DNA of 64,000 nucleotides from Eremomyces bilateralis CBS 781.70 (lineage: Eukaryota): the NCBI GenBank assembly GCA_010015585.1, contig ML975173.1; one strand, given 5' to 3'. The translations under genes were made by a program, and so were the position numbers. Of this stretch, positions 1-64,000 are shown in pieces (positions within the stretch are counted from its first letter, which is position 1; each line of letters begins with the position of its first letter). Below the pieces are notes generated by a model. That model was not told the DNA's origin. It was given only the letters and a program-made list of their open reading frames with translations, and made no database searches.

Positions 1-2177
1 TGACCGTCCCGTCGTGCGAGCCCGACGCCAGCGTCTTGCCGTCCGGCGAGAAGGCCACGGCCGAGACCCCGCTCGAATGGCCCTCGAGCGTCTGCAGCAC
101 CGCATTCCATTTCTCTTCGACCTGTAGTAACCTCCGTATCCATCTAGGTATGCAATTTGCGAATTGCTTTCTTATTATGCTCATTGTCGGTGCGAATGCG
201 AGGGCACTGCAGTACGTCTGAAGGGGAGCTAACCCGATAGCGTATCGATTGTAGACCACGAACCGCTTCGCCTCATAGATGATATCTGAGAGGCTAGGAC
301 AGTCACTTATCTAGTCGAAGTCTTAGCGAGATTATATACTATGCCGGAGGTATAACTAACGGAAGCAAGCGACTCTAAAGACGCGATGGTATGAATTCCT
401 TCCGATACCTGCCCCATCCATCCGAGAGTTTCGAGCCAGTGGAGGAAATGCTCTTGTAGGAAACGGTGTACTTGGTCGCCATCTTGAAGCTTGGCCTCGC
501 TTCTCTGGAGATGCTGGATCCAATATAGACATGCATACCGAACCTCAGGAGGGAGATGCTGCGCTGTAAGACTAGTTTCAATATCAGTCACTAATGCTCC
601 TGGTCGGTCCACACTAAGAATATCTTGCTTAAGAGCACCAGACATAAGCTTAATGCAGCTTGTAGCGAGTGATTTATGTGCTTGCTTCTCGTCAATCCCA
701 ATTTTCAAATCTGTACATCTCTTTGGGTCAAGGAGGAAGTCGCGGAACGATGGATGATGTAAACGCAGCGGCTGAGTCGAATTCTTTGGAACGTCCAGAA
801 TCGCATGAAGATCGTTCAGTGTTTGGTCTAGTTGTTGTAGCGTACTGTCGAGCGTAGTATCAAGCGTAGCGTGGAGTAGTTTCCCCAATGAGTCGGTGGA
901 TAGAGGAGAATAGAGGACAGCAATGGTCCCCATGGTTGTTCCAAGTCGCTCGCGCCATTTCTTGCTTTCTCGCCCCCTGTATTTTCGGATAGACTTCTTG
1001 AGAATTGTGATGTAGATGTTGTCCAGGTGCTGTTGTGGAGCTACTACAGGATCGCCATTCTTGTTATCTGTCGCGGAACTATCTGAAGACGACCCGTCTC
1101 CCGAGTCATCCGCAGAGTCAGGCTTGAGGATTATAGATATTCGATCTGCAGCAAAGTATTCGCCCTCCTCGATAAAGCGACATGCAGTTGCCGCCCAGAT
1201 GAATAGCTCATTTGCACTGTCAACGAGTTGACCAATGATATGCTCGTCAGGCCAACCAGCAGGGAGACAGTACCTACGAGCAATGTCTTCAAGCTTGTGC
1301 CGTAAGAAAATGCGGATATCATGATCGACAATCGACGACGATATTTCGTGGAGTATAAAATCCCGGTGTACAACATTTGGGATTTGGATGAAGCCGTTTC
1401 GGATCGGAACGTCAGGTCGGCTGGTTAAGAATACTCGAAGCTGGACCGTCTCTAAGGACCGAACCTCCGCTAGCAATTGTAAAATAGTCTGGATGTCGTT
1501 CTCGTCCTCGCACTCATCAAGCGCATCAACGACAAGAATATATCGGGGTTGGCTGCTGCTGCCCGCCAGCTGCGACAATGGATTAAGGACCAGATGGCGC
1601 CATTGTTCACTTAGATCCCGGTTGGCAATGTCGCTCTGGGCGGAAATCGCGTTGCAAATGATTCGTTTCAGATCCGGTACTTTGTTTGCCAGTTGTACTG
1701 CAACGCTTGTAACAAAATTACCGGCATGGCCGACATCTCCGCCGCCTCTTGAGAAGAAGAAACTAGCACCAAGGGTTTCCTTCGCCGGGTTCGCCCAATA
1801 CCTAGACACTGTTCGCGCCACCGTGGACTTGCCCGTGCCAGCCAAACCGCTTAGCCAAAAGATGCTCGGCGAATTTTCTCCCTTTACCCAGTTGTCTATA
1901 TCTTCACGGAGGCCGACGCGGGTATTGTCAAGGCAGGTCGGGTCATGTCGTCGCTGGTGTGCGTAGAACGGTGCGTCCTTCGCGGTAGGGAGGGAGCCGA
2001 GTATATCGTTCAAGTCTAGACTTGCCATTTAGCTTCCTGATGCTTCGAGCCCACAGCCAGTTAAGTACACTCACCTTTACTGGCCCCGACGTTCACAGAT
2101 CCGTGGAATTCATTATTACCAGCGATAACCAGCGAACCGTCCTTGGCGGTCGCATCGCTGATACGTTGCTGAGCCAT
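1..2177 (-). CDS. Fungal NLR: N-terminal amyloid-like motif + NACHT + WD40 repeats (NWD2/HET-E-like); runs off the left edge
   Basis: Walker A GLAGTGKS, Walker B ILVVDALDEC, FLTSRP and HHPSFRDFL motifs. Exons 2177-2075, 2015-361 and 310-<1. Introns 2074-2016 (GTGAGT..CTAG) and 360-311 (GTTAGT..GCTAAG..CTAG) splice in frame. The last exon reads APLQTYCSALAFAP...LQTLEGHSSGVSAVAFSPDGKTLASGSHDGTV, a WD40 repeat. Confidence 0.93.
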
Positions 2178-3321
2178 GAGCTTGGAGTAACGATGCTAAA
2201 TCTTTCGCCCTGCTAGTAGTTATTGATCTCTCGTTGCGAAATGCGAATACTGCGGCGTACGTGCGCAAGGAAACATTCTGGAGTGAGTCCATATCTACAT
2301 AGTATACCTACCCCCAGGTCACATGTGAGGTTCATTCTCAGCTGGCGAATGCATTCCGCCAGCCTCGCCAATGAACGAGCTTGCCTTGCCGCTGTCGGCT
2401 GCTGGAGAAATGCATCGGTTGCAGCCTGTAGAGTGCAGACCAAGTTGGATGCCAAGATCATTTCGTGAATACGCCGACACGGAGAAGGAGAAGGGTGGCT
2501 AGTGGCTACCCACTTTTTCGGTGTAGATCCCTTTATCTGACCAATGGAACTGAGCAAAGAGAAGGCTCTGGCGGGCTGGCCCCAATTGTTGAATCTGTAG
2601 ATTCTGTACGGAGGTGTTACCGACTTACCATACTGGCGGACGGGCTGTACCGCAGCTAGCCCAATCCATGTGGATCAGTCATTCCTCTCAGCCTTGAGCC
2701 TTGCAAAAAATAAAAGTCGGTCCCTACTCCCTGCAAGTTCCATAGCCAAATCATCTCATCCACACCGAGATACTTACTCGAGAGCCGAGTTATTCTCGCA
2801 TTGGCATAGTATATGATTCCATGGTTGATGGCAGCAAAGGTCTGGCCATTGTTGCGGACGTTTTGCTGATACTGCCTTGCTGGACGCAGTAAGGCGTAGT
2901 AGGTAAGGCATAACTGAAGCTGCTCTGGTGGGGCAAGGGTCCGCTGGACATTGGGTGCTAGTGCTGCCATTGCTACCATTGCTACTATTGCTTTATTAAT
3001 TATAACCAATTATTGAAAAAGTCTGGGACGCTCAGCAATACAATCTCATATTCGCCTTGATAAGTACTCTCGAGGTACTGTACTGCGTGGTAATTATATC
3101 AACGAACAAATTCAGGGTTTGGCAAATGGCATCTTCAAGTGGTCACGCCAATATGCGCGATGATTTGTCACAACACACGAATTGCGCCTCACTGAACCGC
3201 AGTCTTTTACTGCCCCGCATATATGGTTCATTGTTTCCTTTGTGTTTTAACCACTACCTCCTCTCCTTTCCCTTGGTTGAACCCATTAACTAGTCGATTC
3301 CTTTCCAGTGTTCGTTTAGTC

Positions 3322-4275
3322 ATGCCGGAACCTCTTAGCATCACTGCGGCTGTTGTAGGCATTACAGCCACAGCTCTCCAGAGCGTTCAATTTCTCGCCA
3401 AGACCATCGACAACATTAAAGACGCCCCAAGAACCGTCAAATTCATCAGCGCCGACCTTCGCGCAGTTGAGAGTGTGTTGCAGGATCTGGAAGTACAAGC
3501 CGATTCACCGCAACCCATTCAGAGTAAGCAAATCGGGCCTGCTGTCGAGAACTGTGACAGAGCATGCAAAGCATTTCAGTTGCAAGTCGAGCATTGGATG
3601 AACCGTTCCAAAGACGACAAGATGTTTTGGGTCTCTCGGTGGAGGGTTGGACTATTTGGGCAGGAGAGGATCAAGACATTCAAAGGGCAGCTTAGCGACT
3701 GCAAAAGCACTCTTAGCGTCGCACTGGCTACGGCAACTCTGTTTGTTTACCGACAGCCTTTCAGCCTGCCAATAGCTGACTGATTGAGTAGCTTAGCTGT
3801 AACTAGCCAAAAGGACCTGGCGAAAGAGCAGAGAGACAGCATGCTAAGGGTAAACGAAGCAGACCTTGCGCAAGAGCTTATTAGTGCAGGCAATGAAGGG
3901 GTGGAAATTGAGCGCAATCTGCAACAACTCATAGTTAGAGGAAGCACCGAGCCGGACGAGGAATCCGAGCAGAGCAAACAGGAGCTTCTCCAAGAGCTTC
4001 GGAGACAGCAAGCCGGCAACAATACCTTCAGAGAGATGTGTGAGGAAGCCCTTTCCAAAACAGTGTATGAGCGTACAGGGCAGAAGATCAAAGGTGTCAA
4101 GGCAACAAACAATAGTTCAGCTGTGACGGGATTCATCAACACTTCTGGGGAAGAGTCAAAGATCGATCAGGATATCTCTGATGTTACTGCTGATGGCCAC
4201 AGCGTGGTCATTGCTGGGGTCGTGAAGGGCTTCGATTTCAAGGACTTGCGTCTAGGTAAGCCTGGGGGTTCTTAA
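3322..4275 (+). CDS. HeLo-like (HELL/SesA-type) domain protein with a C-terminal two-repeat HET-s-related amyloid motif; putative cell-death effector, about 300 aa
   Basis: N-terminus MPEPLSITAAVVGITATALQSVQFLAKTIDNIKDAP is typical of HeLo-like domains. Intron 3741-3791 (GTTTGT..GCTGAC..TAG) joins the two ORFs in frame. C-terminal pseudo-repeats QKIKGVKATNNSSAVTG and QDISDVTADGHSVVIAG. Confidence 0.85.
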
Positions 4276-5623
4276 GGAGATGTCGGCAGAGGATATGGGG
4301 TTAGCAATTTTGACTTACTGTATCTAGTGGACCGGCGTAACGCAGACATCGACGTGGACTATGTCGATCTAGGATTCCCCTTTTCCATCATGATCATCCT
4401 CTCTTCAAAGTTCGAACAAATGCTATTAAGACTTATGACGCATTCGCAGAGTCTGTCCAGTGTTGATGTCTTTCTGTTTGAGTTCAACCATTCAAAGTGC
4501 CGCCGACAATAATAATGCTTCGAGCACGACTTCCAAGTCTCCTATCGCCAGATTGAATCGTGAACTCGGAACTAGGAAATCCCGAACGTCTCAAACTGTC
4601 AATTTCCCCGTTTCACTCATCGCGCATTCTTCGAAACATTTCTTTTGAGTTGTGGCCCACCGCAACGTTTCAGTACGCATTTCAGGCCACTTCGCGTGAT
4701 TAACATGCCAGCAACCGATGACTTCAGGAGATAGGGATGATCAGATGATGAAGCGATGTCAATCCGAGGTGAAGAGTTCGCAGTTGCAATGATGGCGCGA
4801 GTTGGCACAGTCCATATCTATCCGATCATCACGTTCGAGTTGATCATGAGAATTGGACACGCGACGTCTACTCCTGCGGGATAGAAGAGGATGCTCAAAG
4901 CTACCATAGGTACGGTAGGCTGTGTGTCCATGGTCATTCGCGTCCGATGAATGTGACGGGAATGAGGTTTGTTGTGCCAGATCTTCTTAAGTAAATCGAT
5001 GTGTGTTATTAAGGTTGTAATTATAGTCGTAAAGAAGGTTAAATGAATGAATGTAGTTGATACTCGGAAGGTACATATAACTTAATCAAGTCAATTGTAG
5101 TAACGTGGTCACGCATGGCTAATTATTGTGGCTCGGGGTGGGTACCGGATAGAGCTACATTCATAAACCCCCCCGATTGTTCTCTGCCTGTGTGTGCCAC
5201 TCTTTTTTTGCAGGTTCCAGTTTGAATCTGGTTTACGTAGTTCTTTCTTTTTGTTAACAGCTTAATTATGTCTCTAATCCTCTGGTTGGAGTTAATGCGC
5301 CTTATTGAATGCAGGCGGTTTCGTCGCTCCGATTGTGGTAGGTGGACATTAGATCCTTTCCTTCTATTGGCTCACATTTTTTTATAGTCGAGTCTTTAGG
5401 TCTGTTTCTCTACACCACTTAGTCCATGGTGGTTCCCTTCGAGTCCATCGTACAATCTGTCATATTGACTACATAACACAAGCTATCGAAGAGCGTCATC
5501 ACTCGTAACCAACAAGTCTGCAAGGAGATATAAGAAAAGCGTTCCCAATTGCTCCATCGAATGCCAGCCGATCAAAAGACACGGCGTAACCTTCCAAAGT
5601 CGCTTATCCAAGAACGCGATCCA

Positions 5624-7817
5624 TCACCATCCCCAGTTCTCCTCACTCCACTCCCCCGGCGCTGCATTCCCCATCCCGACGTCGCAGAACAAGTCGACAT
5701 CGCAAAACACCCCCGACGGCCCCATATTGACCCCGAGACTGGACCCCATCCCCTCCATGTCCTGCCCGATCATCTTCAGATCCTCTGCTAACTTCAATTC
5801 CTCCTCCCGCGACTCCAGGTCCTGCGCTCCGCCCATCATCTGCGAGTCCATGGGGCTGGTCGGCGGTGTTTCTCCCGCGCTACTGACGCGACTTCGCGCG
5901 AGGCCGAAGTGGATTTTCTCGTCCGCGTCGAAGCTTTGGAGGCTTTTGGTCGGGGAGCCCAGTTGTGCGGGGCTGATAGTACCCAGCGGAGGCGACGCGG
6001 GCGGGGTTTTCGGATCCAATCCATGCGGCAGGCTGTTCCATTTAACGATACCGGGGAGTTCGACGTCTGCCTGGACGAGCGAGGGCGGGAGGGGAAATTC
6101 CTCCGTTAAACTTGCTGGCCCATCGCGATTGGCGCCGCCGGTGGCCGATGGGGACGAGGTGAACGATTCGGATTCGATTTCGTCGATGCTGAACTTGAGG
6201 TCGCTGCGAGGGTCAGTAGGCTGAACTAAGGGGAACCGTCCGATCCACGTACCTGAATGACACATCCTCCTGAGTGTCACCACCCAAAGTGGTGAACTGC
6301 GTGGCATCGAAGGGAGGCGGGCTGGTGGCCGGGCTAATTGGATATGAACCCTCCGATGCCCCCGACAAGGACGATGCATACGGGCCGCTGGAGTGGATCT
6401 CCAGGCCCGTTTCCTCCTCCTTATCCATGATCCTCGCTCGGAGCGCTTTCTCCACCCGCTGCTCCAACTCGGGTCTCTTCTTCTTCGGTCGCCCTCTCCT
6501 CGCCGTCTTCCGCACCGCATTTGGAAACGCTCCCGAGCACATGCCGCGCTGTCGATGCCGCGTCAACGCATCCTGGCGCTGAAACGCGGTCCCGCAGAGA
6601 CACTTGTGCGGCTTGTCGCCGAAATGGATCTTGGCGTGGCGCTTGAGGTCGTGCTGGCGGACGAAGCACTTGTTGCAGTCGTTGCAGCGGAACTGCCGGT
6701 CGCCGAGATGGGTCTGCACATGGGCTTTGATGTTTTCCTTGCGCCCGAAGGTCTTGCGGCACTGCGGGAACAGGCAGGTCCATTTGTGGCTGACGGGGTC
6801 TTGCTCGCCGATAAATGCTTGCACTTCGGCGGAGGAGATCCCCGTGTCTTCGATGGATGCGTTGAGGTACATGCCGGCAACCTGCACTCCGGCGGAAGGA
6901 GATCCAGGGTGAAATTGGGGTGACGAGAGGAGTGCATCAAGATCATCGCCTGCTTGGGACGAAGGCATGTACGGTGTGGTAGAGGGTGAGAATGAGATTG
7001 GTGGTGCGGGAGTGACGGGGAATCCGCCAAACGTGGCTGTTGATCGTAGTTGGGGCGAAACAGTCGGCGATCGCTCTGGAGAGAAAGCATCGGACGAATA
7101 ATACGACGACTCATTCTCTCGGTCGCTCTCCGGATTGTCCACGTTCATGGAGAAGACCTGCTCCATCCCTGGTGGGTCGAGATTGATCTCCGTCACGTCA
7201 CCAAAACTTGATGGCATGGGCGCCACATCTAAGTTGTCACCGTGTGGCGCCGTGTTCGTTTGTTTCTGCGGTGTTGCCATGGGCGTCGGGAGAATATTGA
7301 CTTGGATGATCCCCAGATCGCTGAACTCGTTGATGCGCTCACGGAATTCGCGGAGCCGCTCCTCCGGCGATTTCAGTGGCGATCGGGGGGTGGCTGGTTG
7401 TGAGTGCGTCGTCAACGACGCATTGTACTGAGTTGGGTCCGGGGAATAGGCCGCCCGCGGTCCTAGGGATTGATGGTGCTGGTTCTGTTGCCCCAGCTGA
7501 GGCATGTTTTGCAACTGCGCTACCTGCGTCGGATGTTGTTGAGGGTCCTGTCCTGTGTGGGGGTTAGCTATACTTACCGTCGACTCCAGCTCCTGGGTCG
7601 GCGTCGTGATCATCGAAGACAACGGCGGCGACCTCGTCCGCTTGTAGGGGTTCCGGGGGATGTCGAGACTCATCCCTCGTCGGTGACCCTGGTTGGTTTG
7701 ACGCTGGACGATGGCTGGAAGGGGTCGAACGTTGGCCGACTCAAGTTGAGGCGTGGAGTTTTGCCGACGGTGGGTCGTGCGGCGACGCTCAATGCTTGAG
7801 TTTGGCGTGGACAACAT
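5624..7817 (-). CDS. ACE2: C2H2 zinc-finger transcription factor, Swi5/Ace2 family
   Basis: Fingers WTCLFPQCRKTFGRKENIKAHVQTH / FRCNDCNKCFVRQHDLKRHAKIH / HKCLCGTAFQRQDALTRHRQRGMC, followed by RRGRPKKKRP. Intron 6252-6204 (GTACGT..CTGAC..CAG). Many S/T-P sites. Confidence 0.85.
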
Positions 7818-8532
7818 CGTGTGAGATGCAAGTCGAGTCCGGAATGGGTTTTCAAAGATACGGTTCCTGTTGGTTCCTGGGGGGTTAGTAGTATCTCCTT
7901 GGGTCCGAGGCTATCACCGATATTAGCGGCTATCCTATTTCAATGATTCGACTGTCCGTACCTCACGCAGTGCAGGCAAACTCCCGCGGGGCGGCGGATT
8001 TCCTTAAAGACCGCTCAGTACAATAGATTTTGTCGATCACAACCAGTGAATGTAAGGTGTTGGGCTGATGCCCGGGAGAAGTGCGAAAACTCGGTTTGAT
8101 AGACGAAGTCGAGACCTGATGCGGTGTGTAAAGGTCGACTTCTCTGTTGAATGTAGGTTTGGGTGGATTATCGAGAGTAGCAGATGTTTTTTGGATTCAG
8201 AAAGATACTGAACAATAGAGAGATGGTGATAAATAGGATCGAATGTCTTTGAGCTGGACTTCTCATGGGGGCGTCATCAACTGGCGTCAAAAGTTGGTCA
8301 ACAGCCCGTTGCGGCGGGCAACCCAAACGCTTGGATCGGCGATCAGCCTTACTGCCCAATCACCTGACATCACGTGGGAAATGCAGGGGCCTTCCCCAAC
8401 GACCAATAATAATTAATTTGCACTTTGACACCTTGGTGCCTTATCGCTTGCCCACAACTCGAATTTCCGCGCCACTTCGCATCTCTCCCTCTCAACTTTC
8501 ACATTATCGTGACTGAAGATACAAAGTCCTAG

Positions 8533-9170
<638 letters not shown>

Positions 9171-9818
9171 ACGTCTCGCTGCACACCAGTCAGAGTGATC
9201 TGAAAATGCCGTCGAAAGGCAACACTCGAGAGAAGATTGAAGTGTATGAATAGTCTCTAGATAAGAACCAAAACAGACCATTCTCGACATCATATGAGCT
9301 CCTTGGGCCATCTGTCCAAGCCTCCAAGGCCTTAAAGTGCGTGTAGCGTAGGGTAGAATATCTTCGACGCCCGTGATATCAGCCTATTTCGCACTGGGAA
9401 TATCAAATAGAATCCGGTAGTTGCAGCACATGCAGAAGGGAGACGGTCATAACTGTAAAAAATCCCATGTCTTCAAGCGATCATCGCCCATACTCAGTCC
9501 AATATCTACGTTCATTCCAGCCAATTGGCGATCAGATGTTCAGACGACTTGACAGGGGGCATCAACCTCAACTTACAACAATGAAATAAGTAAGACCAAG
9601 AAGTCAACAGGACATCGCAGCTCAAATAACATCCACATCTTTCCGAGAAATCGGTTGCTTTCCAGTCGCTTTATAGATACGTGATCTACAGCTTCCCCAA
9701 TGCAGTTCTCTGTGGAGGCCTATGCCTAGGCGCTCCCGGACTCGACCCTACTTCGAACGAGACCACCGTTCCCTTTCGACAACGCGCATAGATTCGTCGA
9801 CCCTTCACACTATCCAGC

Positions 9819-12800
9819 ATGTCGGACTTCTCCATGTTCCATGCCCTCGGGCAGCATTCCATAAACCCAAACGACCCAAAAGTCGAGCCCGAAGCGCCCC
9901 AGTTCCGACCGCCAATTGCACCAGCACCCTCGGGGTATCATCAATCAGGTTCATATCAGAGCGCTCCTCCGCAACAGCAACAATATGACCCTTCTGTCGC
10001 CCACACACAGCCGGGAACGCAAGCTGGGAACCCGCCATACCAGGAGCAGGGATACTTCGCGCCACCAGGATCAACGCCAGGAGCCGCACCACCCGCCGGA
10101 ATGGAGGGATTGACACAACAGATGAGCCACGTCGGTTTAGGGACCGAAGGCGCGGCTCCGGCAAGGACACATAAAAAGCGAGATCGGCATGCCTACCACA
10201 ATATCGAGACGCCGGGAGGCAGCTCGCAAGCGTTCAATGGGATGCCCCAAGGGCAGGTTGCGCCCTCTCAATATCTTAACCAACAGATCACTCCTGCGAT
10301 GAACCAATTCCCTGCCGCTGCGAACCCGATATTCACCCCTCAAGACCAAGCGACGGCACCGCAGCATGCCGCGCGGAGCAATACCCCTCTCCAAGGCAGT
10401 GCCGTCACATCCGCGCAGGGACGAGTCGATCCGGAGCAGATCCCAAGCGTCCCTCGAGCCCGGGACTTTGCAACCCAATACTATCTGGACCATGCGTATG
10501 CGACTGTGGAGCGACATTTACCACCTCCTGCGGCGGTCCCGTACATTGCCTTCGATCAAGGCAATGCCTCGCCGAAATTCACCCGATTGACGCTCAATTG
10601 CATCCCCTCGACACAAGAAGCGCTTGCGGCTACCAGCCTTCCTCTCGGCCTCATAGTGCAACCATTGGCGCGGTTGCAAGATGGAGAGCAACCCATACCG
10701 GTGTTGGATTTCGGCGACATGGGCCCTCCCCGCTGTCGACGATGTCGAGCTTACATCAATCCTTTCATGACCTTCCTTTCAGGAGGGAGCAAGTTCGTGT
10801 GCAACATGTGTACATTCCCGAATGACGTTCCGCCAGAATATTTCTCGCCGACCGACCCCTCCGGTGTACGGGTCGATCGACCGCAACGGCCGGAGCTAAT
10901 GCTGGGAACGGTCGAGTTTATGGTTCCGAAGGAATACTGGGGGAAGGAGCCGGTGCCATTACGATGGCTGTTTTTGATCGATGTGTGTGAAGAGTCGGTG
11001 AACAAGGGGTTCGTGGATGCTTTCTGCGAGGGAATCATGAGCGCCCTATACGGCCCATTTGACTCGGACAATGACAATGAGGAGGCTGGACGGCTGCCAC
11101 CGGGGTCACAAATTGGCATCGTCACGTTCGACAAGGAGATTCATTTCTATAATTTGAGCGCGGGGTTGGAAAAGGCGCAAATGATGGTCATGACCGATAT
11201 TGAGGACCCGTTCGTTCCGTTTAGTGAAGGCATGTTCGTCGATCCCGAGGAGTCGCGGACCGTCATCACCGCATTGCTTACGCAGTTGCCGAACATGTTC
11301 TCCGGGCTCAAGAACCCCGAACCGGCGCTGCTCTCGACACTCAATGCCGCACTGGAAGCGTTATCTACGACTGGAGGGAAGATTGTTTGCTCAATAGGCG
11401 AGCTGCCAACATGGGGACCAGGACGGCTCTTTTTCCGCGATGATACCAAGATGCACGGGACCGATGCAGAGAAGAAGCTGCTCACCACCGAGCATCCTCT
11501 GTGGACGAAAGCGGCCACGAAAATGGTGGAACATGGCATCGGAGTGGATTTCTTCATGGCGGCTCCCAGTGGCGGCTTTCTTGATATCGCGACTTTAGGT
11601 AAGTCTTGGAGGCTTTGGGCTTTGGCCTTTTTTAACGCATCGTAGGTCTCGTCTCGTCGAAATCCGGAGGTGAAATCTACTACTATCCCAACTTCCATGC
11701 CCCTCGCGATTCCCTTCGATTGGCACGGGAGATCAAACATACCGTGACACGGGAAACCGGATACCAAGCCCTCATGAAAGTTCGCTGTTCGAACGGCTTG
11801 CAAGTATCCGCGTACCATGGCAATTTCACCCACCATACGTTCGGAGCGGATCTAGAGTTCGGCGCCATCGACTCGGATAAGGCGCTCGCCGTCATGTTCA
11901 GCTACGACGGCAAGCTGGACCCGAAACTCGATGCGCATTTCCAAAGCGCGTTGCTTTATACGACGGCCAGCGGCCAGCGACGGGTACGATGCAGCAACAT
12001 TGTCGCGAGCGTGTCAGAGGGGTCGATCGAGGCGATGAAGCTCGTCGATCAAGAAGCCGTCGTGGACGTGATCGCCAAGGAGGCCGCCTCACGAGTACCC
12101 GAGAAGTCGCTCAAGGACGTTCGAAGCGCGTTGAACGAGAAGACCGTCGATATCCTGGCGAGCTACCGAAAGCTATCCTCGGGATCCCATCCACCCGGCC
12201 AATTGATCCTGCCCGAACTGATGAAAGAGTTCAGCATGTACATGCTCGGCCTGATCAAGTCTCGCGCTCTGAAAGGCGGACGCGAACCCACCGATCGTCG
12301 CGTTCACGATCTGAAATTGCTGAAGCAGATGGGCGCCATGGAGATGTCCCTGTACCTGTACCCCCGCGTCATCTCCCTCCACGACCTCGACGAGAAAGAC
12401 GGCTTCCCCAACGAAAACGGCCACCTCCGCATGCCCGCCACCGTACGCGCGAGCTTCTCCCGCGTCGAAGAGGGCGGCGTCTACATCGTCGACAATGGCC
12501 AAATTTGCCTCCTCTGGCTGCACGCGCAGGTATCCCCGAACCTCCTCGAAGACCTGTTCGGACCGGGAAATACCACACTCAAATCGCTGGACGCGTTCCT
12601 TGCTGCCCTGCCGGTCCTGGATACCCACCTCAACGCGCAGGTGCGCAACATCCTGCAGTACCTGGAGACGACGCGCGGGTCCAAGGCGTTGACGCTGCAG
12701 CTCGCGCGACAGGGGCTGGACGGCGCGGAATACGAGTACGCGCGGCTGCTGTACGAGGACCGGAACAACGAGGCGCAGAACTATGTGGACTGGCTGGTTC

Positions 12801-12969
12801 ACCTGCATCGACAGATCACCATGGAAGTAAGTGGACATCGAAATCGCAAGTGTTGAACTCTGACTGACGATGATAGCTTTCCGGCCAGCGGAAGAAAGAA
12901 GAGTCGACGAGCGATCCGTTGGCGGCGATAGGCACGGGATTTTCGGGCTTTCGGCCGTACTGGGGTTGA
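9819..12969 (+). CDS. SEC24: COPII cargo adaptor, Sec24 family (Sec24C/D-Sfb3/Lst1-like)
   Basis: P/Q-rich N-terminus, zinc finger PPRCRRCRAYINPF..CNMC, trunk, helical and gelsolin-like regions. Introns 11599-11645 and 12827-12876; ends GFRPYWG*. Confidence 0.93.
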
Positions 12970-13379
12970 ATTTCAGAGCATGGGCCAATTCCGTTGGGGC
13001 GGGGGACGTCAAAATCAGTCACGCGGAGGAGATGGAGCTTGGGCTCCCGTATATATTCCCATTGGAGAGGTTGCAGCGTATCCAGGAGCATCGTCGGATC
13101 CTCGGCGTATCATCACACTTGGTAACACTAGGACGCGCGCAGCAAAATCAGATGTTTGGCTTGCTTGCGGCAAAGGACGTCTACCTTTCATCGCCTGTTG
13201 ATTATATGAATTCTGAAGTAACCTTCCTGACATCACTGGGCGATCCTACATTCAACCCGCCTGACACCGAATTGCAACCATAACGCCAGCATCGTGGTAA
13301 CGTTCATAGCACAATATACCCAAGGCTTCGCCGCGCCTGAAAAGGTAGTTCCCCATATGTTCACATCATCTTTCCGCGA

Positions 13380-16092
13380 TTATGCACTAGCCGTGACACC
13401 GGACCGCTGGGGCTGGTGTTGCGAGTTGGGTTTTAAGGTATACTTCGCAAACGCCCGCGCCAACGCGCGCTTGCAGCTGACTTTCTGCGAGTTGACGAAG
13501 CTGTCGACGGCGACGGCGATGGCGCGGTCCATGTCGTGCGAGTTGCAGTACTCCGACAGCCGCATCTTGCAGAACGCTTCGCAGGTTCGCATGATCGCTT
13601 CCAAATGCCGGATCTATCGAGTTTACTTAGCACGATATAATTGAAGGAAAATGACTGAGACTTACGGTGATGGGATATGCTCCTGTCGCCAGGGACTCGC
13701 GTCGCATGTCAGCGAACAGTCGGGCGATCTTGTCCCGGTCGATCTGGTACAACTTCGGCCGGCACCTTTCCCGGGCGTAGAGGATGTATTTCCGCAACAG
13801 TTCCTGCGGTATCTGTCCTTCGGTGTGCGCGGGGGGGGATTCCACGTCCATGCCGTCGGGGTTCGTCATGGAGGCATGTGCGCGTCCATGGCTGTTCACC
13901 ACGAAATTCGCCAGTCGCTCGTCCTCCTCGGGCTCGACGGTGTCCCGCACCACGCAGAGGATATCGAAACGACTCAGGATGGGCTCTGTCAGCTCGACGT
14001 TCTGGCTGAAAGGAATGGTGCTGTTGTAGCGACCTCCGATTGGATTGGCGGCAGCGACGATTGCGCACCGCGCTTGCAGGGTCGTGACGATGCCAGCTTT
14101 GCTGATGGAGATGGTCTGCTGCTCCATCGCCTCGTGGATACTGGTCCGATCTTGGTCGTTCATCTTGTCGAACTCGTCGATCAGGCAGGTGCCCTTGTCC
14201 GCTAGAACCAAGGCGCCACCCTCGAGCGTCCATTCGGAGGTCAGGGGATCGCGTCGTACCGAAGCCGTCAAACCCACTGCGGAGGCTCCTTGGCCCGTAG
14301 CGAAGACGGCTCGATGTGCGGTCTTCTCGACATATTTCAGCACCTGCGACTTCGCGGTCCCCGGATCGCCCAAGAGAAGCACGTTGATGTCACCTCGAAT
14401 GATATGTTTTCCCTGGGCTTCCTTGCTGACCCCACCAAACAGACTGAGAGCCACGGCGGTCTTGATGTCCGTGTGCCCGTAGATGCTGGGTGCAATGGAA
14501 TTGATGAGCTTGTCGATGATATTCGGGTCTTTGGACAAGGCGCGAATTTGCCGCTCATCTTCTTCCGTCAATCGGAATCCTGCGAGCTGGTCGTGCGACT
14601 TCACGACGTGATTGGCTTCCAAAATCGTTGCGAAGACAGGGAACCCGTTTTTGTTGTTCAGCGAGGCATCGTAGTTGTTCCGATAGGTGCCGGTGACCTC
14701 GATTTCCTCTCCAGGTTTGGCACTATCAATTAAGTCCCAGAGGAGGATGATCTCGCGGTGTCGAGGCAGCCGACCGGCCGGGACAGTCCCAGGAGACTCC
14801 TGGAGAGTCAGTTTCTGATAGTTCCGATACACGGTCTTCTCCGAGTTCAGAGTGAAGGGCCCTCTCTTTTGGCAGTATTGACAAAAGGAGATCTTCACTT
14901 CGATATTGGATTCTTGCGGGAAGGGGCCTAACACCGCACCGCAGTTGACACAGTCGAACTTGATGTATTTCAGCTGTGGGAACACTCCACTGCGACGGGT
15001 CACCACGCCGCTGACACGGACTAGGCAGTTTAGGTGCGTTTGACGCAGTTGACGAAGGGTATATCGCACCGGCAAGTCCGTGATTCGAACGTGAATTTCC
15101 GTGTGAATCCGCTCGTAGTCGGGATAATGCAGAAGCGTGACGTCCATGGCCACCTGATCGAAGATCTTCAGGATTTCAGCCGGGGTGTTGGCAAGGAAAT
15201 ATGCAAGAGTCGCCTTGGATTCCGCCAAGTGGTCGAAAGAGACCTCCAGGGACTCGGCGTTGACTTCACCGAGTGTCCGAATGCGGGTGCCGTATACTGA
15301 GCTCCCGGTTTCGTCGGTGTATTCGGTCAAGAACGACTTGAACTCTCGGGCAATCGTGCGGTGTACGGCAGGTTGAGCCACCCAATCGGTGACGCTTGCA
15401 GCCTTTACGTCTTGAAGAGCCTCGAGGGTCAGCTCTTCATTCATGATATCTTCGCCCATATCCACATCATCTTCGTCTTCGTCATAGCGGTGGCGCCGTC
15501 TTCTAGGTCCCCGAGCCGGGTCAAATATGGCATCGCCTTCCTCATGGTCGAGGAAGCCGGCTGGGATGTTCCGGGAGCGGGCTAGCTCTCTGTCGCGCCG
15601 ATTCAAACGCGCTTCCAGTTGTCGACGGGCGCCGAGGTCCATATCGCCGTAGTCGCCCAGGTCGTCGATATCTTTGGCATTGTACGCTTCGTCGTCTCGA
15701 CGGGTGCGGTAGTCGCGCTCGAAGGTGTCCGCAAACAGATCGATACCCGCCTCATCCTCGGCCATCTCATCCATGTCGTCAATGTCGCCGATGAGATCTT
15801 CATCGTCATCAATCAGATTATCATCGTCATCGTCGGCCGGGAGCATTGGTGGGGATGATGCAGGGGCTACACGGTCAGCTATATCACATCCGAGGGTTCA
15901 AACCACTTACGACTTGACGGTGGAAGTCCCGGAGAAGACATCATATTATCGTCATCCTCGCGGGCCCGTTTCCCTCGAGCGGCCGATGGAGACAGGCCAC
16001 GGTTCGCCGAGGACATGTTTGGCCGTAAAGGGGAGCTTAAACATTGTTAGCTATGGTTTCGAATGACCCTAAAACTTCCTATTATACCTCAT
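13380..16092 (-). CDS. MCM2: DNA replication licensing factor Mcm2
   Basis: Acidic N-terminus starting MSSPLRPNMSSANRG, C4 zinc finger, GDPGTAKSQ Walker A, IDEFDKM Walker B and SRFD arginine finger. Introns near 16087-16037, 15910-15865 and 13665-13615. Confidence 0.97.
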
Positions 16093-16215
16093 TGAACTTG
16101 ATTCATCAACAAGGGGTTTTAATGGTTCAGTATCGACCGTTTTAGTTTGTTGACGATAAGAGTTAAGGGATGAGGTGGAGTGTTCAAGCAAAATCCCAAA
16201 TAGAGGGGGCCGCTC

Positions 16216-16311
16216 TTCGCGAAGGCTAAAGTGACTTCAAAACTCTAAAGTGACTTCCTCGCGTTTCATTCGCGCTTTCCTTGGGTTTCGCGAGACGCGC
16301 CTAACACGCGT
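16216..16311. promoter_or_regulatory. Cluster of MCB/SCB-like (CGCG-core) elements in the MCM2/UBR7 bidirectional promoter
   Basis: TTCGCGAA 16216, CGCGT 16260, TTCGCG 16269, TTTCGCG 16286, ACGCGC 16295 and ACGCGT 16306 within about 100 bp. Also a direct repeat CTAAAGTGACTTC at 16226 and 16246. Confidence 0.7.
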
Positions 16312-16432
16312 TATCCCTGAATGCAACCACGTGATATGAGCACTTTATCCAAGTATCCAACTGCATCAGCTTCCAGTCTCCAACTGAATTTCGAGTGCAT
16401 CAACAAACTGCGATTCATTCAACTCGTCTATA

Positions 16433-16502
16433 TCCGATTTACACTAGATTCACTGGATTCACCGATTCACTAAACTCACTGGACTCACCGGATTCACCTG
16501 GA
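16433..16502 (+). repeat. Degenerate ~9-bp tandem repeat (GGATTCACT-like, about 7 copies) just upstream of the UBR7 start
   Basis: cgatttacactagattcactggattcaccgattcactaaactcactggactcaccggattcacctgga. Confidence 0.7.
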
Positions 16503-16536
16503 ACTGTTTGCTGAAGCTTTCCGCCACTCGTGCGCC

Positions 16537-18276
16537 ATGGCAACATCCGGCTCAGTCGCCGCCCATCAATTGAGGGAACGACAGAATAGCTTCTCCCAGG
16601 TGTCGGAGAGCTCGCAAACTGCTCAAGAGTATGTTCAAATCCATAGCTTTGGTCTGTTCTTTGGCTAACAATCAGTCAAGATTCATCAATAGCCAGCTGC
16701 AACTCGAAGAAGAGGCACGTGAGGCGTTGCCTTATCAGTTCGATACCTGCACCAAACCATTGGGCCCGTTGCGACAGCTCGTCTTCTCCTGCTTGACATG
16801 CAATCCTCCTCCGTCTTCTTCATCCGATCCATACAATGCGGCCGGAGTCTGCTATTCCTGCTCGATATCGTGTCATGGCGACCACACCCTCGTCGAATTG
16901 TTCAATAAGCGCGACTTCGTCTGTGACTGCGGAACGTCTCGCTTACCCGAGTCCACACCTTGTACGCTGCGAATCAATCCGGTGACCGGGACGAAAGGAG
17001 ACGTGCGCTCGGAGCCACCGCGCGAAGGCAACTCGTATAACCGCAATTTTCGGAACCAGTTCTGCGGCTGCGGCGAAGAATATGACCCACATCAAGAGAA
17101 AGGGACCATGTTCCAGTGTCTGGGCCTGGGATCCGAGGCGTCTGGCGGATGTGGGGAGGATTGGTGGCACCCGGAATGTCTGGTTGGGCTACCTCGAAAC
17201 TGGGCGGAAACACATAAAGAGCAGCAAGATAAGCTCTTAGCGCCTACTACAGAAGGAAATGCACCGGCCCCTGAAGGGCGGGTGGATGGTGCTACAGTCA
17301 ATGAGGAGGAACCCCCACTACCACCGGGCTTCCCCGCAGAAGAAGATTTCGAATCGTTCATTTGCTACAAATGTGTCGAGTCAAACCCCTGGGTCAAACA
17401 GTATGCGGGTTCTCCAGGCTTTCTCCCGGCCGTTTACTTCAGGGGTTCTGCAGTTAAATTCAAAGAAGGCGATCAAGAGTCTTCAGCAAATGGTCAACCA
17501 TCATCTCAGGGATCGGCCCAGAAGCGAAAAGCACATGATTATGATGGAGACGAAACTGGAACCGCCTCCAAGCGGTTTAGGTCGGTGGACAAGGATGAGA
17601 ACGACAAGAGTGAGACCAACGGGAGTGACGCAGTGGCTGAAGCGGACATTCAACAAGACAACAAAACCGATTCCCACCCTTGCAGAATAAACAGCCTTCC
17701 TCCCGCACCATCTGGGAAGGTGTCCCTTTTCCTACAAGCCGATTTCCGGGAACGATGGTGCAAGTGCCCGCGGTGCTTTCCTTTATTGGCGAAGCATCCA
17801 TGGCTGTTGGAGGAGGAAGATACGTACGAACCTCCCATTTCCGAAGATGGTGAACATGAAGACGGTGGGCAAAGTGCGGGGACTCGAAGCATGCTCGACA
17901 TGGGCGAGGCTGCATTGAGTAACGTTGATCGGGTCAGAGCGATTGGTGAGTTTCCATCGGGTCTTCAGCTGGTGTATGCAGCATTTGACTAACACCCGGC
18001 AGAGGGCGTCATGGTGTACAACAAACTCAAGGAGCAGGTCAAATCATTCCTGCAGCCGTTCGCCGAGAGCGGCCAGGCTGTGAGTGCGGAGGATGTCAAG
18101 CAGTATTTTGAGCGGTTGCGTGGTGATCAAGATGGAATCCAAGCGGCTGCGGCTCAAAGTGCAGAAGCGAATGCAAACGGAGATAACCATCGTAGAGACG
18201 AGGGCAAAGGTAGGAATTCTTATGTTTTATGGTGTCCTGCTAGTTGCTAATCGGTGTATTCATAACAGGTTATTGA
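16537..18276 (+). CDS. UBR7: UBR-box/PHD protein, UBR7/Mlo2 homolog
   Basis: UBR box LRQLVFSCLTC..GVCYSCSISCHGDHTLVELFNKRDFVCDCG, PHD-like region MFQCLGL..CGEDWWHPEC, and C-terminal DRVRAIEGVMVYNKLK. Introns 16629-16680, 17946-18002 and 18210-18268. Confidence 0.9.
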
Positions 18277-18966
18277 TATCTTCCTGGATCGATTCTGTCG
18301 GGAGGGTTGAGCACCGGGTATGGTGTTTGGGCGAGTTATCTGATGACTGGCACGAGTGCCATCAAATCCGACGGAGGACTATTGGTGAATTATTCCATTG
18401 CTACCGATGGATTGGCAGATACCCAACCTGTAATATGAGTTATGAATCGGCTGTGCTGTATGAACCACGCACTCAACGAAAGCAGGGCTATTAATAAATA
18501 ATACATCAATAGTTTAATACCGAAGTGTAACATGCACGGACGTCATCCGTGATCAGACGGTGCATGCAAAACAGGCGCTGGTTGCCTGGTTCATGTGGAG
18601 GAATACTGGAGCCTTCAGCCCCCCAGGGCCCAGTTCTTCTCACCAGACTGACCAGACAATAAAGACAAAGATATTCTTCGGTTGTGTCCATCCATACGGT
18701 ACCCGATATTTATTCAATTCAATACATTTTCACGTCGCTAGATTTTACCTACCTACGGAGTACTTCCCAGTGTCTTCCCGCTTCAGAAGGACTGCTGGCC
18801 TGAATGTATGTCTGACACTTCCCGCCGGCGGGCCTTGCTCTTGTATCGCCACTTTCCCCCTTCGCCCTGACGTCCGACACACCACACAACCAGTCCACCG
18901 AACAAGCACCGTGGCCGTATCGCCAACGCCCATCCTTTCTGTTCCACGCGGGGACTTCTCGCCGCC

Positions 18967-20527
18967 ATGCGGCTCTTCCCTTCATATTCCCTTCTCGCGA
19001 TCCTCAGCGCTCCCCTTCTCCACGCCGAGAAACTCGCCTCGGGCCTCGAAATCGATGTTACCGACCGAATCACCTGCTCCCGACCGACCGTCCTGGGCGA
19101 TCAGATCGAAGTACACTATCGGGGGACGATATGGGGCACCAAAGTGCAGTTCGATAGCAGCTACGAACGCGGCACGCCCTTCGGATTCCGGCTCGGTCAA
19201 GGGCAGGTCATCCAAGGATGGGACGAAGGGCTCGTGGGAATGTGTATCGGCGAGGGACGACGGCTGACGATTCCCCCGTCCATGGCGTATGGTGATCGAG
19301 CCGTGGGTGCGATACCGGGAGGGAGCACGCTGGTCTTCGACACGGTACTGGTGTCGATCGACGGGGTGGAACCTCCGCAAAGTGAATCGCCGTCGCCGAC
19401 CCCGACGTCCACCGACCCCGCGACTTCGATATCACCGGATACCGCGTCGACGACGACAGGAATAGCGATTCCCTCGTCGGATGCCTCTCTTCCCGGATCG
19501 CATGGCCCTGGTAGACCAGGCGACCACGAATGTGACCTTCTCGGCGACTTCTCCCTTCTGGTTCAAAGCTCCCTGGGCCTTCTGGCGCTTACCTCGTTAG
19601 TCTACAAACGATGGCGGGAGACGCCACGACGCCCGTTGAAGATCTGGGCGTTCGACGCGTCGAAGCAGGTGGTAGGCTCGATGATGCTGCACGTCCTCAA
19701 CGTGCTGATGAGCATGTTGAGCTCAGGCAAGTTCGATATCAAGGACGCGGCCACTGCGGCGGCGACGCCAGGGCCCGACATCACGCCGCGGTTGATGCGG
19801 AGAGACGATGGGTTTGCGCAATATGATGGGAGCGGCGACGCGCCGAATCCATGCTCATACTACCTCCTCAACCTTGGGATTGACGTGAGTTTTGCTTCAT
19901 TGGTCGACGCGACGAGATGCTAACTTCAATCAGACGACCATCGGCATCCCTATCCTTCTTCTATGGCTGAAGGTCTTCCACTACGCCTTCTCCCTGACGC
20001 CTCTCGCCCGACCACTGATCTCCATCGAATCCGGCGTCTACTCCCCCCTTCCAAACCGCTCCAACCCCAACCCCCAGCCGCGCACGACCTGGTGGCTCAA
20101 GCAATGCCTCATCTACTTCCTCGGCCTCCTCGGCATGAAGCTTTGCGTCCTCGGCATCTTCCTCCTCTGCCCCTGGATCGCCTGGGTCGGCGACTGGGCC
20201 CTCCGCTGGACCGAAGGCAGCGCCGCGCTGCAGATCACGTTCGTCATGCTGATCTTCCCCACCGTGATGAACGTGATGCAGTATTGGATTATTGATTCCT
20301 TCATCAAGGAGAGGAAGGACCCCGGCGCGCGTTCGTCCGCGGAGGCGGAGCGGGCGGAGGCGGCGCGGGCCGAACAGGCGCACGATCGGGATGAGATGGG
20401 CATCCAGATGACGGAGGAAGACGAGGATGACGCGAATGAAAACGAGAGATTGTTGAAAGGAGCAGATCCGACTCATATATCTGGCAGACCGAGCGCCGGG
20501 AGTAGTGTGGGTGGAGGCAGCAAGTAA
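18967..20527 (+). CDS. Signal peptide + FKBP-type peptidyl-prolyl isomerase fused to a multi-pass vacuolar membrane protein domain (YPL162C/STIMATE-like)
   Basis: [38 protein letters not shown], an S/T/P linker, then [60 protein letters not shown]. One continuous reading frame across the junction; intron 19885-19933. Confidence 0.88.
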
Positions 20528-20770
20528 CGCCGACTGCGGAAAGAGGCGGGACATACATGTTCATTGGTTTAATTGATAGCATATCTGGCATCTCGAATTC
20601 ATTGTTTGTACAACAGCGGCTGCTATAGCTTCAAATGGGAAGGAGACCCAGTCTCACATACGGAAATGACTTTTGTCTACTGGGATCAATATTGATTATC
20701 CGTACACGCCAAGCTGCTCGCTATTCACAACTGACAAGCTTCTTTCACGTAGGTATCTCGAACAGGCGTC

Positions 20771-22141
20771 CTAAGCTTTGCCCCTCGGGTTTCCTTTTGG
20801 AACCGCAGCTGATCGTACCGCCTCACTCTTCGACATCATTTTCGACTGGCTCGCCACGGTCGGGGCATTATAGGTTCTCGTCTTCTTCTTTGCCGGGACA
20901 TTCGTATCGGTTTCGTGGCGAGAAGTCGGGTCCTGCTGAACAGAATCAGAGGGGTAGCTGTCAACCGCCTTGCGTTTTCGTGTCCCAATCGCTGATGGTG
21001 TCACTCCTGCCCGCGTCTCTCCAGGGGCTAGACGTGTATTGTGCTCCTCCCGTTCTTCCTCTGTCGTAGATTTCTCCCCGCGTGTAGGTGGTGAAGGTCT
21101 AGCACGTACAGCATCTTCCGGCCCACTCTCTTCGACTCCCTCCATATCCTCATCCTCCTCGCCTTCCATCGCTTTCGGCCCGATCTGTTGCTGGATCCAC
21201 TCCGAAAGTCCGGTAGCCGCACCTTCCTTTTCAGATTGCGTGCCGTCGCCGAGCAGGGTCGTGGCCAGCTCGCCGGCCAACTCCTCGCTCGATGCTTCGC
21301 CATTCAGCATCCGCGTGGCCAGTTCCAGGAGCATTTGTTGGTCGTCCTGGTTAGCGCCGACGTTCAACCGGGAGAGGTTCTGGGATAGTGCTGCCTTCAA
21401 GGATTCCTGGTCGATGGCGGTTCCGCGTATGCCTTCCTCATCATCATCATCGTCCTCCTCCTCCTCTCTCTCTTCCCCATCCTCATCTCCGGAGTCATCC
21501 TCCCCGGCTACCGCATGTATATCGTCCTGTCCTCCAGGCCTAGCGACAACCGGCGTCACATTCTCCTGGAGCGGATCGGATGGAGGCAGTTGGATCTTGA
21601 ATCCATCAACGTGCTTGAAACGGACCCGATAGTCCTTCAACAGTGCGAACGGGGCGGACTCCTCTTCTGAAAACCGGCGAATGTCCGGCAATGCCAGTTG
21701 TTCCCTCTGTGATACCCAGCAAATCGGCGCGATTCGTGGACCGGATTCGTCCACGGATGCCTGTATACTCCCATCGCGACCCTTCCGCCTTTTCTGCGCA
21801 GACAGACCCGCCTCAGCCGCTTTCCTCTTCGGCCGGGTCGTCGCGCTCTTCGATTTCTGGGAGGGCGTGTCGTGATACCCGTCGGTGTCGTACTCGATGT
21901 CGACGAAGTATTCGAAGCGATCTAATTCATCCCAGGAATCATAGCCATCGTATGGCACCGGAGATGCGATCGCATGCTCGGCCAAGTCGTCCTGTTGCGA
22001 TTCATTCCCTGTCAGCTTGATGATGGACAGGCGCATGACATGCGGTTCGCCAGGGGAAGAAATTGGGAGAAATAGAATGCTACTCACTGCATCGAAATAT
22101 GCATCCTCTACCCAAACGTAATTGCAATCATCGTCTTCCAT
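20771..22141 (-). CDS. Acidic, largely disordered hypothetical protein
   Basis: 456-codon ORF. Probable 96-nt in-frame intron 22087-21992 (GTGAGT..GCTGAC..CAG). D/E tracts and basic NLS-like motifs; C-terminal YNAPTVASQSK motif. Confidence 0.7.
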   Translation of the reverse strand: MEDDDCNYVWVEDAYFDAVSSILFLPISSPGEPHVMRLSIIKLTGNESQQDDLAEHAIASPVPYDGYDSWDELDRFEYFVDIEYDTDGYHDTPSQKSKSATTRPKRKAAEAGLSAQKRRKGRDGSIQASVDESGPRIAPICWVSQREQLALPDIRRFSEEESAPFALLKDYRVRFKHVDGFKIQLPPSDPLQENVTPVVARPGGQDDIHAVAGEDDSGDEDGEEREEEEDDDDDEEGIRGTAIDQESLKAALSQNLSRLNVGANQDDQQMLLELATRMLNGEASSEELAGELATTLLGDGTQSEKEGAATGLSEWIQQQIGPKAMEGEEDEDMEGVEESGPEDAVRARPSPPTRGEKSTTEEEREEHNTRLAPGETRAGVTPSAIGTRKRKAVDSYPSDSVQQDPTSRHETDTNVPAKKKTRTYNAPTVASQSKMMSKSEAVRSAAVPKGNPRGKA

Positions 22142-22726
22142 TGCGCTAGTGGAGAATCCGTGTTGGGATTGCCTGATGTGGTTGTCGACGCGATGGAGTC
22201 GTGGACGCGTTGGGTTGTTGATCGCATGCCGGGGAGACCACTGGATTGCTCACTTGCAGCATGGGCAGGCCAAAAGGTGCATTTGGATGGTCTAGGAGAT
22301 AAATAAGGAGGAAGAAAGAGTAAGTCAAGCATCAAGGGACGTCCGAAAGAGAGAATGAGGGGAATCACAACTGTGAACAGTCAACCAACGGTGACGACTT
22401 CCGTCAGGGGCCTGGACGCTAAATGGCGGGGACGATGACAGGGACGATGACCGCACAAAGACTAGGCACACCACATTGATGGATTGTTTACCTTAATTAC
22501 TTACTTCGCCGTCCATGTCCTTCCGTTATCCATATCACAACGCTTGTGTCTATCCTGAGTGGGAAACACGTGCCTGGACTTGAATATCACATGGTTGGAT
22601 GTGCACTTTGTAGTGATCGATCGCCGGCAAATCAGCTCCCTCGTTCAGTCGTTCTAACATCGCCGACTAAGCGTAACGACTTCCCTTCTTAGCATTGATC
22701 GCGCCGAGGAATTCGAGATCGGCATT

Positions 22727-24720
22727 ATGTCCATAGTCTCAGGTAAGTGCTTCCATCCATTGCTACATATAGGCACTTACACGTCTGCAGAGTCAATCTG
22801 GGCCGCCGCACCCACCACCACTCGAGGCCAGCCCACTCAACTCTCCACCGATTCCAAAGGAGAACGGCTAGCATATGCTGTACGTTTGTTGCGCTCTATT
22901 ATAAGTCACCGGTCGAATAACAACGGAGCAGTCGGGTAAATCGGTATTCGTCAGGAACATCGACAATCCTGGCGTCAGCAAGCAATATACCTCGCACGTT
23001 GCGCAAACGACCGTCGCCCGGTTTGCGCCTTCGGGCTTTTATGTTGCCAGCGGCGATGTGTCCGGCACCGTAAGGGTGTGGGACTGTGTTGGCGAGGGGG
23101 CTACCAAAGGTTGTTTCCGTTCTGCAGCACTGAACCTCCTGTTAACGTCATCCAGGGGAGTATCATATCATCGCCGGCCCGATCAACGACATCGCATGGG
23201 ATGGCGATTCCCAGCGGATTATCGCCGTCGGGAATGGCAAGGAGCGATACGGTCATTGCATCACTGCAGACAGCGGAAACAGCGTGGGCGAGATCTCCGG
23301 CCATTCATCCTCGATCAATTCCGTCTCGATTCGACAACAGCGACCGCTCCGCGCAATGACGGGCAGCGACGATACCAATCTAGTGTTTTATCATGGCGCA
23401 CCGTTCAAGTTCCAGACCAGCTTGCGGAACCAGCACAACAAGTTCGTCTTAGGCTGCGGATTCAGTCCTGACGGTGCCAATATCGTCACCGTCGGCGCAG
23501 ACCGTCGCATATGGCTTTATGACGGCAAGTCCGGCGAATCGAAGACCCAGATCGGAGAGGGGGTCCACACTGGAAGTATTTTTGCTGTTTCGTGGGCGCA
23601 AGACTCCAAGAGGTTGGTTACCGCTAGCGCCGATCAAACCATCCGAATATGGGACGTCGAAGCAGGAAAAGCGGTCCAAACCTGGCGAATGGGCGAGGAA
23701 GGCATTCCGAACGTGCCCGACCAGCAGGTCGGAGTCGCTTGGCCGCATGGGCGCAGTGACGGTCTGATTATTAGCTGTGACTTGGATGGGAACCTCAACT
23801 ACCTCGTGGAAGGTAATCCCAAGCCGTCGAAGGTGGTGACGGGCCACCAGAAGAACATCACCTCATCGGTCCTCAGCGACCAAACCTTCTACACCGGAAG
23901 TTTCGACGGTCGCGTGCGTGCATGGGACATCGCGACAGGCCTGGCGGAGAAGATCGACGGCAATGGACCGAGTAACTATATTGCCGGGATGTCGGCGGTA
24001 CCGCTAGACGCATCTAAGGAGCCGGGATCGATCTACGTCGCTAGCTGGGACGACACCCTTCGTTCCATATCCGCCAAAACATTCACCGGCAGCACGTCGT
24101 CTCTCGGATCGCAACCCAAAGCACTAAGCGTCACCATCGCCGCGCCATCAGGGCCGATCGTCCTCGTCGCCACCTCCGATTCCCTGGATCTCTACTCTTC
24201 CGGCCAGAAGATCGCCTCGCATTCCGTCCCGTTCACCCCCACCGCCCTCGCCGCCCACGCCTCCACCATCGCCATCGGCGCGGACGACAAGTCCCTTCGA
24301 CTCTACACTCTCGCGTCGACGGACCTGACCCCCATCTCCGCCGAACCGCGGAAGCCCACCGCCCCCATCTCCACCCTCTCGTTCTCTCCCTCCGGATCCC
24401 TCCTTGCCGCGGGGACGACGGGCGGGAAGATCATGGTGTATGACACGAGCAACTGGTCGGTGAAGACGGACCGGTGGAGCGCGCATACCGCGCGGATCAC
24501 GTCGATTGCTTGGAATTCGGATAGTAGCTGTGCTGTGAGCGGGAGTCTCGATACTAATGTCATGGTCTGGAGTTTGCAGGACCCGGGGAAGAGGATCAAG
24601 GCGTTGAATGCGCATAAGGATGGGGTCAATGGGGTGGCGTGGGTTGAGGGGACGAGCAAGGTCCTTAGTACGGGCGGCGATGCTACGGTGAAGGCTTGGA
24701 CTGTGGATGGGGTTTCCTGA
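22727..24720 (+). CDS. AIP1: WD40 actin-interacting protein 1
   Basis: [46 protein letters not shown] and WSAHTARI motifs; three short 5' introns (about 22743-22790, 22880-22931, 23110-23155). Confidence 0.93.
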
Positions 24721-25115
24721 GTCGTAGCTCCATGCGCATATTTCGCGAGCAACAATGTCCAAAGCTCTCACAGATATTGAGCGAAGGCTAGATTCAGTCA
24801 TGTTTCCTGGGCCAACCTAGAAGCATTTCGTATGATAGAACCTTTCGGGGTCCCATCCTAAATGAAAGTTCCCTGTGAATGATTAATGAAGCCAGTTGTT
24901 CATGCATTCGGACTGGTCAGGTTTCATTCGATTCGAATGTGAATAGATATCGTTCCCGGAATAGGGATTCAATTTTAGTCCGGTGCGCCCATTAGCGCCC
25001 GCTATATCCATGCTATGCTCATGCTATGCTCGTGCTAACTTAGGTAACTAGGTATTACAAATCTAGGTGCGTTGGAAGACCCATGATATCAGCGAACGCC
25101 GTATCCATCCACTCA

Positions 25116-25844
25116 TCAGCTGATTTTCTCCAAGCTCCACTCCTCCCCTGCCCTCTTCACGTCCAGCTTCCACGTCTCGAATGTGATCGTCTTATAGAAG
25201 TTCTTCGCCTCCGCCCGCGCCATCCGATGCAACGGGCCTTTCCCTCCCTCCCTCGCATCCTCCGCGCTCCTCCACAAGCAGGTAGCCAGGTTCCGCGACT
25301 CGGCATTCGGGCTCCCGTACCAATACTTGAGCAACCCGCCGCTCTCCGAGGCTTCGCGATGGGACTCTTTGTCGAGGAGGAACATGAGGTCGCGGTCGAC
25401 AGTGGGGGAAATGATGGAGCGGAACACGACGACGTAGAAGGACCAATCCCACAGGTTCTTCTCAGCTGCGGTGGATTCGTTGAGCGTCTCTTGCTGGACG
25501 CGCTGGAACACGGCGGGCCAGTTGAACGCTTCGAGGTAGGGGGTGGTCGCGTAGCTCTCACTGGTTGCCTCCATGGATTGAAGTGCGAGCGCCAGTGCGC
25601 GGGAAGGAAGCTCTAGGCGGTCGAGATCCAAGAGATGGGCTTCGTCGGTGTATGGGGAGCTGGCGATCAATCGTTTCGGCAAACTCGTGGAGCTCAGCAC
25701 GATGTGATAGCTTTGGGAATCCGCTCCCTCACTGGTCCAGTCAGCCATTGTCCATCTATACCATGTATACAAATGAACTCCCTGTCCGTACTCTTGGGAT
25801 TCTTTTGGGCGACTTAGCGCGATATCCGCTTCCACCAGTGCCAT
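25116..25844 (-). CDS. Conserved fungal protein, UPF0643-like
   Basis: FYVVVFRS..LDKESHREASESGGLLKYWYG..RNLATCLWRSAEDAREGGKGPLH signature. Confidence 0.75.
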   Translation of the reverse strand: MALVEADIALSRPKESQEYGQGVHLYTWYRWTMADWTSEGADSQSYHIVLSSTSLPKRLIASSPYTDEAHLLDLDRLELPSRALALALQSMEATSESYATTPYLEAFNWPAVFQRVQQETLNESTAAEKNLWDWSFYVVVFRSIISPTVDRDLMFLLDKESHREASESGGLLKYWYGSPNAESRNLATCLWRSAEDAREGGKGPLHRMARAEAKNFYKTITFETWKLDVKRAGEEWSLEKIS

Positions 25845-26856
25845 TGACGGTGCGTCCTTTGTTTTCTCCCCCTTCAGTAGATCGGAATGTAGAGCGAGGA
25901 TTCAAATTTGACGTATGTACTATGAGTTGGACGAAGAGAACGATGAGGAAATAAAAATGTACAGGAATGACTCAAAGGAGGATGGCAAACTTCATATATG
26001 TCCATGGTGCAATTTACTGGCAGTTGAGCCTTCACTAAACAAAGTATTTCATGCTTACTGACTGTGAGCACGCAATGCCTCATGCAAATTATGTGGGAGA
26101 GCGAACGGACACCGACTCTTTGTTCTTCCCCAAGGTTCCCTGGGACTTGGGCGTGCATCCTTCATAGGTACACACGACCATCGATTGCAATTGCCAGCTC
26201 CTTTTATACTCAAATAGAAGTTCCGAGTATTTATGCGTTATCCGGTTAGTTTGGTTGCTCTCTCGAGCCACACGAATCGAGAAAATGATGGTGTTCCGTC
26301 CGATTCGCGTGATGACAACGGCATTGTCCGAGCCGACGACCTGGTGAAGTAAAGGGACCCCGTAGACCTACAGAAAGTCGACAGCTGCAGTTCTCCCATC
26401 CGCTGCAGATAAATATTGACATTGCTGGCGCCATACGATATGGAGAATGCACCGGTTTGGAAGGACCATCCGGCCACGTCGAGTCATTGAGTGCAGGTCC
26501 GACTTATTTTTAAGGGTTTGAAGGCGGTGACGTTGAGCATGTTGGTGAGGGTCCAAGGGAGCTCCTTACTAAAATGAAGGCTCAACACATGCATGATGCA
26601 CAAAGCACGTGATTATCATATGCGCTAAACCCAAAGGGGCTGGTACTCTGTCTTGTTAATGAATCTGTTTGCATCTGGACGTAATACCCGGTATCGGATA
26701 GACCCGTTACGATGCCTCTCTAGACACAAGACGTGTAATACGGAGGAATCGAGCGTTTTCGATATCCGCGAATATGGTCCATTGTGCAACGAACAGTCCA
26801 TCCTAAGGCGCGAATAGAAAGTTTCGCGAGTATAGTATGGGATATCGCATAAGAAT

Positions 26857-28290
26857 TCATTTTGGTTTTTGACTAGAGCTAGAGCTACTTGACAGACTGA
26901 TCCTGTTGACAGCAGCCTCCGATATCGCGGTGACGCGCTCTTTTGAACGTTTCTGCCGTCCTTCTTCGAGATCGATGTGGTCCCCCGCACCTTCAACATC
27001 GATACGAACTTGAGAAGCAACCTCGGCGGTCGTCTGGGGGCTCCGTCCCACCGTATCTCGCATTACGGAACTTGCCAAAGTGCTCCGAAGCCAATCCGGA
27101 ACCTTCCTCCTTGACGCCATTGCAGCAGCTCCTGGGATTCCACGTCGTCTTTCTTCAACGTTCGCCTGAACGTGTCCTCCAATGGTCGGTGGAGCGTTCT
27201 GCCCAGCCGAGCGCCGATTCGACTCGACGGACGGTTCAGAGGATTCCACGGCGTGTCTGAAGGGTCCCATCATGTTCGGCCAACTTCTGGCAATCAATCC
27301 CCGTAGATCAGGGAGACTACTTGCGACTAACCCCAAGGCGAGCTCGATGGCGATGAACAAACTCACTTCCGAACCGAACCACTGCTGTCCTTCCGCATCG
27401 GTCCTATAGTTCGCGATGATGAATGGGATCTGCAGCAACGCGAAAACGCATGCAATCAGACCAATCCCAAAAATAATGGCCAAACCAACGCGTTGCCCGA
27501 GACGGATTTGTCGTAACCCCCAGATATAAGGGATGGGGAGGGCGTAGATCAACGCATCGAGAACTGCGTCGACCAGTGCCCCTGAGTATGTGAACTCTCG
27601 CGCATTGCTACAACGAGGATTGTGGTATTCGTTCAGAGCGCCTCGATATAAGTCGTCAATATCACTAAAGCATCGGGTCAGTGTGTCTTTTGACTGCGCC
27701 GGGATGAAATACACACCTGCACAGTATCGCTAGTGTCAAGACAAGTTGGAGACACTGCATGAAAGTCCCAATAATGAGCACCCATGATCCTATACGAAGG
27801 CCTCGCAGGGCAGTGGGAAATAACCGAAGATAATATGTGAGGACTCCCAAGCGGGTGAACATTGCGCTGAGAGCGTACCACAATCGCCGTTCGAAGTACC
27901 GCTGCATCGATGAGCTTGCTTCCTGAAATGCTTAGGTATGGTGTACGTACCTGATAGAAGGCCACCTGGTACTGCTCTTGGGGTCCCATCCGCGACGCCC
28001 ATCCAATCTGGGAGCTCAACGATGCTGCCACAGCTCGTCCAATGGCCAAACCCTTCCATCCGTCAGAATCTACTTTTCCCACTGAAGACGGGTGCTGGGC
28101 TTACCAGACCAAGGACTATGAAAATGTCATCTGCAGCGATGCGCTTTTTCAGACTGATTCTCGCATACATTCGCCAACAGACAAAGCAGGTCGCCAGAGC
28201 GACGAGGATGCTTTGTATTGCTATCACCCATTTCGTGGGAGGGGTAAGATGCCCGTTTTTAAACACCTGCGGTTCCTGGGGGTGTAGCAT
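26857..28290 (-). CDS. PTH11-like 7-TM integral membrane protein (fungal rhodopsin-domain family, no CFEM domain)
   Basis: WRMYARISLKKRIAADD, RLGVLTYYLRLF, LDALIYALPIPYIWGL and IELALGLVASSLPDLR motifs spread over four exons. Start codon approximate. Confidence 0.8.
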
Positions 28291-29529
28291 CGCAAGAATG
28301 GGTCCAGGGTGGTACGACGACCAGATATGCGAGTTCACCCACCGTCCATAAAGGACTCGAGTTCTCGAAGTGAAGTCTTAGAAGGACTGCGGTGCGTTCA
28401 TCGGTAGGCGGCGCAGCGCGAGTTTTAACGGCATTCGCATTGATGTGTCATCTCTCACAAGGCTCAGTAGAGTGCGTAGGGCTGGCACATTAGAATCACT
28501 GGTACTCGACAACGCCATACTATAACCATAGCGGAGCGCCTCTATAAAGTAAGTGTTGCCTACGCCATATTTCATCCTCGGGCGCTTCTTAGGCTAAACC
28601 TTTTCGGCGTCGCACCTTGCAGAGCATTTTGTTCTCTCAATAGTCACAAGGGATCAGTCTAGGTAACCGACGTATCAAATCATTCGTGGAACAGATGCAG
28701 ATATGTGCCGAGTTAGACTAACGATGCACCACGGCTTACTCAGTCGCAAGACATCAAATCAGAACTTCAACCAAGATTGATCACTTAATTGCTAGCTTGA
28801 ATGAACCGAACGGATTCATCCTTATACATTATGGCGCGTTCAGCTTTGCTGAATCATTTTCTCTTCCCTGCCACCTTTGCAGTGACAGATCACATCCCGA
28901 GGGACGGAAGATATTCCTTCTTCTGTTCGGTCCGACACCCGCCACAATCGGGACAATATTATGGACCCAGATTCCAGATCCATGCACGGAGTATCCGTGC
29001 CCTCCTTTAATACAACGTAAAAGAAAGAAATCCATTTGCCGGGTCTGCGATTGGCTTTGCAATTACCGTCCTACTACGAGATCTGAGTCTATGTTAGATT
29101 CCCTGAACTGATGGCCCGTCACCATCAGTAAAAGTCTCTCAGCGCTTGAATTGACTGGCAACAGGGGAAGAGGTCAACCTACCTTAATGACTATGTTTTG
29201 TTAAATTGTTGAACCTTATGAGTCTTCCTACATTCATTTATTAGTCACGAAAACAACGTTCAAGAGCTGGTGATGTCAGCGGCATTAAAGGAGCCGCGAA
29301 ACACCGACGCCAACCTTCGAAGTAAAATTTCCTCCTATTCGGCAGTTGTGAGAAAATCTTTCTCCTATCGATATCGGTATCAGGGGGTTCTGTCAGCATG
29401 GCTAGGAGTGGTTCTCAATGTTTTCCGTAGTGTTTTCATGATCATTCCTTGTCACAACTCATATCCGCTCATCGACGACATCCTCCATTTAATTGATCGT
29501 TCCAGTATCCGCGATTTTGAATTCCAACC

Positions 29530-31348
29530 ATGCTTACGACGACGTCCATTGCTGAAAACCCTCCGGCCTCCGGGATGTCTCGGCCATCGATCGAACTCGT
29601 GCCGATAACGTATCCCTCCAGCGCGGTAACCAATCCGTCTCTGAGGTCCACGACAACGTTGGCTCATGTGCCGTCCAACGCATCCCGATATGAGAACTGC
29701 CACGAGTCGAGGTCATTGAATGAGGAAGATGTGTCCAAAGGAGTAACAGCGGCTGTGATTACTTCCGTGACCTGTATTACCGGCATCTCGAGTCTTTTGG
29801 CGGGAATCGTCACGGTGGCCATGCCTATGATAGCCAAAGATTTGGCCATCCCGTCGAATTTGCTGCTCTGGTAAGCATATTGAAGTTCCTGTTCGAACGA
29901 CGACTTATTCAGATAGGCCTGCCTCTGTGTATGCACTGACATGCGGTTGCACTCTGCTCGTCCTGGGGTCCATTGCAGACGTGGTTGGGAGCCGAGTGAT
30001 GTATCTCACAGGCTGTGTCCTCCAAAGCATTTTTACCATGGCGTGTGGGCTGGCGCGGGATGGCCCAGAACTGATCGGCTTTCGTGCCTTGGCCGGAATT
30101 GCCATCTCATTCTGCCTGCCATCCGCCGTCAGCATTATCACGAACACCTTTCCCCCGGGTCGAAGGCGGAACATCTCGTTCGCCTCCATGGGCGCTGGTC
30201 AACCCGTAGGATTTTCTATTGGGCTGGCTTTAGGTGGTGTCTTCAGTGACTCCATCGGATGGTAAGAGCCTTCTTTCTAGTACCATCAGTACTCTGAGAT
30301 TTCGGTTCCCAGCAGCTGATCAAAGCCTCCTAGGCGATGGTGCTTTTACATTGCTGCCATCCTCAATACTGCGATCGTAGCCATCGCTATTTTCACCTTG
30401 CCGAAACCCCCAAACGAAAATGAATCGGTAACTTGGAGCCGCCTAAAATCAGAGATTGATTGGGTCGGTGCTCTTATCGCCAGTACTTCTCTGGCTTTGA
30501 TAAGTTACATATTTGCGTGAGTGCATCCCCAGTCCGTAGAGAATGCTGGCTGACGTATTTGTAGTGCAATAACCGGAAGCGCTTCAAGCATCCGAGATCC
30601 AGTCATAATCACACTCTTTTGCATTTCTTTGGCGTTGGTTCCAACATTTATCATATGGATGTCACGCCAAGAACGTCTGGGACGTCCGGCCATTATCCCG
30701 AATTCTCTCTGGCGCAACAAGCATTTCACTTCTATATGTATCGACGTCTTCCTCATCTGGGGCGTCTTCAACGCGATTGAGAACCTCCTAGCTTTCTTCT
30801 TCGAGTATGTTCAACACCTCTCGGGAAGCCAGGCTTCGTTGCGATTCCTTCCCGCTCCGATAGGCGGAGCGTTGGCGAACATTCTCATCGGACTCATTGT
30901 TCATCGAGTACGCGCCGACTGGCTCGTGATTGTGGCGTTGGCCATCTCCAGCGTGACACCGTTGCTTCTCGCCATCCAGGATCCCTCATGGTCGTATTGG
31001 GCAGCTGTGGCTCCAGCTGTCTTTTTGAATGCAGTTGGTGCCGATACGCTATTTACCATATCAAACCTCGTTATTTCTTCCGCCTTCCCGTCGAAAACGC
31101 AAGCCCTTGCTGGAGGGGTTTTCAACACCATTGCCCAGGTCGGAAAATCCGTGGGACTGGCTACATCGGCTGTGATTGCCGGGAGTGTGACAGCCAAATC
31201 TTCCTTTCCGGATAAGAATGGCGACAAGGCATTGATGGAAGGTTACCGGGCGACATTTTGGTATACTCTTGGACTATCCCTTCTGTGTGTTGCCATCAGC
31301 TTGTGGGGATTGCGGAATATAGGGAAAGTGGGCCTCAAACGAGAGTAA
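29530..31348 (+). CDS. MFS drug:H+ antiporter (DHA2, aminotriazole-resistance-like)
   Basis: LLVLGSIADVVGSR motif A, FRALAGIA..LPSAVSII, many TM segments; introns about 29871-29916, 30262-30333 and 30517-30564. Confidence 0.9.
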
Positions 31349-31751
31349 TATAGACATGTTTGTTTTCCATGCCATGCATCCCGAAAGTCCTCCAAAATTG
31401 GTGTCAAGCGCAATCGTATCCGAGAGAATGAATGTATAGTCAACCGGTATCGCCTTTCAAATACCTTATGCAACATCGAGGAGGGAAAGCTTTGTTCCTT
31501 GGAATGCAACATCAATGGGAGAAGAGCTGATTCGGAATGACGGTGATGTCAGTCATCGTTCCAATGGTCGCAACCGGAAGTTTACAACGGGTCAAGGCCT
31601 CTCAATCTACATTCCGACGTGGTTTGACATTAGATGGATGTTCTGACAACTGAACGAGTCGAAGGAACGGTACAAAAATCAATTAAGCGACGAAACCTAA
31701 CTCCGAACGAGTTTCATCATTTTGTTACTGGTATTACAAAGAAACCGCCCC

Positions 31752-31990
31752 CTCCGGGGGGGGAAGAAATTGAGTTACCTTTCTTGGCATTCCCCTAAGC
31801 ACAGTTCCCACGATCGTAACCAGAACGCGGCGGAGAATTCACCAAAACAGGCCTCTAGTAGTTGCTTAATTAGGAAAAGAGTATACTTTTTGGTATTATG
31901 TTGTTTTTGAGCGAATTGGGCCTGCCTGTAATGGTGGTGGTGGTTGCGGGAATGCCAAGAAAAGGTAACTCAATTTCTTCCCCCCCGGAG
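31752..31990. mobile_element. MITE-like non-coding element with ~42-bp terminal inverted repeats
   Basis: Left arm CTCCGGGGGGGGAAGAAATTGAGTTACCTTTCTTGGCATTCCC (31752-31793). Right arm GGGAATGCCAAGAAAAGGTAACTCAATTTCTTCCCCCCCGGAG (31948-31990). They differ only in homopolymer lengths. GCCCC flanks both sides. Confidence 0.7.
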
Positions 31991-32038
31991 GCCCCTTTGA
32001 CCCCCGCCCCCCCATCTTGGTTTTATGAGTATTACGCT

Positions 32039-32082
32039 AAGTCCGTTACCTCCGTACCAAGTCCGTTACCTCCGTACCAAGT
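32039..32082 (+). repeat. Perfect 20-bp tandem duplication AAGTCCGTTACCTCCGTACC x2 (+AAGT)
   Basis: Read directly from the sequence. Confidence 0.9.
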
Positions 32083-32277
32083 ACGTAGTGAGGGGTACGT
32101 ACTACTATGTACGCAATGAAATAAATACGTAATGTACTGTACATTATCATGCCATAGCATGAGGTCAGGCCTGATGAATCTTGCAGTCCCGAATATAAGT
32201 AATACTTCATACTCCATTTGGCTTGACCAGGAATGAGTGTCATTCTTCGTCAATCAAAACGAATAGCCAGTCGAAAA

Positions 32278-33297
32278 ATGGCGAACCTCAACATTAGCTC
32301 GAAATATACCATGAACTCGGGATATGAGATCCCGGCTCTTGGATATGGAGTAAGAGTACAATGATCCCCGTCAATATTACTCGATGCTCACCCGCGATGT
32401 TTTTAGGTCTACAAAACGTAAGATATGAAGAAGTCACGCCTGGCCAATATAACTGAAAGTTATAGCCCTGCCGCTGAGGCTGAAGAAGTTACCGACCATG
32501 CTATCGGAGTCGGTTATCGTCATGTTGATTCTGCAGTCGCATACCGCAACGAAGGTCCAACCGCGATAGGAATGTTAAAGTCGAAGGTTCCTAGAGAACA
32601 GCTCTTCTTTACCTCGAAAGTGCCGCCTAAGGACTTGAGCTACAAGACAACAAAGGCATGCATCGACGAGACTTTGGTCGAGACGGGGTTGAGCTATGTC
32701 GACCTCTACCTCATCCACTCGCCGTATGGAGGGAAAGAGGCAAGGTTGGGTGCTTGGCGAGCGCTCGTGGAAGCTGTTGAGGCTGGGAAAGTGCGCTCGA
32801 TCGGCGTCTCTAATTACGGAGTTCACCATCTCGAGGAGCTGGATGAGTACATCAGACAGACCGAGGCCGCAGAAGGAAAAGGCAAGGGCGGTGTGTTGAG
32901 TGTCAACCAAGTCGAACTCCATCCGTGGCTCGCGCGACCGGATATTGTTGAGTGGTGCAAGAAACGAGGGGTGATAATGGAGGTCAGCAATCATCACGAT
33001 TGACCTTGGGACAGCATTGACCATCGATAGGCATACTCACCCGTAGTCCGTATGGAGAGGGAGAAAGAGCCAGTCCTTATTCAGCTGGCTAAGAAACACG
33101 GGAAGACACCGGCACAGATCTTACTTCGATGGAGTCTCCAGATGGGGTTCGTGCCACTCCCGAAGTCGGTAACGAAGTCTCGAATTGAGGAAAATATTAA
33201 GTTGTATGACTTCCAGTTGTCTGCGGAAGACATGGAGTCACTGGACACGGGAGAATATTCGCCCTGCGCATGGGATCCAACGGTATCGAAAGACTAA
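32278..33297 (+). CDS. Aldo-keto reductase (AKR5/2,5-DKG reductase-like)
   Basis: GYRHVDSAVAYRNE, LFFTSK, YVDLYLIHSP, RSIGVSNY, NQVELHP and VPLPKS motifs. Introns about 32349-32406, 32418-32465 and 32983-33030, with an 11-nt microexon. Confidence 0.93.
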
Positions 33298-33330
33298 ATG
33301 AAAGGATGGATTGTAAATAGCTATCCATAT

Positions 33331-34441
33331 CTAATCATCCCGCCATTCATCACCATCTTCCAGTCTCTCCGGGCGATGTTTTGCATTCGGAGGCGGCGCC
33401 TCGTCATCACTGTCGTCCTCAAATGCGCTTGGGTCTGTAAGTGGCATCCGAGCGCCGTCGTCGCTCCCTCTTTCGATGTCTCGTACGGTATCATCAGCGG
33501 AAATGGAGATCCCTCGGCCGCCCCAACGAGTGTTTTTCTGGGCGGGTCGTGCATGGTCGGCCTCTCCATCATCTGCATCGTTATCATCCAAGTGCTTTCT
33601 ACCCAGAATACCCCCAACCAGCCACCCACGGCTGAAATCGTCCGAGTCGACCACGCCGCCTCCTCGGAGCTTGACCCGTTGCCGGCTGTAGTATACCCAT
33701 GCAAAATCCACGTAAAACGCGGTTTGTATCACGCCGAATATTGCGGCGACAGGATCGAAAACATGTTCGGTCGCGCCGCGATATATCCAGTTCAGAATGT
33801 AGAAGGCTCGGTATGAGCCAAGTGTTAGGAGGTACAAGGAATCGATGACAGTCGGTACCGTCGTCTCGCGAAGGAGGAGGAGTTGGGGAAGAATACACAA
33901 CGACTCGAGGATGATACTGAACACCCAAAGAACCTGTGGCGAGTTAGTCTTGACGGGTGCGGTGCAGCTGCCTGCAGATAGTCCACTCACTTCCAGAGGA
34001 GACAAAGCCCCTATATTTTCAAAAATGATAAGGACAGGGACGCAGCCGATCAGGGCGGCGCCTAGTCCATAAGCTCCGAACCTCCATGCCTTTTCCCGCT
34101 CTCTCGTCCGTGGAAAGATCGACCACATCAGAAACACGATGTATGCCGAGGACACGATGTAGGCGACCTTGAAGACGAAGAGATAGATGAGCATCCCATC
34201 ATTTACCGGAGTCCAAAATATGTCAAGATATCGCGTGCAGAACACGAGGAGGTATAGCAGTTGTGTGATCAAGGAAACACCTGTTGGTCTGTTAGAGCCG
34301 AGTGGAGCATTGGATTGTTGCGCTGGACACGGTACCTTCAGCGCTTCGATTCCAGTGGATGGTCCCTATCAAGATGATCTTGGACAATGCGTGGGCGATG
34401 TCTCCCAGGATCCGAAAGGAGTTCACATGGTATTCAGCCAT
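33331..34441 (-). CDS. ERD2: ER lumen protein-retaining (HDEL/KDEL) receptor family protein with a long acidic C-tail
   Basis: NSFRILGDIAH..SAEGVSLITQLLYLLVFCTRYLD, LESLCILPQL, YRAFYILNWIYR and QTAFYVDF motifs; introns 34335-34281 and 33990-33934. Confidence 0.88.
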
Positions 34442-36461
34442 GATGTGATATGGAATGGCTGGGGATGTCTAAGATGATTGTGTCAGGTCATTCAATCCTG
34501 TATCGCGCCGATGGTCGGACCAAGCTCGATCGATTTGAGGTACGCTACCAAGCACGGAGCGATAACGAATGCCTGTAATCTAGAAGGTAGGAGTTTATAT
34601 CAATTTCCAAAGGACACATTTAGTAATACTAGCAGGCAGAGTTGTGGACTCGACTGCCGCCTCATAACTATACGTGGAGTGGTTCAGTTAGACCCTGGAC
34701 TCCTGCTGGTTCACTACAGTTGAGGCTCCAACTTCCAAGTCACGTGGAAAGTGGCATTTTTCCCACGTGACTCTATTGGCCTTGTTGCCTTAGCCTAGAT
34801 GCTGACATGGATGGATGCAGTCATGCAGATGCCCTCACTCCATGTCAGCTCACTCCTGCAGTCCTGCTGATGGACGACTCGCCCTGCACGTGATCGATTG
34901 ACCGTCTCTCTCCACCTGCTGCAATCTGCATCGATGTTTCGTTCACTCATTCCATCATCTGTCTCGTCCGCTACGGTGTAGATCTATAGTTCATGGTCCA
35001 TATAAGTGCATGGACAATTTTAATCCAATGCACAAAGTACCTACCTATCCCGGCTTACCGTTTACCCCATTGTACACTTGCATGTGGTGTGTGGACCCTG
35101 TAAACAAGCGGAATAGCCCACCTGCATCACTAAATTTAGTCTCCTACAGTGCGCCGGCGGGCCACGGCACCCGGGGGATGCATGATCGGCTATCAAGTCA
35201 CGACCCTTGCCTTCTTTGGGACCACGGAGATATGCTAAACAGCCTAAGCTCCCTCGGTATATATCTGCTACACTTTACAGCCTACTGGAGACATCGAAAT
35301 TCGAATAGAGTTGGTCGGGCCTTTTTTGGGTTCTTCTGGTCACAGCTGCGGGACATGTGAAAGGAAAGGGTGAATACTGAACACTCAGAACAGACTCCAT
35401 AAGCAATATGAGCAACGATCCTCGACACCAGCTTAAGTCCGTTTCATTCAAACCGGTTGGGGGATCTTGAGTGCCGCGCTGTCACTTACCTACCTAGTCT
35501 TTCACAAACAGTTATTCCTTCACGTCAGAGTACTCGTCACGTCTCAACCCGCTCTCAACCTGCTCCCTACTATACTATTTATTAAAGTCATGTCTCCTTC
35601 ATGTTTCACCTATAGCCTATCCACTATACGATATATAAAGGTGGAAACGGGGGAAAGAAGTCTTGCAAGGTTTGGGGGCAAAGGCCGTTTATATTTCTTC
35701 CAGCAGCACATTGGTAATATTCTAGCCTTGTCAAAACTGTTGCGGCTTGTCTGCGGGATTCAGTCTTCCGCCCTGCCTGCGCCCGCGACACCCAAACTTA
35801 GTACCCTGCGCGCTGCGGACGTCGTTCCTCATTCCTGGGATCGTAGTTCGCACACCTTTGGTTCTAAATGCTCACGCTAAGGCTGTGTGGAGGATGCTCT
35901 ACCCGGTCCGAAGAACGTCGAGAATGAAGGGGAATATTCAAATATGTCAACCATTGGTCCGGTTGCTCCCGACGACTTGCATAAGACGATGAGGAGCACA
36001 GAAATCACACGTCCAAGCGCCCAACGATGCCATTTTCAGACAAGTTCGCGGACCAGGGGGTATATGAATATAGCTTAGCGCCCGCTGATGGCCGGGGAAT
36101 TAATTGGTGGATGCGCAACGGTGCGGGAGCTAAGGCAGATTGGGATCGTCACCTCGAAGCTCATTCGTCCGACTCTACCGCGATGCTATTATTAGGTCTT
36201 GATCTGTTTCTATTCTCAGAACCGTCACAAACTGCGCAGACATGCTCCAAATTTGGCTTTCATTCTGTGGGGAATGGTCGCGATCGCGTGTTTCAACAAA
36301 CATTCAACATATACTTATTATTCGGTTCGATCCACGACTTGTTGCTGTGCTATGTTGGAAATCACATCACGGCTTTCGTTCAAAACTCCGACTCTGACAA
36401 TTGCCAAGGCTCCTTGGTTCCTCATCTCGGTACGCCTTAACTTTGCAACAGGTCAATCAAT

Positions 36462-37722
36462 ATGGCTGAAGGTCCTTACCTCCCCAGCTCAGCGCACACC
36501 ACTATGGAGGCTATGCATTCTGGCCTACCGACGCCAGGATTGGCTACCTCCCACTCCTCTGACCTACAATATGGTGTTTCAGGCTTGGTGGATGTGTACA
36601 GTGGCGGGCTGCAAACCGTAGGCAGCGATGTAAGTGGGCCTTACGGTGACACCCAAGGTGCTCCCCCACAACCATATACAATGCTGATTGGTTTAGCAGG
36701 ATGGATATTCCCACATCACCTACACAAGCTCCATGTCCATGTTTCCACCACATACTTCGACGACAGCTGAGTTCGCGCCACCTGCATACGTTTTCAAAGG
36801 CGTAGAACCGCCGCTGCAGCCGTTGAACGCGATCGGAGCGTATGAATCGCTTCTACCGGCCCGACCCCATAGCAGCCCCAGCACTTTCGGACCAAGTCAA
36901 GAAGAAATTGTATGGCAAGGCGACCCCTCCAAGTCTCCGTATTCGAAGACTCCCCTCACTCGTGTGCCAACATTTCCAACCGGCGAAGGATCCGCCTTTG
37001 GATTTACCTTACCGGTGTCACGCGAATCATCTCCTATGAGCCGAGAACATCGGCATTCGGGTTCAATCTCATCCGTTACCGAACTCTACAACCCACAACC
37101 GCGTCGCGCATATGCTCATATCGCACCCAACCCGAACGGTCTGCAGCAGCTCCATGCACGCAAGCGAAAAGCCAGTGTCGACGAGTACGATTCCCCGCCG
37201 GTGAAGCGCAAGCGGCAAACTCCTCCCCCACTGGCCGGAGACATGACCGAGGAGGATAGGTTGCTTGTGAAGCTCAAAGACGAGGATGGGCTCGCATGGA
37301 AAGACATCGCGGCTCGGTTTCATAGCGAATTCGGCAAGCTGTACCAAGTTCCGGCTCTACAAATGCGGTTGAAACGACTCCGTGAAAAGATGCGGTTATG
37401 GACTGACGTGGACCTTCATGCTTTACGCATGGCATATGAGTACTGGGAGAGGAACAAGTTTGAGATCATCAGCGCCAAGGTATGTTTGGATTCATTCCTT
37501 CCTTCTTTACTTTTTCTAAGTCTTCTTTCTTTTCAGATGGCGGAATTCGGTGCGATGGAGAAATGGACGCCAAAGCAGTGCAGCCGAAAATGGCATTCGA
37601 TCCAGACCGGTTCTGACTATCCAAGTGCCATACAAACCCCGGCTTTCTCGTACACTTCTAGCCCCACGGACGGGCAACCACCGGCCGTTTTCGCGCCTTT
37701 TATCGGCATGACGCCTGCGTGA
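36462..37722 (+). CDS. Myb/SANT-like two-repeat putative transcription factor
   Basis: EEDRLLVKLKDEDGLAWKDIAARF..VPALQMRLKRLR and WTDVDLHAL..KWTPKQCSRKW, plus NLS-like RKRK/KRKR. Introns 36630-36696 and 37480-37536. The true start may lie further upstream. Confidence 0.75.
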
Positions 37723-40700
37723 GAGCGGTGATCTGCCGAGCCAGAGAAGCTTCATCTGGCTTTCAATTTCATGAAACGAACCTTTATCACGCCGAACACC
37801 ATGGCGATGAATCACGACTATTCTACACACGGGGAACGCGACTCTACCAAACATTACCGACGAAGGAATGTCGATGCGGCGAACGTATCTGCAGTACGGA
37901 TCTGTGAGAATATTCTTCTGCAGAAGGGCTACAGCGACCCTTTGTCCAATTGCCTCTTTTGCTCGATATCCAGTGGTATTTTTAACCTCGCTGTTCACTT
38001 CTCTTCCTCCTCAAGTTTCTGTTCGATTCTTCTTTTGAGACTCTTGTGTTCAAGCGCACTATTCATTGCATTGGCGGCTTTCCGTCCCGTTACGAGTCAC
38101 GTATGAAATTAGCGATTTAATTCTTTTGGGAGGTTTCAAGGGTCATCAAAGGCCTGGGTTCCCTATGGACAGAGTTCTTCTTATTCGTCCGAGCCTCAAT
38201 TTTAGAGTTTTTTCGCGGCCACTTCAGGTCAACTGTCAATAGTTACTCTTCGTCCCGGGTCATCACACCCGAAGTGTATTATTCTTCCACGTCAATATCA
38301 TCTTTCATAAGTGCTACGGTCAAGAACAGTCGGATCTCCTTGTGATAAATCGAACAAAATTCTAATTTGACTCTAGATGATAGCCCCTAGCATGACGACT
38401 AGCGCATCTTCGATATGGGTTCAGAGACTCTTTGGAGTGCCCGGCATAAATGTACCTTCAGGAACGCAACAGAATACTCTCGCGTGTTGGAAAGTCCGAA
38501 GAAGGCAGGTTGTCTGAGCATCATAGGTACCTCAAGCCTCTCCATCCACCAACGGAACTGATCCAGGAGGCTGGATATCGATGCCAACAACCATTCGTTG
38601 GGAATTGAATGAAAGCTAGGGCTAATCATCAAATGTCCAGATATTACAAGGCATGCAAGTCAGAAACAGTTGGGGAAAGAGGTCGGTTTGCCCCATGCAA
38701 ACTCTCTCGTCTGACTTTGTAGGGTCCCGTTACGAGAACGAGGAGAACGGGTGTTGAAGGCCGCTGAGTAAGTTTGATTGTGTCGTTATCGCACTTTCAT
38801 GTGCGTGCTACGTGGGAATCGAACCGCCGAGTCTGGCTTTGGGTTTGAATAAAGATCACTTCCCTAGCACTTCGTAGGTAAGTGAACAGATCCCAGCCGG
38901 ATGAGTTTCAACTACCAATATCCACGGCACGTACCAGTACGAACTATGGTACCGGACATTGGGCTCCAAGAAAGGTTAAACACAGAAGCACTGCCAAGTG
39001 TCAGCCATCCGCCTCTCGGTGGTATGAAGGATTCCATCACGCTTCGCGCCGTACTACGAACTACAATGGTGTTCGAGCCGTAGGGCCTTGTTGCGGTACC
39101 ACACCAGGCAGAACAATTTGCCTTCCCTGAGAGCACGACTTTTTAAAATGCAGTATTGAGTAGTGGGGTCCTTCAAAATCCGGATGTACAGACTACAGAG
39201 GAGTACACCGTTGACGCCTGACGGTAGGTATTATGGTGTCACCAAGCCGATGCATCGTATCATTTCAGGATATGTACAGGATAAGATCGTTTGCTTGGAT
39301 TCGGCCAATCGCTGGTGTCACATTGCGACCTGGGTACAAATTTGTGACAACCGTGAATCATGATGTGAACGATTTGCGAGCAACATGGATTCTCCCCAAC
39401 CGGCAAACCAGATGGAATTGCAATGGCGCATACAACATTCAGCATCTTCCAGTCAATCCTGTGCTGGCTACGATTCCATTAAATGCAGGGTGCAAGGGCA
39501 AGAGCCGTAGCCTGTATTCCGGATTAACGTTGTCCGGAATCCCCTACCGACACTTGTGCAGTCGTGCTACATCACATGAAAACGCCTCGGCCGCTCCATT
39601 GCATCACATTCTCAGTTCTCTCATCTCACTCTTTACCTCTCGTCCTCGACAATGATGCGACACAAGTGCACCAATTCGACGATTCTCCTTTCTTCTGGCC
39701 GTTCTTGTTCTCCCCAGTGACCAGTCCTCGCATTGCGCTATTGTCTTACCGCATTTAACCCTGTAAATCCGGGGTAAAAGGCATTTCGCTTGGTGGAGAT
39801 CGGGAACGGCCGCACTTGGTATCTTACACTGCCAATCCTGCTCCATCTGGTCTCCTTCCGCTTCAACGTTTTCTCGTCGTCTTCTTTGGGCGCCTAGATC
39901 GTCGTTTGTTGTCTTTTTTCCTAGTATGTTTTCTTCGTCTTTCCTTGGCTTTTGCGTTTCTTCTGGCCCAACCCCATTCCTGTTCAGTCTTAGAATGATA
40001 TATCGCATCACCGTTAGGTATCCATGACAAAGTCAGCCTAGCAGTAACGCTGGCATTCATCAATCCCACCCTCATTGGTGTGATGACGGTATTCAGTTTC
40101 ATGCCTAGTGCCTGAGAAAACTACTACCAGCCTACCCTACGTCCATGCTATTCTCCATCTCAGTGGTTTACCCCAGCACGTCGGCAGTGCACCCGTCCCC
40201 GGACTTGATACTATTGCCTAGTATCCATGCCGTGATGCCCTCATGGCTCACATGTGCCCTCGAATCTCTCCGGTTTGGCTAGAACCGGTTGCGAGTTTGC
40301 GACGTCCCATCTCGCAAACAGGGCAATTCACCCATCACCTATCGGAGACTTGCCCTCTCATCCTTCATACACTTTGGAGCTAGACACGGTCGTCCAGGGA
40401 ATATTCCTGTTCACCCCGGCCATCCAAAGGTCCTGAAATGCATCATGACCCCCAAGTGGCGAGAAACAGTTCCTGGCACCAACTGTGGTGTCGATCTCAT
40501 GCTGATTTAGCTCGCCCTCCCAAGCATGTGAAGTACAGTTTACTTGGATAGCGGATAGGTGGTATAAAGGTGCGATGTCTTCAACGCCTTCTTAGAGTCC
40601 ATCCTGAACTTAAGCCCCTTATAATCGCGTTCACTCCATTTCCTCGCTAGTTGCATCACAGTTCACACCTTCCACTCGTTTATAGCTGCGAGTGAATTCA

Positions 40701-40749
40701 GACAGCTCCCTATTCAAGCCTTTAATCATCCGAGTACATATCAATCAAG

Positions 40750-41586
40750 ATGAAGTTCACCACTCTTCCTGTGGCCGCTTTGGCCCTGGGTGCCATGGCC
40801 GCAACCCCTTCGCGGGTTCAGTACAAGCCAACGCTCGTTGATCGTGACGTTGCTACTATCAGCAGCATCATCTCTACCATCGACGGCCTCGCCGCTGACC
40901 TGGGCTCCACTGTCGAAGCCTTCTCCGGCGACATCGGCCCTGTTGGAGCTGCCGCCTCCGCACTCCTAAGCGGAATTGCGGATGGCGTCAGCACTATTAA
41001 GGAATCCGACGAGCTTGTTCTCACCGATGCCCTTCAGCTCCAACCGCCTGTTCAAAAACTCACCGCCACCGCGAACGACGTGGTTGACGCCGTCATCGCC
41101 AAGAAGCCCGATTTCGTCGCCGCCGACGCCGGTGGCATCGTCTACCAACAGCTCAAGGATCAGCAGACCGGCGCCCAGCAACTCACCGAAGCCATCACTT
41201 CCAAGGTTCCGGAAAGCGTCCGAGACATTGCCGCCACCCTCGCCGCCGGCATCAACGAAGCTTTCCAGCGCGGCGTCGATGCCTATTCTGATCAGGAGGG
41301 TCAGACCCCTGGCAAGGGCGGCAGCAGCTCTTCTGCCCCCCAAAGCTCCTCAGCGGCTCCGACCAAGACCTCCAGTGCCTCCTCGGGCGGTAGGACCTCT
41401 CCCACCGGCACCGGCAGCCCTAGCGGTCATCCATCCGGCAGTGGAGGCGCGAAGCCTCCCAAACCAACCGGGTCCTCTCCCCCTAAGCCCACCGGCCCCT
41501 CTCCGCCAATATACACTGGCGCAGCTTCCGCCAATAAGGTCGGTGGCCTCGTTGCTGCCATGGCCGTCGCCGTCGCCGTCTTTTAA
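40750..41586 (+). CDS. Secreted, probably GPI-anchored HsbA/Mp1-type cell wall mannoprotein
   Basis: Signal peptide, helical HsbA-like domain (VIAKKPDF..LKDQQTGAQQLTEAITSKVP), S/T/P/G-rich stalk and YTGAASANK + hydrophobic tail. TATAAA at 40563. Confidence 0.85.
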   Translation: MKFTTLPVAALALGAMAATPSRVQYKPTLVDRDVATISSIISTIDGLAADLGSTVEAFSGDIGPVGAAASALLSGIADGVSTIKESDELVLTDALQLQPPVQKLTATANDVVDAVIAKKPDFVAADAGGIVYQQLKDQQTGAQQLTEAITSKVPESVRDIAATLAAGINEAFQRGVDAYSDQEGQTPGKGGSSSSAPQSSSAAPTKTSSASSGGRTSPTGTGSPSGHPSGSGGAKPPKPTGSSPPKPTGPSPPIYTGAASANKVGGLVAAMAVAVAVF

Positions 41587-42340
41587 GCAACATGATCTGC
41601 ATTGCCGGCCTGTCGCCCTAGAGGCTATAGGGTTGATGCGTCCGGATAGTGCTGCACTCGTGTAGCGAGTCGGTCGGAAGCAGTTTAATAGACGGGGAAC
41701 GTCGACATGAGGGGAGGTGGTCAATGATCGAGTCCAGCAGATAAGCAAATCGAGTCTCGGCTCTTGTTATTAGTCGCCCTTCCATACATATATCGGCAGG
41801 AACGTCCTGTACTTGTAAATCTAATAATACCTTCCTTGTTGCAGCAATTCACGGCAGGCTCACATAATTTTGTCACACTGCGACCAGGTAGAAGCATGTA
41901 CAATCATTCGGCCTGTTGACAATTACTCCTGCGATTTGCATCGATCTCCCGTAGCAATCGTCCACTCGGACTACTCACGGGTCGTCTGAGGGTTGGCAGT
42001 TTGGATCTTTCTCGAACCCCAATGGAGGACATGTTCGCGCCCCTTGGCTGACACCATTCATCGATCCCATCCACGTATAATTATAGCTCATCATTCGCCA
42101 GCCGCATGGAGGGCACTTGACTTGAAAGGAAATGACCCTTCACTGCCGCATTATCTGAACCTCGATTAGAGGTGAATCATCATATAGGTACAATTGTCCA
42201 GGATATCATTGACCACGCATGATCCAGACCACCTGAACGCCAACTCCGTTCCTTTGAACACTCACAGAACCCAAATGGATATCGCCCTTCGAACCCAATA
42301 GAAAACATGGTGTTGGCCGTTGCTAGCCTTATCTCCTGGT

Positions 42341-44008
42341 TCAAACCATCGGTCTTGGCTGAGTCGGCTGCATGTCTTCCTCTCGTACACTCGCATGGCT
42401 CGGCATATTACCCAACTGTATGTCACTTCTCGTAGCGTTGAAGCTGGTATAACCGCCGCCGTATGGCGAAGCCCCCGCCGCCAACCCCGCCCCCGACCCT
42501 CCGTAGATCCCCTGTTCTTGGGGCGGCCGTCCGTGGCCCTCTCCATTGCCCGTCTCATAGGGAGGTGGCTGTGGTCCGGAGGGGTACGGACCCGGTCTGG
42601 CGCCCTTGGGTCCTCGTTTTCCGCGGAAGAACTTCCACCCCGTCGTGGCTGCGAAGACGAGCGCGACGAGCACCAGGATGACGATGTACGGGATGAGGTA
42701 GAAGGAATTTTGCGCGAAGGCGAAGCCGAGACCGGCGTTGGCGAGGCCAAGGAGGAGGGTGACCGGACCGAGAGCCAGCTTGTGGATCTTGATGAGGGGC
42801 GTGGTCTGTTCGGTGCGCATGAATTTGCGGTGATGGAGGAATCCAATGGCGAACTGGGTGAAGAGAAAAGCCATGACTATCACGCCGATGATTTGGTGGG
42901 CTGAGAAATGTTTGCTCTAAAGACACGTCAGTCCGGGTCGTCTATCGTGGGCCAAGGTTTATCTACCCGATTGAACAATGGGGTCAAGTAGATGCCAACG
43001 CTCATTCCGCAGAGGGAGAGGAATAAACCAAAGCCCTGCAGCCACATGTGCAGCTTCACCCGCTCCATGATCCGCACAGCAATAATCCCCATCGGGAACA
43101 CAATGAGAAAAGCGACACACATGATCGAACCATGCGCCCAGCTCGCTTGGTTAAAATCCTCATGCAGAGAGCCAACCATTTGAGCCCCTTGTGGCGCGGT
43201 CCCTAACGGGGGGATATCGACGTCGTCGTCGCTCTGCGTGGAGGCAGCGACCATGTCCATGGTGAAACTACCAAACGAATCATGCCGGCGAAGGGGCGCG
43301 GATTTATCGTCCGTATTCATCGCATATCGGGATCCAGGAACTCCTAAAGCAAAGATCCAGCTCTGGTCCTTCTTCGTCAAGTCAATCCATGGATCGGGGA
43401 CTCGCAGGCACGATTTACAGTGCGCCGTAAGGAAATATTGGTCCCCGGATATGCCGTTCGCATGCGCTTGCCCTGGATCGGGGTGAATGATGTCGAGCTG
43501 TATCGAGCTGTCATAGATAGGCTCACTATTGCCGTAGGCTCGTCGTGGTGAGACGGTGATTCCTATACCCAAATGTCAATATAACGTTTGCCCATTCCAA
43601 GGTTTACATACCCGTCTTATTGGCACTGGAATAGATGATGAACATCAGGCTGCCCTTCATCCGGCTTCCCGTGCCGATTGCAAACCAACTGTATACGGCC
43701 GGGGCGGACAGACGGAAATAGAGGTCGCCAGACTCTTGGATCGCGGCGACTGTGAATGCGATATACCCGTCATCGTGGGCTTGGGAGTAGTAGAAAGTCG
43801 ACGAAGGGTTGCCTGCGGAGGTCGAATTGTTTTGGCGCGCAACTAACTCCTGGTCGAGGTCGGTGGAGGGTGATGTGCCGGCTGCCCATGCTGCCGGTCT
43901 TGTTAGCGAAATGGACTATCAGAAGAGGAATCGCAAATTGTATCACATACACACGAGGAGGAGCAACACAGCGACAAAGTACAAACGCAATGAATGTGCG
44001 ATAGCCAT
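42341..44008 (-). CDS. Signal peptide + DOMON (CDH-cytochrome-like) + cytochrome b561 membrane protein
   Basis: Spliced N-terminus MAIAHSLRLYFVAVLLLLV..GDLYFRLSAPAVYSWFAIGTGSRMKGSLMFIIY; RRHDSFG. The b561 histidines fall in WAHGSIM, KLHMWLQ, SAHQII and KIHKLALG. Three introns. Confidence 0.82.
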
Positions 44009-44277
44009 GGCTACGATTATGGATGTCCTTGAAGCAGAGGTGCACCGTCAGAGAAGATGCGGTCGATAGGGTGGGGATAGACAAAGGAGGGATCAGGGAA
44101 AGGAGCAAGCATTAGAATTAAGTATCTGCAGTTCAAAAAAGAGGGCCAAGTACTTTGCTGCTGGAGGAATGATGCAAGGTAATATAGAAAGCCATCACCA
44201 GACCCGACAGCATATGGAGCTTCACAGCTTTCAGGTTGCACCAGCTGAGATTGTCGTGAGGGATGGGGATTGTTGTC

Positions 44278-44304
44278 GTTCACAGTTCACAGTTCACAGT
44301 TCAC
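44278..44304 (+). repeat. Heptamer microsatellite (GTTCACA) x~4
   Basis: gttcacagttcacagttcacagttcac. Confidence 0.85.
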
Positions 44305-44635
44305 CACACATGCAGCTATTCAATTCTTTCGATCAATCATCAAGGCTTGCAGCACCTAAGGGAATTAGCGGCGCCTCCATTCCACTGCACTCCACCCAAT
44401 CAGTGGATCAGATGGAATTATTACTTATTAGCGGGGTCATTAGCTACAGCCTACAGGATCATTAGTTCATCCCTCCTGACAGTCAGGGGTGAATATAAAA
44501 CATGCATCCCGATGACGTTGACTCATTGACACATTGACAACGTCTGCCACGGGTATATTTCTTCAAATTTCACGTATATATCAACAGATGCTGGTCCTAG
44601 AAAGGAACCAAAGCGCCTTCATAATCGCCATAACT

Positions 44636-45410
44636 TCAGAGTCGAGCTCCACTAGACTTCCCGGTCTTCTTATCCCTTCGCTCCAATCTAACCATCTCCT
44701 CGATTACCTGCAGGAGCAAATCTTGACCTTGACGGATCAAGTCTGCTGAGCAACCCGACGGGACATGGAAAAATATGCCTTTGACATGCCTTCCGTCTCT
44801 GCTCAGCCTCTGTGAATGTACCAAGGAATTGTAGAAGATGAACTCGCACAAATAGAGGCCCGCATCGTCCGATACATAGATCTTGAGATTCCTATGACTG
44901 GAATCAGCATGTGAACATCTCGAACGTCGAGCCTGCTTACTTTTGATGCTGCAATGCCTTCACAATTCGATCAACATTGATACTTGTATGGACCTCCTTG
45001 GGCAATTCCGCCCACTCCTTTGTCTGAGGAGGCTTGAAATACCGTCCATCGACGTCTTTGGCCTCGTATGGGCCTTTTCTTGCCCGGGTTTCCACACGAT
45101 ACTCGACGTCCTCGCCGGCGACGCCCACATGAACGAAGTATTCCACCTTGGGATACATTCGGTAGAGCCGCGGAACGAGCGGGAGAACCGCACTATACGC
45201 CACCGGGATCGGGCTCTGATATTTCCTGAGCCGGATGCGCTCGCCATATCTTTCGATCCTGTCGGGCAACCCGGAGACGATCTTGAACGACGCGTTCTCC
45301 TGGAGGTCGCGAAATGGCTGGCACTAGCAATCAGCTGTGTTTTTATGCAAGGAGATGGTTGAACCCCGCACGCCGTAGCCCGTCACCACAACTTCCACAT
45401 CTTCCATCAT
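44636..45410 (-). CDS. Pyroglutamyl-peptidase I (peptidase C15)
   Basis: VVVTGYGPF..NAS, FVHVGV, YRVETRA (Glu), SDDAGLYLCEFIFYNSL (Cys) and FFHVP (His); two introns. Confidence 0.9.
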
Positions 45411-45930
45411 TTATGAATTTGAACCAGCAACAGGTAGGTAAATATAGGAATAGTACGCTCGAGGCAAAGATGGAGAGTGGATGTACACCTCACCCTTTGT
45501 CCATTCACGTCACGATTGGGAGCACCTGATCCTATGGACATGTAGATGCTATTCCAAAATACTATCCCTATTTTGAAGGAGAACAAGCATCATGGAAGAG
45601 GAAAATTCCTTATTTATGTAACTGAATATTAGAAAAATGACCGTCCCTCGTAGAACAACCAGGCCATCACATTTACGCGAGTCTCGATCCCATCTGATTG
45701 TTTCCACCCCGCTCCATCTCATATTACTAGGAACCCCCTGCTTCCCACCATTCAAGCACATGTCTAGCCGATGGGAAGTGGATCGTCGACATCATCTTGC
45801 AAGTGTCATCGTCCGAGAAATGGCCTCATCATCATCTTGATGATCAAGCATACCAACTGATCTCTCCAAGTCCTTTTATAACATGTAACGCCAGCTATAC
45901 GAATTGCAGAAAGAGATCCCTACACTCACC

Positions 45931-47274
45931 ATGACCGACTATACTCCTGAGCTCGTATGGTCCCTCCCATTCAGCTTATAAAGTCCATCTAACCAACTGT
46001 AGGATGCCTTTACCCTCTACCATCTCGAACAAGAGGAAGAGGCTATAGATTCGATTCCCGATGCTGGAGGCGCGCTTCCAGCTTTAGGCCATGCCGTTTC
46101 CGGCTCCATCGGTGCCGCCCTTTCTCGCGTCATCATCTACCCCCTCGAACTCATCATTACTAGGCTACAAGCCAAACGCCGGAAATCCAGCCCGGACGGA
46201 GACAACGGCGACACGGACGATGTAGAAGACGGTTCGATTGTAGCCGAGGCCGTTAAAATATACAAAGATGGAGGCTTCTCAGCGTTCTATGTCAGTCTGT
46301 TGCCAGATACCGCGAAAACCGTCCTTGATTCGTTTCTTTTCTTCCTCGCCTACAATTTCCTCCAACAATCCCGCCAAAGAGCGCATGTAGCGCAGGGCGT
46401 GAGCTCGAACCCCAAGCGGCTCTCCGTCGCCGAGCAGCTCCTCATCGGCATGGGGGCTGGGGCTTTCTCCCGCCTCTTCACCACCCCTCTGCAGACCGTG
46501 GTCACACGACAACAAGCGACGAAGAATTCGAATTCTATAGCTGCGAACATGTCCACGTTGCAGACCGCAAAGCAGATACGGCAAGACTCGGGATTATCCG
46601 CATTCTGGGCCGGATATCCCTACAGTCTAATCCTTACTCTCAATCCTTCTCTTACGTTCATTCTTCACAATTTCCTGCTTCGCGTAACCGTCCCGAGGTC
46701 AAAACGTGAGAATCCACCTGCCAGGGCCACATTCCTGATCGCAGCGGTTGCCAAGGCTCTCGCATCGCTGGTGACGTACCCCGTCGCCCTCGCGAAGACT
46801 CGAGCGCAGCTCGGGCTATCTCGTGACTCAAAACGGGCCGACCCCAAGAAAGAGAAGTCGCCAGAGTTGACCACGCGGTACAACCAATTGCTCCGCGTCC
46901 TCTCGTACCCTGGACTCAACGTCTTCGCGGCCATATACGAGATCATCATCGAAGAGGGTCCCTCCGGCCTTTACAAAGGTGTTTCAGGAGAACTGCTCAA
47001 AAGCTTCCTTGGCCACGGCCTGACCATGGCGACCAAAGCGCGAATTCACTCCCTGGTGATTCAGTCGTACTTCTTCCTCTTGCGAATCTTTCGGAGACTC
47101 CCCGTGGAAAAGGCCGGAGAAAAATTGAAGGATGACGCGGTCGATGTGGCTAAGCGAGTCGTCGATGTTGGCAAAACTGCTGTTGATAAAGTGAAACCGG
47201 GGACTGAAGTGCTCTCAGACAAAATTGAGGAGTTAGGAGATATCCTCGAAGAAGTGTTGAGAGGGAAAGAGTAA
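45931..47274 (+). CDS. ANT1: Mitochondrial-carrier-family protein, peroxisomal adenine nucleotide transporter Ant1-like
   Basis: LPALGHAVSGSIG..YPLELIITRLQ, TTPLQTVVTRQQ, LILTLNPSLTF and TYPVALAKTRAQ repeats; intron 45955-46002. Confidence 0.82.
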
Positions 47275-47903
47275 TGAGCCGCCAGGGCATGTCGTTATTG
47301 GTTTCGGCAGCGTTTCGGCGTCTATCATTTGAATTGCATTGGTCCGCAGTCCAGAATCTTCTGGGGGTAAAATTCTTTTTGCGGAAAAGGATCGAGATGA
47401 CTGATAACACTGCGGTTATGATGGCAAGGTGTAACCCGCAAGTTCAGTGACGGCTACCACTGCCCTGAGTGCACTTGTCGAGCCCCGTCTTTGAGGTGAA
47501 AGGAGCTGGGAGATGGCAATTTAGGATATTATCTCTCGCGGCCCAAGTGCTGTCTTAGCGGGGCCCGATGGGCATTATGATGAATATTCTGGTCACGTTC
47601 ACACGACCGCTTCGAATCCATTCACAAGATTGTTTCGAGTCGTAAAAACAAACAGTACATTTCCTGTTTCATACAACACCCATGAACAATGCACAATTCC
47701 TGGGGATAACCGCAATTTCTCTTTGGATACAGGACAGCCAAACCATGACAAGTTAATTCACCATGACACGAACCAAGAAATCACTAGGATTGGGCAGTCC
47801 GTCCCGCACGAAGCGTCCATAACCTGGTACGTTTCTCAACTTCCCAAAGACCCAAGACGTACGCCGATACATTACCTTAGAGACCAGTCACTACTACTCC
47901 ATC

Positions 47904-48419
47904 ATGGGCTTAGTGTCGAATACCACCTTGTCTAATCATGTCCTCCCTCCCCCCTGCGACGAGTCGATGACGAGCATTTACCTGTACTCGGAAACCGCCC
48001 GATTCCTCCAGTCGTGGACCGTCAACGAGCTCCAACGACGTGGAGTGAACAGCATCCTTAAGATCTCTAACATCGACGGCGCCTCTCTCGTTGACTGATG
48101 TCGGGTTGCGAGCGGACTTGAGACGTGGAGGGGACGGGCATTGAAAGTCTGCGTCCCCGCACCCAGCGATATCGACGCTTCGGAATTCTACATGGAGGAA
48201 GTCCCTCTCATCGATGCGTCCGGAACGGTGCGAATATCCCACTTGGTGAACGCGTTCGTCCGAGGCCATTCGCCGGTCAACTTGATTATCCGAACGGCCG
48301 CGGTGGCCGGGAGGCCGAGGAAGAATGCGGTCTCGAAGAAACAAAAGTTGGACGCGGCACAGGATAACTTTCGCAGTGACGAATACCGGTGGGACGGGGA
48401 GCCAGTGGAGGTGGAGTAG
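47904..48419 (+). pseudogene. Possible degenerate or orphan gene: one reading frame broken by a single TGA
   Basis: ORFs 47904-48098 and 48141-48419 share a frame, and the only stop is TGA at 48096-48098. Composition is protein-like, but no family was recognised. Confidence 0.35.
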
Positions 48420-48625
48420 GTGGATGTGGATGAGTCGCACAATGGGACCTTTGGCTAGAGGGGATATCTCACAGGCGCCGTTGTTATTGAGAGGAAGAGA
48501 GGAAACCCGACAATAGTATATTCAAATTAAAGCCATGTCTCAAGCATGATAAAGCTCTCAGCCCTATCTGGCCACGAAATTGCCCTTCGGTGAGAGTGTA
48601 AGAAAAGACGGATACATCTCAGACA

Positions 48626-50777
48626 TTATGCCGCGGAGGTGTACGTAATGTACATCTTTGTGAAATCATTCTGCACACTCCATTCTCCCGTTGCCGTATC
48701 TTTTGAAAAATTCGTCGACACCGCTTCACCACCTCGAAGCACGCCGCTTTCCACTCTTCCACCTCCAACCGGTCGCTCCAGATGATTGACTCCCGCCTGG
48801 ACGGTGAAATTCGCAAGGCTCAGTTCATATGGGTTTCTAGTCGCCACACTCAGCGAACCCCAGAACTTGGCGTTGACTTTCTCATGACTGATTTGGAGCT
48901 CCACGTATCCACGGTAGTATCCCTCCGTCCACCACAATTCCGGATTGTCGCGGATCAGTGTGCTTGCCTGCCGAGTGGACTCCCCTATGGAACTGCCGTA
49001 TCCGGTCGATGAAATGGCCGTGACAGCGAATTCGACGCCAATGGCACCCTCGCCACTGGCCTGGTCATAAGGCTTCTCGTCCAACCACACGATATCACTG
49101 ACCCAGTTGGCATGGCTGTCCCCGGCAAGAAACACATTGTTGCCGATGTTATTAGAATAGAGGTGATGGAGAGTTCGGTTGCGGTTGGCTTGGTAGCCCT
49201 TGAGCGTTGTCAGTGACAGGGGCGGCTTGGCAAAGAACGGACGGGATACTCACATCCCATTGATCGCCGTTATATGGATTTTCGAGGGTACCAAACGAGG
49301 ACGAGATATTCACACGCGAGAAGATGATCTGATCACCGATGATACGCCACGTCGCACCCCGCTCGCTGGAGTTTGAAAGCTGTTTATAAAACCAGTTCTC
49401 TTGTGCCGAACCCATCAAACTTCTCCCAGCATCGTTGCTGATGGCATGAATATAGTCGTCGTTCCCATCTGTTAGGAGGGTTAGAGATAGTACACCTCAC
49501 TATGGAAGCAGCATACCCAGCGTCGTGATGCTTCGATCGTAGTTGCGGGTGTCGAGCATAATCAGATCGAAGAGGTCTCCTCCAGCGAAATTTCGCCAGA
49601 TCCTCAGGTTATCATCCATATCGACCTGGCTGGAATGCTGTCAATGAATGCTGGGCGCGTTATTTCTATTCATCGGCCATGCTAACAGCTCCTGGAAAAT
49701 ATACAGATAGCTTCCAAGACCCAAGCAGACTCACCGAATTGGCATCCACTCAAAGTAGGCTCGGACAGCATTCATCTTTCGTTGGTCGACGCTAACACCA
49801 CCGGCCTTCACAAACGAGTCCTCGATGTTATCCATGCGGGAAAAACCGTCCCGGTAACCATTGTTCGCCACCTCATGATCGTCCCATGTCGTAATCCATG
49901 CAGTGCTCTGATGCAGAAGCAACAGGTCCGGATCCGTTCGGTATTGTCCGATCCGCTGTCGATAATCATACAGGGAGAAGAGCTCCTTGGGGGGATCGGT
50001 CGCTCGAGGATCACGACCAAGCACTCCCTGGCGATATTCGTAGATGTAATCGCCGAGGTGGACCAAGAGATCAAGGCGATTGTTTCGTGCTGCTGTCCCA
50101 TATGGGTTGAAGTAACCGTTCGGATAGTTGCTGCAGGAGAAGACGCCGATGTTGATCGAGTGCAGTCGCTCATCGGGACGAGGCAGCGTCTTTGCTTTTC
50201 CGATGGGACTCTTCTTTTCCGAATTGCAGATTGCAAACTGGTAGTAGTATGTGGTCCATGACTGAAGCTGTTTTGCTTCGACCTTATATCATCCAAATTA
50301 GGAACCCCTTCTATTGGAGAAACGGGTGGTACCAACTTTCACCGTGTAATCAATATCTGAGGATGTATATGCTCTTCCTCGGTCAACAACTGGTCTCATG
50401 TCCTTGCTTTGCGAGACTTCGTACTCGACGCAGATTGGATACGCGGAAGCTTTCACATACTCCTCGGTGTCGTGATTATACATCGGAGCATAGCCCGATA
50501 CGGCCACATTGGACCTGTCACTTTCCATCCCCGGCGCAACGCGAGTCCACAGAATGAGCGAGTCCGCGTACGGATCGCCCGAGGCGACCCCGTGAGTGAA
50601 GGTAAGAGCACTGAGACCCCATGAGCTCGTCGTGCTGTCGAGGCTGCGCTTATGGAGTTTTGGAATATCGATTCCAAGGTCAGCGTGGCGCTTGGACGGG
50701 CTTAGATAGTTAAGATTGCCACTATAACTTGCGGCCGCACAAGCTGCAATGGCGGCGAGCGTAGCAAATCGAGTCAT
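48626..50777 (-). CDS. phoD: Secreted alkaline phosphatase, PhoD family
   Basis: Signal peptide; FTHGVASGDP, HLGDYIYE, TWDDHEVANN, LDTRNY, NGDQWDGY and LAGDSHANWVSD motifs; four introns. Confidence 0.93.
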
Positions 50778-51680
50778 GGTCAGAAGAGAGAGAGTGGCAC
50801 AAGGTGATAAAAGGAAAGGAGCTGAACGAGAAGGAAATCAACTTCATGCAACAGAATCCGAAGGACTTCAACTCAGAACATCAAATTTCGCCCCGTACTT
50901 TCCGATCGAGCTCCAGACGTGAAGGAAATTGCGATACGCTCTCCAAAAAACTCACATTCAATCCACCCGAGACTTAAGAAGCAGAGTTCAGGTTAGATCA
51001 TCAGGACGACAGGACATCGCTTTCAGCTCCTCGTCCAGAGAACTTCGATTTTAGTTCTAGAAAGAGCAGGGCAGCTGGGAAGAGCAAAGCATCGGACAAT
51101 TGAGAGTAACAAGGAGCACTTGCCGAGCAATACGTAAAGTGAAGAGCTACAGGACAGAATGAAAGGATTCATATGAAGATAGGGCACTGGTGAATCTACT
51201 GAATCTGCTAGTAAATAAGTCAGAAATTCGACACTGCCGAACTGCTGAATGATGACATACCGTATACAGGCGCTGGGCCCTTAGCTGCTATGCCCGATCG
51301 TGACGTGTCTCGCGCAATTGTTCTTAAGTAAGTAGTAAATGAATGGAACCGTCTAATCATTATGCATGGCTAAGGATACCATACAAATCGAAGTCCCGCC
51401 TAAACGAAGCCGGGCCCCGACAGAATGAAATGAACCAACCGCTTTGCCCAACCGGAAGATCGTTTCGGGCAGCGAACAGATCGCAAAGGAAGTAACAAAT
51501 ACTCGGTCAAGTGGTATACGAGCGCAGCCATGCCTCTCACGACCTTCAAACCCAACGAAGAAATAAATGACCCCGTTCTCCTCGACCCTTTCCCAGGTCT
51601 TTTCCAGAAACGCTCATAATCCATTCTTTAACCTCCTCCAAAGACGCCGGGTATCCGAAACCAAACCGCCGTCCTCAGAT

Positions 51681-53518
51681 TCACGCGACCGCCTCGCCCT
51701 CCTGCTGGCCCTGCGCGTCCATCTCCCCACCCGCGCCCTTCTCCGCCCAGTCGCCCCACAGCCCGCGCTTACTACGGATGCGAATGGGACCGTCGAGCAC
51801 ATCGTGGACCTGCTCGACCTTGATCGCATCTTTCGTCGCCAGGACCAGCACCTCGAAGAACATCTTCGTGGCCTCTGCGGCAGTGGCGCGGTTTTCGGGG
51901 GCCAGCTCGTTGAAGAGGATGGATTGCTTCTTCTGGCTGGAGGGGGAGGCGGATTGGTCGTAGGATCCGAAGCGGTCGCGTAGGAGATGGACGGCGTGGG
52001 TCGTGCTCAAGGCGAGAGGGCCGGCATCGGCCGGGTGGAGAATGGGCATGGTGGTGTCATCGAACGTGTCTTCTTGACCGCCGAATGCTGCCAGGCCTTG
52101 ATCCTCCTCGTCGTACGGTCGCACACCATCCGAGTCAAGACGAAGGGTCGGGTCGGCATGCTCCAGCCCAAATGGGTCTTCGTTACCTTCCGAAGGAATT
52201 TCAAGCTGCGGCATGTCTTCCAGATCGGCGACGCCGGAATCCCGCTTCCGCTTCAGGTCACCACTTTTGCGGATCGCATCGGCGGAGAAAAGATCGCGGA
52301 GTTCCGGCGCCCAACCCTTCATCCGACCATCGCCAAGCACGGTGGACACAAACGCGCCTTGCTGCTGCATCTGCATGAGCGCTAGAAGATACGGATCGCG
52401 TGGCAGGAATGACGCGGGTTTCAGGATCCGGGTGCGATCATTTTGTAGCTCCTTGATATATTTGCTTGAAAGCTCAGTGGTGGCATCGGCAGGCAACACG
52501 CGTCGCTTCTTCGCGCGATTCGGGGCGAAAAGCGCAGTTTCGTCCGGGTCGAAGGAGAGGCGGGTGGCATCGTCAAACGGTCTGAACGAGGCCTCGAGTT
52601 CGCGTTCCATGGATGCTCCAATGGAAGAAAGCGGAGAGTGAGAATCTCGACGGTGGCCGGGCAGGGTCATATGTGTAGCATCGTCGGATGGCAATTGCAT
52701 CGGAACATCGTCCAGGCCGCCCATTGCAATATCGCCGTCATCGCCAGGAAGCAATGACATATCGCCGCCCAGTTTCGAAGGTCCGTCTCCAATATCCAAA
52801 TCAAGGTCGTCGTCGTACAGTCTTGGTGCGTCGTTGTCACCAAACTCGTCCGAAAGGTCACGCTCGGGAGCAGCCCGTCGACCCCGTTCAATGCTGAAAG
52901 CGGTATCATCCGGACCATCCCCAATATCCAGAATAAGTCCGTCGTCGTCGAGGGGTAGAGGTTCCAAAGCCATTTGCGATCGGTCCAAACTTTCGGTGAG
53001 CACTTGGCTCGCGCCCCAATCTAGTAGTGTCGGATCGCGCTGTGCTCCAGTTATTGTTGGGAGGGGGTCAGCAAAAAGGAGATCTGGATCTGGCATAGGA
53101 GCGAGGAGATCTAATTCTGTGATGACATCTGGTAATGTCAGGGTGGCCGGATTGACGGCGTGAGATTGATCGACCGGGAGGTCGACATTTCCTGGTTTGA
53201 ATGCCTATGATCCTCAATCAGTAAGAGTTTTACCAGCTTCATGATCAAAGTTACCATCTTGATTTTGGTAATGGCCTCATTGCAGTCATCGAAAAGGTAA
53301 TTGGTTTTCCGGCTGTATATCCGAACCACGCCAAGTAATAACTGACCGCTCAGTCGAAGGGCCATAGGAGCCTGGCCTTGGTCTACGATCGCGTCGACGC
53401 TTCGCTCAATCCCGGCGCTCAAAACATCCTTCTTGTTGAGCTTTCGTTCGATGTTGGCAGCCAACCACACTCTCGCCAAAGGTCCAGTTTTGGACAGCAA
53501 GGTCTCGGAGTAGAACAT
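51681..53518 (-). CDS. RAD21: Cohesin kleisin subunit Rad21/Scc1
   Basis: MFYSETLLSKTGPLARVWLAAN..LRLSGQLLLGVVRIY N-terminal domain; ATKMFFEVLVLATKDAIKVEQ C-terminal domain; intron 53254-53205. Confidence 0.96.
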
Positions 53519-53546
53519 GTTGGCGGTCGGTTTCCCGTGGTACTAG

Positions 53547-53682
53547 ACGCGTATGTGTCTTCCTGGGGTGGTCTTGCGCGGGAAACGCCCTCGCATGCGG
53601 TGCTGTACCCGGTGGACGACTCGGCGCAGTTGTTTTGATTCCTGACGCGCCGAGCTAGGTGGGCCTAGTTGGGAGGACGCGC
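53547..53682. promoter_or_regulatory. MCB-like elements upstream of RAD21
   Basis: ACGCGT 53547, GCGCGGGAAA 53576, ACGCGC 53645 and 53677. Confidence 0.55.
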
Positions 53683-54470
53683 AGAAAGTGGATGGAGTTT
53701 TGTAGCTCTCAAGATCGGATCAGTGTGGATCGCAGAGCATGGCCAGGGGGTTTAATATGCAAAAATGGTGATAGAGGGGTGGAAATGGAGGAAGAAGTTC
53801 GATACCAGAGATGGGGTGGACAATGTGAAGGGTGGGAGGATGTCGCGGATGAATTGGATGATCAATGGTGGATTCATCTATTGGAGAGGTTGGGCCGTGT
53901 CACGTGAACTGCATGACTGCATCAACTTTGCTGACATAATCACGATATCTATATTGGTGCCTTAATGCCTTAAGCCTTCATGCCGCGACAGCTGAACCGA
54001 CGTAACGCAGTAAAAAAACTCGGCTTCTCTATCGATTGGATTCATTCCGATAGTCGTCAAGATTCAAGATGCGTGAGGCCGAGCAATTCCATACAGTATT
54101 CTGTATTTTCCAGGTGTTTCAATCGTACTAGTTTAAACTTGTCCCCTTTTCCAATACCGGTGCTGTTCTAGGTCTAGCTGTGGAATTCATAGCTCACTCC
54201 AGCTTTGCCCTTGAACCTAACAGGGATGTCTCAATACAACTACTGCTGTAGGTGGACTGTGGAGAGACGTCGAGTTTAAAGTCTAAACAACTGTCCATAA
54301 CCCTACTTTTCTCGCTGTAAATAACCCACGTCCGTCATGATCGATCGCACGTACCATTGGATGTTAATACTACCGTCCTTTTGAATCTACCATCGATTGT
54401 CTACGAACTTCACACCTGAAGGGCTTGTCTGGTCCTTCATCGTTCCAGGCGCGGGTTGAATGATGCCACC

Positions 54471-57400
54471 ATGTCAGCGACGGCGACTCCGGGAATCGCC
54501 TTGCAGCATCTCTCCCTTGCTAATGGGCGAGTCGCAACTCCGAAGATAGACTCTACGACTTCGTCGAGATCGGGTTCGCGTGCTGAAAGGCTAAGAAGGC
54601 CGTCGGTAGGAGCCTCATCAAGAGCATCCGCACAACCGACACGGCTAACAGATTGCCAGACTGCTACCTCATCCTACTCAATACTCACACCATCAGAGAC
54701 AGCCCTACGTCTTCGAACCTCACTTACGCATGGGCTTTCCCCGTCCGAAATCGTCTCTCGCCTCCATGTATATGGCTCGAATGAGCTTCCTCGAGAAGAG
54801 CCGGAGCCACTATGGCTTCGATTCCTCAAGCAATTCAAGGAGACCCTCATATTGCTACTCCTTGGATCTGCCGCCATCAGCTTCTTGATGGGAAACTATG
54901 ATGATGCCATCAGCATAGCCGTCGCAGTTACAATCGTCGTCTCGGTCGGTTTCGTGCAGGAATATCGAAGCGAGAAGAGTCTCGAGGCGTTGAACCAGTT
55001 GGTCCCGCACTTCGCACACGTTATTCGTGCGGATGGCGCGATTCGTCCTGACCGATCAGCGAGAACCACTCCAGGCGTGCCAAAAGGAAGAGAAGGAGAA
55101 GACGATGAAATTCAGGACACTGCCAAATCGCTCGAAGCCGCCGAGGCCACCTCCACCACGCTTACCGGCTCTCAACTCGTGCCAGGCGACCTCGTCCTGT
55201 TCCATACCGGCGATCGGATCCCTGCCGACATTCGCATTACACACAGTGCCGACCTCTCCATCGACGAGTCGAATCTGACCGGAGAAAACGAGCCGGTTTC
55301 GAAATCACCCGCCACTCTTGTAAGCCACGCATCATCTACCGTATCCCGGGAACCTTCGCCAAACGGTACTGCCTCCATATATGCCTCGCCAGCTGCCGGG
55401 ACGGTCGGCGCCGATATTCGCTTAAACGATCAAACGAACATCGCATTCATGGGGACCTTGGTACGGAGTGGGCATGGGTCAGGTATTGTGATCGCCACGG
55501 GCGGGTCGACCGAGTTCGGTGCCATCTCTGCCAGTTTACAGGAGATTGAGTCTCCTCGGACCCCTCTGCAGCTCTCCATGGACCGGCTCGGCAAAGAACT
55601 GAGTTATCTGTCCTTCGCCGTCATCGCCTTCATCATGCTCCTGGGGGTGTGGCGAGGGTGGGAATTTCTTGAGATGTTCACCATCGGCGTGAGCTTGGCC
55701 GTCGCCGCTATTCCAGAAGGCCTTCCCATCATCGTGACGGTCACGCTCGCGCTTGGGGTCCTCCGAATGTCGAAACGCGGGGCCATTGTCCGTCGTTTGC
55801 CCAGCGTCGAGACGCTCGGGAGCGTGAATGTCGTGTGCAGCGATAAGACGGGGACGTTGACCACGAACCATATGACCGTCACCAAAATTTGGCATTTCAC
55901 GCCTGGTGCGACGTCCGAACCGATTTCCATCAGCGCCAAGCAGCAATCCCTCTCCACGTCCGACCTCGACTTTGCCACGCGAACCATCCTTCGCATCGGA
56001 AATATTGTTAATAATGGGCGACTCATGTCCGGATCGTCCAGCACGCCGGCCTCTGCGGCCTCCGCTGCGATCCTGTCGTCTTCTGCAAGTGATCCATCCT
56101 CTGCCAAGAGTCGCTGGGTCGGACAGCCCACCGACGTTGCGCTTTTAGATCTCCTCGACGCGTTCGGGGAGGCAGACGTGCGAGACCGGATCGGCCCACG
56201 TCGGGACGAGACCCCGTTTAGTTCTGAGCGGAAATGGATGGGTTGTGTGATCCACCCTGGCCCCGACAATCCCAACGGCTACGATGTTGCGTATGCGAAA
56301 GGGGCCCTCGAACAAGTCCTCTTACGATGCGATACCTACATCACTACGGACGGAAAGGAAGTGATACTAGATGAAGCAAGGCGAGAGGAAGCGATCAAGG
56401 CAGCCGAGAAGATGGCGCAAGAAGGCCTAAGGGTTTTAGGATTTGCCAGCGGCCCCAAGAAGAGCGGGAAGCTCTCACCTTCTAGTGCTCAAAGACCCAA
56501 CCTAAGCGGGTATTCCACGCCGCAATTATTGCCCGACCCCAGGGATAAGACACAGGCGAGCCATAGCGACGAAGACCTGTATAAGGGTCTCGCTTTTTCC
56601 GGGCTTGTTGGTATGAATGATCCTCCGCGCCCCAACGTTGACCGATCCATTCGGCGACTTCTCGCAGGAGGAGTCCGAGTCATCATGATCACCGGTGATG
56701 CAGAGCATACCGCCGTAGCCATTGCCAAGAAACTGGGCATACCGTTAAACTTCAACTCGGCCATTGGTCCGTCCGTGCTTCGAGGCGACCAACTGGATCA
56801 GATGAGCGAAGAAGAGCTCAGCCAGGCTATCGGCACGACCACGATCTTCGCCCGCACGAGCCCGGAGCACAAGATGAAGATCGTCCGGGCGCTCCAGGCT
56901 CGAGGAGACGTCGTTGCCATGACCGGCGATGGCGTGAATGACGCTCCGGCGCTGAAAAAGGCGGACATCGGCGTGAGCATGGGCCGTCTAGGCACCGACG
57001 TGGCCAAGGAGGCCGCGGACATGATATTGACGGATGACGATTTCTCTACGATCTTGAACGCCATAGAGGAGGGCAAAGGGATCTTCTACAACATTCAAAA
57101 TTTCCTCACATTCCAGCTGAGCACCAGCGCGGCGGCCCTTGGCCTGGTCATGGTTAGCACGGTCGCGGGCTTCAAAAATCCGTTGAACGCCATGCAAATC
57201 CTATGGATAAGTACGTCTCGCTGACGTCTTTGTTGGAGACGTCCACTAACCACGACTGTAGACATCCTAATGGACGGTCCCCCAGCGCAATCTCTCGGCG
57301 TCGAACCCGTAGACCCCGCCGTCATGAAACTCCCCCCCCGCTCCCGACACGCGCGCGTCCTTACCCCCCAACTCCTCCGCCGCGTGATTCAGTCCTCCCT

Positions 57401-57815
57401 CATCATTATGCTCGGCACACTCTCCACCTACATCCTCGAGATGGCCGACGGACAGGTCGTCACCGCGCGGGACACCACCATGACCTTCACTTGTTTCGTG
57501 CTCTTCGACATGTTCAACGCGCTGACGTGCCGCTCCGAGGCGAAGAGCGTGCTGCGCGGTGAGCTGCCGATCGTTGGGAAGGGGAGCAACAAGATGTTTA
57601 ACTACGCGGTGACGGGCTCGTTGGTGGGGCAGTGCGCAGTCATCTATTTCCCGCCGCTGCAGAGCATTTTTCAGACGGAGGCCATTGGGATCCTGGATTG
57701 GATCCGGCTGCTCCTCGTTGCTAGCCTGGTTTTCTGGGCGGACGAGGGCCGCAAGGCTTATAAACGTTGGAACGCGGCGAGTCGGACGGCCAGTGGTTAT
57801 AGCCTCAACGTATAA
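54471..57815 (+). CDS. PMR1: Golgi Ca2+/Mn2+ P-type ATPase (SPCA)
   Basis: [38 protein letters not shown] and [14 protein letters not shown] motifs. GCCACCATG start context. Intron 57211-57261 and a probable in-frame intron 54606-54659. Confidence 0.96.
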
Positions 57816-57990
57816 GCATTTAGGTGTACTTATAGAAAATGCAACCTTGACACATAGATCTGGGTCCAGTCGCACCGTTTATGACCAGTGAATTGAGGCC
57901 TTGGTTTTAAATTGGGTTAAAGAAAAGGTATAGGAGTGCCGGAATATGTCATCGTTGACCCTGAACGGTTGAAGCTACGGGTGCTGAATC

Positions 57991-60138
57991 TTATAGCTCT
58001 TTCGTGTCCTGTACACTGGATCGACGTCCGTATCTGAACTCGAACCCCTCCTCATCATGATACTTGGGTCTCTTTCGCAGTGGTGACTGAATATCGTCTG
58101 CTGCTTTGAAGTCATGGACGCTACCACGGCGAGCGCGACCGAGACCTGGAATTGGTCGACTTAGCCCTATATCTGACGGTTTGGGCGAAATTGGGGCTGG
58201 CTCTTGCTGCTCTGGGGGGGGTTCTCTGGTAGTCTTCGTGGAAGCATCTTTCCTCGAACGGGTCGGAGTCGATGCGACCCATTCATCAACGCCCGACTCC
58301 CACCGATAACTGAGGAATTCCATTCGTCTCCTCTCCAGAGTGCTTGGGGTCGCGATATGTGTCTCGCTGGTGTCCATGTTTGTCCAAAGCTCCGTTGCAA
58401 TGGTTGGGTGCATTTGTATGGATCGTTTCATGACATCCAGAAGGACTTGGTCATCCCCCTTGTTTGAACGTATGACTGAACGCGCGAGTATGAGATCAAG
58501 CGCAAGTCTGCAGAGGAAAACGGATTGCGCAATGGTACACCCGGAGTCACCACTGTCCGTAACTCCATCGCTGTTCTTGCCGTGCTCAATCAATTGGATC
58601 CCGGCAATGTGCAGCAGCCCTGTTGCAAGGTGCCTGTGACCGGGAATCCGCCATCGAGGTGAGGTAAATAGGTCGATATCGTAAGCGATCCCATTGATGA
58701 ATGATGGCAGGAAATTCATTGGTACACCGTTCCTATTACTGAGCTGATGGAGTAAGCCCACAAGTTCCACTATGGGGAGAGGGAAGAGATGCGGTGGCGG
58801 CCGCCGCGTAAGTATTCGGAGAATGAGACCTGCACAAAACACAGCAAGGACCATGCAGCATTCAGGAACGCATAGGCTATCCCATTCCACTCCAGCGAAG
58901 TCTAAGATAGTTATCTCGAGGTTCTGTTGGGTTTCCTGGAGTCGCTCCTTTTCGCAATTGACGTGGAAGAGCATCGAATCAGCTACTAGGGTCGACATGC
59001 GGTGCTTAACCACAGCCAGGAACGATCCCACAAGCTCGTCTCTCTCATGGGCATATAGCTTATACTCCCCCGACGAACTTGGGATATCCCAAGAGAATCT
59101 CAATATTGCCCGTAATGCGGTCCATGCCTCAAACGGCTCGTGTGACTTCCAGAGAAGAGGTTTAAGGAATGTCTTCCAATACACGACGCACATGGGACCT
59201 GTGAAGGATTCCAAAGCTCCCAGCGAAATCTGGGCTAGAAGCCCTTTCACTGGACACCAATTGTTCGTGGGAAAGACACAGCGTTGAAAAGTGTCCATGC
59301 CCACGTCATGGAGGCCGGCTCGATGGGAGGCCCTAAGCAGTTCCAAGCTGATTCCCGGACTTTCATACTCATTGAGTAATGAGTTTTTATTTGGATCACC
59401 AAGCACCGAAGAAAGACTCGATATGGCAGTGGCCGGGGGAAAATCATACCGAATCGCCTCTTCGATCAATTTGATGGAGTGAGCTCGCAAAACCGCCTTC
59501 AGACCGGGCCATCCGTGGGAAGAGCTGAACTGGTCCTCCAGGAAGTAGTACATTCCACAGGGGCCATCGAATCCTTCATATTCATGGTCGTCGTAAGGGA
59601 TTCGGTTAAGAGCAATCGCGAACAATGACCTGGCGCCCGTCTTGGGGGTTTCGTTCGTCCTTCCGGATTGATTATTTTGGCCCTGGCCGATAGTGTCATC
59701 GTTGCCATGATGTTCGGATGTTTCGCGAAGGATGGCCGCGAATGCAACGATCACTGCTTGCGAGTTGTGTTGTTCAGGTCCCTTTAGTGTCCCATTCTTG
59801 CCACAGCAAGGCTCAAGACGAGGGCGCTGAATAGAACGCCGAGGAGGAGGTAATACTTTGGGGCCAGCGGCGCTGCCACGAATCGATCGTTTGCCGTTCC
59901 CATATCCTCGTTTCAAATGTCGGGGTTCTACCCAATCCGGCTCTTCAAGTTTCGCGTCCAAGGTGTCCGCTGCTCTCGTATCCTTTTTCAGCATCAATTT
60001 AGAAGAATTTATATCGCTGTTCGACTTCTCTGCTCGTAGGGTCTTGAGCCGGCTTAAGAGCCGTAGAAGGAGAGCCTCGCATCGTTCTGCCGTCCATACA
60101 TCGACCTTTTCATCACTTGCTGAACTCGAGGATAACAT
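57991..60138 (-). CDS. Hypothetical protein, about 715 aa
   Basis: Long uninterrupted ORF; N-terminal WTAERCEALLLRLLSRL and C-terminal YRWESGVDEWVASTP motifs; basic NLS-like tail. Confidence 0.75.
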   Translation of the reverse strand: MLSSSSASDEKVDVWTAERCEALLLRLLSRLKTLRAEKSNSDINSSKLMLKKDTRAADTLDAKLEEPDWVEPRHLKRGYGNGKRSIRGSAAGPKVLPPPRRSIQRPRLEPCCGKNGTLKGPEQHNSQAVIVAFAAILRETSEHHGNDDTIGQGQNNQSGRTNETPKTGARSLFAIALNRIPYDDHEYEGFDGPCGMYYFLEDQFSSSHGWPGLKAVLRAHSIKLIEEAIRYDFPPATAISSLSSVLGDPNKNSLLNEYESPGISLELLRASHRAGLHDVGMDTFQRCVFPTNNWCPVKGLLAQISLGALESFTGPMCVVYWKTFLKPLLWKSHEPFEAWTALRAILRFSWDIPSSSGEYKLYAHERDELVGSFLAVVKHRMSTLVADSMLFHVNCEKERLQETQQNLEITILDFAGVEWDSLCVPECCMVLAVFCAGLILRILTRRPPPHLFPLPIVELVGLLHQLSNRNGVPMNFLPSFINGIAYDIDLFTSPRWRIPGHRHLATGLLHIAGIQLIEHGKNSDGVTDSGDSGCTIAQSVFLCRLALDLILARSVIRSNKGDDQVLLDVMKRSIQMHPTIATELWTNMDTSETHIATPSTLERRRMEFLSYRWESGVDEWVASTPTRSRKDASTKTTREPPPEQQEPAPISPKPSDIGLSRPIPGLGRARRGSVHDFKAADDIQSPLRKRPKYHDEEGFEFRYGRRSSVQDTKEL

Positions 60139-61026
60139 GGGATTCAAGAGTGCATTATGGTCAAATAACTGTGGAATTCAGTATCCAACGCATCGAATCA
60201 TGTTGTAATAAAAGACGCGACGGCTGATCTCCGCGCACATGCCGGTAGGTAGATATGATTGAGTCTTGGGCGGCTGGCAAGTCAATATTGAGGAATCACC
60301 TTGGCCAATCAACTGACGCCAATCTCGACGTCAACTCAATACCGCAAGACCTGCCGATATCCAGAAACTGGTTAAACTTAATCTGTTGAAATAGCACCAA
60401 TTAAAGAAGGATTCTAACTCTCTTGGCAACCATCTTTTCGTTAACCAAAGGAGGGCAATTCGAGATATCAAGTCTTGCAGTAACCCATAAAGCCCGAATG
60501 TGACTGGTAAATGGTACGGGACCGGAAGCATCATCACCGTCCGAACTTCGAAATCTCGCAGGATGAAGACGACTTATTGATGGGATTAATAAGAACACGC
60601 GGCGCAGGAATCAGTAATCACACAACCACGGCAAAGTTAACATGGTAGATTGATCTTCTTGGTATCTTATGTCCAGCAGAGAAGGATGCGACCGCGACCC
60701 AAATGACGCGACCCGCGTAAAATCAAGGAGCTTGCTCCACAGACCACAACAACTGAGGAAATCAGAAAGCCAAACGCCATTGTACGCCTCCGCTCCGCGA
60801 CACCGGGTGCCAATAAACCCGCTCGGAAGGCATGGCTGCAACATGAATGAAAGTCGCAGTTGGGAATCATAAAAATGAAAATTCGATGGCGTGCATCGAT
60901 GGGGGGGAGCGAAAATAGCCTCTCGTCGTCGAGAAGGTTCGGTTGGGAAACGGAGACCGGATCCGCGTGGTGAGGGACCGCGCCATATCGCGTATGGACA
61001 AATCGGACGTACGGCGCCCCAAGTCT

Positions 61027-62990
61027 TTACATCACCACGCAGCACGTACAGCCCTTTTTCTTCCCGGCTTTCTCATCGTCCACCGGCTCCTGAACTCGCA
61101 CGGGTCTTTGGTTAAGATCCAATCCTTGTGGCTGTCCTGCACTCAGTTTCGACCCCCCAATAGAAGGACTGGTAGCCGCCACTCCTCGGAGGCTGGGCGT
61201 GATTTTATACCCGCCATGGCTCTCGCTCGTGCCGGGCCGCGGGCTGCCGTTGGCTTCTTTTGGCAACGTAGGCGACGGCAACGGCCACTCCAGGTCGATA
61301 TTCCTCCCGTCATCATCGGCCTCGGCACCCCGGTGAGCGCCTTTGATCTCGGCGGCGCTGCCCGCGCTGCTGCGCACCGGAGGAGCGTAGTCGGCGGCAT
61401 TGAGTAGGCGGAAATCCCGGTCGTACGCGGACCCGGTCTTCCCTTCGCTTTCCCAGCGCTCCTGCGCCATGCGTTTGGCGTGCGTCGGAAGCATTTGCTG
61501 ATCGGGGGGAAGACGGGGGTCGGGCTTGTACATGGACGCGAGCCACGGGGGGTCGCCTTCGGGGGCCGCGTGCGAGGTGGACGGACGGCCGGACGAGGTG
61601 CCGGGGCGTTTTTCGGGGGATTTGGCGCCGCGGTTCGTGTTCGAGACGACGCGGGGTTTGGATGCGGAAGGAATTCCCCGTTTAGTCACGGACCCTTTCT
61701 TATTGGCTCGTGGTGGGCTGGAGGAAGGGGATTGGCCAGGAGAAACGGTCGTCTTCCTCCGCGGGGGAGAGTCCGTAGGCGTCTGCAATTCAGCATCGTC
61801 CAGGAGAACTTGACTTCCGGCACTCCGGCTCCGAGCACGGCTATGGCCGTTCCTAGGGAATGCGACGCCGCCGTCCATCGATCCCCAGGCTCCGGATCCA
61901 TTGCGACTGCGCGAAAGCGGAGAGTCTCGATCGACCATATCCGAAGACACTGGGACGGGAGACATCTTTGCAATGGGGATTCTAGATGTGCTTGGTCGGA
62001 GGATTCGGCTCGGATAGGGAGAACTTCCCCAGGATTCCGGTTCGACCATATCGGCAGCTACCTCTTCTGGCGTGCGTAGTTCGAAGTCGATTGCCCCATC
62101 TTCCGCTTCGTCTTCCGCAGGGATGGGTGAGATCCTTCTTTGCTTCTTTTCCTCCCGTTCACGACCATGCCCTGGCTCTCCGTTTATCTCATCCCCATGG
62201 TCATGAAATCGGTTCCGCGAACTGCTTGCCGACCGGCTTCCAGAGCGGCTCGCCGGCAAGCGGAATCCCGCCTCCTCCAGCTCCCGGCTTTCAATCTGGG
62301 CCAACTTATCCCGATGGATCCAGAAGTCGTGATCAAAGGCGGCTCCGAGCCCGCCAGGGATCGGGGCAGAGCTGGATTGCGATAAATTCGGCGACATGCC
62401 TTTTGAGCTGCTCGATAGCTTTCGTTTCCCTCCATGATCGGCCGAGTGCGGAAGGTTTCGTGCCTCCGCCGAGGGAGCCTTATAAAGATCCCCAAAACCG
62501 TCGGGGTCACTTCCCATGCTTGATTTGCTGTGTTTCTTGGAAACGGGGTTCGATCGAGGGGCGTGTTGAGCGAGGTGCTTTCCGTTTGTCGTACTTGTAG
62601 AGAGATTTGATTCGAGGGTATCGGACCTGTTTGGCCTTTGTTCGTTGGTTCCGGTGTGTTGCATGAGAGGTTGACGCGGTGCACCATTCGCTATGGGTGT
62701 TTCGGACGGGTTGGTATCACCCGAATCGATGTTCTACTTGTAGCGTTAGCAATGTCAAATGGGGCTGGCTATGTGACCTAGTGCGGCCCAAAATGCCAAA
62801 TGTTTAGACGCGATGCAGTGCAGCAACAATTGCACCGTGACAGGATTGAGCGCTCTGGGTAGGAATTGCCCTGGTGAAGATAATATGTCCCACTGCTTAC
62901 CTCACGTTCCACGGGAACAGCGTAATCCCAGGATGATTGACTCGAAATAGTAGTGTGAACAGGAATCGGTTGCGCAGAAACGGTCGTCAT
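61027..62990 (-). CDS. teaR: Prenylated cell-end marker TeaR (Mod5-like TeaA receptor)
   Basis: WIHRDKLAQIE and PEGDPPWLASMYKPDPRLPPDQQMLPTHAKR motifs, CAAX end KKKGCTCCVVM. Exon 1 62990-62901; intron 62900-62734 (GTAAGC..GCTAAC..TAG) is in frame. Confidence 0.88.
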
Positions 62991-64000
62991 CGCGTGTTTC
63001 TCGCGAGCAAAAGACCCAGTACCGGAAGGTCTGATATGAATTAGAGAGGGAGCGCGTCCACTCTCATATTAATTCAGATCGGCGGCGCGGACGGGTCGAA
63101 AAGAAGGACCAGGACGGTTTGGTTCAGGGAATCTTCGCTCTTCAATGCCCTGATCCTGGAATAATTCTTATGACAACAGCATGGAGAGCGACTGGGTCCA
63201 GAAAGGGTAAAGTTGCTCGTGCTCAGGTCATAAGTGGTCGAAATGGATTGTGTAACGGCGAAGAAGGACAAAGGAAGTCAGGGACCAAAAAAGTGGTGGA
63301 GCGCGGTGTTTGGCGGTTGGAGGGTGAGACGACGAGGATGAAGAGGATTTTTGTGGTGGAAGACACGCTCACAATTGCATATGGTATAAACAGATGAAAG
63401 CCAGGAGGCAATGAGTGACAGTGGTCGGGGCAATGACAGCGATGTGAGGAGAAACGAACAATCACGGAGAGGAGACGATGAAGGAAGGATGAAGCACGAG
63501 GATGCTGAGACGGCTGTCAACTTGTCAAGTGAGGAGCAATGGTTGGGGCGAGTGATTGGCTAGATGGTCGGAGCCAGGGACACCCCCTTATTGCTTTTAG
63601 CTGCAATATTTGCTATCGCCAACCACGGCCAATGATCACCGTGCAGGAATCATCAGAAATGCATTGCTATGTACGTAGTACGACGGTATTGATTTAATGC
63701 TCGCGGGAACGGGTGGTTTGTTTGGATCCCACGCCTTACTTAATTACATTGGACGCGTCTGGCGTTTGTTGGAGAGCGGTTCTCTTACCATACCGGTCCC
63801 AAACAATTGCAACCCATCTAGAAACCAACCTGGAAATCGACTGCCCGACTGTCTAAATTGCAAAAGTCGACCAGCAGCCTCACGAGTCACGACTCTGGCA
63901 CACGCTCCCCACTCCCCAGGTGCTGAATTAAAGCTGAAATGAACCAGGAGGACAAGGATGGGCTAACGGTGGGCGATGGGGGCATCTGGCACGCACAAGC

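Follow-up and report, generated by a model that had tools for sequence, protein, structure and literature searches.

Amyloid motifs of the HRAM type were catalogued in 2015 by Daskalov, Dyrka and Saupe (PMC4518210), whose clustering of 310 repeats made HRAM2 the second most numerous class. Under the criteria of that study, a HeLo, HeLo-like or sesA protein of fewer than 310 residues carries two pseudo-repeats of about 21 residues (r1 and r2) within its last 80 residues, separated by a loop of 6–18 residues, a range that holds for 154 of the 155 catalogued proteins. Repeats follow common rules, with Gly at position 19, hydrophobic residues at positions 5, 8, 10, 16 and 18, and R or K favored at position 15; position 3 separates the classes, being Q in HRAM2, N in HRAM1 and H in HRAM3, and a coarser clustering merges the two groups with Q at this position, HRAM2 and HRAM5 (PMC4518210). 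A tail of aromatics and glycines is described after r2. In the r0 motifs of NLRs, D, E and K are said to be scarce, and for HRAM2 a trend is stated for r0 to lie closer to r1 (PMC4518210). HRAM2 pairs in that catalogue include those of A. fumigatus (Afu8g057.. protein), Cadophora (474010 and 662565) and Lophium mytilinum (615678) (PMC4518210), and the Fig. 3 legend of a 2017 review adds W6Q0M1/W6PZN6 of Penicillium roqueforti (PMC5485727).

Experimental precedent comes from two other HRAM classes, in which HET-s and HELLF have been demonstrated to act as prion switches. In NWD2/HET-S of Podospora anserina (HRAM1), a NACHT-WD40 NLR with r0 adjoins a pore-forming protein with r1 and r2, and the Eremomyces bilateralis pair described here shares this arrangement, down to a sequence past r2 that reads KGFDF in Eremomyces and KGFWD in HET-s. 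It differs in that the Eremomyces effector is HeLo-like (PF17111) rather than HeLo, has Q rather than N at position 3 of its repeats, and lacks a match to the Pfam HET-s_218-289 profile. FNT1/HELLF of P. anserina (HRAM5, PDB 6EKA) comprises a HeLo-like effector with a two-repeat C-terminal HRAM tail and an adjacent NLR with r0, all features of the Eremomyces pair. FNT1 is an NB-ARC/TPR receptor, whereas the Eremomyces receptor is of the NACHT-WD40 type, and HELLF is an experimentally proven prion switch, whereas the Eremomyces pair is a candidate one by homology. PNT1/HELLP of Chaetomium and Podospora likewise places a HeLo-like executioner under an adjacent NLR through a common amyloid motif; that motif (PP) is single, pseudo-palindromic (NxGxQxGxN) and RHIM-related, in contrast to the two-repeat HRAM of Eremomyces.

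The locus of the ascomycete E. bilateralis opens a 64-kb stretch of genomic DNA, the window, and comprises a NACHT-WD40 NLR gene on the minus strand and a gene for a 300-residue HeLo-like effector on the plus strand, arranged head to head (Table 1). With a probability of roughly 80%, we consider it an HRAM2-type amyloid-signaling gene pair belonging, like NWD2/HET-S and FNT1/HELLF, to one catalogued class. The initial annotation had placed the divergent genes about 1.14 kb apart, and the start codons at 2177 (NLR) and 3322 (effector) are indeed separated by 1,144 nt.

Table 1. Features of the NLR/effector locus, with coordinates counted from the first nucleotide of the window.
Feature	Position	Strand	Details and basis
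NLR exon 3	1..310	-	open at window start; end of NACHT-associated region and first WD40 repeat
NLR intron 2	311..360	-	50 nt, GT..AG; in-frame join to exon 3
NLR exon 2, NACHT NTPase module	361..2015	-	Pfam NPHP3_N, NACHT; Walker A, Walker B
NLR intron 1	2016..2074	-	59 nt, GT..AG; separates r0 exon from NACHT exon
NLR exon 1	2075..2177	-	start codon and 34 codons, bears single amyloid motif r0; equals N-terminus of P0166
r0, 21-residue HRAM frame AQQRISDATAKDGSLVIAGNN	2112..2174	-	NLR residues 2-22
Divergent intergenic region	2178..3321	.	1,144 nt
Effector exon 1, HeLo-like (HELL) domain with N-terminal hydrophobic helix	3322..3740	+	Pfam PF17111; AlphaFold2
Effector intron	3741..3791	+	51 nt, GT..AG; joint 3740->3792 in run X1
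Effector exon 2, helical linker, prion-forming-type tail and stop	3792..4275	+	spliced product equals P0001
r1 TGQKIKGVKATNNSSAVTGFI	4075..4137	+	effector residues 235-255; strands in models
Loop NTSGEESK between r1 and r2	4138..4161	+	8 residues; translation
r2 IDQDISDVTADGHSVVIAGVV	4162..4224	+	effector residues 264-284; strands in models
C-terminal tail KGFDFKDLRLGKPGGS	4225..4272	+	aromatics and glycines; effector translation

Gene structures are supported by transcript-like contigs of the public run X1, in which all three introns of the pair are removed. Whether the short exon at 2177..2075 is spliced to the NACHT exon had been singled out at the outset as a point on which the proposal could fail. 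An 864-nt contig settles it: 1433-2015 is joined directly to 2075-2355, the joint 2015->2075 skipping 59 nt bounded by CT..AC on the strand shown, and the join is in frame and colinear with homologues such as P0162. A 1,009-nt contig likewise joins 310 to 361, skipping 50 nt (CT..AC). The NLR model within the window is identical to the first 689 residues of the public protein P0166 (721 residues), exon 3 being identical to residues 587-689. Pfam identified NPHP3_N (3.5e-31, 109 bits), NACHT (3.5e-9, 37.1 bits against a cutoff of 26.7) and WD40 (5.2e-12, 46.2 bits; the single, first repeat within the window), and the NACHT NTPase signatures Walker A (GLAGTGKST) and Walker B (ILVVDALDE) are read in the translation. 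At E<=1e-3, exon 2 of the NLR has 1,328 homologues of greater length, and most of them are NACHT-WD40 proteins. The spliced effector model, which terminates at the stop codon at 4273-4275, matches the public protein P0001 (300 residues) letter for letter; a contig that spans 4074-4400 without a joint reads through the potential splice donor GTAAGC at 4257.

The HeLo-like assignment of the effector rests on a PF17111 match over residues 3-139 (7.3e-23, 81.5 bits against a cutoff of 27.2). Modeling of the effector with AlphaFold2, a check of the kind proposed in the initial annotation, returned an N-terminal helix at residues 4-30 and strands in r1 and r2. In a comparison bearing on possible kinship with the four-helix bundle of MLKL or with the HeLo domain, the predicted bundle aligned with MLKL (4btf_A; Z 10.8, rmsd 2.4, 100 aligned, model residues 13-137), a score that unrelated helical proteins equal. 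Helical bundles often reach Z values of this size. A Foldseek search with the effector helical model returned nothing at E<=1e-3.

One copy of the motif lies at the N-terminus of the NLR and two at the C-terminus of the effector, with the residue strings originally reported. Their common pattern Q-x-I-x4-A-x3-S-x4-G occurs at exactly three sites, R0, R1 and R2, in a six-frame translation of the 64-kb window; 200 block shuffles gave a mean of 0.055 sites and none reached three, a comparison that is partly circular since the pattern was derived from the same three sites. The effector displays the HRAM architecture of two repeats of about 21 residues and an 8-residue loop in a 300-residue HeLo-like protein, and the adjacent NLR carries a single r0 at residues 2-22 that is spliced to NACHT in contigs. 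In the order r0/r1/r2, position 3 is Q/Q/Q, position 5 I/I/I, position 8 A/V/V, position 10 A/A/A, position 16 V/A/V, position 18 A/T/A and position 19 G/G/G. The hydrophobic and Gly19 rules are thereby followed, the Thr at r1 position 18 being the one soft spot; at position 15, where R or K is preferred, the residues are L/S/V. Charges of the two effector repeats are complementary, r1 being basic (K4, K6, K9) and r2 acidic (D2, D4, D7, D11).

The reported identity of R0 and R2 at 11 of 17 positions was reproduced (R0/R1, 5 of 17; R1/R2, 6 of 17). In the 21-residue frame, r0 agrees with r2 at 11 of 21 positions and with r1 at 5 of 21, whereas r0 is nearer r1 in seven of eight metagenome loci related to this one. 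The 11 residues common to r0 and r2 are specified by the same codon in only three cases, and nucleotide identity is 29/63; the likeness is held at the protein level. The Eremomyces r0 also departs from HRAM2 pairs in bearing four charged residues (R, D, K and D).

The initial annotation raised the possibility that the motif represents a new HRAM subfamily, outside HRAM1-5 and newly joined to a HeLo-like domain. Its premise that the motif is distinct from HET-s R1/R2 is sound: Q replaces N at position 3, and neither effector nor NLR matched PF11558 (HET-s_218-289) at E<=1, so both hallmarks of HRAM1 are absent. Lack of a PF11558 match is expected of a non-HRAM1 motif, since this profile matched only 38 of the 155 catalogued proteins (PMC4518210). 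Membership in HRAM5 is likewise not indicated, as the HRAM5 sub-motifs QxFG and QG(Q/I) (positions 16-18) are replaced in the Eremomyces repeats by QKIK and QDIS and by AVT and VIA. The r0 is also unlike two commoner r0 types found beside homologous effectors (NNQSISGLSA... and YHLAIHNTSAT...). Nevertheless, Q at position 3 in r0, r1 and r2 is the published hallmark of HRAM2, and homologues of this very effector were catalogued in 2015: the supplementary table lists A. fumigatus (two rows), Cadophora 474010 and 662565, Lophium 615678 and others, with r0, r1 and r2, and Table 1 of that study enters A. fumigatus (2/2) and Cadophora (2/2) under HRAM2 (PMC4518210). The r1 and r2 of the catalogued homologues are near-identical to those of Eremomyces, and the exon-2 region is 63–65% identical to catalogued members P0006, P0020 and P0026. 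Shared with the catalogued HRAM2 pairs are r1 of the form TGQKIKGVKATNxSSALAGFI, r2 of the form IxQDISDVTADxxSxAAAGVI, the 8-residue loop, and a single r0 on the adjacent NLR. Nor is the union of HeLo-like domain and HRAM new. It is already described in FNT1/HELLF, HeLo-like proteins were included in the 2015 screen (PMC4518210), and a 2022 paper names them as HRAM carriers. We therefore rejected the new-subfamily reading, which we regard as almost certainly wrong. Judged by the position-3 Q and by kinship with catalogued members, the motif is filed under HRAM2, and the pair adds a case to a family catalogued since 2015 rather than founding a new kind of system.

A model of the effector tail alone was generated with AlphaFold2 (mean pLDDT 74.2; 86–91 in the repeats). 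Strands at 10-15, 18-19 and 24-30 recur at 39-44, 47-48 and 53-59, giving two equivalent three-strand rungs. Against 48,161 PDB representatives, only two structures reached Z>=2, and both scored weakly on an absolute scale: the HELLF amyloid 6eka (Z 4.5, rmsd 4.8, 51 aligned) and the HET-s amyloid 2kj3 (Z 4.0, rmsd 6.9, 69 aligned). Foldseek ranked 6eka, 2lbu and 2rnm highest of 350,542 chains, again weakly (E 1.7–3.5). A family profile searched against PDB sequences also found 6eka as its best match (E 0.1), aligned in register over both repeats with RTGQK in common. Among the PDB chains compared, the tail is thus predicted to resemble only the HELLF and HET-s amyloids, with the caveat that HET-s structures may have been in the training set of AlphaFold2.

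Low structural match scores leave some room for a different reading, in which the motif is a conserved C-terminal peptide of HeLo-like proteins with another role, for instance as a plain binding site, and resembles the NLR N-terminus without any significance for signaling. The available portions of the literature on HRAM2 yielded no experiment on any HRAM2 motif, which makes the description of the motif as little-studied a fair one and is a second point in favor of that reading. We consider it very improbable. Among PDB chains, only the two solved HRAM amyloids, those of the prion switches noted above, resemble the predicted tail; the hydrophobic/polar pattern and glycine arch obey the HET-s rules; r1 and r2 charges are complementary; and in 11 of 21 related loci the neighboring NLR carries the motif at its very N-terminus.

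This recurrence emerged from a survey of relatives. Exon 2 of the effector has 45 homologues at E<=1e-3 with 46–100% identity, indicating at the sequence level that the effector family is conserved; four of the named homologues appear in the 2015 supplementary table. In 21 related metagenome loci with at least 600 nt upstream of the effector, a NACHT gene stood head to head with the effector in 11, ending 450–540 nt from the effector start, and an r0-like motif was read in all 11 of these NACHT genes; the other 10 loci had no NLR within 550 nt of the effector. In Sarcosagium, NLR and effector bear consecutive locus tags. Motifs of linked genes resembled each other more than non-cognate ones did: r0 agreed with its own r1 and r2 at a mean of 13.56 of 42 positions, compared with 12.58 for non-cognate combinations, and the cognate value was reached in 177 of 10,000 permutations (nine loci, duplicate L002 dropped), a frequency that ignores relatedness of the loci. 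For the r0 of the window, 11 of 21 positions agree with its own r2, and the best agreement with the r2 listed for any of the 33 metagenome loci is 9. The same gene pair with co-varying motifs, suggested earlier as something to look for in other genomes, is found, subject to that disregard of relatedness. Collectively, Pfam matches, homologues, linkage elsewhere and the predicted two-rung fold uphold the proposed nwd2/het-S-like layout, with a HET-s-related motif common to the NLR N-terminus and the HeLo-like effector C-terminus.

Amyloid signaling and templating by HRAM2 are inferred from homology with HET-s and HELLF. By this analogy, the NACHT-WD40 receptor would oligomerize once its WD40 array meets ligand, so that the r0 motifs at its N-terminus (residues 2-22) are gathered and form a cross-beta template. 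This would convert the unfolded r1-loop-r2 tail (effector residues 235-284) into a two-rung beta-solenoid, and conversion would free the N-terminal hydrophobic helix of the effector for membrane attack and cell death.

Such a mechanism presupposes a sensor array, and the claim of an intact module goes further than the sequence shows. The r0 exon, NACHT with Walker A and B, both NLR introns and the effector are intact and present in transcript-like contigs. The WD40 array is only putatively intact: just left of the window, the public NLR model runs into a frame-shifted WD repeat. After its single WD40 repeat, P0166 continues for 32 residues and stops, and 20 of the first 21 residues of this Arg-rich tail are those obtained by translating the WD repeat of the window out of frame. 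WD cores number 6 and 11 in paralogues of 1,295 and 1,519 residues, which also have a conserved C-terminus. A frame-shifting rearrangement between WD repeats may have left the linked NLR without a WD40 sensor array and incapable of ligand sensing; the effector would then be idle, or would answer to unlinked full-length NLRs encoded elsewhere in the genome that carry an HRAM2-like r0. In run X1, contigs contain joints that go back (58->22, 61->22) and loose ends at 22-82, indicating that the repeat edge is irregular there too. An HRAM2-like r0 also stands at the start of at least four further E. bilateralis NLR models (P0046, P0076, P0201 and P0245, among eight r0-pattern matches out of 240 NLR homologues listed), and just one E. 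bilateralis effector is present among the 45 exon-2 homologues. WD-repeat arrays are difficult to assemble, and the E. bilateralis NLR models P0201 and P0280, labelled partial, also end at or just past the first repeat; a collapsed or broken assembly is therefore as likely as a real frameshift. Given this and the integrity of the remaining parts, we view loss of the sensor array as possible rather than probable.

The same observations allow a more speculative arrangement, one that we think unlikely: a single HeLo-like executioner may serve as hub for several receptors, and the linked NLR, instead of being a classical receptor, could lack a sensor and relay, prime or damp the amyloid signal. 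At least five E. bilateralis NLR models begin with an HRAM2-like r0, and one effector with a matching tail was found. A relay, primer or damper role for the linked NLR is suggested by an r0 that copies r2, the reverse of seven of eight loci, and is charged, and by the lack of a WD40 sensor in the NLR as annotated. If true, such a role would be a layer of regulation for which no precedent is known among fungal amyloid signalosomes. Under the HRAM2-type reading preferred here, a class whose logic is established gains one further confirmed HRAM2 pair, and from an order that has been little studied. It also offers a test case in the form of a compact r0/r1/r2 set. Because r0 mimics r2, this set can be used to ask which of the repeats is the first to be templated and on what the cross-seeding barriers between HRAM classes depend.

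The region between the two genes has features of its own. Contigs of run X1 extend the 5' UTR of the NLR to at least 2355 and begin that of the effector at or before 3266, with no cover over 2500-3234. Repeats were looked for in 2178..3321 and none were found, and its two long ORFs had no Pfam match. Length distinguishes this spacer from those of related loci: start codons are 1,144 nt apart in Eremomyces versus 307–321 nt in the six distinct metagenome loci (seven with duplicate L002) in which both start codons were located.

Gene models bear out the initial annotation, which had described a head-to-head NLR and effector pair sharing a motif on the evidence of the DNA itself. The effector model is identical to the public record P0001, whose annotation reads "hypothetical protein" and which comes from Eremomyces bilateralis CBS 781.70, and the 689 stop-free codons of the NLR model in the window encode residues 1–689 of the public NLR model P0166 without a difference. 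Splicing was assessed with the public sequencing run X1, which is RNA by guess only and whose intron-less contigs were taken as transcript-like. This run contains 66% of sampled words from positions 1–4400, with positions 2500–3234 lacking contig cover. Its contigs omit exactly the three predicted introns (joints 310->361, 2015->2075 and 3740->3792), and all three skipped segments have GT..AG ends on the coding strand. An 864-nt contig fuses 1433–2015 to 2075–2355; thus, the exon encoding the N-terminal motif r0 (2177–2075) is spliced to the NACHT exon, as the initial annotation had supposed, and the NLR 5' UTR extends to at least 2355. A further effector intron beginning at 4257 (GTAAGC) was rejected, as a contig spanning 4074–4400 crosses the site without a joint, upholding the stop codon at 4273, and P0001 has the identical stop.

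Gene models, motifs and neighboring genes of the window, with the NLR genes of one related locus
Feature	Position	Strand	Remarks
NLR exon 1	start codon 2177	-	103 nt; product begins with M, then AQQRISDATAKDGSLVIAGNN
NLR intron 1	2074..2016	-	59 nt, GT..AG; in-frame join
NLR exon 2	2015..361	-	1,655 nt
NLR intron 2	360..311	-	50 nt; leads into exon 3
NLR exon 3	from 310, past window start	-	open at window edge
Effector gene	start codon 3322, intron 3741..3791, stop codon 4273-4275	+	51-nt intron; 300-residue product
r0 (NLR)		-	AQQRISDATAKDGSLVIAGNN (21-residue frame of PMC4518210)
r1 (effector)		+	TGQKIKGVKATNNSSAVTGFI (same frame)
r2 (effector)		+	IDQDISDVTADGHSVVIAGVV (same frame)
C2H2 zinc-finger protein	6213-7910	-	Pfam
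Sec24-like	9792-12856	+	Pfam
MCM2	13627-15897	-	Pfam
WD40 protein	23146-24720	+	Pfam
P-type ATPase	54420-57224	+	Pfam
UBR-box protein, FKBP, ER retention receptor, HsbA	within 5600-64000		Pfam
Fungal rhodopsin-domain and MFS proteins, mitochondrial carrier, Rad21/Rec8	within 5600-64000		Pfam
NLR genes of metagenome locus L033	3-1205 and 8806-11975	- and +, respectively	positions in L033

In the r0 motif and in the two effector copies, r1 and r2, which are separated by an 8-residue loop, position 3 is always Q, 5 is I, 10 is A and 19 is G; position 8 is A or V, and position 16 is V or A. In the 17-residue versions used previously, the identity of 11/17 between R0 and R2 was reproduced (R0/R1, 5/17; R1/R2, 6/17), and the pattern said to be common to the three copies has exactly three occurrences when all six frames of the 64 kb are translated, each at a claimed site. 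Among 200 shuffles of the window the mean pattern count was 0.055 and none gave three, a partly circular test given that the three sites themselves supplied the pattern.

The catalogue of Daskalov, Dyrka and Saupe (PMC4518210) reports 155 proteins bearing two HET-s-related repeats and sets up classes HRAM1 to HRAM5, whose common rules are a hydrophobic residue at each of positions 5, 8, 10, 16 and 18 and G at 19, with N, Q and H at position 3 in HRAM1, HRAM2 and HRAM3, respectively. Its supplementary table, with 310 repeats and 98 r0 motifs, holds homologues of the window effector, with near-identical r1/r2 and with r0 from adjacent NLRs: two A. fumigatus entries, Cadophora 474010 and 662565, and Lophium mytilinum 615678. 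The latter three correspond to P0026, P0020 and P0006 among our homologues (exon-2 identity 63–65%), and Table 1 of the catalogue classes A. fumigatus (2/2) and Cadophora (2/2) as HRAM2. Because the catalogued homologues are classed HRAM2, with Q at position 3, the departures of the motif from HET-s are the published HRAM2 signature. Judged by sequence, and with the class assignment resting on direct homologues in the supplementary table, the locus adds one member to the known HRAM2 class. The type of system proposed in the initial annotation therefore stands, whereas its suggestion of a new subfamily does not, and the intact module it described is a candidate only. HeLo-like proteins were included in the 2015 screen (PMC4518210) and are also listed as HRAM carriers by Wojciechowski et al. 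2022 (PMC9815663), where 'Eremomyces' has no occurrence in the main text; no paper listed by our literature search mentions Eremomyces bilateralis. HELLF of Podospora, which joins a HeLo-like domain to an HRAM5 tail, is a demonstrated prion switch (10.1101/2020.07.06.188508, PMC7889193). The HRAM5 sub-motifs, QxFG and QG(Q/I), are absent from the window repeats. Class numbers vary between sources: the second Podospora motif is HRAM4 in Table 1 of PMC4518210 while HELLF is later HRAM5 (PMC5485727 and the HELLF preprint), and the text of PMC4518210 puts HRAM5 in two different supergroups.

Effector exon 1 matches Pfam PF17111 (7.3e-23, 81.5 bits, cutoff 27.2), the family now named PigL_N and earlier the HeLo-like N-terminal domain. 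The NLR matches NPHP3_N (3.5e-31), NACHT (3.5e-9, above cutoff) and one WD40 repeat (5.2e-12). Scoring of the motif regions against the Pfam HET-s_218-289 profile, a check proposed initially, was fruitless: neither the effector exon-2 product nor the r0 exon gave a meaningful Pfam match at E<=1, that profile included. A search with effector exon 2 recovered 45 proteins at E<=1e-3, of 283–332 aa and all with PF17111, the named ones from ascomycetes, among them Aspergillus, Alternaria, Cadophora and several lichen-formers. Their alignment shows at least 90% conservation over much of the tail, both repeats included.

AlphaFold2 modeled the full-length effector (45-sequence alignment; mean pLDDT 71.3) as a helical body, residues 4–235, with short strands at 237–240 and 249–255 recurring at 266–269 and 278–284. 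Modeled alone (23 sequences; mean pLDDT 74.2, repeats 86–91), the tail is predicted to form two equivalent three-strand rungs with a 29-residue offset. Against 48,161 PDB representatives, only two chains matched the tail at Z>=2: the HELLF prion amyloid 6eka (Z 4.5, rmsd 4.8, 51/53 residues aligned, 26% identity) and the HET-s(218-289) amyloid 2kj3 (Z 4.0, rmsd 6.9, 69 residues aligned). The top three of 350,542 chains by Foldseek were 6eka, 2lbu and 2rnm, with weak scores (E 1.7–3.5), and the best PDB sequence match of the family profile was again 6eka (E 0.1), in an alignment spanning both repeats. Taken singly these scores are weak, and HET-s may have been part of what the predictor learned; what counts in this modeled fold is that the matches are exclusively HRAM amyloids. 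The full-length model matched MLKL at Z 10.8 amid many unrelated helical bundles, and Foldseek of this model against the PDB returned generic helical proteins, none of them at E<=1e-3; no structural kin emerged for the helical domain. Complex prediction for the tail paired with NLR(1-34) scored 0.21 against a mark of 0.34, which counts neither for nor against the proposed templating.

By homology with NWD2/HET-S and FNT1/HELLF, oligomerization of the NLR by a presumed ligand would stack r0 motifs into a cross-beta seed. On this seed the effector repeats r1 and r2 would be templated to fold as a two-rung, putatively amyloid solenoid, the formation of which is predicted to release the conserved N-terminal hydrophobic helix (model residues 4–30) for membrane insertion and, in turn, cell death. 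Such a toxic switch may serve defence or allorecognition.

The same gene pair, which the initial annotation proposed to look for, occurs elsewhere. A scan of metagenome contigs for effector relatives gave 37 loci; linkage was counted in the 21 whose effector is preceded by 600 nt or more of sequence. Head-to-head NACHT genes are present in 11 of these 21, the large NACHT exon ending 450–540 nt away from the start of the effector. Two of the loci, L001 and L002, are nearly duplicates of each other. A head-to-head NACHT gene is also present in L034, which falls outside the 21 with its 592 nt upstream. No NLR was found at the head-to-head position in the other 10/21 loci; these include L033, where one lies 4.8 kb away, and L008, L012 and L025, where upstream DNA of only 707–1,030 nt limits the power of detection. 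All 11 head-to-head NLRs showed an r0-like motif, which is of three types, NNQSISGLSAxNNSNLLAGQF, YHLAIHNTSATEGGQSFAGIN and GTQLISGAVATNKSQLVAGTV. Among named fungi, NLR P0053 and effector P0010 of Sarcosagium campestre have consecutive locus tags, and the N-termini of NLR homologues such as P0162 are colinear with the window product over the splice junction.

Co-variation of the motifs, also proposed as a check in the initial annotation, was analyzed in nine loci with r0, r1 and r2 (the window plus eight metagenome loci, L002 being dropped as a duplicate). Matches between r0 and its own r1 and r2 averaged 13.56 of 42 positions versus 12.58 for non-cognate pairs, the cognate value being reached by 177 of 10,000 permutations with relatedness of the loci uncorrected. 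Metagenome r0 is nearer r1 than r2 in 7/8 loci, and the same trend is given for HRAM2 in PMC4518210. The window r0 runs opposite to this trend, with 11 matches to r2 and 5 to r1, and the maximum against r2 of 33 metagenome loci is 9. Recent gene conversion could produce such likeness, but only 3 of the 11 identical r0/r2 residues have an identical codon, and both common serines come from different codon families. These codon differences rule out recent DNA exchange and indicate that the likeness is maintained at the protein level.

P0166 has 721 residues, the 689 encoded in the window being followed by 32 Arg-rich residues, and its annotated stop lies about 100 nt left of the window. Twenty of the first 21 residues of this extra tail equal those obtained when the WD repeat in the window is read out of frame; the gene as annotated therefore comprises one WD40 repeat, a second partial copy out of frame, and a stop. 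The NLR paralogues P0046 (1,295 aa) and P0076 (1,519 aa) have 6 and 11 WD cores, respectively, and a conserved C-terminus. Near the WD repeat, X1 contigs show joints that go back (58->22 and 61->22) and loose ends at 22, 61, 62 and 82. Broken or collapsed assembly of the near-identical repeats explains this as plausibly as a real frameshift within the sensor array does, because two further E. bilateralis NLR models, labeled partial, likewise end at the start of the WD array.

Among 240 NLR homologues listed, eight begin with an HRAM2-like r0 pattern. Five of these eight are from E. bilateralis (P0166, P0046, P0076, P0201 and P0245; STQHISSVSIDNHSQAAVGTF and NNQHISGLSASDHSQLFAGQA are examples of the further motifs), and P0280 of the same fungus has a degenerate r0 copy. 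All but P0166 are on other contigs, unlinked to the effector. Since only one E. bilateralis effector was found among the 45 exon-2 homologues, several sensors may feed one executioner in this fungus. An excess of NLR-side motifs in some genomes is described in the 2022 survey (PMC9815663).

The spacer between start codons is 1,144 nt in the window (2178–3321) versus 307–321 nt in L001, L002, L003, L009, L013, L015 and L020. No repeats or mobile element were found in the window spacer, its GC content is unremarkable, and the intergenic ORFs 2213–2674 (-) and 2656–3009 (-) and the ORF after the effector stop (4276–4512) lack Pfam matches. By Pfam, positions 5600–64000 hold ordinary housekeeping genes. 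Unlike the head-to-head layout, L033 has an NLR 4.8 kb upstream of the effector, and another NACHT-WD40 gene follows downstream on the same strand. Conserved glutamine codons have become in-frame stops (TG*KIKG, IN*DIS) in the effectors of L013, L014, L034 and L035, which by sequence are decayed copies, possibly through repeat-induced point mutation; L014 and L034 appear heavily mutated, and the adjacent r0 of L034 also has an in-frame stop.

Follow-up and report, generated by a model that had tools for sequence, protein, structure and literature searches.

The 64,000-nt stretch of contig ML975173.1 from Eremomyces bilateralis CBS 781.70 analyzed here (the window) likely carries a pair of genes that form an amyloid signalling unit of the NWD2/HET-S type, in which the 5' end of the receptor gene was renewed by recombination. 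The receptor is encoded by a minus-strand NLR gene (L001) that begins with a short trigger-motif exon, and a divergent neighbour encodes the putative executor; judged by their motifs and arrangement, the two very probably form an amyloid signalling pair. The present 5' module of the receptor (about 2500–1945) apparently came from another paralog family, and a decayed trigger exon of an older type lies stranded upstream of it. On sequence grounds, a swap history at this locus is highly likely. The trigger exon and its motif are themselves ordinary, and an NWD2/HET-S-like pair is an already known kind of system.

Structure of the receptor gene

Exon 1 of the NLR gene spans 2177–2075 on the minus strand (103 nt, 34 codons plus 1 nt, starting at ATG 2177). 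It is followed by a 59-nt, phase-1 GT-AG intron (2074–2016, minus strand) with a GTGAGT donor and a CTAG acceptor, and the exon join G|AC encodes Asp and restores the NACHT frame. All these coordinates and signals agree with those proposed in the preliminary description, which had called the exon hidden. It is hidden only from the bare ORF track, because the database model of the window gene, P0241, already starts with exon 1 and carries the 2075/2015 junction. The database models, which are gene predictions, have an equal junction in five paralogs (P0121, P0137, P0288, P0305 and P0309), and the model of another paralog, P0280, differs by an earlier donor. Enumeration gave 14 frame-restoring GT/GC-AG joins, and the consensus-type donor belongs to the join at 2074; the 13 others were rejected for their weaker donors and for positions that differ from that in the paralogs.

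A NACHT query of the genome returned 47 matches, 30 of which were taken as loci. Comparison of exon 1 across paralogous NACHT genes, as the preliminary description had proposed, showed that the layout recurs in 15 paralogs, so that 16 distinct genes including that of the window have a motif exon of 100–133 nt and an intron of 48–59 nt at the same site; their agreement in phase is partly by construction, because the search anchor demanded this junction. Two of the remaining 14 loci are duplicates of genes already counted. The other 12 were looked at separately and comprise two with a candidate phase-1 intron near the site, two with a phase-2 intron, one with no candidate and seven with no anchor. 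The intron 1 donor is GT in 12 of the 16 genes and GC in four, the GC-AG introns being those of L002, L004, L013 and L021. The branch-like GCTAAAT of the preliminary description is indeed present in the window intron, but it is the sole non-consensus branch site of the 16: a pyrimidine follows the branch A in 15/15 paralogs, against an A in the window gene. Taken together, intron 1 is almost certainly used. In L019, exon 1 (L019:1305-1436) measures 133 nt and its motif is partly duplicated, giving one and a half tandem motifs.

Exon 2 (360–2015, minus strand) encodes the NACHT/NPHP3_N nucleotide-binding region and helical domains (PF24883, E 3.6e-31; PF05729, E 3.6e-9); its frame stays open for 573 codons, and the P-loop is intact. 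Exon 3 (1–310, minus strand), joined to exon 2 as in P0241, begins the WD40 sensor (PF00400, E 5.2e-12) and extends past the window edge. A NACHT with a P-loop followed by WD40 repeats is the architecture of an NWD receptor. P0241 is 721 aa long and finishes with an off-frame tail, and the WD40 array continues beyond the window; the receptor may be incomplete, because the array is unreadable past the window and P0241 ends early. In distal exon 2, the segment 615–416 shares 76–92% identity with L003, a further mosaic switch.

Trigger motif of exon 1

Residues 2–22 of the exon 1 product are a single r0 motif of the HET-s-related HRAM2 type. The rules given in the accessible text of PMC4518210 are G19 and hydrophobic residues at positions 5, 8, 10, 16 and 18, with Q3 in HRAM2, and r0 has Q3, G19 and all five hydrophobic residues (5/5). 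Q3 and G19 also occur in both repeats of the neighbouring executor, r1 and r2, and r1 departs from the hydrophobic pattern at position 18 (T). Position 15 is L, S and V in r0, r1 and r2, respectively. The R/K preferred there is absent; it is described as a preference, not a requirement, and the closest published rows likewise have no R/K at 15 (PMC4518210 and its file 2, as far as accessible). The same text describes r0 motifs as charge-poor, and the window r0 contains four charged residues. The HRAM2 subfamily call rests on the text rule, because file 2 of PMC4518210, in its accessible part, has no group labels.

The window r0 is identical to executor r2 at 11/21 positions, a value reached by 0/100,000 shuffles, and to r1 at 5/21. 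Its r0-r2 identity is the highest of the 16 genes; its summed BLOSUM score on the neighbour is 54, and several unlinked paralogs score higher there (up to 79). The earlier proposal that exon 1 encodes an amyloid-type trigger motif is thus well borne out by the Q3, G19 and hydrophobic rules and by the r2 match, which point to an HRAM2 r0. Gene conversion of r0 from executor r2 was considered and rejected, as the synonymous codons differ (judged by eye). The motif is not of the canonical HET-s (HRAM1) kind: Q3 replaces N3, and none of the five PF14479 matches in the genome lies at the locus.

A head-to-head executor gene

The preliminary description had missed the divergent neighbour, a HeLo-like gene at 3322–4275 on the plus strand. 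Its exon 1 (3322–3740) encodes a HeLo-like domain with a predicted hydrophobic first helix (PF17111, E 7.3e-23), and its exon 2 (3792–4275) encodes a helical linker, r1, an 8-residue loop, r2 and an aromatic tail; the 51-nt, phase-2 intron between them (3741–3791) agrees with the database model P0001. PF17111 is the HeLo-like family in the accessible part of PMC9815663. The gene is intact, and its 300-aa product is identical to P0001, with two 21-residue repeats separated by 8 residues and two Phe after r2. An HRAM unit, as defined in the accessible text of PMC4518210, is a HeLo-related protein of <310 aa whose C-terminus carries two repeats, a loop of 6–18 residues and an aromatic tail. All of these are found in the executor, from the two repeats and the 8-residue loop to the aromatic tail and the length of 300 aa. 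Row 121 of file 2 in the same source is identical to r1 at 19/21 and to r2 at 15/21 positions, with an equal 8-residue loop (compared by eye). The present ATG-to-ATG distance between receptor and executor is 1145 nt, head-to-head.

HeLo-like and MLKL-like executors are marked by a bundle of four helices, the first of them hydrophobic. The structural model of the window executor comprises a helical N-terminus or bundle and four strands in two pairs at residues 237–285 (pLDDT 63–77, pTM 0.42). Fold searches with this model returned generic bundles (best Z 12.5, rmsd 3.0, 133 aligned), and HET-s and MLKL were absent among the matches listed. Foldseek gave no match at E 0.001, and a sequence search of solved structures gave none below E 0.45. 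Membrane targeting and cell death are functions that the executor would share with its family.

In their composition, the two genes resemble the HRAM2 NLR/HeLo-like pairs in the accessible part of PMC4518210, which combine an NLR that carries one r0 with a HeLo-like protein of <310 aa, encoded next to it, that carries two repeats; Q3, G19 and the hydrophobic pattern are shared as well, and file 2 contains near-identical r1/r2 rows. No experimental test of HRAM2 is reported in that part of the source. The NWD2/HET-S system of Podospora anserina is alike in that its two genes are adjacent and divergent, its receptor is r0-NACHT-WD40, its motif has 21 residues and its model is one of templating (PMC3321046, PMC4344463, as far as accessible). 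It differs in using HRAM1 (N3) and a HeLo domain, compared with HRAM2 (Q3) and a HeLo-like PF17111 domain in the window, and in having the motif and NACHT together on one exon 1 (PMC4344463), which are on separate exons in the window gene. By analogy with NWD2/HET-S, a ligand would bind the WD40 sensor and the NACHT would oligomerise; the clustered r0 motifs would then form a β-solenoid that templates r1-r2, and the HeLo-like domain would insert in the membrane and kill the cell. A precedent for the hidden exon is het-eN/sesA/sesB in Nectria haematococca, where the amyloid motif was first missed through an unnoticed 5' intron; that system differs in its sigma motif, ankyrin sensor and other effectors (both from the accessible text of PMC3321046).

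Probable renewal of the receptor 5' end

An older r0 exon, of the type seen in L007 and L041, lies stranded at 2951–2778 on the minus strand, followed by a GTAAGT donor at 2777. Its decay shows in an insertion of 48 nt, a deletion of 4 nt and an Ala where G19 would be, and its own ATG frame meets a stop ahead of the donor. Over 3317–2733, the window aligns collinearly with L007 (and L041) from the upstream DNA through exon 1 into the first bases of the intron, and homology to the old intron ends at 2733. The DNA score with L007 was 135, against a maximum of 74.7 in 300 shuffles; L041, a decayed pair, scored 145.9, without shuffles of its own. Over the exon only, L007 scored 82.6 vs 18–33 for the other 15, and tblastn with P0122 matched the old exon at E 5e-6. 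The ancestral intergenic region (2952–3321) is likewise collinear with the upstream DNA of L007 and of the decayed pair at L041 (C2:1111750-1112950), which is of the ancestral type. From the old-exon ATG to the executor ATG is 371 nt, similar to the 416 nt of the pair at L040, compared with 1145 nt now.

A term search of the accessible part of PMC4518210 file 2 returned 11 rows with this executor subtype. Five are partnered by an r0 of the old-exon type (rows 52, 66, 78, 108 and 121), three by a Q-S-I-S type (rows 68, 71 and 72), which is closer to the present window r0, and three by none. Unlike these published pairs, the window has both r0 types in tandem, one of them decayed, and its present r0 is charge-rich.

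The affinities of the receptor gene change along its length. Its intron 1 shares 78–83% identity with those of nine members of the L005/L006/L019 family (the donor family), and only 56–61% with those of L002, L004, L007 and L021, whereas L002 is the nearest relative for most of its NACHT. In the NACHT tree, the window gene grouped with L002 (100/99), and both joined L007 (100/100); in the tree of the 5' module, L002 grouped with L004 and L021 (100/100), and the window gene fell outside. AU tests, for which the clades were named after the trees had been seen, rejected two groupings of the window gene, that with L002 for the 5' module (p 1.4e-6) and that with the donor family for NACHT (p 1.7e-7), and two further cross-constraints were also rejected (p 2.5e-10 and 1.3e-3). 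Maximum chi-square analysis placed the inferred 3' crossover at 1954–1938 (minus strand), 60–77 nt inside exon 2. Permutation p values were 0.001–0.007 with four donors in a first run and 0.001–0.019 with three donors in a second, where L019 as donor gave p 0.12. Upstream of exon 1, the region 2178–2505 (minus strand) is homologous to that of 10/15 paralogs, the donor family. It holds an element of about 80 bp (2326–2408, minus strand) with an imperfect palindrome; the element is 76–97% identical upstream of nine paralogs, aligned in 10, and found at eight places genome-wide, one of which (C8:225343) is outside the NLR loci examined; it is a candidate shared promoter element. The stretch 2735–2490 had no source in the 15 paralog upstream regions or in the genome, the genome search having also missed the L007/L041 homology.

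These data suggest the following course. Originally, exon 1 would have been of the L007/L041 type and would have lain at 2951, 371 nt away from the ATG of the executor. About 550 nt from the other paralog family, comprising the upstream region, exon 1, the intron and the first ~70 nt of exon 2, would then have entered, joined at one end by homologous crossing-over within exon 2 and at the other, between 2733 and ~2500, without homology, after which the stranded old exon would have decayed. The direction of the swap, into the window gene, is indicated by the old exon left upstream.

The preliminary description had suggested that a motif on its own exon would allow N-terminal module swapping. 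Swapping evidently did occur here, as the stranded exon and discordant trees indicate, but having an exon of its own is not established as what enabled it, because the 3' crossover was placed within exon 2 and not in the intron. That exon shuffling through intron 1 is how N-terminal modules swap in this family is unlikely. Many homologs do switch N-terminus near the exon 1/exon 2 junction, and L016 and L017, which have other N-termini, each carry a candidate phase-1 intron close to that position; however, the introns there in L020 and L029 are of phase 2, L002 has no significant breakpoint (p 0.17 and 0.21), and around the sole mappable crossover the ratio of donor-like to other sites falls from 11/1 in the first 70 nt of exon 2 to 3/14 in the next 80. 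Other N-termini joined to the same NACHT family (L011, L012, L017, L020 and L029) we take to be SIR2-like and HET-like domains; they also include a short glycine-rich motif on a phase-2 exon. In other fungi, P0122, P0283 and P0246 combine a similar NACHT head with three r0 types, two of them within one species. Swaps of r0 may be recurrent.

Domain reassortment in fungal NLRs is generally deduced from conflicting trees, whereas at this locus the former module, the donor family and one crossover are each traceable. Fungal NLR NODs 99% identical with different N-termini (PMC4986451) and extensive N-terminal shuffling (PMC13449251) have been described, and the accessible parts of these papers and of PMC9815663 report neither the position of a crossover nor an old exon left behind; N-terminal reassortment was not found in that of PMC12258605. 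A search of mostly open-access literature likewise found no case of an amyloid exon left stranded together with a crossover that had been mapped.

Integrity of the pair

It is rather improbable that the pair is instead decaying, with a receptor that is poorly spliced or truncated in its WD40 region, an r0 that drifts and an executor served by other receptors. Several features are compatible with decay, including the non-consensus branch site, the short P0241 with an unreadable WD40 region, and the broken state of several paralogs and executor copies. Between the window r0 and the donor family, pN (0.32–0.41) is about equal to pS (0.30–0.46) over 19 codons, a comparison of low power, and the flanks differ; this similarity fits tuning or relaxation alike. 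Against decay, exon 2 has kept its full open frame and P-loop, r0 retains Q3, G19 and its five hydrophobic positions along with the highest r2 identity of the 16, and the executor is intact. A signalling unit with a renewed receptor 5' end is the preferred reading.

Alternative starts of the receptor

The preliminary description had noted an ATG inside intron 1 in frame with NACHT, and this was confirmed: it lies at 2028–2026 (minus strand), overlaps the branch site and opens the 573-aa NACHT ORF. It was suggested there that intron retention or a downstream start could yield a motif-less, possibly inhibitory receptor; that the ATG is used, through retention, reinitiation or an internal start, to make such a dominant-negative receptor is very improbable. 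The ATG is in frame and open, the A after the branch A that creates it also weakens the branch consensus, one extra base puts it in frame, and L002 and L019 too have in-frame intronic ATGs. However, the position has no ATG in 15/15 paralogs; in-frame open intronic ATGs occur in 3/16 introns against 2.69 expected from shuffles, each at a different distance from the acceptor (13, 25 and 52 nt). Retention of intron 1 leads to a stop after 38 codons (a 38-aa product), three ATGs (2177, 2155 and 2113) precede ATG 2028, which has T at -3, and the conserved upstream DNA sits 5' of exon 1, not in the intron. ATG 2028 is thus read as a product of drift at the branch site, apparently without a role. No motif-less fungal NLR isoform was found in the mostly open-access literature searched.

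Also very improbable is that 2951–2778 serves as an alternative first exon, whose splicing to 2015 across 762 nt would produce a receptor that lacks a working r0: the frame from ATG 2979 or 2970 is open to the donor at 2777 in phase 1 and GTAAGT is kept, but the frameshift, insertion and G19 loss look like decay, both ATGs are absent in L007 and L041, and family introns measure 48–59 nt.

Receptors and executors elsewhere in the genome

An executor is present in the upstream DNA of only 2/16 genes (up to ~6 kb scanned; 2 kb for L004). Executor searches, covering 14 PF17111 and five PF14479 matches and two C-terminal searches, found at least three intact double-repeat executors, namely that of the window and those of L040 and L043, which are of another subtype; the counts are lower bounds. 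A scan of 13 loci for a double repeat found one broken single-repeat copy only, and eight loci viewed by eye had no repeat tail. The window executor is the sole intact one of its subtype found. Degenerate copies comprise a stop-ridden executor beside L016 (L042, C24:35092) and a broken one with a single repeat in frame (L044, C15:73428).

Nine of 14 unlinked r0 motifs score best on the window executor, seven of them from genes with an open NACHT exon; L003 was misregistered in this scoring. Identity and BLOSUM scoring is a weak predictor of partners, because the r0 of L002 scores 61 on the window executor vs 52 on its own neighbour. The window executor possibly serves unlinked receptors. In the accessible part of PMC9815663, unlinked amyloid signalling and a receptor excess were already proposed, and NLR-side motifs exceed effectors, at 5.7:1 for the NLR12 HRAM variant; that ratio concerns PNP_UDP effectors, not HeLo-like HRAM2. 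The window pair may be listed in the supplements of that paper.

A tentative extension is that the captured trigger exon diverged to fit its neighbour, and that this neighbour, the sole intact executor of its subtype, is a shared output of dispersed, unlinked receptors; the two HRAM2 subtypes would then be separate many-to-one death circuits, rewired by crossovers in the first NACHT codons. The locus provides a test set for HRAM2 cross-seeding, consisting of the old-type r0 of L007, a donor-type r0, the present r0 and two executor subtypes, and it also suits asking whether unlinked receptors signal to one executor. Cross-seeding of HRAM2 variants was left to functional studies by the 2015 paper (PMC4518210, accessible text).

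The intact executor L043 (C15:1-1700) and an r0 NLR of matching subtype (C19:1-2900; L004, L074) lie near contig starts and point away from them, and the r0 of this NLR is identical to r2 of the L043 executor at 10/21 positions; the two are possibly one pair split at a repeat. What we take to be a transposase-like ORF lies upstream of L004, and another beside the L040 pair. The remainder of the window (6213–64000) presumably contains ordinary housekeeping genes, among them those for a C2H2 factor (6213–7817), a Sec24-like protein (9792–12856), an MCM2-like protein (13627–15897), a WD40 Aip1-like protein (23146–24720) and a P-type ATPase (54420–57815).
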